A stretch of 64,000 bases of DNA, taken from the NCBI RefSeq assembly GCF_039555335.1, contig NC_092630.1:31212769-31276768 (forward strand). The letters run 5' to 3'. Below, one piece after another: positions 1 through 64,000 of this stretch (position 1 is its first letter; every line of letters begins with the position of its first letter). The DNA comes from Amphiura filiformis. Lineage: Eukaryota. The notes under the pieces are model-generated. The model worked only from the letters and a program-made list of their open reading frames with translations. It ran no database searches and was not told where the DNA came from. The position numbers and the translations under genes are program-made.

Positions 1-2314
1 CAAAAAATTAATACCGCAAAAATATCCCGCTTTATAAAGTATATATGACTCTCTTTCCTATGGAGGGTACACAAGAATAGGATTACATGTTCACATTTAC
101 ATTGTAGAAAGTCATAATAAAGAGAGGACTTGAAGCTGGCCACTCATTCTCTTTACATCACTACCCAGTGATGAAATTCATTACAACCCTGGTGAAATCA
201 ATTATAACCTCTACAATGTACTGGTCACTGATGTCACACACTTACAAATGTTGCTATTCTTTAGTAAGTCTGTATTCTGTAACATCAAGACATGTAAAAC
301 TAATTTGCTGTGCTTGTACTCTTGATTTTGCTTTACTACGCAGTCGCACCAGAAACGCTAGCGGTGACCAGCGGCAAGCCGAAATATATCGACCACTTCA
401 CCGCAGCGGTAGCACTGCTGGGAGTTGAATTCAAGTCAACTCAGGGCGGTGCCCCTCTGACGTATGAGAACAAAATATGATTTTGGAGCGGTGCTGAGCG
501 GCAACATTGGCTTTCATAGTCATGCCGCTGCCGCTCTCTGGGGGGTGCCGCTCCGCTTGCATAAAAGTACAAGGGGCATGATGAAGCGTCATGCCGCTCA
601 GCGGCAAGCGGCAGAAAGTATGAAACCAGCATTACATTGTTTTGTATTTAAATTCTGTCAATTGAACTGGACACTGACACCACAAAGCTATACACTATAC
701 ACTCACAATGCATACACACACTGACACTCTGAGTAGACTTTGATTTAAGAGCAAAAAGTGTTTCTTAGTTACTGAATAATGCATTGAAACTGACCCACAC
801 TAAATATCACTGATTTTCCCAGTGATAAACAAATAACCCGAGTATTGAATAAAACCATGCTAAAACACATGTTAAGTATTTCAAATTCTGCTTTAAATAT
901 ACTGGCACAACATGTTAGGAGAGCATCTACTAGAAACCTGGGTCTGCATGCGCAGACACTTCAGTAGCCAAGTATTATGAGTACTTTCCTCATCATCTTT
1001 GTCTCTGGAATGATACAGATTAATTTTTACAAAAGCTGACAAAGATGTTGGCCACCAATATTTTGTACAGTGATGGCACACTGAAAGCTCACTCACCAAT
1101 GGGGCAACCAAATTAGTTTGAGGTATGTTGCCATTGGCACTCAGTCTGGACAAGTAAAGAATAGATCTCATGCCGGGTGGGTCAGTTTCACTGTCATTTA
1201 AAAATAAAACTGCAAATAATTAGATACATATTCAATTACTTATTACTAATACTTGCACTAGGAGAGGGAATATATTCTCTAAGTAGGTCACATTATTGGT
1301 AACAAGATTGCTGCTTACAGCTTGACCATGCTACACCAACTAAAGCAATATTTCTTAGGTGACATCCCTGCTATATAAAATATTCAGACATGTTTGTTGC
1401 CTCTAAACAGGTCCAAATTTGTAGTTGAGTCATGATTCAAGGCTCGCATGCATGTTGCCTTGTGATCAATCTAAATACATACTTATTCAACTAAGGGCTC
1501 ATATTGAAATTCCCTTACACAGGAAGGTGTGCGCCACCCTGCAGCTTTCCTGTGCTAGCCTTCTTTTGTTAAAATCCTGGGCAGGGTGTATCACTGATGC
1601 ATATAATCCATCCGTTTTATGACCGAGCTTTCCTGAGGCGCGCGCTTTGCGAGGGGAATCCTGCCTTCTTTCTGTGTGAAAACGTGGTAGGGTATTTCAA
1701 TATGAGCCCTAAAATGTCCCAATTTGGAAGTTAAAATGAGTGAAGTCCACTAGTCCAGGATCCAATAGCAAGACCAGGGTTCAAATCTAGCTCGAATCGG
1801 GGCGTTGATCAGGCATGTAGAGAGCCTTTTGTTCACCTGGTGCAAAAATTTAAATATTACACCATAATCAAGTTAAAATTTGGTGTTAAACAGACCAAAA
1901 AGAAGATGCACATTGCAATATTGGTCAAATTCTTGCCGGCCAGGTAGACTGAGCTGGCCGTTGCAGTCTACACCATTTGCACCCCTTGGCTAGCTATGCC
2001 ACTGGAGTCGATTATCAATAAAGCTGTAAATATTCTATTAGGCTACATACTGCGCTACATACTGCTGTTGTTCATATTAAATTTGTCTGTGACTGGTTCC
2101 AGACAAAAATGAACCTCTATTGACTCAACTACAAGTGTGCTTATCACCCCACCCCTCACCATTCCTCTTTGGTTGTGAAACCTTGTTATTCTTGTATACC
2201 TTTGTCTTCCATCCTGCATGAGTTTGACCCTGCCATAGAAAAGGTGACCAAAGTTGTGTCAGTTCACATGTCCTCCCTAAGGTTATAAAGAAAGCTAAGG
2301 TTAGGTTACTGACA

Positions 2315-2765
2315 TTATTTAAACCCTTCTCGAATGAATATCTGTTCTATTGCATCTAAGATGTGATGTGCTTCCATGGATGGTGCCAGAAGCTCACTAC
2401 TACTCTCAAAGTCTCGATGTCCATGATCAACAAGAATATTGGGTTCTATGTCACCTTCCAAAGCTTGAACTGATGAGTGCTTAGAATGTACTCCTGTATA
2501 TACTATGCATGATTCCATGACCTCTGCACATTTTTCTTGCATGATTACTGATAACTGTTCAAGCTGTTCATATGGTATTGGTACTTGTTCTAGTCCAGCA
2601 ACAACTTTCTGACTTTCCTCCTCAAGTTGACTCTCTTCAAATAGTGAACCTCGCTGGACTGCCTTCATTCTACGGTCCATTGATTTTTTGAGGCGGTTAA
2701 CTTCTTTTTGGCCGAGGTACTGGTTGTAAAGATTTGCACCATAAATATCTGTCACTGGGTTATCT
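2315..2765 (-). CDS. HDHD5: HDHD5-like terminal coding exon including the stop (…DNPVTDIYGANLYNQYLGQ…HGHRDFESS…AIEQIFIREGFK*); HAD motif IV GDNP
   Basis: It matches human VGDNPMSDVYGANLFHQYL…PFHGHRDLCFSP…QLVFRKEGW. The acceptor is tttctttatgatttcag| at 2766-2768. The stop codon is at 2315-2317. The boundaries are anchored to ORF-track entry 2315..2824. Confidence 0.85.
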
Positions 2766-3369
2766 CTGAAATCATAAAGAAACAAGATATTCGTAATTAG
2801 AAAAAAAAATCTATTGTTTAACATGTCCTTCGCTCATGGCGTATAAATGTGCTAACAGAAAATGCCACTCAGTGCGCAATAAATGCAGCGATGGCATACG
2901 CCTGTGGCTGCCATCTTGGATATGAGACAAGTGAGGTAAAGATATACTACAATAACTTCATAAACATTTCAAATATTCCCATTTATTGGTGCGAGAGGTT
3001 GCGGGTTCGAACCCTGGCGGTGCCTATAGTACGCTCTCGTGGGAAAATTGAGTTAGCTTGAAATTCCCCTGGACAAGGAACTCACTGCTTATTTGTCTCG
3101 TTGTATAACCTGTACGTAACTCCGGCAGCTGATCCTGGTTGCGAAGGTTATTTATGGAATGTCTAGGGTGTGCGCTCTTGAAGCAGCAAAGTCCTTGATA
3201 TGTTGTTTAATGGTTTGTGGAATGATGTGGGGCCATAGTGGTCAGCAACAACCTGTAAAGTGTGCTGAGGCTTGTGGATCAACGTCTAGGCGTCGTGCCT
3301 GTGCGTAGCGCACTATAAATCACTGCGCTTTTTACAAATATTTTCACAATGTACATGTTATGTAAATAT

Positions 3370-3600
3370 CAATTATATAATGAATATAGCATTTGCTAAA
3401 TATTGTGAGTATGTGGGTTATAAGGTTGTAAGTTATGAGAAAGTGCTGAGTTTGTTAACTTCTCAATGTCAAATGGTGATAGTCTGGGTGTGGTGGTTCC
3501 TGATTGGTGAGAGTGGTTGGCAGATGATGTCTGGAAGCGGATGTGTGTCTACAAGGCAAGGCCAGCACACAGCGATTAGTCAAGAACATTGTCAAGATGA
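3370..3600 (+). repeat. Direct repeat copy A (~230 bp, contains ggttcctgattggtgagagtgg). The partner copy is at 5350-5600, and the two flank the Gypsy integrase fragment. Possibly an LTR remnant.
   Basis: About 80% identity to 5350-5600 in the same orientation, roughly 2 kb apart. Confidence 0.55.
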
Positions 3601-4019
3601 AGTAGCCTATAGGTGTACAACTTGATCCTTGAACATGTATACACCATAAAAGATGCTACAATATAATAAATAATAGATTGATAGACAAGGTGGTTCTCGA
3701 ACCACGAGTCTCGCCTGCTTTCGCATCCGCCTGCTTTTGTGATTACTTTTGGTAGAAGGAAATGAACCTGCAACAACCCATGGTGATTTGCCTGTTCAAT
3801 TTGAGCTTGATTGAACCAATATTGAAATTTGACCTTGATAGAAAACTGATAATTCTGCAGCTTAGCAGGGTGTTAGGCAGGATCCAAAACTTACCAATCC
3901 AAAATTTTGGGGGTCCAATATTGATCACACACACACACATTTTAATTTGAAGTTTAAATTAAGTATACATGTTGAATTCTGCAGCAATCGCATATGAGAG
4001 ATGATTTGTGACAGCAACA

Positions 4020-4520
4020 AGCAGATGATGCTACATTGAACAGTATCACACAGCATGTGCTACCAATTATTGATGTAGAAAAATATCAGTTTTTTCCTTC
4101 AAAAGGATGGCTTTTTGATGAGAAAGTGGGAGCACGGTCAGTCAATATCGGGTAAATATCATGGTAATGGCGCATGACAATGCTGCGCATATGGGTGTTC
4201 AAAAGACTAAGGATAGAGTACTTGCCCACTTTTATTGGACCAGTGTCTTTCAGTACATTCAAAGGTATCGTAGAACCTGTGACATGTGTCAGAAAATGGA
4301 TAAAGGTAAGCAGACATGCAAAGTCCCCCGTTACTCACGCCAGTGATTGATGTCCCTGCTGTTGATACTGTTGGTCCGTTTCAGAGATCTCAAAAGAGGA
4401 TATATATATCATTTGAGTGACTATCTGTGATTATGCTAGATACCCAGAAGCAGTCGCCTTCTCAAATGCTGGGGCTGATACTGTAGTTGATGCATTGATA
4501 ACTGTGTTTGCTATAGTAGG
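4020..4520 (+). pseudogene. Degraded Ty3/Gypsy-type pol fragment: the integrase N-terminal HHCC zinc finger (AHDNAAHMGVQKTKDRVLAHFYWTSVFQYIQRYRRTCDMCQK) followed by a frameshifted, stop-interrupted integrase core
   Basis: The H-x3-H…C-x2-C spacing and surrounding residues match the retroviral/Gypsy integrase zinc-binding domain (LHDxPxxGHxGxxKT…YWWPxM…CxxCQ). The downstream frames read …PAVDTVGPF…, …EISKEDIYIIL…, and …YPEAVAFSNAGADTVVDALITVFAIVGIP, with stops and frameshifts between them. Confidence 0.6.
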
Positions 4521-4647
4521 CATACCATAGTAGGTATTGTGGGATACAATCTCCCTCTCTCGACATGTTAAAAATCGCTTGCCCCTCCCCTCCTCTCTGC
4601 CTGCCAAATAATCTTTGCCCCCCTTTCCACATACCAAATTTTTGGGA

Positions 4648-5165
4648 TCCCAATGGTACAGGGTGCACAACTTAAAAGTTCCCCCTAATACTTTTTAAAA
4701 TAAGTCCAAAAATATTTTATGAAATATTTAAATGTAAAAAGAAATTTATAGCCCTATTTGTTTTACCCCTGTGGACCAATTTATAGCGTCACACATCATT
4801 GCGTTCAGTCACAATGGTTAATTATGTAAGAAAAGAGGCTGTTTTAAAAGTTGCACCTGAGCCCATAGCAGTCAGGTTTTCTTTAACACATGAATTATAG
4901 GCCTTGCCTGCTGTATTGTTTGAGGAGTTGACTCCTATGGACTCAGATGCAACTTTTAACACAGTTTAAAACGGTTTCTTTTTTACATAATGAACCATTG
5001 TGACTGAACGCAATGACGTGTGACGCTATAATTTGTACCATAGTTGTAACACAAATAAGGCTACACATGTCTTTTTACAAGTTTGCATTGCATCAAATAT
5101 TTTTGATTCATTTAAAAAAGTATTTAGGGGGGAACTTATAAGTTGTGTACCCTGTATATTGCGAG
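4648..5165. mobile_element. Foldback/MITE (~520 bp) with nested inverted repeats: outer ~50-bp TIR ggtacagggtgcacaacttaaaagttccccctaatactttttaaaa / rc, and inner IR tttatagcgtcacacatcattgcgttcagtcacaatgg / rc
   Basis: The inverted repeats are read directly at 4650-4700 vs 5110-5160 and at 4781-4820 vs 4992-5030. Confidence 0.7.
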
Positions 5166-5349
5166 TATAGCAAAATTTGCATATTGAAGCGTTTCCATAC
5201 TATTTTTGTTAGCCATTTTAGAGCGTTTTATTTAAAAGGCACCCCATAAATGTGTGCCAAAAATTGCTTCTACCCTTCGGCTTGCCAAAAATTGCTTGCC
5301 CCTCTCTCGGCTTGCCATAAATACCCCCCAATTTGACTCTCCGACAGGG

Positions 5350-5600
5350 CTCTTACTTATTGCACAGCTCCTAAATATAGCATGTATCAATTTTGTGGAT
5401 GTGCATTTGGGGGTGTGCAAAGTTATGAGAAAGTGCTCAAATTTGTTAACTTTTCAATGTCAAATTGTGGATGTATTAGTCATGAGTCCGAGTGTGGTGG
5501 TTCCTGATTGGTGAGAGTGGCTGAAAGATGATGTCAGGAAGTAGGTGTGTGTCCGACAGGTACATGTAAGGCCAGCACATTGGGGGTATTCATTTTCCCT
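5350..5600 (+). repeat. Direct repeat copy B (partner of 3370-3600)
   Basis: Shared blocks include aaatatagcat…gttatgagaaagtgct…gtggtggttcctgattggtgagagtgg…atgatgtc…aggccagcaca. Confidence 0.55.
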
Positions 5601-5840
5601 CGGAATGTGAACGAGGTATTCGTTGTCTTGCAAGCATGATACACATGATGAGAATTGTTTTTGTTTGTCTCTGCGCACCTTCGGCAAGGACCCGAATACT
5701 CCCAATTTTCTCCCCATAGTTGATGGCGCGAGTGTATGTGGCGGTATAGGGAGGGAGTCCCGGTTCTCCTTCTCTAATTCTGTGGTGCACAATATACATA
5801 TAAAGACAGACAAATGCACAGCTCAATTCATGTATCTTAC

Positions 5841-5983
5841 CCAATAGCATAAAGTGTTCTTAGCGGTCCTTCAATTCCCATTTCTCTTGCTTGTTGCGCT
5901 AACACATTCTCGGCAAAATGGTAAGTAATCTGACTTGGTTTGCCAGTTAGTACCATGTATTCTAGATCTTTGCCTGTGATTTT
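5841..5983 (-). CDS. HDHD5: HDHD5-like coding exon carrying HAD motif III Lys (KITGKDLEYMVLTGKPSQITYHFAENVLAQQAREMGIEGPLRTLYAIG)
   Basis: It matches human [49 protein letters not shown]. The acceptor is tatcttgcag| at 5984-5986 and the donor is GG|gtaaga at 5839-5840. The GG plus the first A of the next exon restores GDNP. The boundaries are anchored to ORF-track entry 5837..6031. Confidence 0.85.
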
Positions 5984-6837
5984 CTGCAAGATAAATAATT
6001 TTGAGGAAAAATGTGATATGTTAGTTTTCAATACATGTAAATGTAATTACTGACTTTAGAGAACTATCTAATGGCAAATACTTGTTTCACATTAAGGATG
6101 CACACAGGATCACTGAAGTGTTACATGGCCAAAATTGAGTTTTCATCACTAATGTCATCTTCAAACCGTATTTTATCTTGTCATTAATAGATTTTAAAGA
6201 AATCTTAAAATTTGAACCATAAGAAAAGCTATTTTAAAGACCCTTTTTCAATAAAAAATCGTCAAAATGCAAAAGCAAATAAATCATTGTTTTCCCGCAA
6301 TAGATCGCGTTCTCGTAACGCGTACAGCTAGCAAAGACACGCACACATGGTAAACTGGATGGGCGAGGTGATTGCTGATTGAGGCGCTAGAGTCGCTAAT
6401 CGCGATCACTACCGTTTATCGTCACGGTATTCATGGTATTGATCTCTTCCAAGGTATAGGTAAAGCTTGCACCATTGCATTGTGAAACTGCGGGCCGACA
6501 GACCACCACCGTCCCCGTCCCAGAATCAGTAGGCCTACTCGATAAATTTCGCCCAAAAAAAACCGGCTGATATAGTGGTATAAAGTGTTTTTTTTTATAT
6601 GAACATAATAGTGAATTTTTTGTTTGTTTTTGTTTTGTTTTTCAAGTTTCATTCTGAACTTGAAAAGATGAAATTTATCTGTAAGAAGTAGTTAGGCCTA
6701 CCCGTAAGAAGCCCTGTAATGATGACGCAATCTGGTAGATAGATAGAAAACGTATAGGCCCTAAATATTTTGCTAGTAGGCTGGACTTAGCCCGTATAGT
6801 ACATCATTAGGCTTATTATTTTATGTTTAAAAATTCG

Positions 6838-6876
6838 TTTTATTTCATTCATTCATTCATTCATTCATTCATTTCA
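6838..6876 (+). repeat. (CATT)n microsatellite
   Basis: The sequence reads cattcattcattcattcattcattcatt. Confidence 0.9.
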
Positions 6877-9423
6877 TTTCATTGTTATTATTTGATTTAC
6901 CAAGTTGGTGTAGTTGGACAAGAATATAGGCCTATTATTATTAGCTTATATTTTATGCAGTCCCAGCCTTGGTTCGGGGGCCTCTGCGGTCGTTCAGTCT
7001 CGTCTTAATTTTGAAGACCATAAAAAATAGGCAAGCAGTTACTATCGGTAGGCCTATATTAGATACCTAAGGCCCTGAATAATGTTTCAAAGTGTTATTA
7101 AAACACGGATTTAAGATTCGTTTTCAAATGTTCTCTACTACTGATTGACCATTAACGCAATGTCAAAAACGTTGACATTTCAATACATCATATCGACCAT
7201 CTAGGCATGGCATAGGCCTACAACTCTATGTCAAAAATGTCGATATTTGAAATCGGCATAGCGAGCACGCGTTTATGAAAGCATTTTCATGAATGGTTTA
7301 ATGCTAAATAATAATTTCAAACGAGAAATATAATCGAAAACGCAAATTCATGCTTTTTTCATAACCCATTTTAACTACATTTCCATTAGTAGGCCTATGA
7401 GGTCTACCATATGCCATGATTGCGATAAAGGTTTTTGGTTTTACAACACTTTTTGCGAATGTTTTGGCCGAATGACTTTTTATTTGCATGTTTGTCTGGC
7501 TTTCAACTTTCACGTTTATAATGTTTTCTGTATACTTTAAAAGGTAAACTGCTTTAAAGCATTTTTCGTGAATGTTTTCATGCAGTGTTTTAAAACGCTC
7601 TTTATAGCATGATGCCTGCATGATGCCTATAGGGCCTATACTGTAGGCCTACTGCATAAACCACAATCTAATTTAAAGCCATACGTGTTCCGTTTTCTAG
7701 TTTTGAAATTCGGTTTTGTTAGGCTATGTCAATTTCCGTGTTTTTCAGTTTTCTTGTGACCTCTCCGTGTTTTGCCCGTTTAACATATATATAGGCTTAC
7801 TTTTTGTCCGTTCTACAAGAAGTTTATTCAAGACATATTACAACTTTTACCCCACTTTTTACACGTTTATTTGATTGAAAACAACAACAGACACATTTTT
7901 TTAAATTTTTGTTGTTGTATTTTATTCACTTTTTATGCGGTAGGCCTACAAAATATTTTCAACTTTATTGTGGCTTTAGGCCTATAATAGGCCTATGACT
8001 TTTGTATACGTGTTTGATATTCCGTAAAAAGTTAAAAATAAAATATGATAACAACAAACAATTACATAACAAAAACGGAATATTGAGTAATGCGACACAT
8101 CAGAAACTTTTTAAATTTTACTTGGGATTCCTGTGATGTAGGTAGGCCTATAGCTATAACGGGTGTTAAAATGCCTAGGCCTCTATCTTTGGCGCGGACG
8201 GGCCGCGGTGGTGCCTCTCAAGAAAAAGCAGCGAGTAGTAACAACATCATGAAAATCACCAAAAACGATAAATTAAAAACATTGCATTTTTAAAGCAAAA
8301 TTATGAAAATTAGGACAAAACAGAAATCGCAATTATCATGATTATGTCTCAATTTATTCTTCATTTCATAAAACTTCCTGATTATCTGCTAAAATAATTG
8401 CTTGTCAGTTATTCTATGCTACTTTTAATGTTCTGATGTCCGCAAATTTTAATACAGAGCATGATCTTTTTTTATACGGAACAGGACAAAATTGTGCTTA
8501 CATAATCATGGTTTCGATTCATGGCAACACGACCATGCACTGTGCAACTTATTCAGCGTAACCTGTCTGTCTGTCCGCGCCCAGTCGCTCCTCAACGCCG
8601 ACGCTTGACGCCACGGCCTTGCGGACGCTCTGCTGCACCATGGAAACAAGACTGAAGTAAATAAAATGGCTACACCATGTGGATAAACATCTGCCGAATG
8701 TGCACGGATAATTTTGTCATATTGTATATTTTACCTTCTAAATCACCAAAAAAAAATGCCAATCTGCTGCAGTTGGACGCCCTTCTCATTTTCTAACTTG
8801 ACCAAAGCGTCACAAGTCACGGATTATATATTTATGGAATAATCTTCAAAAATGGACCTAAAATTAAGCTGTATTTTTCTAAATCGCGATTTTCGGCAAG
8901 TTCACTTTTGACCACTTTTAACCATTTTTGGTCCGCCATAGCGCCTAAATGAAGCATCACTGAGGTAAGTTTTTAAGTCAAACGTTTAGATATGGCCAAA
9001 ATCTAGATAGTGTTTTTTAATTTTTTTTTAAATTAGGGCCTAGAACTTTTTTTATCACCCATAATTCAAAAATTTGAACACGTGTCACACGTTTTTACTG
9101 ATTTTTTGCCTATATTTTAAAAACTAAGCAAAATTTGAAAAAATAAAAAACACTTTCTAGATTTATTTGTCTAAATTAATAAAATTCATGTTTTACAGTT
9201 TTTGATTTTCAAATAATTTTTTATGGCGGACCAAAAATTTGGGTCAAAAAAGCGTTTTTGGGATTTTCTCGAAAATTGTACTTTTTGACCCAAAACTGAC
9301 ATTTTAAATGGATTTATGAGCTCATTTCCTTTCAAAAAATGTATACTTTTATATACTTTACATAAATAGTTTTCGAGTTATGAGGTGAATAATAATGGAT
9401 AATTAGTGATCCTGTGTGCCTCC

Positions 9424-10090
9424 TTAAGGGATCCAAAATGAGCGTTTATTGCGTTTCGACAGTATTTTTTGTGGAACATGAGAGCACCTCAGACCTATCA
9501 ATTGCATTCTTAATCTGAAGCATGTCTTTCTGATATCAAATAATTTTCATTTTTAAAAATCACAATATAATACAAATTTTATGACAAATTATAAAAATTT
9601 GATATTTTTCAAATTTTGATATATAACAGTCCTCGAAGTAAATTATATAAATCGAATGATATATTCTTAAAGTGTATGTAGCTGGGAGGAAAAGCCGACG
9701 GTCAATTGAAAATTTTGACCTTTCATATTGAAGATATGGATTTTTTCCCAAAAGACCTAATTTGTTTTGGTGTTTTGGGAAAAAAAATCAATATCTTCAA
9801 TACGAAAAGTCAAAATTTTCAATTGATCGTCAGTTTTTCATCCCACCTACATACACTTTAAGTATAAATCATCAGATTTATAAAGTTTACTTCAAGTACT
9901 GTTAAATATCAAAAATTTCAATTTTTAATGATTTGCCATAAAATGTGTATTAAATTGCGAATTACAAAAAATCAAAATTATTTGATATCAGAATGACATT
10001 CTTCGCATTCAGAATGCAATTCGATATGTCTGATGTGCTCTAATGTCCCAAAATAAATACTGTCCAAACGTTCATACCCCAGCCCTTAAG
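9424..10090. mobile_element. Giant foldback element copy 1 (~670 bp near-perfect palindrome; termini CTTAAGGG…CCCTTAAG)
   Basis: The left and right halves are reverse complements of each other around a centre near 9760 (…ttttcccaaaagacctaatttgttttggtgttttgggaaaaaaa…). It is homologous throughout to 26628-27249. Confidence 0.8.
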
Positions 10091-12414
10091 ATACTCTATG
10101 CTACTGACAAATGCATCCTATATTTCTTATGATCAATTTTATAAAGTTACAAACACCAAATTGGTTATAACAGCTTGTCACCTTGAGATTGGCAGTGACG
10201 TCAAAATGTGTATGTGAGAGAGCATTGCAATTGTGCTGCCTTTACTAAATGACATGAGCATACATTATGCTGCGATTCCATGATTGGCATGCGCCTTTAA
10301 AACGTGCAGTGACATCTCTATCAATATGGAGGTGACGAGCAGTATAAACATTATCGCAGTCCTTGCAGAGACAAGTAAACAGGAAGTTGGTATGTAGTAA
10401 AAAGATCCAAGCATGCAATTAACTATGCCTTATGCCAACAATTACAAAGTGTATTTGGCGATTTTTTAGTTATTTTGCACAATTTTGTTCAAATTTCATT
10501 CTAAATCTGAATACGTAAGAAAACTAAGAGAAGTGAAAACATGCTTTATAATTTTATCACTGAAACATAGCTTTTTAGGTGATAAAATGTTTGTTTGGTT
10601 CTTTTTATTTTCTTTCCAGCATTGTCCTCTGCACAGATTAAGTTTTAAATTTTAAGAAATTCAAATCATTATTTTAGTTTCCTGATAATATGATATAGAA
10701 TCATTAAATAGAATGTTAAGAAGACTTTAAATGTAAAGTAATAACATGCAGGATTTAAATCAGAAAAATACTGTATGCACAAGTTGAATGCACTTTATAT
10801 TCTTTTGTCAAAAGCAACTTGATACCAGCTATCGCCTTAAGGCAGCTGTGTACTCTCAGACATGCATGTAGTAAAAGTGCCATAACTTTGTAATTATTCA
10901 CGCATAAGACATATAAAAGTATACATTTTATAAAGGCAATACATCAATGAATCTTAATATAAATACAGATTTGGTGTAAAAACAACAATTATGAAGAAAA
11001 TCACAAAAAAGTGAGTTTTTGGCCATTTTTGTTCGGTACATCATAACAAAAAAACACTCTTTCCAAAAATTTTGTTTTCTTTTTTTCTTAATCTTCAGAC
11101 ATCATTCCAAAAATGCTTTTTTTAGTTTTTGATATTGGCCTTATTTTTTAGATATTGACCATATAAGGCATCAAAATGAACTTTTAAAATTCACAAGCGC
11201 CTATTTGCACAAAATGATGCCTAAAATCGGAAATAGACCAAAATATAAAAAATGAGAAAACCATTTCTTAAGTCGATCATGCTTTTTATGATGAGCATAA
11301 TTGCTTACCTATAGATGCTGTATTTATTGAGTTATCGTGTACCTAAATCGTCATTTTACCGAGAAAATGAACATTGAAATAAAGGCCGTTGAAGTTTAAA
11401 GAGGTCACATTTTGCACTTTGATCGAAGCTCACAAGAGAATGCGGCAGTTCTTGTTTTTCTACCTTACATTACGTGAACATCGGGTAAATCCACAGCCCC
11501 TTGAGAAGTTTGGGCGAAATCTATTCATATCCTGGTGTTTAAATCGGGGGAAAGAACTTGAAAAAATTCACATTTTATCAGCTAAAAGCGGAGCCATTTG
11601 ACCGCAAGGTTTTATGAAATCAGTGCTTCCGTAGTGCTTCCATAAGATGCGCCGCAAGCATGCAGATAAGCGTTATGCGTATGCGTAAGCGTATCTGTGC
11701 GTTAACAAATTGCGCGTCTAAAGAACGCGATGAGTTGTTGCGCGCGTATACCCCGATGGTACAACAAAGATTTTCTTCCCTTTTAAATTGCAAAAACGAG
11801 TGAAATAGTGAAATAAAATCCATAAAATAGAGCATTTGGAGTTAACAAATCTGGATTTTCTTTCCTTGTATTTATAAAAAACATAACAAAGTAAATACAT
11901 TTCAAAAAAGCTCAATTTCGCGAAAGAAACAATGTCTAGAGTACACAGCCGCGTTAAAGCCAACAACATCAAATTCTGATTTATCAAAACTATTATTGAG
12001 TATTGCTAAGTGATATTCTGTTACCCTTCTAATATTTGATGCAATGCATTTGTGTTTTATAGTATACTGAAATACACATCTGAATAATACATATATAATA
12101 CTCACATTGTATAGAGTTTCTAGACACACAAGGAAAGACCCATGTCCTAACCTGAAAGAAATGGATGTAATAATATAGTTTTATTAAAAATGGTTTAGTT
12201 GCATTTTCTCATCACACAATATCTCTAATGCAGGGTGTACAACATAATTATCAGATCAGTTATTAAACACTGAAAATGTCCATATTCCTCCTCAATCTGA
12301 GCCTTCAAATATATGTTCTACTTTGAAGACTTAACTATCCTATAAATGTTGATCTTTTTCTGGATGTGTTTGGGAAAGTTGCATCCTACCTTCACCAATA
12401 GATTTGAAGGACAC

Positions 12415-12457
12415 TGAATTGTCTATCCCTGCTCTAAGATATGACCCAAAAATGAGT
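12415..12457 (-). CDS. HDHD5: Tentative HDHD5-like micro-exon ((R)LIFGSYLRAGIDNS); an alternative donor would extend it to 12390
   Basis: This is the only open frame, and it matches the phase left by the preceding exon (AG + A = Arg). It gives R-x-x-FG, which corresponds to human RFGHG. The phase-0 donor TCA|gtgtcc is weak. The stronger donors G|gtgaag and GAAG|gtagga would leave a phase conflict with exon 5841-5983. A missing micro-exon or a misassignment is possible. Confidence 0.3.
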
Positions 12458-12744
12458 CTGTGAGAGTGTGTCAATGTTTGCCTGTCTCTCCATGCTTGCA
12501 CAGCTAAACTTTGCTTCTTAGTGACAAGCTTTTGTCACATAATGAACAAAATTCACAACCAGACTGATTCTCATTATATGACTCAGTTGCGCAGCCTCAC
12601 TCCCTAATAAACCCTCCATCAAAATTGAGATTTCAATATCTAAAGAATGCTTATATTTTTCTCATATCCCCAGTAAACTTTTAGGCTTGATAAATGTTTC
12701 CTTTAGATGGCATGAACAATTGAAGTGTTGGCCTCATTCCCTAA

Positions 12745-12992
12745 GGTACTACCGTATTTCGTCAAATAAACGCCCCCGGGGGCGTTACATTTTCCCAAGG
12801 GGAGGGGGTTTATTAGAGGTCATTTTTAGCATGACAATTCCTGTTAGCTTAAAATTCACGCTAAAATGACGAACTATGAACTTTTGACACTGACTTTTGG
12901 TTCACTTCCGGGTTGCCAATGCAGATTTTCGCCATTTATTGCTGTGGTGGGGGGCGTTTATTTGAGGGGGCGACTATTTGACGAAATATTCC
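12745..12992. mobile_element. MITE (~245 bp; TIR ccgtatttcgtcaaataaacgccccc / gggggcgactatttgacgaaatattcc)
   Basis: The inverted termini are read directly, and it carries an internal palindrome aaacgcccccgggggcgtt. Confidence 0.65.
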
Positions 12993-13208
12993 AATATGTG
13001 AGACCATTCTATGAGCCTTTTTGATACATATTGAAATCAAGCTTAGGATTCAGATTATTTTGCTAATACCTCCATGTAAGTTACAAAACAGACACACACC
13101 CACACACTATCTTTATCTGGATCATGATTATAAATTCAACTTCACATTTGGAATCTAGAAGTGTTATTTTTACTTTCAAAAGTTATATTACATGATGTAA
13201 TACTTTAC

Positions 13209-13417
13209 CTAGGGAGGGGAGCTTCTGCCATCCACAATAAATCCATATTGCAGCCAAAAACAGGTATATGTGGGTAAGCGATACTATTTGGGGCACTGTT
13301 TGGATAACCATCTGTCATAAGTACATCTAAGATTAGCTGTAGACTTGTCTCCCACCTCACTGGCTCACCAAACAAAACAACTGCATCAATTTTAGGTAGT
13401 TCTCCTTTATGTCTTGG
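13209..13417 (-). CDS. HDHD5: HDHD5-like coding exon ([69 protein letters not shown])
   Basis: It matches human [67 protein letters not shown]. The acceptor is ttgtacttttcag| and the donor is CCTAG|gtaaag. Translation across four sequence lines shows no frameshift. Confidence 0.8.
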
Positions 13418-13989
13418 CTGAAAAGTACAAAATGTTATGAAAACAAATCTGCTTATTTTTGAGCTACATTTTTAGATAAAATCACAAATCGTGTTTAAAA
13501 TGTGGGTAATTTTTTTAATTGCATATTTCAGACTTGTAGCCATGACAAATGGATCGTGAGTCAGAAATTCTTGTGTCTGATATAGTCCGACGTGTAGGAC
13601 CTTTTTTTCTTATTTACCAGACAATGTTCAGCTCAGACTATGGCGCAAGAAAGACGAATCGCTAAAGTCCAGTGACCTCGGCGCGGTCACTGGACTTTCG
13701 CGGTCAATCTTTCTTGAGCAATCAGAGCCTGAGCAGTGATAGTTGGTAACTGAGAAAAAAACATGTCCTATTCGTCGGACTAGTCTGATAAGATATGAAG
13801 TTAGCCTAAAGGTCACATGGCTAGCAAGGAGTTTAAGCAAGACCACTCAATTAGCCCGATTATCATGTCCAGTATAATAAACTGCACCCAGTAATTAGAT
13901 CACATATCAATGTGTATGTCATTGGTTATTCAATCTCAAGGCTATCTACATGTAGACTAGAGAAATAGTTTCCTGGTATTGATATGGTC

Positions 13990-14095
13990 CCAGGGGCCAC
14001 TGGTCATTGACCATTGGATATCATTCGTAAACAGGCAATGTCTTTTGAAATGTTGACCATTGGATATCATTCGTAAACAGGCACTGTCTTTTGAA
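13990..14095 (+). repeat. Tandem duplication, about 52 bp × 2 (gaccattggatatcattcgtaaacaggcaatgtcttttgaaatgtt)
   Basis: Read directly. Confidence 0.8.
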
Positions 14096-14867
14096 ATGTG
14101 ATTAAGAGCTGTATAACGCTCCTCTGGTCTCCTCCTTCTTCCAAATTAGTGTCAACTTCATTGATGAAGGGTCTCCTCAAGAATAGCTTAAATTAGAGCT
14201 GAGCTGGAATTTGCAACAGTGGCCATTCAAGTTTTAAAGAGTTAATGAGTCATCAAGTGGAGCTATCACTCTTCTACATGCCATTTTTTAAGGGGAGCTG
14301 TAGAGGAACAATCGTTCCAAAGCTCCCCAAAAGACAGTGTCTGCAAAGATTCATGTAAAAAGGGAAATTTCCAAGATTAAAGCACTCTATAGAGTCTACA
14401 TGTAGACTATAGAAATAGATGTACGTAGCATGAATGGTATGTAAACAAGCGCATTTTAAGGGTTCTTTGAGAAAAACAATTTTATGAAATCAAGTAAAAT
14501 TTCAGACCTTGTGAGTAGAGGTTTGTGTATCAAATGCAAGGTCAGAGCAGAGAAATTTCAATTTACTTGGAGGGAAAGCCAAGAAAATTTCCAAGTCTTG
14601 TTTCCAAGGGTATAAAATGGCACTTGCTATACTTGTTTTAGGTGCATTTCAGGGAATTCAGATCAATGCTCCTGAAACCTAAAACTGTAAGCGTCCCATT
14701 TCAATGCACCTTTACAACTAAATTCTGTCAAATGTCCAAATACAATTACTAATTATACCTCCCAACCGAGGATTAGGCCAAAAAAATTGTTTGTTTGTCC
14801 TCCACAGCTTTGAAAGAGGAGGTGTGGGTGGGCGGATTTTTTTTAATTTTTTTATTTTTTCGGATTT

Positions 14868-15168
14868 GGCATATTCCTGGATCTAGCTAGAGCTAAAAGC
14901 TACAATCATTCATGGTGACTTAAAAAAAAAAACATTTTGTTTCTTTAATATGCAAAGTTATAGTTTGTGTTCATGTCATAGTATTTTAATGATTTCAAAA
15001 TGGATATAAATCCAATGTATTTTGAAGTCATTAATAATAATAGACTATGACATGAACACAAATTATAACTGTGCATATTGAAAACACAAAATGTTTTTTC
15101 GGGGGGCTTTTTATTTTCAACTTTAGCATTTAGCTCTAGCTAGGTCCAGAGATACTCCAAATCTGAAA
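14868..15168. mobile_element. Foldback element (~300 bp palindrome; ctggatctagctagagctaaaagctacaat…gtgttcatgtcatagt / rc)
   Basis: Inverted arms meet near 15010. Confidence 0.65.
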
Positions 15169-15182
15169 AAAAAATTGAATAC

Positions 15183-15412
15183 CGTAAAACCTCGTCTACA
15201 AGCATATAGAGTGCTTCTGATGAAAGCTGAATTAATCCACGTGCCATTTTGGAATTTGAGCAAATAAATTACAGATCCATGCATATTCAAACAAGTATTA
15301 TTGTAAGACCAATCTATTGTCTTGGCATATTTACGCATGTATCGTATTAATTTAGCTTTCATCAAAAACACTATATATGCTTGTAGACAAGTTTTTACGG
15401 TATTTTATTTAT
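15183..15412. mobile_element. MITE family A copy 1 (about 45-bp TIR ccgtaaaacctcgtctacaagcatatagagtgcttctgatgaaagc / rc)
   Basis: TIRs are read at 15185-15230 and 15355-15410. It is flanked by poly-A/T tracts. Confidence 0.75.
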
Positions 15413-15592
15413 TTAAAAAAAAAAAAAAAAAAAAAAAAAATTGGCCAGGCCTTAAACTGAGGAGCGGGCGGTGAAAGACAAACAAACAACTTTTTTTTTT
15501 GCCTTATGATGATATGGAGTTCAGACACATTGTATCTTTATTGTTTATGCAATGCATGCAAATTATCACTTCCTTGGTTCTTATTTACTAAC

Positions 15593-15689
15593 CTCTGTAC
15601 TTGGCGGTCTTCTTTTGTGATCAACCATGTCTAAATTGGGAAACATATCTCGAACCTCATCAACAGTAGTAATATTTGTAAACCCAAGC
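15593..15689 (-). CDS. HDHD5: HDHD5-like coding exon ((M)LGFTNITTVDEVRDMFPNLDMVDHKRRPPSTE)
   Basis: It matches human [35 protein letters not shown]. The acceptor is ttttcaatag| and the donor is CAGAG|gttagt. Phase is continuous with the flanking exons. No ORF-track anchor is available, because the exon is under 60 aa. Confidence 0.7.
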
Positions 15690-16477
15690 CTATTGAAAAT
15701 TCTTGAGTTAAGGAAATCATCACTCAGCAACAATATACAATCATTATGATTAAACTCTATGCTCTAAGTTCCTGTAATTAACACTTTCAGAGCAATACAT
15801 TGTCCTTTCTTTACACTGCAGGAAATGTTTAACCTTAATTTACACAAATGATACAGGAAGTCAGGAATTGATTGGTGATGATACAAAACAAAATGATTGG
15901 GGAAAATGTTAATATTTTTCGCAAAAAACAATTTCACCCTATGTTTGGTTTAAAATGTTCAATTCAGGAGTATAATATGTATTTACAGAAAGGCTTATTT
16001 TCTCATTACCTCAATTGATTTTTCATGTTTTACATGACTAAGCATATTTTTCAGTGGGTAAAAAGCCTGTTTCTTCAATAACTCCCAAAGTGCTGATTTT
16101 TCCATACCAAAAAGCAGAAAATTTCCTCATTTATACCTTAATTGTCAAGAGACGTTTTTACATGACTAGGCATATTTTTCAATGGGTAAAGGGTTTATAT
16201 ACCCCTGTTTCAATGTGATGTTATATTTTTTGTAAAATCTTGTCTTTAGTGGAGTAACAGGGGCTAATTACACCCTTTGCATTTCATAACAAAAGGTTTC
16301 ATGAAAAAAATAAATTGATGTACTGCAGGTGAATGACCTATGTCAATGCAAAACCAGATAAACAAATGTACAAAAGAAGCAAACCAAAACAATACAAAAC
16401 GTACTTTGAACTTCAAACAAAATACTAAATTTGTAATACTAAATCAGACCACGTTGTCAAGTAAATTTAAAGGATAC

Positions 16478-16590
16478 ATATGAGCTATGTCTTCTACAGG
16501 TCCTTGTCCTGACACTAATACATGCTTATTATGGAACTGTGGGAAGATTCTGAGAGGACTGTGTGACATGATGACTTGGTCAGGTGACAC
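16478..16590 (-). CDS. HDHD5: HDHD5-like coding exon ([37 protein letters not shown], ending in phase 2)
   Basis: It matches human [31 protein letters not shown]. The acceptor is tgttttatcttacag ending at 16591. The donor is CATAT|gtatcc, which is weak but phase-consistent with the next exon. The boundaries are anchored to ORF-track entry 16444..16719. Confidence 0.75.
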
Positions 16591-17915
16591 CTGTAAGATA
16601 AAACAATAGTAAATAGAAAACAATAACATGTAAGATGAAATCAAGAACATAATTACCGTAGTAACAGAAAGATGTGATGTTTTTGAAAGAATTCCACACT
16701 GTACTCCAAAATGCATCAAAATATATCAAGTACCGTACATATCGTGTTTATAACACAATAATTATTATACATTTGCTAAGGATGACACCCTCAATATTTT
16801 TCAAAATTCTGTTTTTACACAATTGTTATGTACTTTAGTAAGTAAAATACACTGCAAAAATCAAGACTTTAGGGGGTGTAGTTTTGTCGAAATTCAAGAT
16901 TTTGAATTTAACCGCAGGAACCGTCATTTTATTATTATGATGGAAATCAAATATTAGTTAAATGCGTACACGATGTGCATAACATAGTACGTACATGGCG
17001 TCCAGGCAAATGTGACGTATAATCAAAAGAACCGACACAACTCAACATTCAAATGAGTGGCTTGCTTAATTAGCGACATATGCGCTGGTATTAATAGCGA
17101 TTTTCTTTGTATTGCCTCGTCTGTTTAGACCCAAATTAAAATTACATATCTGACAGTGAAAAACAAACTGGATATGGGACTCTTTTTGCCAAATTACACT
17201 TTGTTGGAAATGGAATATACATGTAACCAGACAACTAAAAGCAAATCCAATGCAAACTATGTTTTTGTTTTTATTTTTACCAACAAAAATGAACAACTAT
17301 TGTATAAAATATGGTGGCATACATGTGGGAAAGCAAGAAAACAAAATCTTGATGGACTGAATTGCAATTTTGGATTTGCTGTTTTGCGTAGTCCTTTAAA
17401 ATTTTTGCGTAGTCCTTTAAAAATATATGCCCTTCACAATTGATTTTGAGTTAAATACTGTTTCCCTCCCACATCCAAAATTGAGAATCTTTATTTGACA
17501 TTTGCTCAAATGACATTTTATTTACATTAATTTGTTACTTTCTTACTTTGATCACTGTAACTATGATTCTGAACAAACAAAGAATACCCCTGCATTATTG
17601 TCAATGTATAAAATCAACCATATAAATAATTTTAAGGGAAATCAACAAATCCAAAACTATCAAAAGCTACACGCAGCTATCATAATTAATTTAGACGATT
17701 GAGTGTCATTGACACTGAGAGATATAAATATAGTTTGTACACTTGGGCTATGACACATCATCTGCCCAGGTAAGGGTTTTTAAACATATTAAAATATGTT
17801 TGTAGTGACATGCAATATTGTTTTCAGCTGGAGGCCATAGGCTACGTGCAAGAATGTTTCATGTCCATACTGAATGTTCTCAAATGTAGGTCAAGGCTAT
17901 CTACAATGTAGGTGT

Positions 17916-18474
17916 ACCGTAAAATGGGGTAACTTCGGTCAGCGGGGTAACTTTGGTCAGTCAAATATATTTCTTTAAATGGTCATATTTTCGTACAGCA
18001 ATATTGTTTTTAGTCATATTTGGTGTCAATTTGTTAAGAAAAATACTTGGAAGAAATAATACTCACAGATTTTTGACCAAAAATGAGCATTTTAAAAAAA
18101 AAAATTCAGAAAAAATAAAAATCGATATTTGTGGGCAAGGATGTGTGCTTGATTAATTTTGCAAGGGGTCAAATGTCACAAAAAACAACAACTTGCCCAT
18201 ATACAGCGAAGATCAATTTAAAAAAAAAATTCTTTGTGGAATGTAATACTCTGTCCAAAGTTGCCCAAAATGCGGGGTAACGTTGGTCAGGCTATTTTTA
18301 ACCCCTAGGGCACGGCCTTAAAAAATTATTAAAATTATTTTTTTCAACTTCAAGGTGAAGAAGGGAACCCTAATATCATAAAAAAGAGATAATTAGAAAT
18401 ATAATTGGTTTTGTTTGGAAGCGGTGGTTTAAAAACTCTCAAAAGTGCCCAAAGTTACCCCATTTTACGGTACT
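17916..18474. mobile_element. MITE (~560 bp; TIR gtaccgtaaaatggggtaacttcggtcag / …gttaccccattttacggtac, with internal partial TIR copies)
   Basis: Inverted termini are at 17916-17960 and 18448-18474. Confidence 0.7.
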
Positions 18475-20730
18475 GCTTGGATTTTAATTTGGTATAAAAC
18501 ATCAAACAAATCTACTGCAAATATTTCTCAAGTGCTTGCTACATTTAGTATAATTTAAATTTGTATTCAAAATCATTTCTGTATTTGGATAAAATTTTTT
18601 ATATTGTTGACCATCCACTAGTGAAAGTGCACGAATCAAATAACACTCCATGCTATATGCTTGCAGAAACACTTGGAACTTGAGATCAACTTGGCATAGC
18701 TAGGGGTTGTGGCACCTGGGGCAAGGATACAGAATGGTGCCCCATTCCTGAAACAAGGCATATCCAGAAACAGACAACCCCAAGGTCAAGGGTGGTTGGA
18801 GTGCACTGGGGGGGGGGCCTAAGTGGCTGAAATGTGCCCAAAATAGGCCGATTTTGCTTGATTTTTCAGAAAACCTGGGGTGCGCATTCACCCTGGATAC
18901 ACACTGCAATATATATCATACAACAATATTGCTATGATTTTCATTCATTTTGGTCATAAAATAAACATGCTATTAATAGTGCATGTAACATCTTTTAGCG
19001 TTATTGTGCATCATGCCATCTTCAATGTATACATGTAGAGTGTGATTAATACTAGCTAGGGTAAATGTTTATGTTTTGAAACTGTTATCCCAGTGCCCTT
19101 CCTATCAAATAGCTATTTTGGCATCTTTCCACATGTACATGTGTATGAGGCTATGGCATTTCACTGCCTTTGACATTCACCATCACACTAGAGACAATTT
19201 TGAACTTGCATAACCTTTATGTATTAATCGGGAACTTGGCACTGGCCATGTCAATACTTTATTATATTCATACCACAACTTTGCCACAACAAATTTTGTC
19301 AACAAAATAAATCTGGCTTTTCAACATGCCGACTTGTATGTTGAAGAACCATTAAAGTTAATTTTCCATTTTATGTACATGATACATCACCCTAAAATCA
19401 TAGTATTTCCATGAAATGTTTTTTGCTGTAGGTAGTCTATATAAATGTTAGACAAAAAGCAAAATTTAGTATTGCAAAACAAGCAATGAAGTAATAAACT
19501 AAATCTGAAAGTATAGTATACATGTACATGTAGGTAATCAAAAGTGATTAAAATCAGTAGGCCTACATTTAAAGCTGTCAATCTTATTTTTTTAGTGCAG
19601 GCTCGAAATTCAAGGAGGACAGGCCTCTGTTGCCCTGCCCTTAAATGTGGCATTGGTGCCCTTAATTTCACTGCATGTACTGCCTGCAGTATGGACAAGG
19701 CATATAAAGGTAGGGTTACCCCGATTTGATCACTGAACCTCAATTCGACAAATCTGCTGAAAATAGATTTGTTTACTTAGTATGCCTAGAATTGTTGCCA
19801 CTTCAGGCTATTTTCAGGAGAAAGTGCATTGAGTGGAACAACCACTCTGTCTAATGATAACATCCTTTGTTTAGGGTCAAGGCAAAAAAATCTCAAGGCC
19901 AAAATATGGGCAGCCATATAAAAATACTTGACAAATGCTGAATGCAATGGAAGTGTAAAACATAATTTACATTTTTCAATTAAGTTTTAAATTAATAATA
20001 ATAATGCAATAATTTTACATGCAAGAGGCAAGAGAGAAAACTATTCTACATGAATAATTAATTATTAATTATTATTATTTTAACCGTATAATTATTATAA
20101 TTATTATTATAATTAATTATTCTACATGAGAAAAATTAATTCTACATGAAAAAGTCCACTCTAAATTAAAGGCGGATGACCCACTTGACAGCCTCACTGT
20201 CCCCCCCCCCCCCCCACTTTAACCCATCAAAATTGAGATGGGCATTCCATAACCCAAGATGATTTGCTTAGTCAGTATGCTAAAGTGTCTTATATTTAAG
20301 CGCAGAAAATCATGTGGCAACAAAATTGGCATCCAAACTTTGCAAGTGAACAACTTGAATGAACCTTTTAAAGCCATAATTTATACGACTTCTGTCACAT
20401 TTAAATTTTGTTATTTTTTGACAAAAATTATAAAATAAATTCATAGTATATAACTCACAACTGTCAGTTCTATTCATTTGTGTTTAACCGTGGAGCCCTA
20501 TGGGGGTGAAAAAAATGATTTGTGTTCCTACTAATAAATCAACAAATTTGACAAACCAGTTACATGAAAGTTGGAACATTGATAAAGATTAATACCAAGT
20601 ACCAAAAATTAAGTTTGATTTGAAAACAGAATAATTTTAAAAGATCGTATATTATGACTTTAAATGTGATACCACAACAGTTCAATCAAGAGTATTATGA
20701 AACAAGCATTCACTTCAAGAGGCAAATCAA

Positions 20731-20790
20731 TCCAAACCTTGATATCCAGCCAATCTGATAGTTGTTTGGCTTTGTCCTCACACAAAATCT
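20731..20790 (-). pseudogene. Partial duplicate, about 55 bp, of the 3' end plus donor of HDHD5 exon 21640-21837 (…ATCAGATTGGCTGGATATCAAG|gtttgg)
   Basis: About 88% identical to 21631-21700. It has no upstream reading-frame support and is not a complete exon. Confidence 0.5.
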
Positions 20791-21344
20791 AGAAAAGGAA
20801 AATTTTGCCAAGTTCTTGGTTTTGCGGATGGGTCACAAATGTGAGGCAACGTGGTCAAATGGGGAGGAAAGATGTTGGCAACCAGCAATTTGAAATTATT
20901 TGTAGTAGAAGCCAAAATTAATACAAACACATTCATTGATGAATTTCCTATTTCACAATGGCGCAATAGCTGACCACCAGCAAAAAACCATGTGGTACCA
21001 AATAGTGCTATTAAGATGTGGTAAAAATGTATCTAGTGCTATTAAGATGTGGTAATTTTGGTTTCACTTCAGTGGCTTTAATTATAAAATGATCACTTAT
21101 TTTAGAAAGTACAAGTGAGATCAAAAACCAACTCTGTTTTTGTTTTGCTCTTTTTTTTATAGGTAGTACGGTCACTAGTACCTCAACTTCAAGTACGTTA
21201 TTTGTGAGTCTGAAGTCATCACTTTGACACAAAATAGTGGATCATTGAACACAGAAAATCAATTGATATTGGGTAACAAAAATGGTACGCAATCCACATT
21301 CTGCAGGTGAAGACCCTGCACAAACCTTATTGATCACACCTGAG

Positions 21345-21522
21345 TACCATGATCATATCCAGGGACAGGCGATTTGCGCGGAAAAAAATAGCAAATTGCA
21401 CAGATTTTGCGTGGAACTCTTTTTTCAGTGCAAATCATGTATCCCTGCCCATAGGAAAAAAAATAGCCAATTGCGCGGAAAAAAAGTTCCGCGCAAATCG
21501 CCTGTCCCTGATCATATCCCAG
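21345..21522. mobile_element. MITE (~180 bp; perfect ~33-bp TIR catgatcatatccagggacaggcgatttgcgcggaa / rc), inside an HDHD5 intron
   Basis: TIRs are at 21347-21384 and 21487-21520. ORF-track entries 21282..21644, 21334..21540 and 21349..21561 overlap it and are spurious. Confidence 0.75.
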
Positions 21523-21639
21523 TACAACACCCTGTTTCACACAAATCTGTATACTTATTAAATTTTAACATAATCAAGAACATTTTTTACACAATCACAC
21601 ACAAAAATCACTTCAACAAAGAGATTTATCAATGCCAAC

Positions 21640-21837
21640 CTTGATATCCAGCCAATCTGAGAGTTGCTTGGCTTTGTCCTGACGCATTTTGTTGCCAGCA
21701 TTGGTCACAAAGACAGTTGGTACTCTCAGGTGTCCAGTATGATCTGACAACATTTGGAATGCTTCAAGAGCTTGAGGGAGCACCTTCTTACCCCGGACGA
21801 CAACACCATCTATGTCCAGAAGTAGGCCAAAATTAGG
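21640..21837 (-). CDS. HDHD5: HDHD5/CECR5-like HAD hydrolase, coding exon carrying HAD motif I (translation PNFGLLLDIDGVVVRGKKVLPQALEAFQMLSDHTGHLRVPTVFVTNAGNKMRQDKAKQLSDWLDIK)
   Basis: The translation aligns to vertebrate HDHD5 ([25 protein letters not shown]...VPVVFVTNAGN), as recalled from memory. A polypyrimidine tract plus cag acceptor ends at 21838-21840, and a GT donor follows the AAG codon at 21638-21639. The boundaries are anchored to the frame of ORF-track entry 21613..22011. The Met-containing upstream exon was not found in the window. Confidence 0.85.
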
Positions 21838-22380
21838 CTGAATGAAAGAGAGAAAAACAGTGGCATTATTCTTGCTCAGTAGATGTGGGTCTAGTATGCA
21901 AGCACTAAAACTTGAAACTTGATTGGTTCCTGGATTTCCAGGTTTATCAATTAGAGCAATTATTATAGCACACCGGTAGTTGACACATTTGTAGTGTGTC
22001 AAAATTGTCATTCATAAATAAGAATAAAGAAATTAAACTGGACATCTTTTATCAGTCCAGATGCTTAGCAATTTTGAAATGTTTTTCAGAAAACAGATGC
22101 CAGTGTAAATTATTGTACACGGATTGCGAGCGGGCAACCATGAGATTTTTCGAGATCCTCATTTCACAACTAGCCGATTGAGCTCATTAGAGACTAGGGT
22201 CTGAAATGTTTAGAGAGTAAAGGTATCGTTTATGGCCGCTGTCGTGCATCTATCGTCTCATATAACAAAGGCGACATCATTATTTTAAGTAAAACAACAA
22301 GGTGAAGCCGAGTTGTTCAAGTGTTTTACGCCAAAAATAATGATGTTACGTGCAATAAATGACATGTATCAGTATATAGG

Positions 22381-22760
22381 TAATAGGTATGCTAGGTGAA
22401 TTCAAATTTGCCATCAAACTGCATCATTTTATCAAATCAAAGCCCTTGAGTAAACAAAGAAAAAACTGAAAACCATTTTTTCATAGCACTTTCCGTAGCA
22501 AAGTTACATCTTGTCAAAGATTGACTTTCATCAAAAAGTTTCAGCTAGCAAAATTCCCCAAAGCGGCATTTCGGGATGTTTCTAGATCTTAGTCTCATTA
22601 TGATAGCAGCTTTTTTAATGGAACTGCTATCCAAATCCCTCTAAAATTCCATGTGCGAGTGACTTATCACCATAAAAAATCATATATTTGGGTCAAGTGA
22701 AGTATAGTATAGAAAACATATTTATGTACGTTTTCTTCTTCGGCCAGTTGTTTTAAATTT
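22381..22760 (+). repeat. Dispersed repeat family B copy (other copies at 40076-40400, and 40548-40617 plus 40841-41230)
   Basis: Three copies of about 350 bp are 85-90% identical. Confidence 0.7.
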
Positions 22761-23932
22761 CTATGTAAATATGCATTGACATTGTCGGCAAATGTTGGCT
22801 GACTAGCAAAATGTGTTAACTCAGCCTCAGGTTTGCCTGGGTTACCTACAGTATATCCAGTCTGGACACATCACACTTCATGTGTGATGATGTATCAGAC
22901 AATAGATAAATATAGATTCTCGACATCGGCTTAAAACAATACCTTTATTCTCATTCAATACACTTCAATTCAAATACATATACTATAAAATAATTCATTT
23001 AATCTAAAAGTGTGTTATATTGTGTCTAAGAACCAATAAGATTGCAGGAACTTTCTTTTTCTTTTAAGAATTATTAGCTTTGTCTGATTTGTTGATCCTC
23101 ATCTCATTCTGCAATGATTTCATATGAATAATTCGTTATAATAGTATGGTATTATGATGATGTATAGTACATAATAAATGTATGTACTTTGCTACAAACA
23201 CAAACATGATGACAATTGACAATTGACAAACAACAATAAATGAATGTCTACAACAAAATATTCTCTACAACAACAAGCAATCAATGAAAACACAAGAGCA
23301 TGAACATGATGAAGTGGTGGTCAATGATCAAAATATCCTTGAATATCACGACAAATTCGGGATAGTACTGCTAAATAAGTTTACTATACCTGGAGTTTGG
23401 AGCTCTTAAATCTCCTTGGAACAGTAGTAAGTGCTTGATATTGCCTAAAATATGGACATAATCGTTTCGAAAGCGACCGAATTGTTGCAACCGGCATCGC
23501 CATGTCTGCAGAATTTCGGCGAAATGATCGTACATGTACCGGTTTGCTACATGAACAAAGTACAACCCCGGTACAATTCTGCACGTTACTGTACGCGACA
23601 CAGGCACTGCATCTCAGTTCACATGTACGGTCATGCGACCTTTTTACATGCGACCTTTTTATAGGGTGATGAAATCAGCAGTAGCCTAAGTTCTGCCAGC
23701 CCTCTCTAAACTATGGCTTATCAAAATGACATGCGTAGGTATTAATGGACTATTAAACTGATTTTATCAGGAGGCTCGCCCCGTTTGTACATTTCATTCG
23801 TCAAGATTTTTATGGGCGTGACCAATCAAAATACCTCATTTCTATGACGTCAAATACGGAAGTGGAATTAGTGGATTAACGTGGTGGGAAACGTGACAGC
23901 ATCACAGCAAGGCAAAAGAGCTATGCAATGAA

Positions 23933-24127
23933 TAATATTGACAGTGGCGGCGCTGCGGGGGGGGGCGCGCTGCACGGGGTGGGTGGAAAGGGGATTTTCC
24001 CCCAAGTATTTTTCTTGCCCCCCCAGTTTTGAAGCAAAACCCCAAAAATTACGTAAATTTCCGCAAAATTTGTCGATTTTGCCCCCTTCCCCCCAGGAAA
24101 AAATCCTGGTGCCGCCATTGAATATTG
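23933..24127. mobile_element. G/C-homopolymer-rich MITE (TIR aatattgacagtggcggcgc / ggtgccgccattgaatatt; interior …aaaattacgtaaatttccgcaaaatttgtcgattttgccccc…)
   Basis: A related copy is at 49150-49370 in IMP4 intron 2. Confidence 0.55.
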
Positions 24128-24654
24128 ATGACCCCCCAAAAAAAAACACTGGAAGAAAATAAGGAAATTGCGAGGGATGTTGTTGGGGTGCAATTTCAGG
24201 TACAGTCGGCGTAAGCGGAGGGGGGGGTGGGAGACACATCGACCTTATTTTTTGCAAGGGGGACACGTCCGTGCCCCATATATTTTTTATGGGGCACGTT
24301 TAATATATTTACTTGAACTTCACAGAGAAGATGAGAAGAAAGTGTATCAGAATGATTTTAGCCGCTGTCTCGCATCTATTGTCTCATACAAATGATACAT
24401 GTATCGGGATATGCATATGCCAAAAATCGCTTGCTCTCAGCCTGCCCAAATCCGGGGCCCAAATATCTTTGCCCGCTTTTTTTTTTTTTTTTGCACATGC
24501 TATTAAATTTTTTAGTCCCAATTTGCTAATCTTGAGGGCTTGGTCACCCACATTTGTAAAGACCTTTAGCACATCATATTTAAGGGGGGGGGGGGTAATG
24601 AATAGTGAGCGGAGTCAAATTTTTATGACCCCTATCATGGGCTAATTTTTTTTA

Positions 24655-24682
24655 TGCCCCCCCCCCCCCCCCCCCCATCTCT
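24655..24682 (+). repeat. C(23) homopolymer, one of many long G/C homopolymers (also at 20196-20214, 24470-24492 poly-T, 24590-24600, 39801-39812, 43105-43117, 49140-49152, 53445-53455, 53761-53773)
   Basis: Read directly. Confidence 0.9.
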
Positions 24683-24943
24683 GGTTCAAAATTTGTATGA
24701 CTTCCCTTCTGCCTACACAGACACAGAATTCAGGCTCATTTGATATAAAAAACATGCCTCCGCACATTTTGAGTGTAGGCTAATGGCACTGTGACCAGCA
24801 AATCACCGTTTTAGGAAATATACTCAGTCTGGCATTTCAATGATTAACCTTTTTTCCTGGCCATTTCACCCCAAAACCCTGGCTATTCCACTCCTCTAGA
24901 TCCTGTGACCTTGAAATAACCTTCAAATTATGTGAAACACCAT

Positions 24944-26365
24944 AAAGCCTGGTGGATAGTCACAGCGTTTTCTCGCAGCGGCAAATCGCCGCGATTTCTC
25001 GCCAACGTGTGCGACTTTTCGGTAAAGTGTGCGACTTATCACGCTTTCAATTGCGAGAAAAAAAATTATAGGCTGGCGTTGCCAGTCTATTATAGTGACA
25101 TATGTTGCCTAAATAATAGCGTCTTGTCCGTTTTTATGCATTTTATAACATACTTCGTATGAAGTATAATAGGATACCGGTGATTTTTGAAGGCCAATTT
25201 AAGATTTTCTTTCTGTCTCTCCAGTCTCTTGTGTTTTGAATATTTACCGCGACATAGATCACATGTAGCAAAATAATAGTCTCGAGTCTTGCACATTGGC
25301 CAATACTCCGGCGGAGTCAAACGGTCAGGCTAAAAAACCTAATAGAGGTTATCCGTGTTCTATAAGTTGCATATCCTATCAGCGACTGCTATACCTTGTT
25401 TAGGACTTTCAAAAGAAGTACCTGCATGTGCAACCATCATGACCATGACTGCTTCAAAATAGCCCGCCAAAGTCATGCAGGTAACTCCGAGGTCGTGCAT
25501 TGAATTGGTTTGAATGAGGAATACAACGGGAATCAGCGCCTGAGTAAAGTGGATAACCTCTATAGGCCTGTAGTAAAATATTAATAATAATTATACAGTA
25601 AATGGTAGGCCCTATAGACGAATCCAATTTCACGCATTCCTACACCTCAATGGCAGCCATAGCTGGGTCCCCGTCGGCTCCATCTCACCTAAAATGTGAA
25701 ATGACGCGGCCTTGGAGGGTATTTTAAACTGCATTCTATCACCCGTATTAGACAAAAGAATGATGACAGTTTACAACACAAAAGAATCTAACATTGAATT
25801 TTAAGCGGCTTTAATCCACCCAATTGGGCAATCACAACACCAGTTTGGTGCGGGGACCCAGTAATGGCCGACCAAATCCTGTCCATGATTTGGCTCGTTG
25901 GATTCGTCTATACCACTGAGGATCATGAAAGTAGCCTATAGATCACCGCACATACTGATGTACATACTGACTATTAAATTGCGCTCAAAAGATCTATCTC
26001 TTCCCTGCATCCACACCTTCGATATTTAATAACGAGTAGCAATGGATTGCCAGGAATTCATTTCTTTTGGACATCACGATAATCACCCCGACGTATGAGG
26101 ATATTGTTCGTCGGTCAAGTTCGCCATGATGTCTGTGATTTCTTCATGCTTACTTGGGGCAGAAAATCGCCAGCTAAAATCGTTTCCAGTAGAAAAAATT
26201 TCAACTGGAAATTTTTCTATCGCAACTCCGTCGGCGGCAAAAAATGGACTCGCTAGCGTTTTCCGCTGAACAAGTGCGACAAAGTCGCTGTTAGTCGGCG
26301 GGAAAAAAATCGCGGCGATTTGCCGCTGCGAGAAAAACGCTATGACTATCCACCAGGCTTAACAT
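24944..26365. mobile_element. Non-autonomous DNA transposon, about 1.4 kb with about 65-bp TIRs (aagcctggtggatagtcacagcgttttctcgcagcggcaaatcgccgcgatttctcgcc / rc). No intact ORF; it carries smaller inverted repeats inside.
   Basis: The TIRs are at 24946-25008 and 26283-26365. Inner IRs lie at about 25608/25890 and 25348/25546. Confidence 0.7.
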
Positions 26366-26627
26366 GATAACCTATGCCCCAAGTTTGGTTGCTATGGGAT
26401 TTGTACTGTTCACCTGAGTATTTTATTAAACAGGTTCAAACTTCAAACAAAACTTGCATACATCCACACATCCATTCATCTCGAAAAGTGATCATATAGT
26501 CTCCAGCTTTCAGGCAAGAAAAAAAATGCAGTTTGTACTTCTTAAATATCAATCCTGGGATATTTTAATACATTAAAATATATTAATCATAGGGCCATAA
26601 TAGGTCTTGCAATTCTTGAGTTAAGGG

Positions 26628-27249
26628 GTGGGGTATTAACGTTTGGACAGTATTTATTGTGGGACATTAGAGCACATCAGACACGATATCAAATAATTTT
26701 GATATTTTGAAATTCAGTTCGCACTGAATGTAATACACATTTTATGGCAATTGATTAAAAATTGATATTTTTGATATTTAACAGTATAGTAAACTTTATA
26801 AATCTGATGATTTATACGTAAAGTGTATGTAGGTGGGATGAAAAGCCGACGATCAATTGAAAATTTTGACCTTTTGTATTGAAGATATGGATTTTTTCCC
26901 AAAACACAAAAAAATAGGTCTTTTGGGAAAAAAATCCATATCTTCAATATGAAAGGTCAACATTTTCAATTGATCGTCGGCTTTTCATCCCACCTACATA
27001 CACCTTAAGAATATGTCATTAGATTTATAAAATTTACTTCGAGGACTGTTATATATCAAAAATGTGAAAAATATCAAATTTTGATAACTTGTCATAAAAT
27101 TTGTATTATATCGTGAATTTCAAAAAATGAAAATTGTTTGATATCAGAAAGACATTCTTCGTATTCAGAATGCAATTCGATATGTCTGATGTGCTCTCAT
27201 GTCCCACAAAAAATACTGTCGAAACGCTCATACCAGATCCCTTAAGGGC
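26628..27249. mobile_element. Giant foldback element copy 2
   Basis: It has the same arms as copy 1 (gtatgtaggtgggatgaaaagccgacgatcaattgaaaattttgacc… / rc), with a centre near 26915. Confidence 0.8.
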
Positions 27250-29207
27250 AAAGCAAATAATATTATATATTCAAACAAAATAATACCCCTTATATCAAGC
27301 ATCAGGATCTCCTTATAAAACCTATACCATTCCTCTTGTGTGTCAGCTTTAGTTGTCACAATATTTGAATGCCAACACCACTAGGTCATATTCCCCTCTG
27401 ACCTGCCTTCAATCTGTGATGTTTTTAGGAATAAATGGTATATTTATAGTAAGGTAAATATGACCAAATTGCAATTAAATACCGAAAAGATAATAACTGG
27501 TAGACCAACAGGTGGTGATTGTGAGTACCATGGTGTAAATATTATTTGAGTTATTTTGGAGCTACTCTACAAATTGATTTTGGAAACCTGTGTGCACATA
27601 GCTGGGTGAAACGGATTTACCGAAACGGACTTACCGATGGCCCATTTTCACTTTTTTTTTTAATGTCAGAAATAAAGGAAAAGTTGACTCAAAATGTAAA
27701 AAAGAGAGAAATTATGCGCAGCACAAAACTTTTTTATCAAATACATTAGAAAGTGAAGAGAAATTGCGTGACACTGCACCAATACAGACAAGAGGACAGT
27801 ATATTCCCTAATCTAATTGTATTCAACAATAAGGGTGGAATAATTTCAGTAAAGCACAATAAAACTTTAATGAAGACTTTTCAGTACTTTTTATTACAAA
27901 TATTTTAGTACGCACGTTTAATTATATCAAAATATATGTACATTTTTACATGATACATACAAGGATAGAATCATTGTCATCTAAATATACTTTTAGAAGC
28001 ACATAATAAGCTTAACATAATAAATCAATGGACAAGTTATTTAAATAATACTAATTGACTCCATTATACTCAATTTCTTAAAGACCCATTCAGTGATCCC
28101 AGCAAAAGTGTAAAAAAATAAATAAAATTATAAATCGCTTTAAAATGAAGGATAAGTCATTCAAATTGTCATTTGGTATTTCTGAAATAACAAATTTGGC
28201 AAAAAACTAAGAAAACAGCAGTATTCACAAGTTGAAGCTCCATTCAAATACATGTAGCTAATTTATATACTGTCAGTATATAAATTACAGATTCATGTAA
28301 ATTCCTTATTTTTGTCTTTTTTATACAGCTTTCGGCTGAACCACTTGCAGGCTATGTTAACACATATTATAACAATGACAAAGGTATCAAAATCTGAATT
28401 TTGATGATTTTTACGATCGTCCGGATGAGCAAATCACTGAATGGGCCCTTAATTTTCCTTTAACTTTTTGCATTTCCACATTTCAGTAACCACTGTTGCC
28501 TGTTTCGACACTTGATGAGAAGTGATTGCTACTGGCAACCGCCACTAGATGAATTTCAAGTGCTGATCTTAGAGTTGCCAGTTTGTTTTTCTGGTGAAGA
28601 TTTTCTTGATGCCTGTTACAGAAACTCATTGAATGTGAGAAAGTTTAAGGTGTCCTTCATTTCTGTTCAGGTGGTGCCCTCCTCTTTGTTATTTCTATAG
28701 ACTCCTAAATACAGGACCTACCTTGCTCCATGCCAATGACTTTACATCCCCAATCTGATGACATGATTCTTATCAAAATAAGATCTGTGATAGCAGATTC
28801 CTTTCTGATTCAAATCCTGGACAAAGAAGGATAAACAAATAAGAAAGAGGGCACCACCATGAACAGAGATGAAGGGCAATATGAACTTTATCACATTTTC
28901 GAAAATCCCCAGAAGAAAAAAACAACTGACAAATCATAAGAAATCCAACTAATATCAGTTGTAGTCAATTCATATCAAGTGTAAAAAAGGCAACAGTGAT
29001 TGCTGAAACACATGCAAGTAACTGCATTTTCTGGATCAGATACAAAGTTTACTCTACTGATCCTGATAAACTTATTAAATCAGGAAAGATCATGGAAATT
29101 TTAGAAACTGCTGTCCATTAGGTCATAAAATAAAGATTTTGCATCCAGTAACAACATCTTGCCTGACTGTATGGAGCAGCTTCTTTCTACATTTTGTAAT
29201 CACCACC

Positions 29208-29452
29208 AAATGAATACCTGAGTGGAAGAAGGGCCCAAGTCCATTTTACAAAAACGAGTTTTAAAAGATCTGTACCGTTGCCATTGCAACATATATCATT
29301 TCACAAGTATGTTATAATGTATCCTCATGTACCAGTACTAAAGGTGCCCTCAAGATGAAAACAATCTGTCTCTTAAAACTTGTTTTTTGTTAATACCTCA
29401 CAAAAAGTGTTGATGGAGTTGGGCCCTTCTTCCACTCAGGTATTCAAATGTA
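29208..29452. mobile_element. MITE (~245 bp; 31-bp TIR aatgaatacctgagtggaagaagggcccaag / rc)
   Basis: The TIRs are read directly. Confidence 0.7.
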
Positions 29453-29873
29453 TGGTCCAACATAGTTGGCATCTGATCGAGCTTGATAGCCTGCAGATGT
29501 GAAGACCACAGCACTACAGCAGCCATAGTGTCACCTGGCACTACAGGAGTGATTTCTTCCTAAAATCAGTCCCTAGCTTACAGGCCTTGATTTTGAATCA
29601 TGGGTAATTTTTGTGAGTAAAGGGCAACTTGTAAGAATATTTAGCAGGCTATGCTGAGGTTGATTCTATTCGACTGACAAAGGCTAACTGCTAAGCGAAT
29701 CAACAGTTGGATTTACTGCTGATAGAGCTCATTTTCAGACATAGGTGTACATGCCAGGCATCATGTTAATGTGTGTGCGTACTTTACAGAAGCTCCGACC
29801 TTAGCGACTAGCTGCTTAGTAACAATATTCCATAGCATGATTGGTTTAATTTTCAAATCATGTGTTGTTTAAA

Positions 29874-30176
29874 AAGTTATACAGTTCGTCGGTCGCAACA
29901 CATAGTGGCGTAGAGTGATTTTCCAAATTTCCCTGTTTCACATAGTGGCATATAGCTTTAGAGCTAACTATTATCCTATAACAGTTATTCCTGGTTAACT
30001 ATTAAAGACACAGTTTAATAGTTTGAACCTTAAACTTCAATTTCAAATGGAATCAGGCCACTGAGAGATAACAGAGAAGTATAGACCCTGTTACTAGTAG
30101 CATATCCTTCAAAAACGATTTGCTCGGAAATGTATTTTGTCCTTCACGTACGCCACTATGTGTTGCGACCGACGAG
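29874..30176. mobile_element. MITE (~300 bp; perfect 28-bp TIR ttcgtcggtcgcaacacatagtggcgta / rc)
   Basis: The TIRs are read directly. Confidence 0.75.
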
Positions 30177-30410
30177 TTGTGTTATGCTTGTGGGTCGCAC
30201 TTGTTGATCCCATGTGTGTACATGTCATATCCAAGAACTAAAAAACAGTAATACATAATTACAATGTCATTTTCCAGGTTGTAAGGTACCATAAGCAAAA
30301 ACCATTAAGTAAAGCACTGTTCCTGTAACATGAGCAAGCATGTTAATTCGGAATGGTAAAAATTGTTTTCATTGTCCATTTCTGAACCCAAGTTCAGATT
30401 ACAGTCACTG

Positions 30411-30518
30411 CTATAAGCCCATTAATGTTTTTGCTTCATTGCCTTGCTGTATCAGTGCTTCGCTTGCATATTTCTCCAACAGTTCCATCTTCTTTCTTCT
30501 GAGAAGTGCTTCTTCAAC
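30411..30518 (-). CDS. ISY1: ISY1 terminal coding exon including the stop (VEEALLRRKKMELLEKYASEALIQQGNEAKTLMGL*)
   Basis: It matches the human C-terminus IEEALVRRKKMELLQKYASETLQAQSEEARRLLGY. The acceptor is tgttttag| and the stop is TAG at 30411-30413. Confidence 0.88.
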   Translation of the reverse strand, partial: VEEALLRRKKMELLEKYASEALIQQGNEAKTLMGL

Positions 30519-30649
30519 CTAAAACAATGAAGCATAGCAATACCAACAGTTTAGATCAACAAGTTATTCAGAGACACTCAATTCAATCAGATTAAGAATG
30601 TTTATTCATTCAAAGTGTGATGTCAGAGAGGGGCAAATATCATCTTGAC

Positions 30650-30866
30650 CAAGATTGACCTTTTCGTTCGGTAAATCCCATAAGCCTTTGCGTGTACATT
30701 TGAGACGATGTCGTCATTTGACATCACGCCGACTTGCAATGCGCAGTAACTATGTTGACTAAATGATGTGCAATCGCTAAACGATCGGCGCAGATCGGCA
30801 TTACGTCAAATGACGACATCTCAGGTGTACTTGCAAAGGCTTATGGGATTTACCAAAAAGGTCAAT
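30650..30866. mobile_element. MITE/hairpin (~215 bp, almost fully palindromic; TIR ttgaccttttcgttcggtaaatcccataagcctttgcg / rc), in ISY1 intron 8
   Basis: Nested IRs are present (gtcgtcatttgacatcacgcc / ggcattacgtcaaatgacgac). Confidence 0.7.
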
Positions 30867-31173
30867 TGGCAAGATGTTGGGACATTTTGCATGTACATTC
30901 AAAATGACACCTTTATTATTGTGCATTTCTTGCTACAGAGACAAATGACCCATTTTGCTTAATTTTATCACATATATACCACTTGGCAATATTTGAGCAA
31001 GTAAAACAAGCATATCACCTTGGGGAACATGTAAATTAAGGACAAAGGACATGTTCCGGTCAATTTCTACATAGACTACAGATTGAATTTCTTTAAACAT
31101 CATGATGCCCTTATTGTTTATTGACCTCATTTTATGTTATTAGTACATGAGCTACATATCTTGGTTTTCTTAC

Positions 31174-31266
31174 CTCCTTTTGTGATGGTACTGGTACATG
31201 AGCTACATATCTTGGTTGGCCTTCCTCTCCTTCTGTCTCTTTGCTCTCATCATCTTCACCCTCAGA
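31174..31266 (-). CDS. ISY1: ISY1 coding exon (SEGEDDESKETEGEEGQPRYVAHVPVPSQKE)
   Basis: It matches human …QQKFIAHVPVPSQQE. The acceptor is tttatttttttag| and the donor is AAGGAG|gtaaga. Confidence 0.85.
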
Positions 31267-31494
31267 CTAAAAAAATAAACACAGATGCATGAAATTTATA
31301 GAAGAAAAAAATCACTCAAAAACACAGAGTAGTCCTATCCACCTAATTTATTCAACCCTTAACTAAGCTAATGTACCACTCATACCCAACAAGCATTTGA
31401 ACTCATCCCACATCTTATAAACACCATGAATATGTTCTTATTACTTTTGGCATTTTCTTCTACAGGACATAAACCAACTGATTTGATTCAGTGT

Positions 31495-31697
31495 CACACT
31501 ATAATTTGGTTCATCTCAAGTTTGGTAGTGACGTATGTGCATATTTCCCGTGCTGCAGAATCAAATCATGTGCGTAAAGTTAAACGCTCTAAGTGTGCAC
31601 GCATGCGTACATGAGCGTTTTGTTGGCACGCTTGCAGCGCAACTGCGAAGAAGCATTGATGTGACCACCAAACTTGAGGTGAACCAAATTATACAGT
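31495..31697. mobile_element. MITE (~200 bp; TIR cactataatttggttcatctcaagtttggtagtgacgtat / rc), in ISY1 intron 7, 35 bp from the exon at 31732
   Basis: The TIRs are read directly. Confidence 0.7.
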
Positions 31698-31731
31698 CCA
31701 ACACAGCATAGTAAGTTTGAATCCTATTTAC

Positions 31732-31847
31732 CTCTGAATCTTGAGTGACAGCATAGATATCATCTTCCTCCATTTCTTTGGTGACTTCTTCACTGAGTAA
31801 ACCAGCTTCCTTTTTGGATTTCCACTCACTCACGGATGCAGCTACAA
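31732..31847 (-). CDS. ISY1: ISY1 coding exon (IVAASVSEWKSKKEAGLLSEEVTKEMEEDDIYAVTQDSE)
   Basis: It matches the human acidic region that ends …EEEEINIYAVTEEESDEE. The acceptor is ttag| at 31848-31850 and the donor is GAG|gtaaat. The boundaries are anchored to ORF-track entry 31561..31881. Confidence 0.85.
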
Positions 31848-32631
31848 CTAACATATATGGAGAAAAAGATAAAATAAACAAACTTCAAGTTGCAATGTAC
31901 TAGATGCTAAATAGGTCTTTCACAGACACACATGCATACAGATCAAAATCACACACATGTACATGTGAACTCCCTACCTTATGGAAATCACACACATTGT
32001 GAATATTTTCCAAGTATTTTCTGTGTGGATCAAATTTATCTCCATACGGTTGTACCTTAACTGGCTCCACATGGCATACCCAATGGGACCGCACACCATC
32101 AAAAACTCCACAGAGTAAACCCCTGGAGACTGTTAATTTATTGTTGCAGGGACTGCCTTTTGTTGAGAGCAAGAGCAATCACACTCTGCTGCTCTCCTTA
32201 AATCTGATAATGGAGAGTGATTTTTAGCTCTTGTTAGTTGACCATTCTCTCCATATGTTCTATTGTAAATGCTCTAAACAGCTCTCCTTGAAGGCCCCAG
32301 AAGAGCTATTTATTGCTCTCCTGCAAATTCCAAAAGACAGTCCCTGTTGTTGCAATCAATTTACAGCAATATCTAATGCCCTGTAGTGCATTTTCCTTAA
32401 GGAGCATTGTTTTTTTTCTCCACAATAGAAAAATCTCCATAAGGTTGTTCCAAAGCCCATACTTGACTCCACATGGCATTAGCAATAAGACCACTGACAC
32501 ATATAATTGCAAAATCACCAAGACTACTATTATAATTTATATACAATAGATCGATTGGAAGACTCATGTGAAAATAAATAAGCAAAATCACATGCTGTGT
32601 GGAAGCCTGAACAATAACAGTTTTATCTTAC

Positions 32632-32754
32632 TATTTTTCTCGTGTTCATTTTCCAGTGGCACCAAAACTCCGTCATCCTCATCTCTGTAACCATAGTAGT
32701 CAGCATCAATAAATTTCATCATCTCACCTCTGGTCTTCCGAGCTGGTGGAGGAG
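32632..32754 (-). CDS. ISY1: ISY1 coding exon (PPPPARKTRGEMMKFIDADYYGYRDEDDGVLVPLENEHEKN)
   Basis: It matches human PLPPPRKTRAELMKAIDFEYYGYLDEDDGVIVPLEQEYEKK. The acceptor is tttctgttgtcag| and the donor is AATA|gtaaga. The boundaries are anchored to ORF-track entry 32588..32818. Confidence 0.88.
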
Positions 32755-33337
32755 CTGACAACAGAAATGATTTGACAATAACAAGTGAACTAAACAAGAG
32801 TAACAGTGCTGGTGACATAAGTGAAAGTTAAAAATATAATGTTGACATAATGTTGACAAAAAGCCATCATATGTATACTTTATCACTGAAATAATATTTC
32901 AAAGGCAAACATAAAAACAATGGCAATCACTTGACAGCTGAATTTCAGTTGAAATATTTTTAAAAATAAATTGAATTCAGCAGCAAAATCAAATTTTGTT
33001 CCATTAGCGGATATTTCCTTCTGACTTGTGAGTACTGAGTAGTACCGGAATGGGAATTCAAACTTCCATATTTTGGAAACATTACATTTGGGTAATCCGT
33101 TCCTGACTATATTGGCTGTTTAATATACATTGTAGAGTTCTATGAAGCTTCATGTGTGTGAATTATGATATAATGTCAAAATTGCTATGTTTAAATGAAA
33201 AAAAAAAAACACAACAAATTTGGCTAATTCCATTTAGGTGTAAGTTGGGACATGTGTAAACATTACAAATATGACTTTAATAAGAATACTAAGGTCTTCA
33301 GCAAAATAGTTGATTTATTAATTGAGAGCCTACTTAC

Positions 33338-33455
33338 GTTCTTGTTCAAATAATTCCCTGACCCCTGGTAGATCCTTAGCAGCACCAAAATATTTATATC
33401 CTCTATTGCCTGGAACCTCCTTGCCTTCACTGTCCAGCATCTTAGGACCAACTTT
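33338..33455 (-). CDS. ISY1: ISY1 coding exon ([39 protein letters not shown])
   Basis: It matches human [40 protein letters not shown]. The acceptor is ctttgactttacag| and the donor is AAC|gtaagt. Confidence 0.88.
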
Positions 33456-33554
33456 CTGTAAAGTCAAAGAGTTGAATCACACAGGTTATTCTCCATAAAA
33501 TTGTTTATGTATTTTCTACAAATTGCAATTTCCTTACATGTGTATGATTGTTAA

Positions 33555-33900
33555 GGGGGTACTACACCCCTGTCCAATTTTGTGCCTATTTTTGCATTTT
33601 TCTCAAAAATTATAGCACATTGGTGACAAGTAAGATATGTATATTATAGGGGCAAGGACTAAACTACTGCACTGACAATTCAGCAACTCAAGGCAAGTAG
33701 TTATTGATTTATTGATCAAATACGGGTTTTCCCTCATTTTTGACTGTAACTCCACAACTGTTGTCCGTGCTGAAATAAAATTTCCAGTGCAGTAGTTGCA
33801 GTCCTTAATAATATACATATCTTACTTTTCACAAATGCACTATGATTTTTGAGAAAAATGCAAAAATAGGCACAAAATTGGACAGGGGTGTAGTACCCCC
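33555..33900. mobile_element. TTAA-flanked MITE copy 1 (piggyBac-like; TIR GGGGGTACTACACCCCTG…CAGGGGTGTAGTACCCCC; internally a long palindrome). It sits in an ISY1 intron.
   Basis: TTAA is present at 33551-33554 and 33901-33904. The element is about 346 bp. Confidence 0.8.
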
Positions 33901-34796
33901 TTAAGTGCCACATAAATGAGACATATTTATCAAAACACTTTATTCAATATCAAATATATTTTCACTGTTATGCACATTATGTGTTTATCACTGCTGCCAT
34001 AACACTCACACAAACACCCACCTGCACACACACCCCTCATGCAATCCTTTTGTATGCCCAACAGCCCTCGAATTAAGGATCTGAAGGGGCACGGCAACTT
34101 TTTTAGGGCAAGTTGATAATTGCCGTGGATTTTCACTGAAAAGGCAAGGCAGCACGGCAATTTGTAATATTTCAAAAGGGCATCAAGGCAACTGTTGAAA
34201 ATTTGAGAAGGGCACCAAGGCAATTTTTCAAAAGCGAATAGATGCATTACCGTCAGCTGAATTCGACACCAAAATTCGACTCTCAACTTTACACTAAAAC
34301 TAACCTGATTGCTTTAAAAAAAACCTGCTTTATAATACAGTTTAATTCACTTAAATTTTGCGATCCCTAGTTCTGAGCTGCAAAACTGACTCGAAATGTA
34401 GCGATGAAACAGCTGTAACTTTGGTAATAATATTGATCAAATTCGCCGGGATAAAAACTATTTCGTGCAAAACATATCTAGAGATGGGCTCACATGTACA
34501 AGATAAGACGATACCGGAAGGGTATCGCCATCGGTTTGCAATGGGAAGTCAATGTTTGATAATCGAGAGAACAATTGATTTGCCCAGCGCTCAGATTTTG
34601 TTCACGACACGATCGAGGTCGAGGAAGCTATAGTTACTAACAGCGTTTCTGATTGGTAGATAGTACGTTGAAGGTATTTCTCTGACCAATCGAGAAAATG
34701 AAGTCAGATTTCTAGTAACCAGATAATGTATAAGCCGATGTGATTGGCTGAATATGTAAGCTTACGTAGGGGTAATGAATATTAATTCACAACAAA

Positions 34797-35176
34797 CTAT
34801 TGTGTATTCTGTCGGTCCGTGTCACGTCACTTCCGGTTGATGATGTTCGAGTGAAAACAAGTCCCTGATTCGATTTTTGTTGATGATTTCTGTCATTGGT
34901 GTAAATGTAAATTTCGATCGCAAATAGTCAGTGGAATCAAACAACCGTTTCTAAGTCTTAAGAGTGAAAGAAACTTACTTGATTTACCGTTTATATACTG
35001 ACAAACTTAAAATTAAATTCCATGGTCGAGTATCGCTTTTTTTTTCCGAAATTGAATGCCACTCCAGCAACATCGCTATGTAGCCTCCTTCACAGCCGGT
35101 TTCTGTTGTTCACAACAAACCGTGCGCCACATGCAGTTTGGGCCCGAGACTAGAGATAGCCCGGATGTTCGACCGA
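34797..35176 (+). mobile_element. Short TIR element (~380 bp, TIR ATTCTGTCGGTC…GACCGACAGAAT; internal TGACGTCA and CTTCCGG motifs). A second, inverted copy is nested at 55868-56262.
   Basis: The two copies are about 90% identical over the full length. The termini are defined by where the homology stops. Confidence 0.7.
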
Positions 35177-35867
35177 CAGAATACTGTGATTGATAGCTGG
35201 GTTACGATGCTCAAAATAGTGATCATGTTCAAGATTTTCGATTTAAATTTCCACAATTTTGCTGGGATTTAACTAACCAGTACTTGTTAATGATTTTATA
35301 ATGAAGGGACAGGGCTGGCGGCTAGGGCACCCACGGCAAACTTCATTTAGGGGCGCGACAAGTGACTGCCGTCGATAAAGGACATATTTTGAGGGCATTG
35401 CGGCAATGGGGTGGGCACCACGGCAATATGCCGTCGGTGCCGTGGGTTAATTCGAGGGCTGATGCCCAACACTTGAAATAGATTGTTAAAATGAAGCTTG
35501 TTCAAAATGGATCAAATCATGAAATGAATCTATGTTGTACTAATGGCTAAAATGTTGTGATGGCATATGCTGCAATTAAATACAAACTTTGCAGGATAAC
35601 TGCTGAATGGTGGCTACCAATGAAACAGAAATAAAAGGTGGGATGAATTCCTTTTACAAACTTTGTGTACTTTAAGCATACAGCGTGTAATTATGCAGCA
35701 CTGCCAATTGACTACTTGTGTGATCTACTGAGAGTCAACACCAGTTTGCAAATGATGACAGCAAGCGCATACTCCTTGTAAAAGGAACCCGGATTGATAG
35801 ACAATATGTAAGCAAAAGGAGAAGAATGTACAGTGCTGCTGCAATTCAGCAATGAAGTTAATTTTAC

Positions 35868-35980
35868 CTTATAGTCTGGACCTCCAAGTTCAACTATACG
35901 TTGTTCCCAGTGTCCCTTTTCTCTTAAGAGCTTGTTGATTTCATCATTGAGGTCTCGTACCCTGAACTCCCCTAAACCGG
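35868..35980 (-). CDS. ISY1: ISY1 coding exon ([38 protein letters not shown])
   Basis: It matches human [37 protein letters not shown]. The acceptor is tgttttatgacag| and the donor is AAG|gtaaaa. The boundaries are anchored to ORF-track entry 35712..35987. Confidence 0.9.
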
Positions 35981-37769
35981 CTGTCATAAAACAGAAAATA
36001 AATGATTAGTAACTTTGTTGAGTGAACCAGGTGGAATAACAACCACAACCAGGGAGGTCTATTCTTCTGGAAAATTTAACTTAAACTTATTCCCTTGTGC
36101 TACCCTGCTGTGGTCACATCAGTCTCTAGATTCTTTCCCATCCTGGCTCCCACAGAAATGCACCCAAAAGGGAAAATATTATTTGATAATTAACATTAAC
36201 TTTGATATACTCCTTAAATTCAATCTTCCCTACAAACCTCAAATTCATCCCTGGATGGTGCAGTCTGGACACTGAACCACCATTGCATCAAAGGAAAGAC
36301 TAATGGTTCAAAGGGAAGACAGATTAGGGACTGTAAAGCACTTCTAGGCTCTTTATTATTTATAAAGCCTTTGACATTCTTCTGAAGATGGTAGTCTCAT
36401 GGCAGATTTTTTTAAATCCTCTTGAAACTTCTTTTTTTTTGTGTGCATGTGTTTTGTCTCCACTTGTTTTTTTCTTTCAAAACACAAAATTCTTCCCCAA
36501 AAGGCTAAAATTATATAACAGAAGAATAGACACCCCTGCTAACAACACTATATCTCCTTCAGTGTATACTCCCTGGAATTCTAGAAATGTGATTCTATTG
36601 AGCTCTTTAAAATTGCCCTGTTTGTTAATATTTCAGCTTTAATAATATTTGTGGGTGCACAGCAACTTCAGCAAGTACAGGCTTCACACATTTGGGTATG
36701 AAGATTTGTTCCAACACTCCTTACCATGCATGTATAACCTCCATGTATGTAGTCATCAAACCAGTGTTTTTACTGTGTCTAAATCTCAATCATGATATTG
36801 ACCAATACAAATTTACCATTAAAATCCGATTAATTAGTTAATAGTTCATTAATAACAAACATCAAAGCAACATCAACAGTCAATCCACAGATCCAACATA
36901 TTTGGTTGTGGTGCCTTACTTACCCTGCATAACCATACACTCCAAATGCATTGTCAACATGTCATTGTGTATAATGAATACTATTACTGTATGTACATCA
37001 ACAATTTTTCACATGCATACCTTGATGACAAATTTCCAGAGGAACATTATAGACAAGGGCTTAGGCAGCCAGCCGTGTAGGGAGTGTTTTACACACCCAA
37101 ATTTGTAAATACACACCCAGTTTTTGCCCACATGGCCTATACTTTTTACACAAATCTTAAATTTACACACCCAGTTTTTTGAATTTACACACCCAAACCT
37201 TCAAATCCTGCCTAAGACCCTGATTATAGAACAGCACTTTTTAAGTGTTTTATCAAGAATACGATAGTAACAAAAACACCAACACACATGAAAAATAAAT
37301 GCATGCAAATACATTCTATTTTGTAACTGTCAGTAAATTGTCCTATTTGTTGCACAAATCAAGACAAATTATTTTAGTTTCTATTGTTGTCCATCAGTGA
37401 CCTTCCTGTCCCCTCATGCTCTGTAAATTGTGACACTGAACCATTCATGATGAATGATCTTACAAAGCTTGGTTCTGAAGTTAAAAACATGTTCTCATTC
37501 TCCAGGCATTAGCCAGAGGGGGGTCCAGGTGTCATTTGGACGTCCTGTTTTCAATTTGGACACCCTAAAATTCTGATTTTTATATTGGAGTGAATAGGAA
37601 GTAGACACCCTGATTTTGTAGAATAAGGTATTTTTGACCATCTTGGACACTCTAAGGACACCCCTCTGGCTAATGCCTTGCTCATACTTATGAATGAAAT
37701 TTAAGTTGTGAAATTTATATGATCACCACATGGAAGTCATCATTACAGAAAATAAACTAGAAAACTTAC

Positions 37770-37930
37770 CATTTTGAATTTGTGCTACTTTCCTTGACAC
37801 TTCTGAAATAATTTGCCTCCTCCACTTCTCTGCTTTGTGTAGATTGTCACACTCTGTTGCTAAATATGGCCTCCTTTCTTTCACCTTGCCCTCCTCCATT
37901 TGGCTGTTACGCCACCTTGCCAGGGTGGTC
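37770..37930 (-). CDS. ISY1: ISY1 coding exon ((M)TTLARWRNSQMEEGKVKERRPYLATECDNLHKAEKWRRQIISEVSRKVAQIQN)
   Basis: Its translation is close to human ALARFRQAQLEEGKVKERRPFLASECTELPKAEKWRRQIIGEISKKVAQIQN. The acceptor is tttataag| and the donor is G|gtaagt. The boundaries are anchored to ORF-track entry 37723..37977. Confidence 0.9.
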
Positions 37931-49581: not shown

Positions 49582-49956
49582 GTGAGTCATTTGGTTTTTA
49601 TCGTATCGGAATCGGTACAAATCCTCTCAATTGCCGATCAATTGAACCGTTAAAACTGACTGTAGAGTGCATCCTAATTAATTACTCAGGAAGTGTAGGA
49701 CTTGTCATCATGGTTATTTTTCGTGTAGTACAGATCGGGATTTGTATCGGCTGGTTCAAGGAGAAATTATCGGCAATCGGCGCATTCAGAACTTGGGGTG
49801 ATCGGTTCTTCACTAAATATATTTCTGATGTTAGTAGAGATGTTATATATTTCCATTAAGAAACTATTTCCTATATTCCTATTATCCATGATTCATATAA
49901 AGTGTACTTCCCAGACCATTTCATCATTCATTCAATGCTTGTGTTTTTCCTTACAG

Positions 49957-50089
49957 GAATTAAAGCTAATATTTCCCAATGCCCAGAGGTTAAATCGTGG
50001 TAACTATGAAATGAATCAACTGGTGCAAGCTTGTAGAGCTAATGATGTCACCGATCTTATCATTGTACATGAACATAGAGGAAATCCAG
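49957..50089 (+). CDS. IMP4: IMP4 coding exon ([44 protein letters not shown])
   Basis: It matches human ELKLVFPGAQRMNRGRHEVGALVRACKANGVTDLLVVHEHRGTP. The acceptor is tgtttttccttacag| and the donor is CAG|gttagt. The boundaries are anchored to ORF-track entry 49798..50094. Confidence 0.9.
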
Positions 50090-51144
50090 GTTAGTTGTGT
50101 CAACCAAATCGTCAGTCCTGAAATGCAGATTTTCATTGTATTTTTAGAACGAACAGAAATCCGAAGAGGTCATAATCAATTTTAAAAAGAACAAGCACAG
50201 GCGCCACACCTAGACGTTGATCCACAAGCCTCAGCACATTTCACAGTCATGGGTGATGTTGCCCTGTATGGGACCATGACAACCCCTCTCTGACATTAGA
50301 AAATCCACCAGTACGCGCCTCACTGCGTGTCTAGGTGCTACGCGCCTCGATCCTAGCCGAGGAACTAGGGCTAGTTCTAATCTTGCTGTGCCCCTACAGA
50401 TCCTTAATTTGAGGGCTTTATAATTAGGCCCAAAAAAAAAAATTGTTTGTTTGTCCACGTCCGACCGACCGTGTACCCTGGTCCCGACCGTGTCTCTTTT
50501 TTTTCTTTTTGATTTTTGATTTTTTTTTGGCATCGATGGGACATCGTATAAAACAGTGGTTAGTATAAATTTAAAGAAAGAAAATGTAAAGAAAATTAAC
50601 AGTATAACATGCAGAACCATCTCAAGAGTTAAACCAGTAAAGTGCTGTGTGTTTTGACTTATTTACCAGTCTTCAAATTAAAAAAAAAAAAAAAAAAAAA
50701 AATCCAACCTACCGTCTACCGACCCAACTTTTTCATAAGCCTCTATGGACAAACAAACAATTTTTTTTTTTTTTGGCCTTGGCTTCCTTCAATAAAGTTG
50801 ACTATATGCACCATGTGACTACCAGACCTGGATTAAAACTGAAAGAAATTGTTCTGCAGGATGTGTAAATGAACTTACTGAAATACTACACTACAAGATT
50901 CCTATTGCGGCCACCTTACTTGCATAGTACCAATGCTGCTACTGCACAGCAGTGGTACTATCCCGGGGTACTATACTGGTACCTCCCTGTTATTGCACAG
51001 TACCATGCCAAGTATCATTGGCGACAATGTAACTGTGCAGGTGGCTGCAATAGGAATCTGGCTCACTGTCTTATTGTTAACATTTTAAATCCAAAGTTAT
51101 ATCATATCTTTATCTATATGCTTCCTTTTATTGTTGAATTTCAG

Positions 51145-51299
51145 ATGCTTTGCAAGTTTGTCATCTGCCGTATGGTCCCACAGCATACTTTACATTAATG
51201 AACACAGTAATGCGACATGACATTCCTAATATGGGCACAATGTCAGAAGCATATCCACATCTAATCTTTCACAATTTCAAGTCAAAACTTGGAGAAAGG
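51145..51299 (+). CDS. IMP4: IMP4 coding exon ((D)ALQVCHLPYGPTAYFTLMNTVMRHDIPNMGTMSEAYPHLIFHNFKSKLGER)
   Basis: It matches human GLIVSHLPFGPTAYFTLCNVVMRHDIPDLGTMSEAKPHLITHGFSSRLGKR. The acceptor is gaatttcag| and the donor is AGG|gtaaga. The boundaries are anchored to ORF-track entry 51150..51335. Confidence 0.9.
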
Positions 51300-51529
51300 G
51301 TAAGATTGGTATTTATAAACAGTAAATTGTATTGAATAGTGTAGTAGTAGGAAAAACAATTGCAATCTGTTGTTTATAATGCCATACCAAAAAAGCGTAC
51401 ATGCTGCTCACATGATTGGATTTGAATTGATCATTAGCATATGAGATTGCATTATACTGTGTGGAATGACTTAGTTGTCAGCTAGTTATTTTATTTAGTT
51501 ACTTATGAATGTACACTGTCAGTGATTAA

Positions 51530-51880
51530 GGGGGTATTACACCCCTGCCCAATTTTGTGCCTATTTTTGCATTTTCCTCAAAAATTATAGCGCATTGGTG
51601 ACAAGTAAGATATGTACATTATAGGGGCAAGGACTACAACTATTGCACTGGAAATTTTATTTCAGCACAGACAACAGTTGTGGAGTTACAGTCAAAAATG
51701 AGGGAAAACCAATATTTGATCAATAAATCAATAACTACTTGCCTTGAGTTGCTGAATTTTCAGTGCAGTTGTTGTAGTCCTTGCCACTATAATATACATA
51801 TCTTACTTGTCACCAATGCGCTATTATTCTTGAGAAAAATGCAAAAATAGGCACAATTTGGCCAGGGGTGTAGTACCCCC
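51530..51880. mobile_element. TTAA-flanked MITE copy 3, in IMP4 intron 5
   Basis: TTAA is present at 51526-51529 and 51881-51884. Its interior is about 90% identical to copies 1 and 4. Confidence 0.8.
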
Positions 51881-52059
51881 TTAAAGCTCTTATAAAGTCA
51901 ATTAAAAATAGGATTGTGAATGTGAACAAGCAGACACTAGCTAAAAATCATTGTGTATGGTGAAATAGATAACACAGGATATCTTCCTTCTATAATTCTC
52001 TAGTTTACATCACAACTAATATTGTACGCAATTTTGATTGTATCATTGTTTATTTGCAG

Positions 52060-52154
52060 GTAATGAACATATTAAAGTATTTGTTTCCTGTACCCAAAGA
52101 TGAGAGTAAAAGAGTGATGACATTTGCCAACATGGATGATGTTATCTCATTTAG
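52060..52154 (+). CDS. IMP4: IMP4 coding exon (VMNILKYLFPVPKDESKRVMTFANMDDVISF + AG)
   Basis: It matches human VSDILRYLFPVPKDDSHRVITFANQDDYISFR. The acceptor is tttatttgcag| and the donor is TTTAG|gtaagt. Confidence 0.85.
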
Positions 52155-53276
52155 GTAAGTCATATAGCCTTAGTACCGTACTGACGTGAGTATAGTCCCA
52201 CCTTCGAGTAAAGTCCCACCCCAAATTTTCGAAAAATCTAAGAAATTAAAAAAAAAAATTTTCGGCTTTGGAGTGTCCCAGGACCTAGACCTAAATGCTA
52301 GGATCATTCATGGTTGATTTAAAAAATAATAATTGAATTTTGCATGGTGTTTTGTGTTTTTAATATGAATTTGAATGCATTTTGATATCATTAATAGAGT
52401 ATGACAAACAAAGTATCAATTTTCATATTAAAAACACAAAACACCATGCAAAATTCAAATTTTTTTTTAGGTCAACCATGAATGATCCTAGCATTTAGGT
52501 CTAGGTCCAGGGACACTACAAAACCTTTAAAAAAATTTAATTTTTTTTTTTTTTTGAAATTCGAGTATAGTCCCACCCCCCCAATTTTGAAAAATGTTCA
52601 CCCAAAACGGGGTGGGACTATACTCAGGCATCAGTACGGTAATTGCTAACATAAATTCAAGAGCTTAGAACAGCAACTGGTTTTATCCAGTTGGATTTGG
52701 TCTGTCATATTAGCATGAACGTGAACCAGTGGTGTATTTGGTGGGATTTGTTTTCCATAAAGAATCAAATATTTGAAGTCAAGACCACCATTTTGGATTT
52801 ATCCTTTGTCACTCAACAGATTTAGCCTAGCACAGAAATCTTCAATTTAAGGATTGTACAACTTTATTCCATTAGCTGTTTATAAATTCCTCAATGGAAT
52901 CTATACAATAGTCTAACTCATGAACATATTACACCAAGCATACACCAAATTTTGGACATAGCTAGTTCTGATTTTAAGCCCTTAATTTGTTCCCTGAAAA
53001 GATACACGTAGATGGTGTTTACTAGTTTCGAAGCCAGTAAAAAATAAAAAAACAAGCAGGTTGAGTAGTTAAAATGTGCACAAATTGACTGCAAATGTTT
53101 TTTGTTTGTTTTGGTTTTGGTTTTTTTCTATCATGTTAAATTAGTGTGTTGGTTCCGTTATTGCATCTTGAGCTGAATCAACAGATTATTTTGAAAAATA
53201 AATGCTATTCTGAACCACACATGCCTGTCAATAATGGTTTTGTAACTCATGAGCGTTCGTACTTTATTTTCTTTAG

Positions 53277-53350
53277 ACACCATGTTTACAAGAAAGTTGA
53301 TCATAAAAATATTGAGCTGTCAGAAGTTGGACCAAGGTTTGAAATGAAAT
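53277..53350 (+). CDS. IMP4: IMP4 coding exon ((R)HHVYKKVDHKNIELSEVGPRFEMK + T)
   Basis: It matches human RHHVYKKTDHRNVELTEVGPRFELK. The acceptor is ttttctttag| and the donor is AAAT|gtaagt. The boundaries are anchored to ORF-track entry 53146..53382. Confidence 0.9.
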
Positions 53351-53384
53351 GTAAGTCACATGTTCATCATTACTTTTGTTAGGG

Positions 53385-53875
53385 GCTGTGCAATAATTAT
53401 GTGTACCCCAGGAAAGTGGTCTGCCAAAAATCACTCCCCCCCCCCCTTTTGACAGTGCCAAAGATTTTGCCCTCCCCCCCCTTTGACTTGCCAAAAAACC
53501 TTTCCCCCCCCCCCTTTTGACATGTCAAAAAATCTTTTCCCCCCCTTTTGCACACTAAGATTTATGGGAACCCGAATTTAAAACCTGAAATTGTCTTATC
53601 GTATTTAATGCGAGCGCAGCGAGCAGGAAATATTGCAGATTTGAACGTGTTCCTAATGATTTTCTATGCATTTTTAGGTTGTAATATAGAAACGGTGCCC
53701 AAAATATCTGTCCCAAAAATCGCTTGCCCTCCCCTTTCGACCTGCCAAAAATCGCTTGCCCCCCCCCCCCCTTTTGACCTGCCAAAAAATCTTTGCCCCT
53801 CCCTTTTGGGCTGCCAAAAATCTTGCCACCCCTTTTAATTCACCACCCCGGGGTACACATAATTATTGCACCACC
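53385..53875. mobile_element. MITE (~490 bp; TIR gggctgtgcaataattatgtgtaccccagg / rc) filled with about 32-bp tandem units (tgccaaaaatcgcttgccccc…cttttgacc, ×8). It begins about 35 bp after the IMP4 exon-7 donor.
   Basis: TIRs are at 53388-53412 and 53848-53872. Related unit copies are at 4575-4640, 5270-5330 and 24420-24440. Confidence 0.65.
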
Positions 53876-54356
53876 CCTTAATTCCATTCATTGATTTTGT
53901 GTTTTATTGATGGACCTAAAATTGCAAACAACTTAATGTATGTGATGAAATATAAAGCAACAAGTGTTTATCATATATGTGATGCCACATGGATGGATGA
54001 GTTTATGAATGGTTGGTTGACTGTTGAGCAGAAGAAATATCAATCTAAACACAGCAGCCAATGGACAGGCTGGAAGGGATGTTTGTTTGGCTTATAATTG
54101 GGGGAAAATGATACTCATAACATCGTGTATTGATATAGAATGGGGTGGATGCAGTTTGGCGCAGCACTTAACACTAGTTGTGTGTTGCATAATACATGAA
54201 TTGGGCTCGCTAATGTTAATTTATGCAAGCTCCACAAAAAAATGAATCATTTTCACCAATTATAAGCCACACCGACTATAGAACATATTGACTTGTGATA
54301 TTATAAAGCTTTATTACAAGGTACACGTGTATAAGCAAATAATAAGCTAATTTTAA

Positions 54357-54710
54357 GGGGGTACTACACCCCTGCCCGATTTTGTGCCTATTTTTGCATT
54401 TTTCTCAAAAATTATAGCGTATTGAGGACAAGTAAGATATGTGTATTATAGGGGCAAGGACTACAATTACTGCACTGGAAATTTTATTTCAGCACAGATA
54501 ACAGTTGTGGAGTTACAGTCAAAAATGAGGGAAAACCAATATTTGATCAATAAATCAATAACTACTAGCTTTGAGTTGCTGAATTTTCAGTACAGTAGTT
54601 GTAGTCCTTGCCCCTATAATATATACATATCTCACCTGTCACCAATGTGCTATAATTTTTGAGAAAAATGCAAAAATAGGCACAAAATTGGCCAGGGGTG
54701 TAGTACCCCC
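54357..54710. mobile_element. TTAA-flanked MITE copy 4, in IMP4 intron 7 (right flank mutated to ATTA)
   Basis: TTAA is at 54353-54356, and the right side reads cccccATTAag. ORF-track entries 33603..33818(-) and 54441..54662(+) lie entirely inside these elements and are spurious. Confidence 0.75.
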
Positions 54711-55297
54711 ATTAAGATTAGTGATACTGATTTTCCACTCTACCATCCAAATGCAGTAGTGATAGGTCAAGTTGGTAGGGTGGTAGATCTTGATAATAAA
54801 CTCACACTCATTCTTACAATTGATAATTAATGTTAGAGCTCAATGCATACATAAAGTTGTGGGGCTGTTAATCTGTAATTGTTATTTCATTTTATTTTTT
54901 GCAAAATGCACTAGTATTTTATTAAGTAACACAATAAGTGTTTAAAATTTCAGCAGATGGTGTTGGACTGTTGGTGTAGTGTAATTAGTAGTATATACAT
55001 CCCAATTTGACTTGACCATTTTCCAAGTGATTAGGTTTCTCTGTTATCTGGCTGAGTTGCCACCAAAGGAAACACATGTTTTAACAGCCATGTCATCTTG
55101 TTTGTATGCAGGAGGCAGTTGGAAGCCATACCTTTGTTGTTTTGTTACTGTTTAATGCTGATATAGTATCTGTTCACCTTATTACCCATTCAGGACTTAT
55201 TATGCTAATTGTAGAGGTTTTATTTATAAATCTCAGCTGCTGGTTTTTCACTCATATGGTTCAGTTGTTATAGCATTTCTTTTCCTTTTTCCCACAG

Positions 55298-55413
55298 TAT
55301 ATGAGATCAAACTAGGCACCATAGAGAATGCAGCCACAGCAGATGTAGAATGGGTGCATAGACCATACATGAATACAGCCAAGAAACGAAGACATCTAGC
55401 AGCACAAGAATGA
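55298..55413 (+). CDS. IMP4: IMP4 terminal coding exon including the stop ((L)YEIKLGTIENAATADVEWVHRPYMNTAKKRRHLAAQE*)
   Basis: It matches the human C-terminus LYMIRLGTLEQEATADVEWRWHPYTNTARKRVFLSTE. The acceptor is tttttcccacag| and the stop is TGA at 55411-55413. The summed CDS is about 870 nt, or about 290 aa, which matches the 291-aa human protein. Confidence 0.88.
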
Positions 55414-55424
55414 TGTGCAGTCAA

Positions 55425-55675
55425 TCTGTGATCAGGCCAGGCCCGTACGCAGGAGGGGGAGGTGGTGCGGGGGTGTGGTCGCACCCCCCAAATTGGCAAA
55501 AGTATACAAAAAGTCCAAAAAATTACAATTTGCGAGTGTCAAAAAAGGTCAAAATTTTGGGAAGAAAGTCCACTTTTCACAAAATCGCCTCCCCCTTGGA
55601 AAAAAGTCCACTTTTTCAAAATCAGCACAAACAAAAATCCTGTGTACGGGCCATCCTGGATCAGGCCATGACAAC
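55425..55675. mobile_element. MITE (~250 bp; TIR gatcaggccaggcccgtacgcagg / cctgtgtacgggccatcctggatcaggcc) in the IMP4 3' UTR or flank, beginning about 12 bp after the stop codon
   Basis: TIRs are read directly. ORF-track entries 55410..55679 and 55415..55804 lie within it and are spurious. Confidence 0.65.
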
Positions 55676-55780
55676 TTGACATTCTTTGGGTCATCTGGAA
55701 AGTTAGTGCTGAACAGTTTATCATACTCTTTACAGTATTTGCATTGTGGGTTTACATATATAGCTGATATAGTATACCGT

Positions 55781-56372
55781 AAAACCTCGTCTACAAGCAT
55801 ATAGAGTGCTTTTGATGAAAGCGCCATCCATAGACAAAATTAGAACATCATGGCGTTTTAGCAAATAAATTACCGATTCTGTCGGTCGGACATCCGGGCT
55901 ATCTCTAGTCTCTGGCCCAAACTGCATGTGGCTCACGGTTTGTTGTGAACAACAGAAACCGGCTGTGAAGGAGGCTACATAGCCATGTTGCTGGAGTGAT
56001 ATTCAATTTCGGAAAAAACAACACTCGACCATGGAATTTAATTTTAAGTTTGTCAGTATATAAACGGTAAATCAAGTAAGTTTCTTTCACTCTGAAGACT
56101 TAGAAACGGTTGTTTGATTCCACTGACTATTTGCGATCGAAATTTACATTACACCAATGACAGAAATCATCAACAAAAATCGAATCAGGGACTTGTTTTC
56201 ACTCGAACATCATCAACCGGAAGTGACGTGACACGGACCGACAGAATACAAGCATATACAAACAAATACTATTGTAAGACCATTCTATTTTATCGGGATA
56301 CTTATGGCTGATTCGTTTTAATATAGCCTTCATCAAAATCGCTCTATGCTTGTAGACGATGTTTTACGGTAT
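55781..56372. mobile_element. MITE family A copy 2 carrying a nested insertion (55868-56262)
   Basis: It has the same TIRs as 15183-15412. The interior is replaced or expanded by an inverted copy of the element at 34797-35176. Confidence 0.75.
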
Positions 56373-57857
56373 ATCAGCTGTAAAATTCTGTCACTCCGCA
56401 GCAATTTACAAAATATTACTGCAGGTCAATCCAGGTCACTGCTTCAGTAAGATGTAGTAACTTGCAGTATGTTGCGATAAAAACAGAATGCCATAAAGAT
56501 ATGCACAGCTGCACCCCATTATTATATAGGTTTTAATTGTTTTATAGAAAACTGTCTTTTTTAATTCATTTAAAAGATCATGAAGGAAAAATGTTCTTCT
56601 TGGGACCCAACATATTTTCTCATTTAAACAGGAACAAATTTTTTAATTTAATTTCTTGTCCATTTCACCCTATTAATTTAACCCTAGCTTGGTAACAGTG
56701 CAAATGGGGATCATCAACCTATTTTAAAAACCACATCAACTGGTGCCTGATATTGTGTAAAAAGTTGTCAGAATGGATTTAGATTATATTTATTCAAATT
56801 TAGAATTGTTAGGTCTACCAATATGAAAAGACTTCTTTTATGATGTCTTTAAAAGGTGGTAATGTTTTCAAATAATCAATTTTGATCTTAGAACATATTT
56901 TAGTCTTGAAAATAGTCAAATATGACTTCAATTGAGCCAGCTTATTAGCATTATTGGACTGGTTATAAGGAGCAGCAGCAAATATCCCAATGGTTCATGG
57001 TACTTGGACTGGTTAGGCCAGTTTTCAATTTGCAGAATTCAGAAGAAATTACCTCAAAATGAAAAAATAAATTTAACTGAAACTTTCCTCGTGGGCGAAA
57101 TTAGATTCTTACAAGGAATTTCAAAAAAATGGGGTTGGAAGTGGTTCGACTTCCAAAGATATGAGATTCAAAAAAAGGTTGAAACTCATGGTTTATGGGA
57201 GTTTCTTAGGACACCTTGGTCAGCAGCTTTCTGTGAAGCCCATATTTCTAATAACTGCTTCATATAAATCTCCCAGCGTAAGATTGGTGAATAGAATACA
57301 CACTTGACTTCAGAGTAACAACACCTGTGGAAACAAGATTTTCTATATAAGCTTCTAAAATCATCTTTATTGCAAATCTATAATGAATAGCACCAAAGCT
57401 CTATTTGTAGCATCATTAACAGCATTGTCTTCCATCGTGTTTTTGACTTCTGACATTTTACTATTCAATAGTGAATCAAACTTCCTACATCACAATTAGT
57501 CTTTATTTACTATGAACCCTGCAAACACGTTTTAAACATCATAAAATGTGTTTTGATTTGGTCAAAATGTTCAGTTTTAATAACATTTAAATGTTGGCAT
57601 ACATAAATGTATTATATAAAGGTTATGAAAACGTTTTATATGATAAACACTTCAACAATATGTGACAAATGTTGTCAAAATGTTATTTGTTGCTGTAAAA
57701 TGATTTTTAGCAAACATTTTTGCAAAATATTTTGTCAACACTTAAATAACATTATGTTAGAATGTTTTGCAGCAACTTTTCAAAAAGTGTTATTAAAACG
57801 TTTTATACCCTTTATACACCATTATATAACCTGACATTTAAATGTTTCTATAAAATG

Positions 57858-58134
57858 GGCTATTCCAGTTGAAATCCACACTCCCCCTGTGGAAGATTTT
57901 GGAAATGTGTTCCACAGGGGGCGTATGAATTTCAAATGGAATTGGCACATTAGGCAGCTCCATTTGAAAGTCACGCTCCCTCTGTGAGAGATTCAGGTTG
58001 AAGCATTCTCAGAGGGTGTATGAAATTCAAATGGAGCTGGAATGTGCTAATTCCATTTAAAGTTCATACTCCCTTTGTGGAACATGTTTCCAAAATCTTC
58101 CACAGGGGTAGTGTGGATTTCAAATGGAATAGCA
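57858..58134. mobile_element. MITE/foldback (~275 bp; about 45-bp TIR ctattccagttgaaatccacactccccctgtggaagattttggaaa / rc)
   Basis: The TIRs and an internal two-fold symmetry are read directly. Confidence 0.7.
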
Positions 58135-58152
58135 TTGTTTGTGTTTACTAAG

Positions 58153-58228
58153 GGATGAAATCAAAACTCGACCGGCGGACAGAACCGCCCGGAACCTGCG
58201 GTTGACCGCCGGTCGAGTTTTGATTTCG
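58153..58228. other. GC-rich perfect hairpin (22-bp arms gaaatcaaaactcgaccggcgg / ccgccggtcgagttttgatttc, about 30-nt loop)
   Basis: The perfect inverted repeat is read directly. Confidence 0.75.
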
Positions 58229-59754
58229 ATGACTTCCAAAACATTATTATTACATAGTCTTTATTTAAGCCTAGTTTGTTTCTTTCGAGTTACAATATGT
58301 AAATCAAAGACTTGAAACATCCCAATATGTCAGATTTGAATGTTTAAGTGAAACACATGGAGTTTGACAAGTTATGAATTGAAATAGATTATGCATGATA
58401 AAATCACCTAGTGTGAGCATGTTACACTTCGTCTGGCTGCAGCATATATACGCATGTCAGCTATCAGTAACAACATCACGGAAATCTCTTACTTGATCTA
58501 CACCAGTTTTCATTTAATCACCTAAATCTTTACAAACTATTACTTTTTCACAAGTAGGTATCAACTTATTGCTAACAAAATTCTATACACAGCAATAATT
58601 GTTTGTAATGAAATAAACAAGACAATTAGTATGGAATTTATTTTTGTTGTTTTTTGACAAGTCTGAACGATTAAGGGTGCACTGGATTTTTTCAGCATAT
58701 TCTTAAATTTTTCACAGGGGCATATGTACATCTATGGTGCTATGCCACCATCCCTCATAGTCCCCCTTCTCCCCCTCCTCGGGAGTTGATAAATTACAAG
58801 TGTACAATTTGTATCTCTGCTGGTTAGGCTAGTAAAAGTTGATTCCAAGTTTCCCATCACCGTCCGCACCAAATCACCACTTTTGAATGTTGACAAAAAC
58901 TTTCATTATTTTTATCAAATGAAAAAGTAAATTATCTGAAAATTTTGATGGAAATATCAAATATTTACAACTCTCAAATGCCAGACATGCCCTGTTGATA
59001 TGATTTCAGCAATTTTTAGTTGTAAGGGTAGAGGATGTAGTCAATAATAAAAATGAAAGGATCCCATCATGTTCATGGTGATTACAAAGATTGCAAAGTT
59101 CTTTTCATTTTAATTAAAAAAACCCTCAATATTACTCAAATCTTTTTTCAATCTCAGTGTTGCAAAATGCCTGTAAAGATGACATGGTCTCATGTCAACA
59201 TATAGGTAATAATGAAATACATCCAAATAATGAAATATAAGCGTCACATCAACACTGTACAAAAAATATGTGACTGGAAACTTGACATCAACTTTCATTC
59301 GGGCTTTCATTAGCCCTATAAAGGAAAGTGCAGCTGATTTCAATAAATATTAAAAATGGAAATTTGTGTCTACTTTATTGTACTTGGCCTGTCATAAGCT
59401 CTATGTTATGTACAACATTTATACAAATATACAAATCCCCGTATTTGTTTTTGTTGATTGTAAATAAATATGTACAGATTTGACAGCTAACTTGAAAAGA
59501 GATTGGCTGGTTTATCCAGGTCATCAGACATTCTGAAAATGCTCTAAAGCATGTTGAAATCATTATATTTGATTAGGGCAAAGTATACTGATCAATATGC
59601 CTTTTGTTCAAAGCAAATCGGAAATACGATTTTAACATACGTGTAGTTTTAATTATCAATGTATCTTTGCATACCCGCCCTGTATTTTACAAATTATCAT
59701 GTATGCAAATTAGCTCATTATTATTAATTATGCAAGTATAGAGGGCGAGTAGAC

Positions 59755-59955
59755 AATATACCGTAAAACCCGTCTACAAGCATATAGTGTTTTGATGAAA
59801 GCTAAGTTAATACAAAACAAGCGTAACTATGCCAATACAAAATATTAGTCTTACAATAATACTTGTTCGTATATGCTTGGATCTGTCATTTATTTGCTCA
59901 AACTCCATAATGGCACCTAGATTAATTTAGCTTTCATCAGAAGCACTCTATATAC
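59755..59955. mobile_element. MITE family A copy 3 (left TIR intact, right TIR degenerate)
   Basis: It contains ccgtaaaacccgtctacaagcatatagtgttttgatgaaagc … agctttcatcagaagcactctatatac. Confidence 0.55.
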
Positions 59956-60727
59956 AACACGTTCACTTTGACCATGCATGTTTCAAGTTAAAATTCTGCA
60001 TAATAAAAGTATCCTGAACATTTATGTATTGCTTTCTAGCTAAATATTGGCAAGAAAAAAATAGAGCTTTTTCCGACATTTTCAAGTTACACCTGTACTT
60101 TGATTAGTAGTAAAAACAATATGATACAAAGAACATATCAATTGATGTCTTATGAAAACCGTATGTGCCATTTGCTTCGAACAAAAGTTATTTTGATTAG
60201 TGTTTTATTTACTCTTATCTGTTAAAAAAAACATGCTTAGTGCATTTCCTAATTTGCAGTATATGCCTTAAAATACGTATATTATGCACAAATACTTACT
60301 GAATATTTAAAAACTTTGCATCCAAATCCCAATGTAGTACCTCATCGAAATTTGAATATAATTTCTTTTTAAAAATTCACGTAATCTGCAAAGTCACCAA
60401 AAGTAAACCAAAATTGGTGTTCACTTGGTTGTCGTTTGAATAAAATATACCGATCGCTATCATTTTAATTTTGATTCAAGAAAATAATACTGTTAAAATT
60501 GAGATTTTCTGGCATTCTAGATACCTAACCAGATAAACCATTTATAGAACTAAACGTATAACCATCGTACATTTTGTATATCTAAAGATTAAAAATTCAA
60601 ACCTACAATGTAGATTAGAATTAATATTCAATCATCGTTTATATCTTCTTTAGCGTCGAGAACTTTCAACTGTTCAAATGGGAAAGCTACCCAAGGTTTA
60701 GTGAGTGAGTATATCTCGTTGCGTCAT

Positions 60728-61915
60728 TTACAAAATAATGCAAGTTTTCGATTGCGGAGTTGGTGACGATGTTTGATGTCTTGCTGAGGGAGTTCCACGT
60801 ACTTCACCATTTTGTCCACTACGTTCGCTACTACTGCGATTTCTTCTCACCTTCTGCAAGGTTTCTTCGTCAAGAAAACCTTCCAGCTGCTGCACTTCTT
60901 GTGAAACCTCGCGGAGTTCCGTTTCCAATTTAGCTACCCTCTCATCCTTTGCCTGATCATCTTTGACAAATCTTTTCAGTCTCAACTGCAAGTCTTTCAC
61001 TTTGCGATCACTCTCCTCTTTCTCTTCAAGAATTTCTGTAACCTTTTCACGCAGATATTTCTCCGTGTCTTGTTGCTGAGAAAGTTCGTGAGCAAGATAA
61101 TCTGCTTGCACTCGAAAACCATCTCGCTGCCGTGCCTTTTCATTTACGTCACTGACAGAAGATGATTTGGATAACGATCTTTCGGCTTTCTTTGAATCAT
61201 CTTCCCTATTTTCCAATTTTGTGCGTAATTCAGCATTTTGCTCACGAAGAGAATCTAACTGCAACTCTGCAGCTAAGAATTTTGTGTGCAAGGTTCCATA
61301 TGTCTCTCGGAGTTGCTCTTCAGTAAGAACAGAGATGTCGTATTCATCATTACCATTTTCCTTAGCGCATTCCACAGTTGCAGGAATGTCTTGATCATTT
61401 GGAGAATCCGATGTGACATTATTGTTAGGTGGCTCAGTTTTACTTTCCCCGTTTACCTCAGGCTCATTAGGCGACTCTGTTTTCTCGTCGCCATTCTTGT
61501 TTTCAACACCATTTTGAATGTCATTTTCAGTTGTTGGAGGTGCTTCGGATTTGTTTTCTGAAGTATCGTCGGTCATCTTGTTTGATTCAACACCCTCGTT
61601 GGCAGAACTATCAACTTGTTCATCTTGTTTTTCAGAGTTGTCTTGCGTATCTTCTGTTCTATTTTCTTCATTCGTTACATCATGCACTTCGGCAACATCG
61701 CCATTAGATTCTGTGTCACCGTTCACTTTAGGTTTGTCCTCATCGTGATCTTTCGTCTCTTGAACTGCAGAATGATCATGCGTCGTCCCGTCTTCCATCA
61801 CCGTTACCTCTGTACGATCTTCAGGAGCTGTCATCACCTTTTCCGCCGAGTCTTCTTGATTTGGAGGCGATGTTTCCTCAGCTAAAGCTTCTGCAGGTGG
61901 CTCTGCCATTTTCAT
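60728..61915 (-). CDS. Intronless 395-aa ORF: acidic, Ser/Asp/Glu-rich N-terminal half, then a coiled coil of about 150 aa (…LQLDSLREQNAELRTKLE…KDLQLRLKRF…KLETELREVSQEVQQLEGFL…), then a C-terminal CaaX box (…QSKTCIIL*). Family not assigned.
   Basis: This is by far the longest ORF in the window. It starts with a real ATG (ATGAAAATGG, good Kozak context) immediately preceded by an in-frame TGA. The four C-terminal residues C-I-I-L fit the CaaX consensus, with a terminal Leu implying geranylgeranylation. An acceptor-like ttatttacag lies about 65 nt upstream of the ATG, suggesting a spliced 5'UTR. Confidence 0.7.
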   Translation of the reverse strand: MKMAEPPAEALAEETSPPNQEDSAEKVMTAPEDRTEVTVMEDGTTHDHSAVQETKDHDEDKPKVNGDTESNGDVAEVHDVTNEENRTEDTQDNSEKQDEQVDSSANEGVESNKMTDDTSENKSEAPPTTENDIQNGVENKNGDEKTESPNEPEVNGESKTEPPNNNVTSDSPNDQDIPATVECAKENGNDEYDISVLTEEQLRETYGTLHTKFLAAELQLDSLREQNAELRTKLENREDDSKKAERSLSKSSSVSDVNEKARQRDGFRVQADYLAHELSQQQDTEKYLREKVTEILEEKEESDRKVKDLQLRLKRFVKDDQAKDERVAKLETELREVSQEVQQLEGFLDEETLQKVRRNRSSSERSGQNGEVRGTPSARHQTSSPTPQSKTCIIL

Positions 61916-62404
61916 GATTCAGTCGCGGTATGGTAAACGTTTAATTTTAGAATCAATCAGAATTGGTTTGCGTAGCTAGGAATACCTGTAAATAACATAA
62001 ATCAAGAGGTTGACACACGATTAAGATACTCAAAAAGATAACGTGACACAATTAAACAGTAGAGTCATGCTCCTAGCAACACAGAGAACAAATGTTTGCC
62101 AACAAGGTAGAGACGGTACATAAACTTATTTGCTTCTCTATTTAATTTAAGTTGATTTAAACAAACACAAGTTTCTGTACTTTAATTCTGTATGGTCTTA
62201 ATGGTAATAACATCTGACTTGTTATAAAAACAGGGAAAATCTGTTCAAACTGACCAGCGGGGAACCAAAGGATGGATCCAAAAGAATACGACAGTGTCAC
62301 ACTAACAATGGATAAAATTAAAAAACTGGGAAAATATGACCCAACATCCAATGGGGGGGGGGAGTAACACAGAACATATAACATGTATAAACAAAGTTAT
62401 AACG

Positions 62405-62800
62405 ATCCAACGTTTCGAAAAGACAAACCCGCTTTTTCTTTTCAAGGGATAAAATAAGAGACCTGCTCTCAATATAGTGGAGACATAAGAGACCTGCTCT
62501 CAATATAGTGGAAACATAAGAGACCTGCTCTCAATATAGTGGAGACATAAGAGACCTGCTCTCAATATAGTGGAGACATTTGAGGCCTGCTCTCAATATA
62601 GTGGAGACCAGCTAAGAGCAAAAAACAGCCGACTAAGTCAGACATTAAAAACTGCGAAAATATGACACAACATCCAATGCTAAGAACTGGTCTCCACTAT
62701 ATTGAGAACAGGTCTCTTAAATCTCCACTATATTGAGAGCAGGTCTTTTATTTTATCCCTTGAAAAAGAAAAAGTTTTGTCTTTTCGAGACGTCGGGTTT
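62405..62800. mobile_element. Foldback element containing a 31-bp tandem array (agagacctgctctcaatatagtggagacata ×5 at about 62455-62610, plus 2 inverted units at about 62690-62750); about 70-bp TIRs
   Basis: The TIR cgtttcgaaaagacaaacccgctttttcttttcaagggataaaataagagacctgctctcaatatagtggag is matched by its reverse complement at 62690-62795. The element lies about 500 bp upstream of the CaaX-ORF start. Confidence 0.7.
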
Positions 62801-64000
62801 TTAACTTTGTTGACCAGTTTGAAACTTCCTTTTGATATCAGGCTTGTCAGCACGTATAAATCACTTCAATCCCGAGGTTAATTTTTAATTCAGTCAATCA
62901 GTCTTTGTTAGGATATTTATCTTCTCAAATATATTCTTTCAATTACAAAATAAAATCATCAAGACCTTGTAAAATTTGATAATGATATCTAACTTCTAAG
63001 TATAAATCAATTGGGAGAATTTTGGCAATGGCATCAATAACTTTGCTTATTTTATGAGTCTGAAAACTTGTGAAGTACAATAAACAAGAAGTTTAATTAC
63101 AATTGAGTAACTGTTTCGGTGCAATTAATACAGTGATGCGTTAACTTCATGGTATCTTACAATTAATTAAATATATGTGGTGTTATCTTGCATTACATGG
63201 CTATCAATGTCCTTTTCCGTCACACCAAATAAAGGATTTGATTATCGCTTGATAAATTTAAGTATTGTATCGCTCTAAATACCTTACTGATAAACAAGAC
63301 CAAGCTGGCGTGACACGAGATGGTTTACTGGTGTTCAATTTTTGTTTGGACCAAACATTGACTACGTAACCATGGCAACCAAGTAGGTGGTAATAGAATT
63401 GAAAGCCTCAAAGTGTTTCATGCCAATTTATTATGACGCGTCGAAACGAAATGTTTTTGCGACATACTTAACTATTAGAAGTAGAAGCTCAATATTCTTA
63501 AAACATTTTTAATCATTGATTGGAATATCATGTCCAAAAATATTACTTCAACTAGGCCTATACATTTATTTTACAATTCTAGTCCTAACAGTAAAATATA
63601 TTGAATGTAAATTTGTTTTTGGTATTAGTGACTTAAGTTTTAGTTAGAATAACACACGTAAGCGTATTACCTTTAAGCTGCATCAGCGACCAGAAATATC
63701 TGCCAATTAGCTCGGCAATGTGACCCAAGTTTACAACTTTTCCATGAAGTTACCACTACATATTTTGAGCATAATTAGACAAGAATTATGTTCAAATTGT
63801 GTCAAATGTCAGCCTTATATCCACGTAAGCGTAGAAGTGTACATATGTATAGGTTGTACTTTATCGTCTGAGGGGGTCATCCTGGTAAAACATGTGTATG
63901 CCCTCTCGAACCTCAGTAACGAAATGTTTACAGAACTTTTTGGTGCATTTAATTTTTATCTAGTTTAACTTGAAACTTTTTACTTCACTGTTTTGCTATC

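Follow-up and report, generated by a model that had tools for sequence, protein, structure and literature searches.

What are the four repeated sequences that lie in introns of ISY1 and IMP4 in the brittle star Amphiura filiformis, and what kind of enzyme would have placed them there? An initial annotation of this locus described them as a recently mobile, piggyBac-type MITE family. We analyzed the whole 64,000-nucleotide stretch of DNA that contains them (referred to as the window), and compared the ends, flanks, internal structure and divergence of the copies with those of known transposon superfamilies.

Results

Four copies of a TTAA-flanked element

The initial annotation reported four palindromic copies of about 350 bp with TTAA flanks, and all four were found where it had placed them, with lengths of 346 to 354 bp. 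The copies and their flanking target-site duplications are as follows.

33555-33900, - strand: copy c1, 346 bp, subfamily A, ISY1 intron
33551-33554: TTAA, left flank of c1
33901-33904: TTAA, right flank of c1
47606-47958, no strand assigned: copy c2, 353 bp, subfamily B (diverged), IMP4 intron 2
47602-47605: TTAA, left flank of c2
47959-47962: TTAA, right flank of c2
51530-51880, + strand: copy c3, 351 bp, subfamily A, IMP4 intron 6
51526-51529: TTAA, left flank of c3
51881-51884: TTAA, right flank of c3
54357-54710, + strand: copy c4, 354 bp, subfamily A, IMP4 intron 8
54353-54356: TTAA, left flank of c4
54711-54715: right flank of c4, an extra A (54711) followed by an intact TTAA (54712-54715); the inverted repeat reaches 54715

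The element is laid out as TTAA + GGGGGTACTACACCCCTG ... CAGGGGTGTAGTACCCCC + TTAA. There were eight matches to the 18-nt end GGGGGTACTACACCCCTG in the window, with zero or one mismatch, one for each end of each copy; the number expected from 100 shuffles was 0. All eight ends conform to 5'-GGGGG..CCCCC-3'. TTAA directly adjoins the element on seven of the eight sides, and with TTAA present at 0.8% of positions, this many exact flanks would occur by chance with P ~1e-14. The remaining side, to the right of c4, reads CCCCC-A-TTAAG. Thus, the TTAA flanks that had been described were confirmed, but the one said to be mutated to ATTA is better read as an inserted A before an intact TTAA, because the ATTA reading needs two substitutions and the insertion only one event.

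The similarity between copies begins exactly at TTAA, and the inverted repeat is symmetric and ends exactly at TTAA. The flanks are otherwise unrelated between copies, and therefore the copies arose by insertion. A local duplication that gave rise to c3 and c4 was ruled out, given that their similarity starts exactly at TTAA. The flanks of the four copies had no other match within the window, no paralogous empty site was found within its 64 kb, and a profile search of the window with nhmmer detected no copies or fragments beyond the four. As to the high local density noted in the initial annotation, the placement of four points inside 21 of the 64 kb has P ~0.11 under uniformity.

We also asked whether the duplication could be something other than TTAA. 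The sequence TTAAGGGGG...CCCCCTTAA formally parses as a duplication of TA, which would make this a Tc1/mariner-like element with ends AGGGGG...CCCCCT, or as a 3-bp duplication of TWA, as in a PIF/Harbinger 'Tourist'-like element. On either parse, the other bases of TTAA would belong to the element or be coincidental. Tourist-like MITEs commonly have G-rich first bases, and a TA-flanked, Tc1/mariner-like MITE is present elsewhere in the window (4659-5154). A TA duplication would extend the element by one base on either side, with T and A in the outer positions at all eight ends by chance (~1e-4), and a 3-bp duplication needs asymmetric ends and, in all four copies, one additional T or A that is fixed (P ~0.01). 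The symmetric inverted repeat that ends exactly at TTAA also speaks against both, and we regard them as highly improbable.

In addition to the Tc1/mariner-like MITE, the window contains a degenerate Ty3/gypsy integrase fragment (4122-4527), for which a protein search returned no relatives. An ORF of 395 aa (60728-61915) is not on record as a gene product.

Positions within the host genes

The exons of ISY1 lie at 30417-37929 on the - strand, and their product matches the Pfam family Isy1 (E = 1.6e-84). The exons of IMP4 lie at 45251-55413 on the + strand, with an additional upstream ATG, and the spliced model is 100% identical to the NCBI protein 'IMP4-like [Amphiura filiformis]'. With the genes identified in this way, the earlier statement that the copies are inside ISY1 and IMP4 introns was borne out for all four: c1 is in ISY1, and c2, c3 and c4 are in IMP4. 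The nearer end of c1 is ~100 nt upstream of an ISY1 3' splice site (~33457), the acceptor of IMP4 intron 2 is 359 nt downstream of c2, and c3 together with one TTAA makes up 47% of the 760-bp IMP4 intron 6.

In Strongylocentrotus purpuratus and Acanthaster planci, the orthologous ISY1-IMP4 loci contained no copy of the element. Since both species are from other classes of echinoderms, this absence is uninformative with regard to recent mobility.

The element is a non-coding palindrome

Each copy could be aligned over its full length with its own reverse complement at 77-84% identity, in agreement with the earlier description of the interiors as long palindromes. The arms are complementary over ~100-170 nt; complementarity is near-perfect in the 18-nt terminal repeat and continues imperfectly to the centre. 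In c1, complementarity between the arms (33551-33647 and 33808-33904) is 95%. Copy c2 is a near-perfect palindrome over its full length, 84% self-complementary with a 4-nt loop, and for this reason its orientation is not definable. Copies of subfamily A have an asymmetric segment of ~50 bp to the left of the centre. The predicted hairpin is ~170 bp per copy, with folding energies of -206 and -216 kcal/mol (z = -26).

The coding capacity of the elements is limited to chance stop-free stretches of at most 82 aa. A profile built from the longest of these chance ORFs, searched against 1.84 billion representative proteins, retrieved only one spurious plant protein, and a six-frame pseudo-protein made from the MITE consensus and c2 had no relatives among 8000 candidates. 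The element had no match in Rfam. No transposase gene was found in the window, whether of the piggyBac type (DDE_Tnp_1_7) or of the Kolobok DDE type with its C/DxxH signature. A paired-end pattern and a conserved 30-nt subterminal pattern had no matches in JGI metagenome contigs or IMG/VR, and a literature search for the terminal-repeat strings recovered only unrelated primers.

The four sequences are thus shorter than ~800 bp and non-coding, share terminal inverted repeats (eight shared ends), and are bounded by TTAA duplications (exact on seven of eight sides) within otherwise unrelated flanks. The earlier identification of a family of MITEs that duplicate TTAA at the target site holds: the element is very probably a TTAA-duplicating MITE, a non-autonomous cut-and-paste DNA transposon. 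It is a new family of a known, ordinary kind. Mobilization would have required a transposase encoded elsewhere, which would bind the terminal and subterminal repeats and excise the element. Re-insertion would occur at TTAA by way of a 4-bp staggered cut, the repair of which would duplicate TTAA, and the copies would represent four independent old insertions in the A. filiformis genome.

The ends of the element and its probable superfamily

The initial annotation treated TTAA duplication as the hallmark of piggyBac and accordingly called the element piggyBac-type. piggyBac is the best-known TTAA-specific superfamily, all four copies have TTAA flanks, and corals are one group in which MITEs derived from piggyBac and bearing TTAA have been documented (PMC2872659). 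Kolobok elements, like those of piggyBac, also duplicate TTAA (PMC9587614), and the duplication is not a hallmark of piggyBac alone. A comparison of 157 piggyBac-like elements showed that their terminal repeats open with a highly conserved C, in the form C[C/A/T][C/A/T], and excision of piggyBac requires a 3' terminal G, the loss of which abolishes it (PMC5381638). A CC[C/T]T end motif has been described for piggyBac, and the coral piggyBac elements and MITEs surveyed all start with CCC or CCCT (PMC2872659). The present element has the opposite: all eight ends begin with G and finish with C, and neither the first C nor the final G is found at any of them. Taking the reverse complement does not rescue the piggyBac reading because the element is symmetric. 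A MITE of the piggyBac superfamily, with TTAA duplicated by a piggyBac-like transposase during mobilization, therefore seems unlikely.

Kolobok elements have ends of the form 5'-RR..YY-3' (PMC9587614, PMC6004289), and all four copies have both the TTAA duplication and 5'-GG...CC-3' ends. Because these ends follow the published rule, the most likely mobilizing enzyme would be a DDE transposase of the Kolobok superfamily, as with the Xenopus T2-MITEs. We consider membership in Kolobok specifically to be probable; the case for it is the two-base end rule from the literature together with TTAA. Taken as a whole, the locus is probably best explained by old insertions of a TTAA-inserting MITE that was mobilized by a Kolobok-type DDE transposase.

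A duplication and two terminal bases are a weak basis for assigning a superfamily, and window and protein searches linked no transposase to the element, so that a MITE of some other or undescribed TTAA-targeting superfamily must also be weighed. The Sola group, for example, makes 4-bp duplications. Nothing specific points to such a group, and piggyBac and Kolobok are the only superfamilies that PMC9587614, PMC6004289 and PMC2872659 name as TTAA-specific. We think an origin outside these two is improbable.

Subfamilies, divergence and age

Copies c1, c3 and c4 form subfamily A. Their pairwise K2P distances are 0.066-0.073, equidistant as in a star-like phylogeny, and each diverges by 2.9-3.6% from the subfamily consensus (352 bp). 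Identity between c3 and c4 is 93%, somewhat higher than the approximately 90% given earlier; c1 is 91-92% identical to c3 and c4 and is in the opposite orientation. Copy c2 is only ~73% identical to the other copies (K2P 0.34) and is an older or separate subfamily.

The substitution rate reported for A. filiformis is 1.885e-9 per bp per year (PMC11310086). At this rate, the ~3-3.6% divergence from consensus indicates an age of ~15-19 My, and subfamily A would go back to a single amplification of about that age. The 'recent mobility' previously proposed on the basis of the similarity between c3 and c4 is thus overstated.

Between the two subfamilies there are 18 concerted arm differences, compared to 15 and 19 differences in one arm only, and compensatory changes account for 16 of the 145 predicted pairs. 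Since the arms differ in concert between subfamilies, the palindrome was regenerated or homogenized in each lineage and did not decay freely.

We considered whether the hairpins could be structured elements selected by the host, kept in the introns for small RNAs or for regulation of ISY1 or IMP4 splicing. The predicted hairpins are extremely stable, the concerted arm changes between subfamilies preserve pairing, and the three subfamily-A copies are all oriented alike with respect to host transcription (P = 0.25). Elements with long inverted repeats are expected to show concerted evolution of the arms even if the RNA has no function; long transposon inverted repeats co-evolve in this way, and RNA-level selection was rejected as the cause of the arm covariation. 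In addition, substitutions accumulate in the copies at about the neutral rate, the element is missing from the orthologous sea-urchin and sea-star loci, and the Rfam search was negative. Host selection seems extremely improbable. Most likely, the copies today are inert intron passengers. We give very little credence to a related idea, that the palindrome is actively maintained and that, as the joint change of both arms might suggest, the hairpin may be needed, either as a single-stranded DNA intermediate in mobilization or as a ~170-bp intronic double-stranded RNA feeding a small-RNA pathway. Such a pathway might act on the MITE family or on ISY1 and IMP4.

Discussion

Of the systems with which the element can be compared, the Xenopus T2-MITE family (Xmix and relatives) is similar in its TTAA duplication and in its purine-purine start, AGGRR in T2 and GGGGG here (PMC6004289, PMC9587614). 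One Xenopus Kolobok terminal repeat, AGGGGAACTATC, resembles the present ends (PMC6004289). T2-MITEs are also a few hundred bp long, with long inverted repeats, several subfamilies and genic insertions (PMC6004289, PMC9587614). They differ in that the first base is A there and G here, and sequence similarity is limited to the run of G. In addition, the present host is an ophiuroid echinoderm, the present element is a palindrome over nearly its full length, and its probable link to Kolobok comes from its ends and not from a linked transposase.

piggyBac-derived MITEs include human MER75 and MER85. Those of corals (CMITEs) share with the present element the TTAA duplication, the short non-coding sequence, the terminal inverted repeats and the presence of intronic copies (PMC2872659), but piggyBac ends are 5'-CC[C/T]T...GGG-3' with a conserved first C, the polarity opposite to that found here (PMC5381638, PMC2872659). 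The KolobokP composites of molluscs and echinoderms have RR..YY ends, and this Kolobok lineage is present in sea stars, sea urchins and sea cucumbers (PMC9587614); unlike the present element, they have long terminal direct repeats and duplications of 3-5 bp. The published KolobokP consensus sequences had no match to the terminal repeat or arms of the present element.

Nothing here would surprise a transposon specialist. There is a lesson for annotation, which is that TTAA duplication by itself does not identify piggyBac; judged by its ends, the family fits among the Kolobok-type MITEs in a brittle-star repeat library. Repeats make up 59% of the A. filiformis genome, and a burst of DNA-transposon activity has been reported at 10-15 Ma (PMC11310086). 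At ~15-19 My, the family would be slightly older than this burst, and it would help to date the burst and to find the autonomous element. If transcribed, the copies would be expected to give ~170-bp double-stranded RNA hairpins in host pre-mRNAs, and such long predicted intronic hairpins are worth flagging for work on small RNAs and RNA editing in A. filiformis.

Four copies of a TTAA-flanked element

Reading four intervals directly (c1, 33555-33900; c2, 47606-47958; c3, 51530-51880; c4, 54357-54710), we found one element of 346-354 bp in each. The elements start GGGGGTA(C/T)(T/C)ACACCCCT, and the other end is its reverse complement. With up to three mismatches permitted, the 18-mer GGGGGTACTACACCCCTG occurred at exactly eight sites in the window, one per end of each copy, each with 0-1 mismatches; shuffled sequences (n = 100) contained none. 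No additional copies or fragments were found in the window by BLASTN with the copies or with an nhmmer profile built from all four. The intervals and terminal sites bear out the initial annotation, which had described four elements with common termini at these coordinates: both the feature and its description hold up. The MITE family is new and unnamed, and its kind is well known.

TTAA directly adjoins c1, c2 and c3 at both sides and c4 at the left. It makes up 0.8% of window positions, and exact flanks at 7/8 sides (chance P ~1e-14) uphold the reading of a MITE that duplicates TTAA. The right flank of c4 is CCCCC-A-TTAAG. It had been described as mutated to ATTA, which needs two substitutions; insertion of one A ahead of an unchanged TTAA accounts for it as a single event. 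Other parsings are disfavoured: a TA duplication around an element one base longer per end demands an outer T and A in 8/8 cases (P ~1e-4), and a 3-bp TWA duplication demands asymmetric ends and an extra base fixed in 4/4 copies (P ~0.01).

Terminal bases and superfamily

Duplication of TTAA had been taken as the hallmark of piggyBac, but the literature also has Kolobok T2-MITEs with a TTAA target (PMC6004289). Those of Xenopus are defined by this target and terminal AGGRR, and in a full-length Kolobok of Xenopus the terminal repeat reads AGGGGAACTATC (PMC6004289). Kolobok elements follow a 5'-RR..YY-3' rule (PMC9587614, PMC6004289); in 157 piggyBac-like elements surveyed, C is highly conserved as the first base, and excision needs the 3' terminal G (PMC5381638). 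In corals, every listed piggyBac element or derived MITE starts CCC or CCCT (PMC2872659). The brittle-star ends are 5'-GGGGG...CCCCC-3' in 8/8 cases, in agreement with the Kolobok rule and against the piggyBac rule, and reversing the element changes neither result because it is symmetric. The GGGGG start thus differs from the coral CCC/CCCT, and also from the AGGRR end that accompanies TTAA in Xenopus. Going by the terminal-base rule alone, we provisionally assign the MITE to Kolobok; on present evidence the piggyBac label appears to be wrong.

Host genes and conserved locus

ISY1 and IMP4 exons were located by tblastn, using human ISY1 and IMP4 sequences as queries. Across 291 residues, the IMP4 model spliced at canonical GT-AG introns shows 100% identity to NCBI 'U3 small nucleolar ribonucleoprotein protein IMP4-like [Amphiura filiformis]', and therefore the window is brittle-star DNA. 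The joined ISY1 exons matched Pfam Isy1 (E = 1.6e-84). The IMP4 start ATG is most likely at 41738-41740; ISY1 exon 1 was not located in the window.

Genes of the locus (window positions)
13-22 kb, minus strand: Hydrolase_6 (HDHD5-like) gene, beside ISY1
37929 down to 30417, minus strand: ISY1 exons (tblastn, Pfam Isy1)
45251-55413, plus strand: IMP4 coding exons (spliced GT-AG model)

All copies are intronic in these two genes, as first described: c1 lies in an ISY1 intron, with the 3' splice site ~100 nt downstream of it, and c2, c3 and c4 lie in IMP4 introns 2, 6 and 8, c3 making up 47% of its 760-bp intron. This placement is unremarkable, since 30-55 kb is almost wholly intron or spacer. 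Strongylocentrotus purpuratus and Acanthaster planci share the gene order Hydrolase_6-ISY1-IMP4 and the head-to-head placement of ISY1 and IMP4, and the MITE is absent from the ISY1-IMP4 loci of both. The annotated ISY1 and IMP4 ranges are ~280-300 bp apart in those species; in the brittle star ~3.8 kb separates the most upstream ISY1 coding exon found (residues 10-68) from the IMP4 start.

Fold and subfamilies

Each copy aligned over its full length with its own reverse complement at 77-84%, confirming the palindromic interiors noted earlier. Single-strand folding predicted one long hairpin per copy (c3, -205.7 kcal/mol; c2, -215.5 kcal/mol; z ~-26 each against shuffles). Copies c3 and c4 are 93% identical, and c1 matches them as the reverse complement (91-92%); the initial annotation had recognized the likeness of c3 and c4 and overlooked the inverse orientation of c1. 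These three constitute subfamily A. Copy c2 is only ~73% identical to them (K2P 0.34) and represents a second subfamily, B. An asymmetric ~50 bp segment left of centre gives A copies an orientation, and their right half is homologous to both B arms. All three share one direction relative to host transcription (3/3; chance 1 in 4).

Both arms of the A consensus and both arms of c2, the right ones as reverse complements, were put into one alignment of four half-elements. At 18 positions the A arms agree, the B arms agree and A differs from B; one-arm-only differences number 15 and 19. These concerted positions, with the compensatory pairs reported by RNAalifold (16/145), indicate that the arms change in concert, as expected if the parent of each subfamily had long, homogenised inverted repeats or if each arose by a fresh foldback event. 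The pattern is no evidence for selection at the RNA level.

Insertion history and density

Similarity between copies begins exactly at TTAA (repeat families D1, D4, D6), and nothing else in the window matches their reconstructed 'empty sites'; the copies are thus separate insertions and not local duplications. From this structure we infer past mobility. Subfamily A copies show star-like pairwise K2P distances of 0.066-0.073 and lie 0.029-0.036 from their majority consensus, which contains one CpG. At the neutral rate of 1.885e-9 per bp per year given in the A. filiformis genome paper (PMC11310086), they would have inserted about 15-19 My ago, close to, or slightly before, the burst of mostly DNA transposons reported at ~2% divergence and 10-15 Ma (PMC11310086). 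By population standards mobility of that age is not recent, and the recency first suggested is overstated.

The density may or may not be unusual, and calling it 'high' overstates the case: with uniform placement (4r^3 - 3r^4, r = 0.33), four copies would fall inside 21 of 64 kb with P ~0.11. The genome is 59% repeats (PMC11310086), and several further MITE-like families occur in the window.

Other repeats and reading frames (window positions)
4659-5154: foldback element of ~496 bp, ends CAGGGTGCACAACTTAAAAGTTCCCCC... / ...GGGGGGAACTTATAAGTTGTGTACCCTG, TA at 4657-4658 and 5155-5156; looks like a Tc1/mariner-type MITE
34803-35182 (ISY1 intron) and 55876-56250 (just downstream of IMP4): mutually inverted 380-bp repeat, 96% identical, ends ATTCTGTCGGTC.../...GACCGACAGAAT; the youngest pair in the window
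28082-28448 and 10841-11953: single-copy candidate TTAA-flanked elements, 16-bp terminal inverted repeats (14/16 matching); ends (AGACCCATTCAGTGAT / GGGCCC...; GGCAGCTGTGTACTCT / CGCGGC...) mostly purine-first, one end of the second C-first; Markov shuffles give ~0.07 such TTAA pairs per window, and other palindromic 4-mers score similarly in hairpin-rich sequence
9550-9917 and 26788-27126: AT-rich repeat, 85-91% identical; ~300 bp foldbacks, arms 9611-9746/9782-9917 and 26788-26904/26922-27038
22384-22738, 40070-40424 and 40543-41107: interspersed repeat of several hundred bp, 75-97% identical in pieces; the last two adjacent in the ISY1-IMP4 spacer
53426-53836 (IMP4 intron 8), 4547-4628 and 24665-24710: short tandem arrays of C-run-rich 32-37 bp units (CCCCCCCCCCCTTTTGACATGTCAAAAAATCTTT)
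57859-58133: three ~93 bp tandem units, each an internal hairpin (ATTCCA.TTGAAA..CACACTCCCCCTGTGGAA...); outer units mutually inverted, 89% complementary
62454-62608: tandem array of five 31-bp units with 95% matches; partial inverted copy ~80 bp off at 62691-62750, jointly a larger inverted repeat (62433-62515 / 62690-62772)
4122-4527, plus strand: degenerate, twice-frameshifted Ty3/gypsy-type integrase fragment (Pfam Integrase_H2C2, E = 1.8e-13), without relatives in a word-indexed protein search
60728-61915, minus strand: 395-aa ORF, N-terminal half acidic, C-terminal half coiled-coil, Tropomyosin similarity weak and below cut-off; its exact sequence is not on record as a gene product, so a larger gene probably ends with this ORF as its last exon

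Partner search and present state

No transposase ORF was found in the window, and no metagenome or viral contig scanned matched the MITE patterns. Further A. filiformis loci were reached neither with the Ty3/gypsy integrase fragment as protein probe, nor with a six-frame pseudo-protein of the MITE, nor with a profile of its chance ORFs; window proteins looked up as gene products were not on record. Rfam returned no match for the MITE. The four copies are today most likely inert intron cargo. Their sole predicted activity is to form ~170 bp double-stranded hairpins in ISY1 and IMP4 pre-mRNA; dicing or editing could act on these hairpins.

What the first reader, a model, noticed from the sequence alone, without database searches (positions are those of the whole stretch)
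60728..61915. Unassigned intronless gene: acidic disordered N-terminus, coiled coil, and a geranylgeranyl-type CaaX box (CIIL)
This is the largest ORF in the window. It has real ATG starts, an upstream in-frame stop, and a composition typical of a genuine protein. The N-terminal roughly 200 aa is low-complexity and E/D/S/T/N-rich, followed by about 150 aa of heptad-rich sequence, and it ends in …TPQSKTCIIL. I cannot place it in a known family. Prenylated coiled-coil proteins such as lamins, CENP-E/F, Spindly and paralemmin have different domain order or length. It is a single exon while the other three genes are multi-exon, so it could be a retrogene or lineage-specific.
Basis: partly seen in the sequence, partly recalled or inferred. 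Interest (0 to 1): 0.6.

Follow-up and report, generated by a model that had tools for sequence, protein, structure and literature searches.

The report
Undescribed conserved prenylated coiled-coil protein gene
This is a real, complete gene for a lipid-anchored (CaaX-box) coiled-coil protein from an undescribed family found from placozoans and corals to echinoderms and amphioxus; its tail motif and nearby DNA motifs hint, without proving, that it works at cilia.

Summary
The ORF at 60728-61915 (-) is exactly as described: 395 aa, by far the largest ORF in the window, with an acidic disordered N-terminal half, about 160 aa of heptad coiled coil, and a C-terminal CIIL. It is a genuine gene: the C-terminal half has dN/dS of about 0.08. 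It is not lineage-specific. A profile search found 67 relatives in echinoderms, hemichordates, amphioxus, an annelid, a nemertean, cnidarians and Trichoplax. None is characterised, none matches a Pfam family, and I found no vertebrate or ecdysozoan member.

The CaaX cysteine is invariant. Ser at -3 occurs in 85 of 87 distinct tails, and a beta-branched or hydrophobic residue at -1 in about 92%. That is the published signature of high-affinity PDE6delta cargo such as INPP5E, GRK1 and RPGR, which is sorted to cilia. RFX X-box motifs are about 11-fold enriched around family loci, and one lies in a conserved block 1.45 kb upstream here.

The coding sequence is a single exon in most deuterostomes, preceded by a conserved 5'UTR intron, so it is not a recent retrogene.

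Best reading: a geranylgeranylated coiled-coil scaffold on a membrane. A ciliary location is plausible (about 45%) but untested.

The parts
60728..61915 (-). Complete coding sequence, 395 aa plus the TAA stop at 60730-60728, in a single coding exon.
   Evidence: ORF list. Orthologues share the same start, MKMAEPP. dN/dS is about 0.08 for the C-terminal half and about 0.42 for the N-terminal half against the L004 orthologue.
61340..61915 (-). N-terminal acidic, low-complexity, presumably disordered region (residues 1-192, net charge -41).
   Evidence: Composition. Length and sequence vary freely among relatives while the acidic character is kept. Constraint is relaxed, omega about 0.42.
61172..61321 (-). 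Coiled-coil helix 1 (residues 199-248).
   Evidence: AF2 helix with pLDDT 80-94. 73% of a/d positions are hydrophobic against 11% elsewhere.
60875..61156 (-). Coiled-coil helix 2 (residues 254-347). It follows a Ser-rich linker, SKSSSVSD.
   Evidence: AF2 helix with pLDDT 90-97. A single heptad register runs over all 94 residues. This is the most conserved part of the family.
60938..60997 (-). Family signature motif KDLQLRLKRFVKDDQAKDER (residues 307-326), a candidate partner-binding surface.
   Evidence: Invariant columns are D308 Q310 L311 L313 K314 R315 F316 K318 D319 D320 K323 D324. R and K positions are still invariant in the broad alignment. Invariant D320 and K323 sit at core a/d positions and invariant L311 at the exposed f position.
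60821..60868 (-). Short helix 3 (residues 350-365). It is followed by a roughly 25-aa disordered linker to the lipid anchor.
   Evidence: AF2 secondary structure; pLDDT is below 50 for the tail.
60731..60751 (-). C-terminal lipidation and sorting signal S-K-T-C-I-I-L. It is a CaaX box with X = Leu (geranylgeranyl type), Ser at -3 and Thr at -1.
   Evidence: Sequence. Among 87 distinct family tails: Cys 87/87; Ser at -3 85/87; -1 is V/T/I/F/L/M in 80/87; a2 is Ile in 74/87; X is L 56, M 13, Q 10.
61986..62000 (-). Putative 3' splice site (pyrimidine tract plus AG at 61987-61986) of a 5'UTR intron. Exon 2 would start at 61985, 70 nt before the ATG.
   Evidence: Sequence. An aligned CAG is present in L001. 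Analogous acceptors occur in all echinoderm loci. The L007 versus L005 junction in a relative falls exactly at the equivalent AG.
62070..62106 (-). Conserved non-coding block about 90-120 nt upstream of the acceptor. It holds a forkhead-core GCAAACA (62099-62093) and an RFX half-site GTTGCTAGG (62080-62072).
   Evidence: blastn against L004 and three-species alignment. GTTGCTAGG lies at -165 to -190 from the ATG in the window, L004 and L005, and L001 has GTTGCTAAG at -195. The motif identities come from my own knowledge of RFX and FOX consensus sites.
63099..63409 (-). Distal conserved non-coding block, a candidate promoter and start of non-coding exon 1.
   Evidence: 68-77% identity to L001 4125-4413 and L004 260-481, at a comparable distance upstream of the orthologous ATGs. 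It is not repeated elsewhere and has no Rfam match.
63366..63379 (+). Palindromic RFX X-box GTAACCATGGCAAC (gene strand GTTGCCATGGTTAC).
   Evidence: It is the only perfect GTHNYYATRRNAAC match in the 64-kb window. It is conserved as GTTGTCATGGTTAC in L004 and GTTACCATGGAAAC in L001. X-boxes are enriched around family loci: 13 observed against 1.15 expected.

Best explanation
SHOWN. The ORF is a complete, selectively constrained gene. It belongs to an undescribed protein family found widely across non-vertebrate, non-ecdysozoan animals, from Placozoa to amphioxus. The shared architecture is a variable acidic disordered N-terminus, about 160 aa of heptad coiled coil carrying the invariant motif DLQxRLKRFxKDDxxKD, a flexible linker of about 25-30 aa, and an invariant tail S-[KR]-[VTI]-C-a-I-[L/M/Q].

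INFERRED, step 1 (high confidence, from the established rules for CaaX processing). The Cys of CIIL is geranylgeranylated by GGTase-I, the -IIL tripeptide is removed, and the Cys is methylated. The coiled coil pairs two or more chains, so the assembly carries at least two lipid anchors on long flexible tethers. It sits on a membrane with its acidic tails projecting into the cytoplasm. The conserved exposed face of the DLQLRLKRF-KDD motif recruits a conserved partner.

INFERRED, step 2 (moderate confidence). Ser at -3 is nearly invariant and -1 is beta-branched or hydrophobic. This matches the experimentally defined determinant of high-affinity binding to the prenyl chaperone PDE6delta, whose cargo is released by ARL3 inside cilia. 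X-box (RFX) motifs, the usual cis-element of ciliary genes, are conserved and enriched at this locus and at orthologous loci. The protein is therefore most likely extracted from endomembranes by PDE6delta and delivered to the ciliary or periciliary membrane of ciliated cells, under RFX control.
For: Gene reality: ORF statistics; omega about 0.08 for the C-terminal half; 11 homologues from a single-sequence search and 67 from a profile search of 1.84e9 representatives.

Taxon spread: Anneissia, Apostichopus, Acanthaster, Patiria, Asterias, Strongylocentrotus, Ptychodera, Saccoglossus, Branchiostoma, Capitella, Tubulanus, Acropora, Montipora, Clytia, Hydra, Trichoplax.

Architecture: alignments, AF2, heptads.

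Tail statistics: Cys 87/87; Ser at -3 85/87; -1 is V44 T21 I6 F5 L2 M2; X is L56 M13 Q10.

PDE6delta rule. Ser at -3 hydrogen-bonds Glu88 and a hydrophobic -1 residue sits in a hydrophobic pocket. Swapping these two residues reverses the affinity about 60-fold and delocalises INPP5E from cilia; GRK1 (Ser at -3, Met at -1) also binds at nanomolar affinity (PMC5512577). Geranylgeranylated RPGR needs Ser809 at -3 and its prenyl Cys for PDE6D binding and ciliary targeting (PMC5051646). Ser at -3 is reported as conserved in ciliary cargo, and geranylgeranyl binds deeper in the pocket (PMC9857354).

RFX evidence. The only perfect X-box in the window lies in a block conserved in three species. Perfect X-boxes lie upstream of the orthologous ATG in L001 (-897, -1932), Apostichopus (-95, -1231), Saccoglossus (-1886) and S. 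purpuratus (-6536). A conserved GTTGCTAGG half-site lies at -165 to -195 in four related contigs. In total there are 13 perfect sites in 139 kb of family loci against 1.15 +/- 1.06 in Markov-1 simulations, with a maximum of 6 in 200 runs.
Against: There is no direct evidence of prenylation, dimerisation, PDE6delta binding, localisation or expression for any family member, and no paper mentions the family.

The published work itself shows that Ser at -3 with high PDE6delta affinity is neither sufficient nor strictly necessary for ciliary localisation. GFP carrying only the last RPGR residues is dispersed. FAM219A has Ser at -3 but was not seen in cilia, and NIM1K and UBL3 S>K mutants still reach cilia.

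In the window protein -1 is Thr, not Ile or Met.

No X-box was found within the fetched flanks of Acanthaster or amphioxus, and Anneissia has only a near-match. Some counted sites may serve neighbouring genes. The three ophiuroid-like copies of the distal X-box count as three sites but represent one evolutionary event.

Core ciliary genes are normally retained in vertebrates, yet I found no vertebrate homologue.

Foldseek and PDB sequence searches give no functional analogue.
Confidence: 0.5

Rival explanations
1. The molecule is the same prenylated coiled-coil scaffold, but it is not ciliary. It would be a general endomembrane or cortical membrane adaptor that works like paralemmin or a small golgin-type tether. 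The conserved Ser at -3 would then serve another purpose, such as phosphoregulated membrane release or recognition by a different prenyl chaperone, and the X-boxes would be incidental or belong to neighbouring genes.
For: The CaaX box has no second membrane signal: there is no extra Cys and no polybasic run in the last 30 aa of the window protein. From my own knowledge of Ras-type targeting, such proteins default to endomembranes. X-boxes are missing in Acanthaster and amphioxus. No vertebrate orthologue was found, which is unusual for ciliary genes. Ser at -3 is not sufficient for ciliary localisation.
Against: This reading does not explain why Ser at -3 and a beta-branched or hydrophobic -1 are held almost invariant from Trichoplax to amphioxus while -4 to -6 vary freely. 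It does not explain the 11-fold X-box excess, or the conservation of the X-box within a three-species footprint.
Confidence: 0.35
2. It is a nuclear-envelope CaaX coiled-coil protein, working like B-type lamins or Drosophila Kugelkern, anchored to the inner nuclear membrane.
For: It combines a coiled coil with a C-terminal CaaX box, and there is a short basic patch, KVRRNR, at residues 355-360.
Against: There is no intermediate-filament rod or lamin-tail domain (Pfam). The basic patch is not conserved in relatives. X = Leu predicts geranylgeranyl, whereas lamins and Kugelkern are farnesylated (my own knowledge). The bulk of the protein is strongly acidic.
Confidence: 0.05
3. It is a recent retrogene, a lineage-specific orphan, a TE-derived ORF, or the 3' fragment of a larger gene. 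These are the first reader's alternatives.
For: The CDS is a single exon among multi-exon neighbours. Coral relatives have an intron inside the coiled-coil region, so coding introns were lost at some point.
Against: The single-exon CDS is shared by a crinoid, an asteroid, a holothuroid and amphioxus. A conserved 5'UTR intron is present. Microsynteny with the Brix-domain gene is conserved. Purifying selection is strong. There are no TE domains. The start is conserved and an in-frame stop lies upstream.
Confidence: 0.03

Closest known systems
High-affinity prenylated cargo of PDE6delta/ARL3 (INPP5E, GRK1, the constitutive RPGR ex1-19 isoform, NIM1K, UBL3)
   Same: C-terminal CaaX box with Ser at -3 and a hydrophobic or beta-branched residue at -1. 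Both farnesyl-type and geranylgeranyl-type X residues occur, as in this cargo class. RPGR is likewise geranylgeranylated (CaaL type) with an essential Ser at -3.
   Different: There is no sequence or domain homology with any of them: no phosphatase, kinase, RCC1 or ubiquitin-like domain. The body of this protein is only an acidic disordered region plus a coiled coil. Binding to PDE6delta and ciliary localisation are untested.
Paralemmin family (PALM, PALM2, PALM3; Pfam PF03285)
   Same: Both are small, largely disordered or coiled-coil proteins anchored to membranes by a C-terminal CaaX box, and they probably work similarly as lipid-anchored scaffolds.
   Different: There is no Pfam Paralemmin hit for the window protein or for 26 relatives. 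From my own knowledge, the order is reversed: paralemmin has an N-terminal coiled coil and a long C-terminal region. Paralemmin also has extra palmitoylatable Cys residues next to a farnesyl-type CaaX; here there is a single Cys, mostly geranylgeranyl-type, and a conserved Ser at -3.
Lamins and other nuclear CaaX coiled-coil proteins (B-type lamins, Drosophila Kugelkern)
   Same: Coiled coil plus a C-terminal CaaX box.
   Different: There is no IF rod or lamin-tail domain, no conserved NLS, and the CaaX is geranylgeranyl-type; the protein is much shorter.
Spindly and CENP-E/CENP-F (farnesylated kinetochore coiled-coil proteins)
   Same: Coiled coil with a C-terminal prenylation box.
   Different: There is no sequence similarity. 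From my own knowledge, those proteins are far larger, have farnesyl-type CaaX boxes ending in Q, and lack the Ser at -3 signature and the acidic N-terminal region.

Membership tests
CaaX-prenylated proteins (GGTase-I substrates) | Cys at the fourth position from the C-terminus, followed by two mostly aliphatic residues and X = Leu/Phe. | tested here: met
   The protein ends in CIIL. Cys is invariant in 87/87 distinct family tails, a2 is Ile in 74/87 and X is Leu in 56/87.
CaaX-prenylated proteins (GGTase-I substrates) | Actual covalent isoprenylation of the Cys. | not testable with these tools
   This needs metabolic labelling or mass spectrometry, and a prenylation predictor such as PrePS is not available here.
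High-affinity PDE6delta cargo (functional class) | Ser at -3 relative to the prenylated Cys. | tested here: met
   Ser389 in the window protein. Ser in 85/87 tails and Thr in 2/87. The rule is taken from PMC5512577, PMC5051646 and PMC9857354.
High-affinity PDE6delta cargo (functional class) | Hydrophobic residue at -1 (Ile in INPP5E, Met in GRK1). | tested here: inconclusive
   The window protein has Thr. Across the family -1 is V44 T21 I6 F5 L2 M2 S6 A1. Val/Ile/Phe/Leu/Met fit the rule. Thr is beta-branched but polar, and its effect on affinity has not been measured.
High-affinity PDE6delta cargo (functional class) | Nanomolar binding to PDE6delta, ARL3-specific release, and ciliary enrichment. 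| not testable with these tools
   This requires peptide-binding and localisation experiments.
RFX (X-box) regulon, the ciliary gene battery | An X-box (GTHNYYATRRNAAC or GTNRCCNNRGYAAC) near the promoter, conserved in orthologues. | tested here: met
   There is a perfect site at 63366-63379 within a three-species conserved block. Perfect sites lie upstream in Apostichopus, Saccoglossus and S. purpuratus, while none is found in Acanthaster or amphioxus. The count is 13 against 1.15 expected. The position of the TSS relative to the site is only inferred.
RFX (X-box) regulon, the ciliary gene battery | RFX occupancy, and RFX-dependent expression specific to ciliated cells. | not testable with these tools
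   No expression or ChIP data are available here.
Paralemmin (PF03285) | Match to the Paralemmin domain profile. | tested here: not met
   There is no hit at E <= 10 for the full protein, and Paralemmin is not among the 25 families most often matched at E <= 1 for 26 relatives.
Paralemmin (PF03285) | Additional Cys residues next to the CaaX Cys for palmitoylation (my own knowledge of PALM). | tested here: not met
   There is a single Cys in the last 40 residues of the window protein. Positions -1 and -2 are never Cys in 87 tails.
Lamins / intermediate filaments | IF rod domain (PF00038) and lamin tail domain (PF00932). | tested here: not met
   Neither is hit in Pfam, and no PDB sequence match to lamins is found.
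Processed retrogene | Intronless copy with a multi-exon parent, no conserved introns, new genomic neighbourhood, restricted phylogenetic distribution. | tested here: not met
   A conserved 5'UTR intron is present. Synteny with the Brix-domain gene is conserved. The single-exon CDS is shared from crinoids to amphioxus. Whether a parental paralogue exists in this genome could not be tested from one window.

The most novel reading that the evidence does not exclude
This gene would represent an ancient, previously unrecognised family of prenylated coiled-coil cargo of the PDE6delta/ARL3 ciliary lipid-protein shuttle, transcribed under RFX control in ciliated cells. The family would have been present in the last common ancestor of placozoans, cnidarians and bilaterians, and lost or diverged beyond recognition in vertebrates and ecdysozoans. 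Its invariant DLQxRLKRFxKDD surface would recruit a conserved partner to the ciliary membrane.
Probability: 0.4. Interest if true: 0.6.

Novelty: new variant of a known kind. Interest (0 to 1): 0.45.

Why it matters
Few non-GTPase prenylated proteins are known. Known PDE6delta/ARL3 cargo is almost entirely vertebrate-defined (INPP5E, RPGR, GRK1, PDE6, NIM1K, UBL3). This family is conserved from Trichoplax to amphioxus and keeps the exact -3/-1 sorting signature while switching freely between farnesyl-type and geranylgeranyl-type X residues. That makes it a natural evolutionary test of the published 'affinity sorting' rule.

The family would also be a tractable new marker or scaffold of the ciliary or another membrane in the classic invertebrate embryo systems: sea urchin, sea star, Nematostella and amphioxus. 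More practically, it gives a name and a diagnostic motif to a set of proteins now carrying misleading automatic names such as 'enolase-phosphatase E1-like', 'kinX', 'myosin heavy chain' and 'golgin A6-like'.

If the ciliary inference is wrong, this is simply one more conserved hypothetical membrane-anchored coiled-coil protein.

Tried and rejected
1. Pfam on the full protein and on 26 relatives gave only sub-threshold coiled-coil noise such as Tropomyosin, ERM_helical, CENPH and DUF724. I rejected these as homology.

2. A PDB sequence profile search and Foldseek against the PDB gave nothing significant. The AFDB50 library was not available.

3. A word-indexed homology search with the broad alignment returned only short exon-sized fragments, probably cnidarian, and no named vertebrate. 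The same tool with the amphioxus C-terminal half returned nothing. 'No vertebrate homologue' therefore means not found, not proven absent.

4. FAM219A, a vertebrate PDE6D interactor with Ser at -3, was considered as a possible orthologue. I dropped it because I obtained no sequence evidence for it: its Pfam family is not among the hits, and the paper gives no sign of a coiled-coil architecture.

5. Literature searches by accession or locus names and by motif strings found no paper. The sea-urchin, anemone and choanoflagellate ciliome paper could not be mapped to this protein from its text.

6. I tested whether the distal conserved block is a repeat, a TE or an RNA gene. It is single-copy in the window and the loci and has no Rfam hit.

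7. Homology between L007 exon 1 and the window upstream region is not significant (score 42 against a null of 34 +/- 4). It only weakly resembles the second half of the conserved block in L004. The TSS position therefore remains an inference.

8. A metagenome scan for more loci gave 10 coral-type contigs that cover mostly the last exon. Only two, which are related to each other, carry an intronic X-box, so this is uninformative about promoters.
Full report
OBSERVATION. The ORF at 60728-61915 on the minus strand exists exactly as described. It is 395 aa with an ATG start, and an in-frame TGA lies two codons upstream (61921-61919). It is the largest ORF in the window by far; the next are 169 and 150 aa, and neither has a Pfam hit. 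With the window's stop-codon frequency, about 3e-7 open frames of this length are expected by chance. Residues 1-192 are E/D/N/T/S/P-rich with net charge -41. The protein ends ...TPQSKTCIIL.

An AlphaFold2 model of the last 203 residues, built with 11 homologues, has mean pLDDT 81. It shows helices at residues 199-248, 254-347 and 350-365, then a low-confidence tail of about 30 residues. Heptad analysis shows 69-73% hydrophobic residues at a/d positions against 11-18% elsewhere. Helix 2 keeps a single register over its 94 residues.

IS IT A REAL GENE? Yes. A single-sequence search found 11 homologues. Three unnamed metagenome-derived proteins are 47-61% identical and share the N-terminus MKMAEPP. 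The others are predicted proteins of a crinoid (Anneissia), a sea cucumber (Apostichopus), sea stars (Acanthaster, Patiria, Asterias), a sea urchin (S. purpuratus) and a coral (Montipora). The other four echinoderm classes are represented by named species that lack the MKMAEPP start, so the window probably comes from a brittle star; this is an inference only.

Codon-level comparison with the closest relative (L004) gives dN 0.11 and dS 1.33 (omega about 0.08) for the C-terminal half, and omega about 0.42 for the acidic N-terminal half. That is the expected pattern for a constrained structured region next to a fast-evolving disordered one.

THE FAMILY. A profile of the C-terminal region (A2) was searched with HMMER against 1.84 billion representative proteins. 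It gave 67 hits at E <= 1e-3 and 35 at E <= 1e-10. Cluster look-ups put names on many of them:
- hemichordates Ptychodera (XP_070558664) and Saccoglossus (XP_006814795)
- amphioxus (CAH1266166)
- the annelid Capitella (ELU08355) and the nemertean Tubulanus (XP_074645658)
- the cnidarians Acropora, Clytia and Hydra
- the placozoan Trichoplax (XP_002111415)

All of these are 'uncharacterized' or carry automatic names driven by low complexity, such as enolase-phosphatase E1-like, kinX, myosin heavy chain, golgin A6-like and DNA ligase 1-like. No vertebrate, arthropod or nematode protein appeared, although the remaining search tools were too limited to prove absence. No Pfam family matches the window protein or 26 diverse members. 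There is no PDB sequence or fold match, and no paper mentions these accessions or motifs.

WHAT IS CONSERVED. Two things stand out.

First, there is a block in helix 2...ERKVKDLQLRLKRFxKDDQAKDERI..., with invariant D308, Q310, L311, L313, K314, R315, F316, K318, D319, D320, K323 and D324. In the heptad register, D320 and K323 occupy core a/d positions and L311 the exposed f position. This is more than is needed for dimerisation and looks like a partner-binding surface.

Second, there is the extreme C-terminus. Among 87 distinct decamers the Cys is invariant. Position a2 is Ile in 74. X is Leu in 56, Met in 13 and Gln in 10. Position -3 is Ser in 85 and Thr in 2. Position -2 is Lys or Arg in 64. 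Position -1 is V/T/I/F/L/M in 80. Positions -4 to -6 vary freely. Three proteins that appear to lack the box simply read through the stop after ...C-a-a-X.

MECHANISM. Under the established CaaX rules, CIIL is a GGTase-I substrate; this step is inferred, not tested. Relatives switch between geranylgeranyl-type (L) and farnesyl-type (M, Q) X residues while holding S-x-[V/T/I]-C fixed. This suggests that what is read is the prenyl-Cys together with the -1 and -3 side chains, not the lipid type.

That is precisely the published recognition mode of the prenyl chaperone PDE6delta. In crystal structures Ser at -3 hydrogen-bonds Glu88 and a hydrophobic -1 residue packs into a hydrophobic environment. 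Swapping these two residues between INPP5E (S, I) and Rheb (K, S) reverses the affinity (Kd about 700 nM for the INPP5E swap mutant against 12 nM for the Rheb swap mutant) and delocalises INPP5E from cilia. GRK1 (S, M) binds at 7 nM and transducin-gamma (K, G) at 6.6 uM (PMC5512577). Geranylgeranylated RPGR needs Ser809 at -3 and its prenyl Cys for PDE6D binding and ciliary targeting (PMC5051646). Later proteomics found Ser at -3 in about half of prenylated PDE6D interactors and described it as conserved in ciliary cargo (PMC9857354).

The same papers show that the signal is not sufficient. GFP carrying only the RPGR tail is dispersed, and FAM219A is not seen in cilia. It is also not strictly necessary, since S>K mutants of NIM1K and UBL3 still enter cilia. 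In the window protein -1 is Thr, which has not been tested.

CIS-REGULATORY LEAD. I compared the flanks with related contigs: L004, L001, and L005-L007. This revealed two conserved non-coding blocks upstream of the ATG.

The distal block is at 63099-63409, and it lies 0.8-1.5 kb upstream of the ATG in all three species. It contains the only perfect X-box (GTHNYYATRRNAAC) in the 64-kb window, at 63366-63379. The site is conserved as GTTGTCATGGTTAC and GTTACCATGGAAAC in the relatives. It is followed by a conserved palindrome, TGTTTGGTCCAAACA.

The proximal block is at 62070-62106. It holds a forkhead-core GCAAACA and the RFX half-site GTTGCTAGG. That half-site is found at -165 to -195 in four related contigs.

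Perfect X-boxes also lie upstream of the ATG in Apostichopus (-95, -1231), Saccoglossus (-1886) and S. purpuratus (-6536). Anneissia has a near-match at -484. Acanthaster and amphioxus have none in the fetched flanks. Over ten family loci (139 kb) there are 13 perfect sites against 1.15 +/- 1.06 in composition-matched simulations, with a maximum of 6 in 200. As caveats, one orthologous site is counted three times, and some sites may serve neighbouring genes.

From my own knowledge of the RFX/DAF-19 literature, X-boxes are the signature element of ciliary genes in animals. Together with the tail signature this gives two independent, indirect pointers to cilia. I put the ciliary reading at about 45%.

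GENE STRUCTURE AND THE RETROGENE IDEA. The CDS is a single exon here and also in these loci:
- the metagenomic relative L001
- Acanthaster
- Anneissia
- Apostichopus
- amphioxus

Saccoglossus splits only the first two codons, S. purpuratus has one intron of about 430 nt, and coral-type contigs have a 1.3-3.1 kb intron in the coiled coil. Every echinoderm locus has a pyrimidine tract plus AG 8-73 nt before the ATG; in the window this is ttatttacAG, with the AG at 61987-61986.

In the P0003 species, the Logan contig L007 is identical to genomic L005/L006 for the 72 nt before the ATG. It then diverges exactly at the genomic ...CTTCTTGCAG| acceptor and continues into at least 200 nt of unrelated sequence. 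This is the pattern of a spliced mRNA with a non-coding first exon and an intron longer than 635 nt. I could not verify that this run is RNA.

A Brix-domain gene lies convergently downstream in the window (exons about 45.2-55.4 kb, + strand). The same arrangement is found in Acanthaster, S. purpuratus and Apostichopus. The gene is therefore ancient and in a stable genomic context. It is not a recent retrogene, a TE product or a gene fragment.

COMPARISON WITH KNOWN SYSTEMS. The protein probably works like other lipid-anchored coiled-coil scaffolds such as paralemmin. By its tail it also resembles the PDE6delta/ARL3 cargo class. It is a member of none of the named families, because every tested defining domain is absent (see the membership table). 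I classify it as a new variant of a known kind: an undescribed family built on a familiar principle.

VERDICT. Interest is moderate at 0.45. The family is a well-defined, evolutionarily deep, uncharacterised one with a specific and testable functional hypothesis, but everything beyond the sequence features is inference.

Noticed in passing
window 62400-62803: A foldback or MITE-like element lies inside the putative 5'UTR intron. It has five tandem 31-nt repeats (62420-62605) with inverted copies at 62690-62772 (83-nt arms, 92% complementary) and outer inverted arms at 62400-62440 and 62763-62803.
   Followed up: no
window ~45224-55407 (+): This is a multi-exon Brix-domain gene (290-aa product in relatives), convergent with the CaaX gene. 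The same tail-to-tail arrangement is found in Acanthaster (L002), S. purpuratus (L008) and Apostichopus (L009), which gives conserved microsynteny across echinoderm classes.
   Followed up: partly
window 63853-63912: A second, more distal conserved non-coding block shows 79% identity over 62 nt to L001 3434-3495. It includes the shared motifs GGGC.TACACATGTT and ACCCCCTCAG. Its function is unknown; it could be an enhancer or belong to an upstream neighbour beyond the window edge.
   Followed up: partly
window 29277-29290: A near-perfect palindromic X-box-like site, GTTGCCATTGCAAC, has one mismatch to the consensus and lies far from the CaaX gene. It may mark another RFX-regulated gene in the window.
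   Followed up: no
L001 7209-7494 and L005 2165-2180: Extra X-box-like sites lie downstream of the orthologous genes. L001 has three within 300 nt (GTTGCTATAGCAAC, GTTGCCATAGCAAT, GTTACCGTAGCAAC) about 0.9-1.2 kb past the stop. L005 has GTTACCATGGTAAA 20 nt past the stop. No counterpart is seen in the window's 3' flank.
   Followed up: partly
L020 4257 and L021 236 (coral-type metagenome contigs): An identical X-box, GTTGCTATGGTAAC, lies about 750 nt upstream of the last coding exon, inside the intron that splits the coiled-coil region in these cnidarian-type genes.
   Followed up: partly
L008 (S. purpuratus) 11219-11650: The sea-urchin orthologue is interrupted by an intron of about 430 nt after residue 406, whereas other echinoderm classes have an uninterrupted CDS. 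I did not check whether this is a true intron or an insertion.
   Followed up: no
window residues 249-266 (about 61118-61171, -): A Ser-rich linker followed by EKA[KR]Q[RT]DG (SLSKSSSVSDVNEKARQRDG) sits between helices 1 and 2. It is conserved in ophiuroid-like, crinoid and hemichordate proteins and partly in amphioxus. It is a candidate phosphorylation cluster.
   Followed up: no
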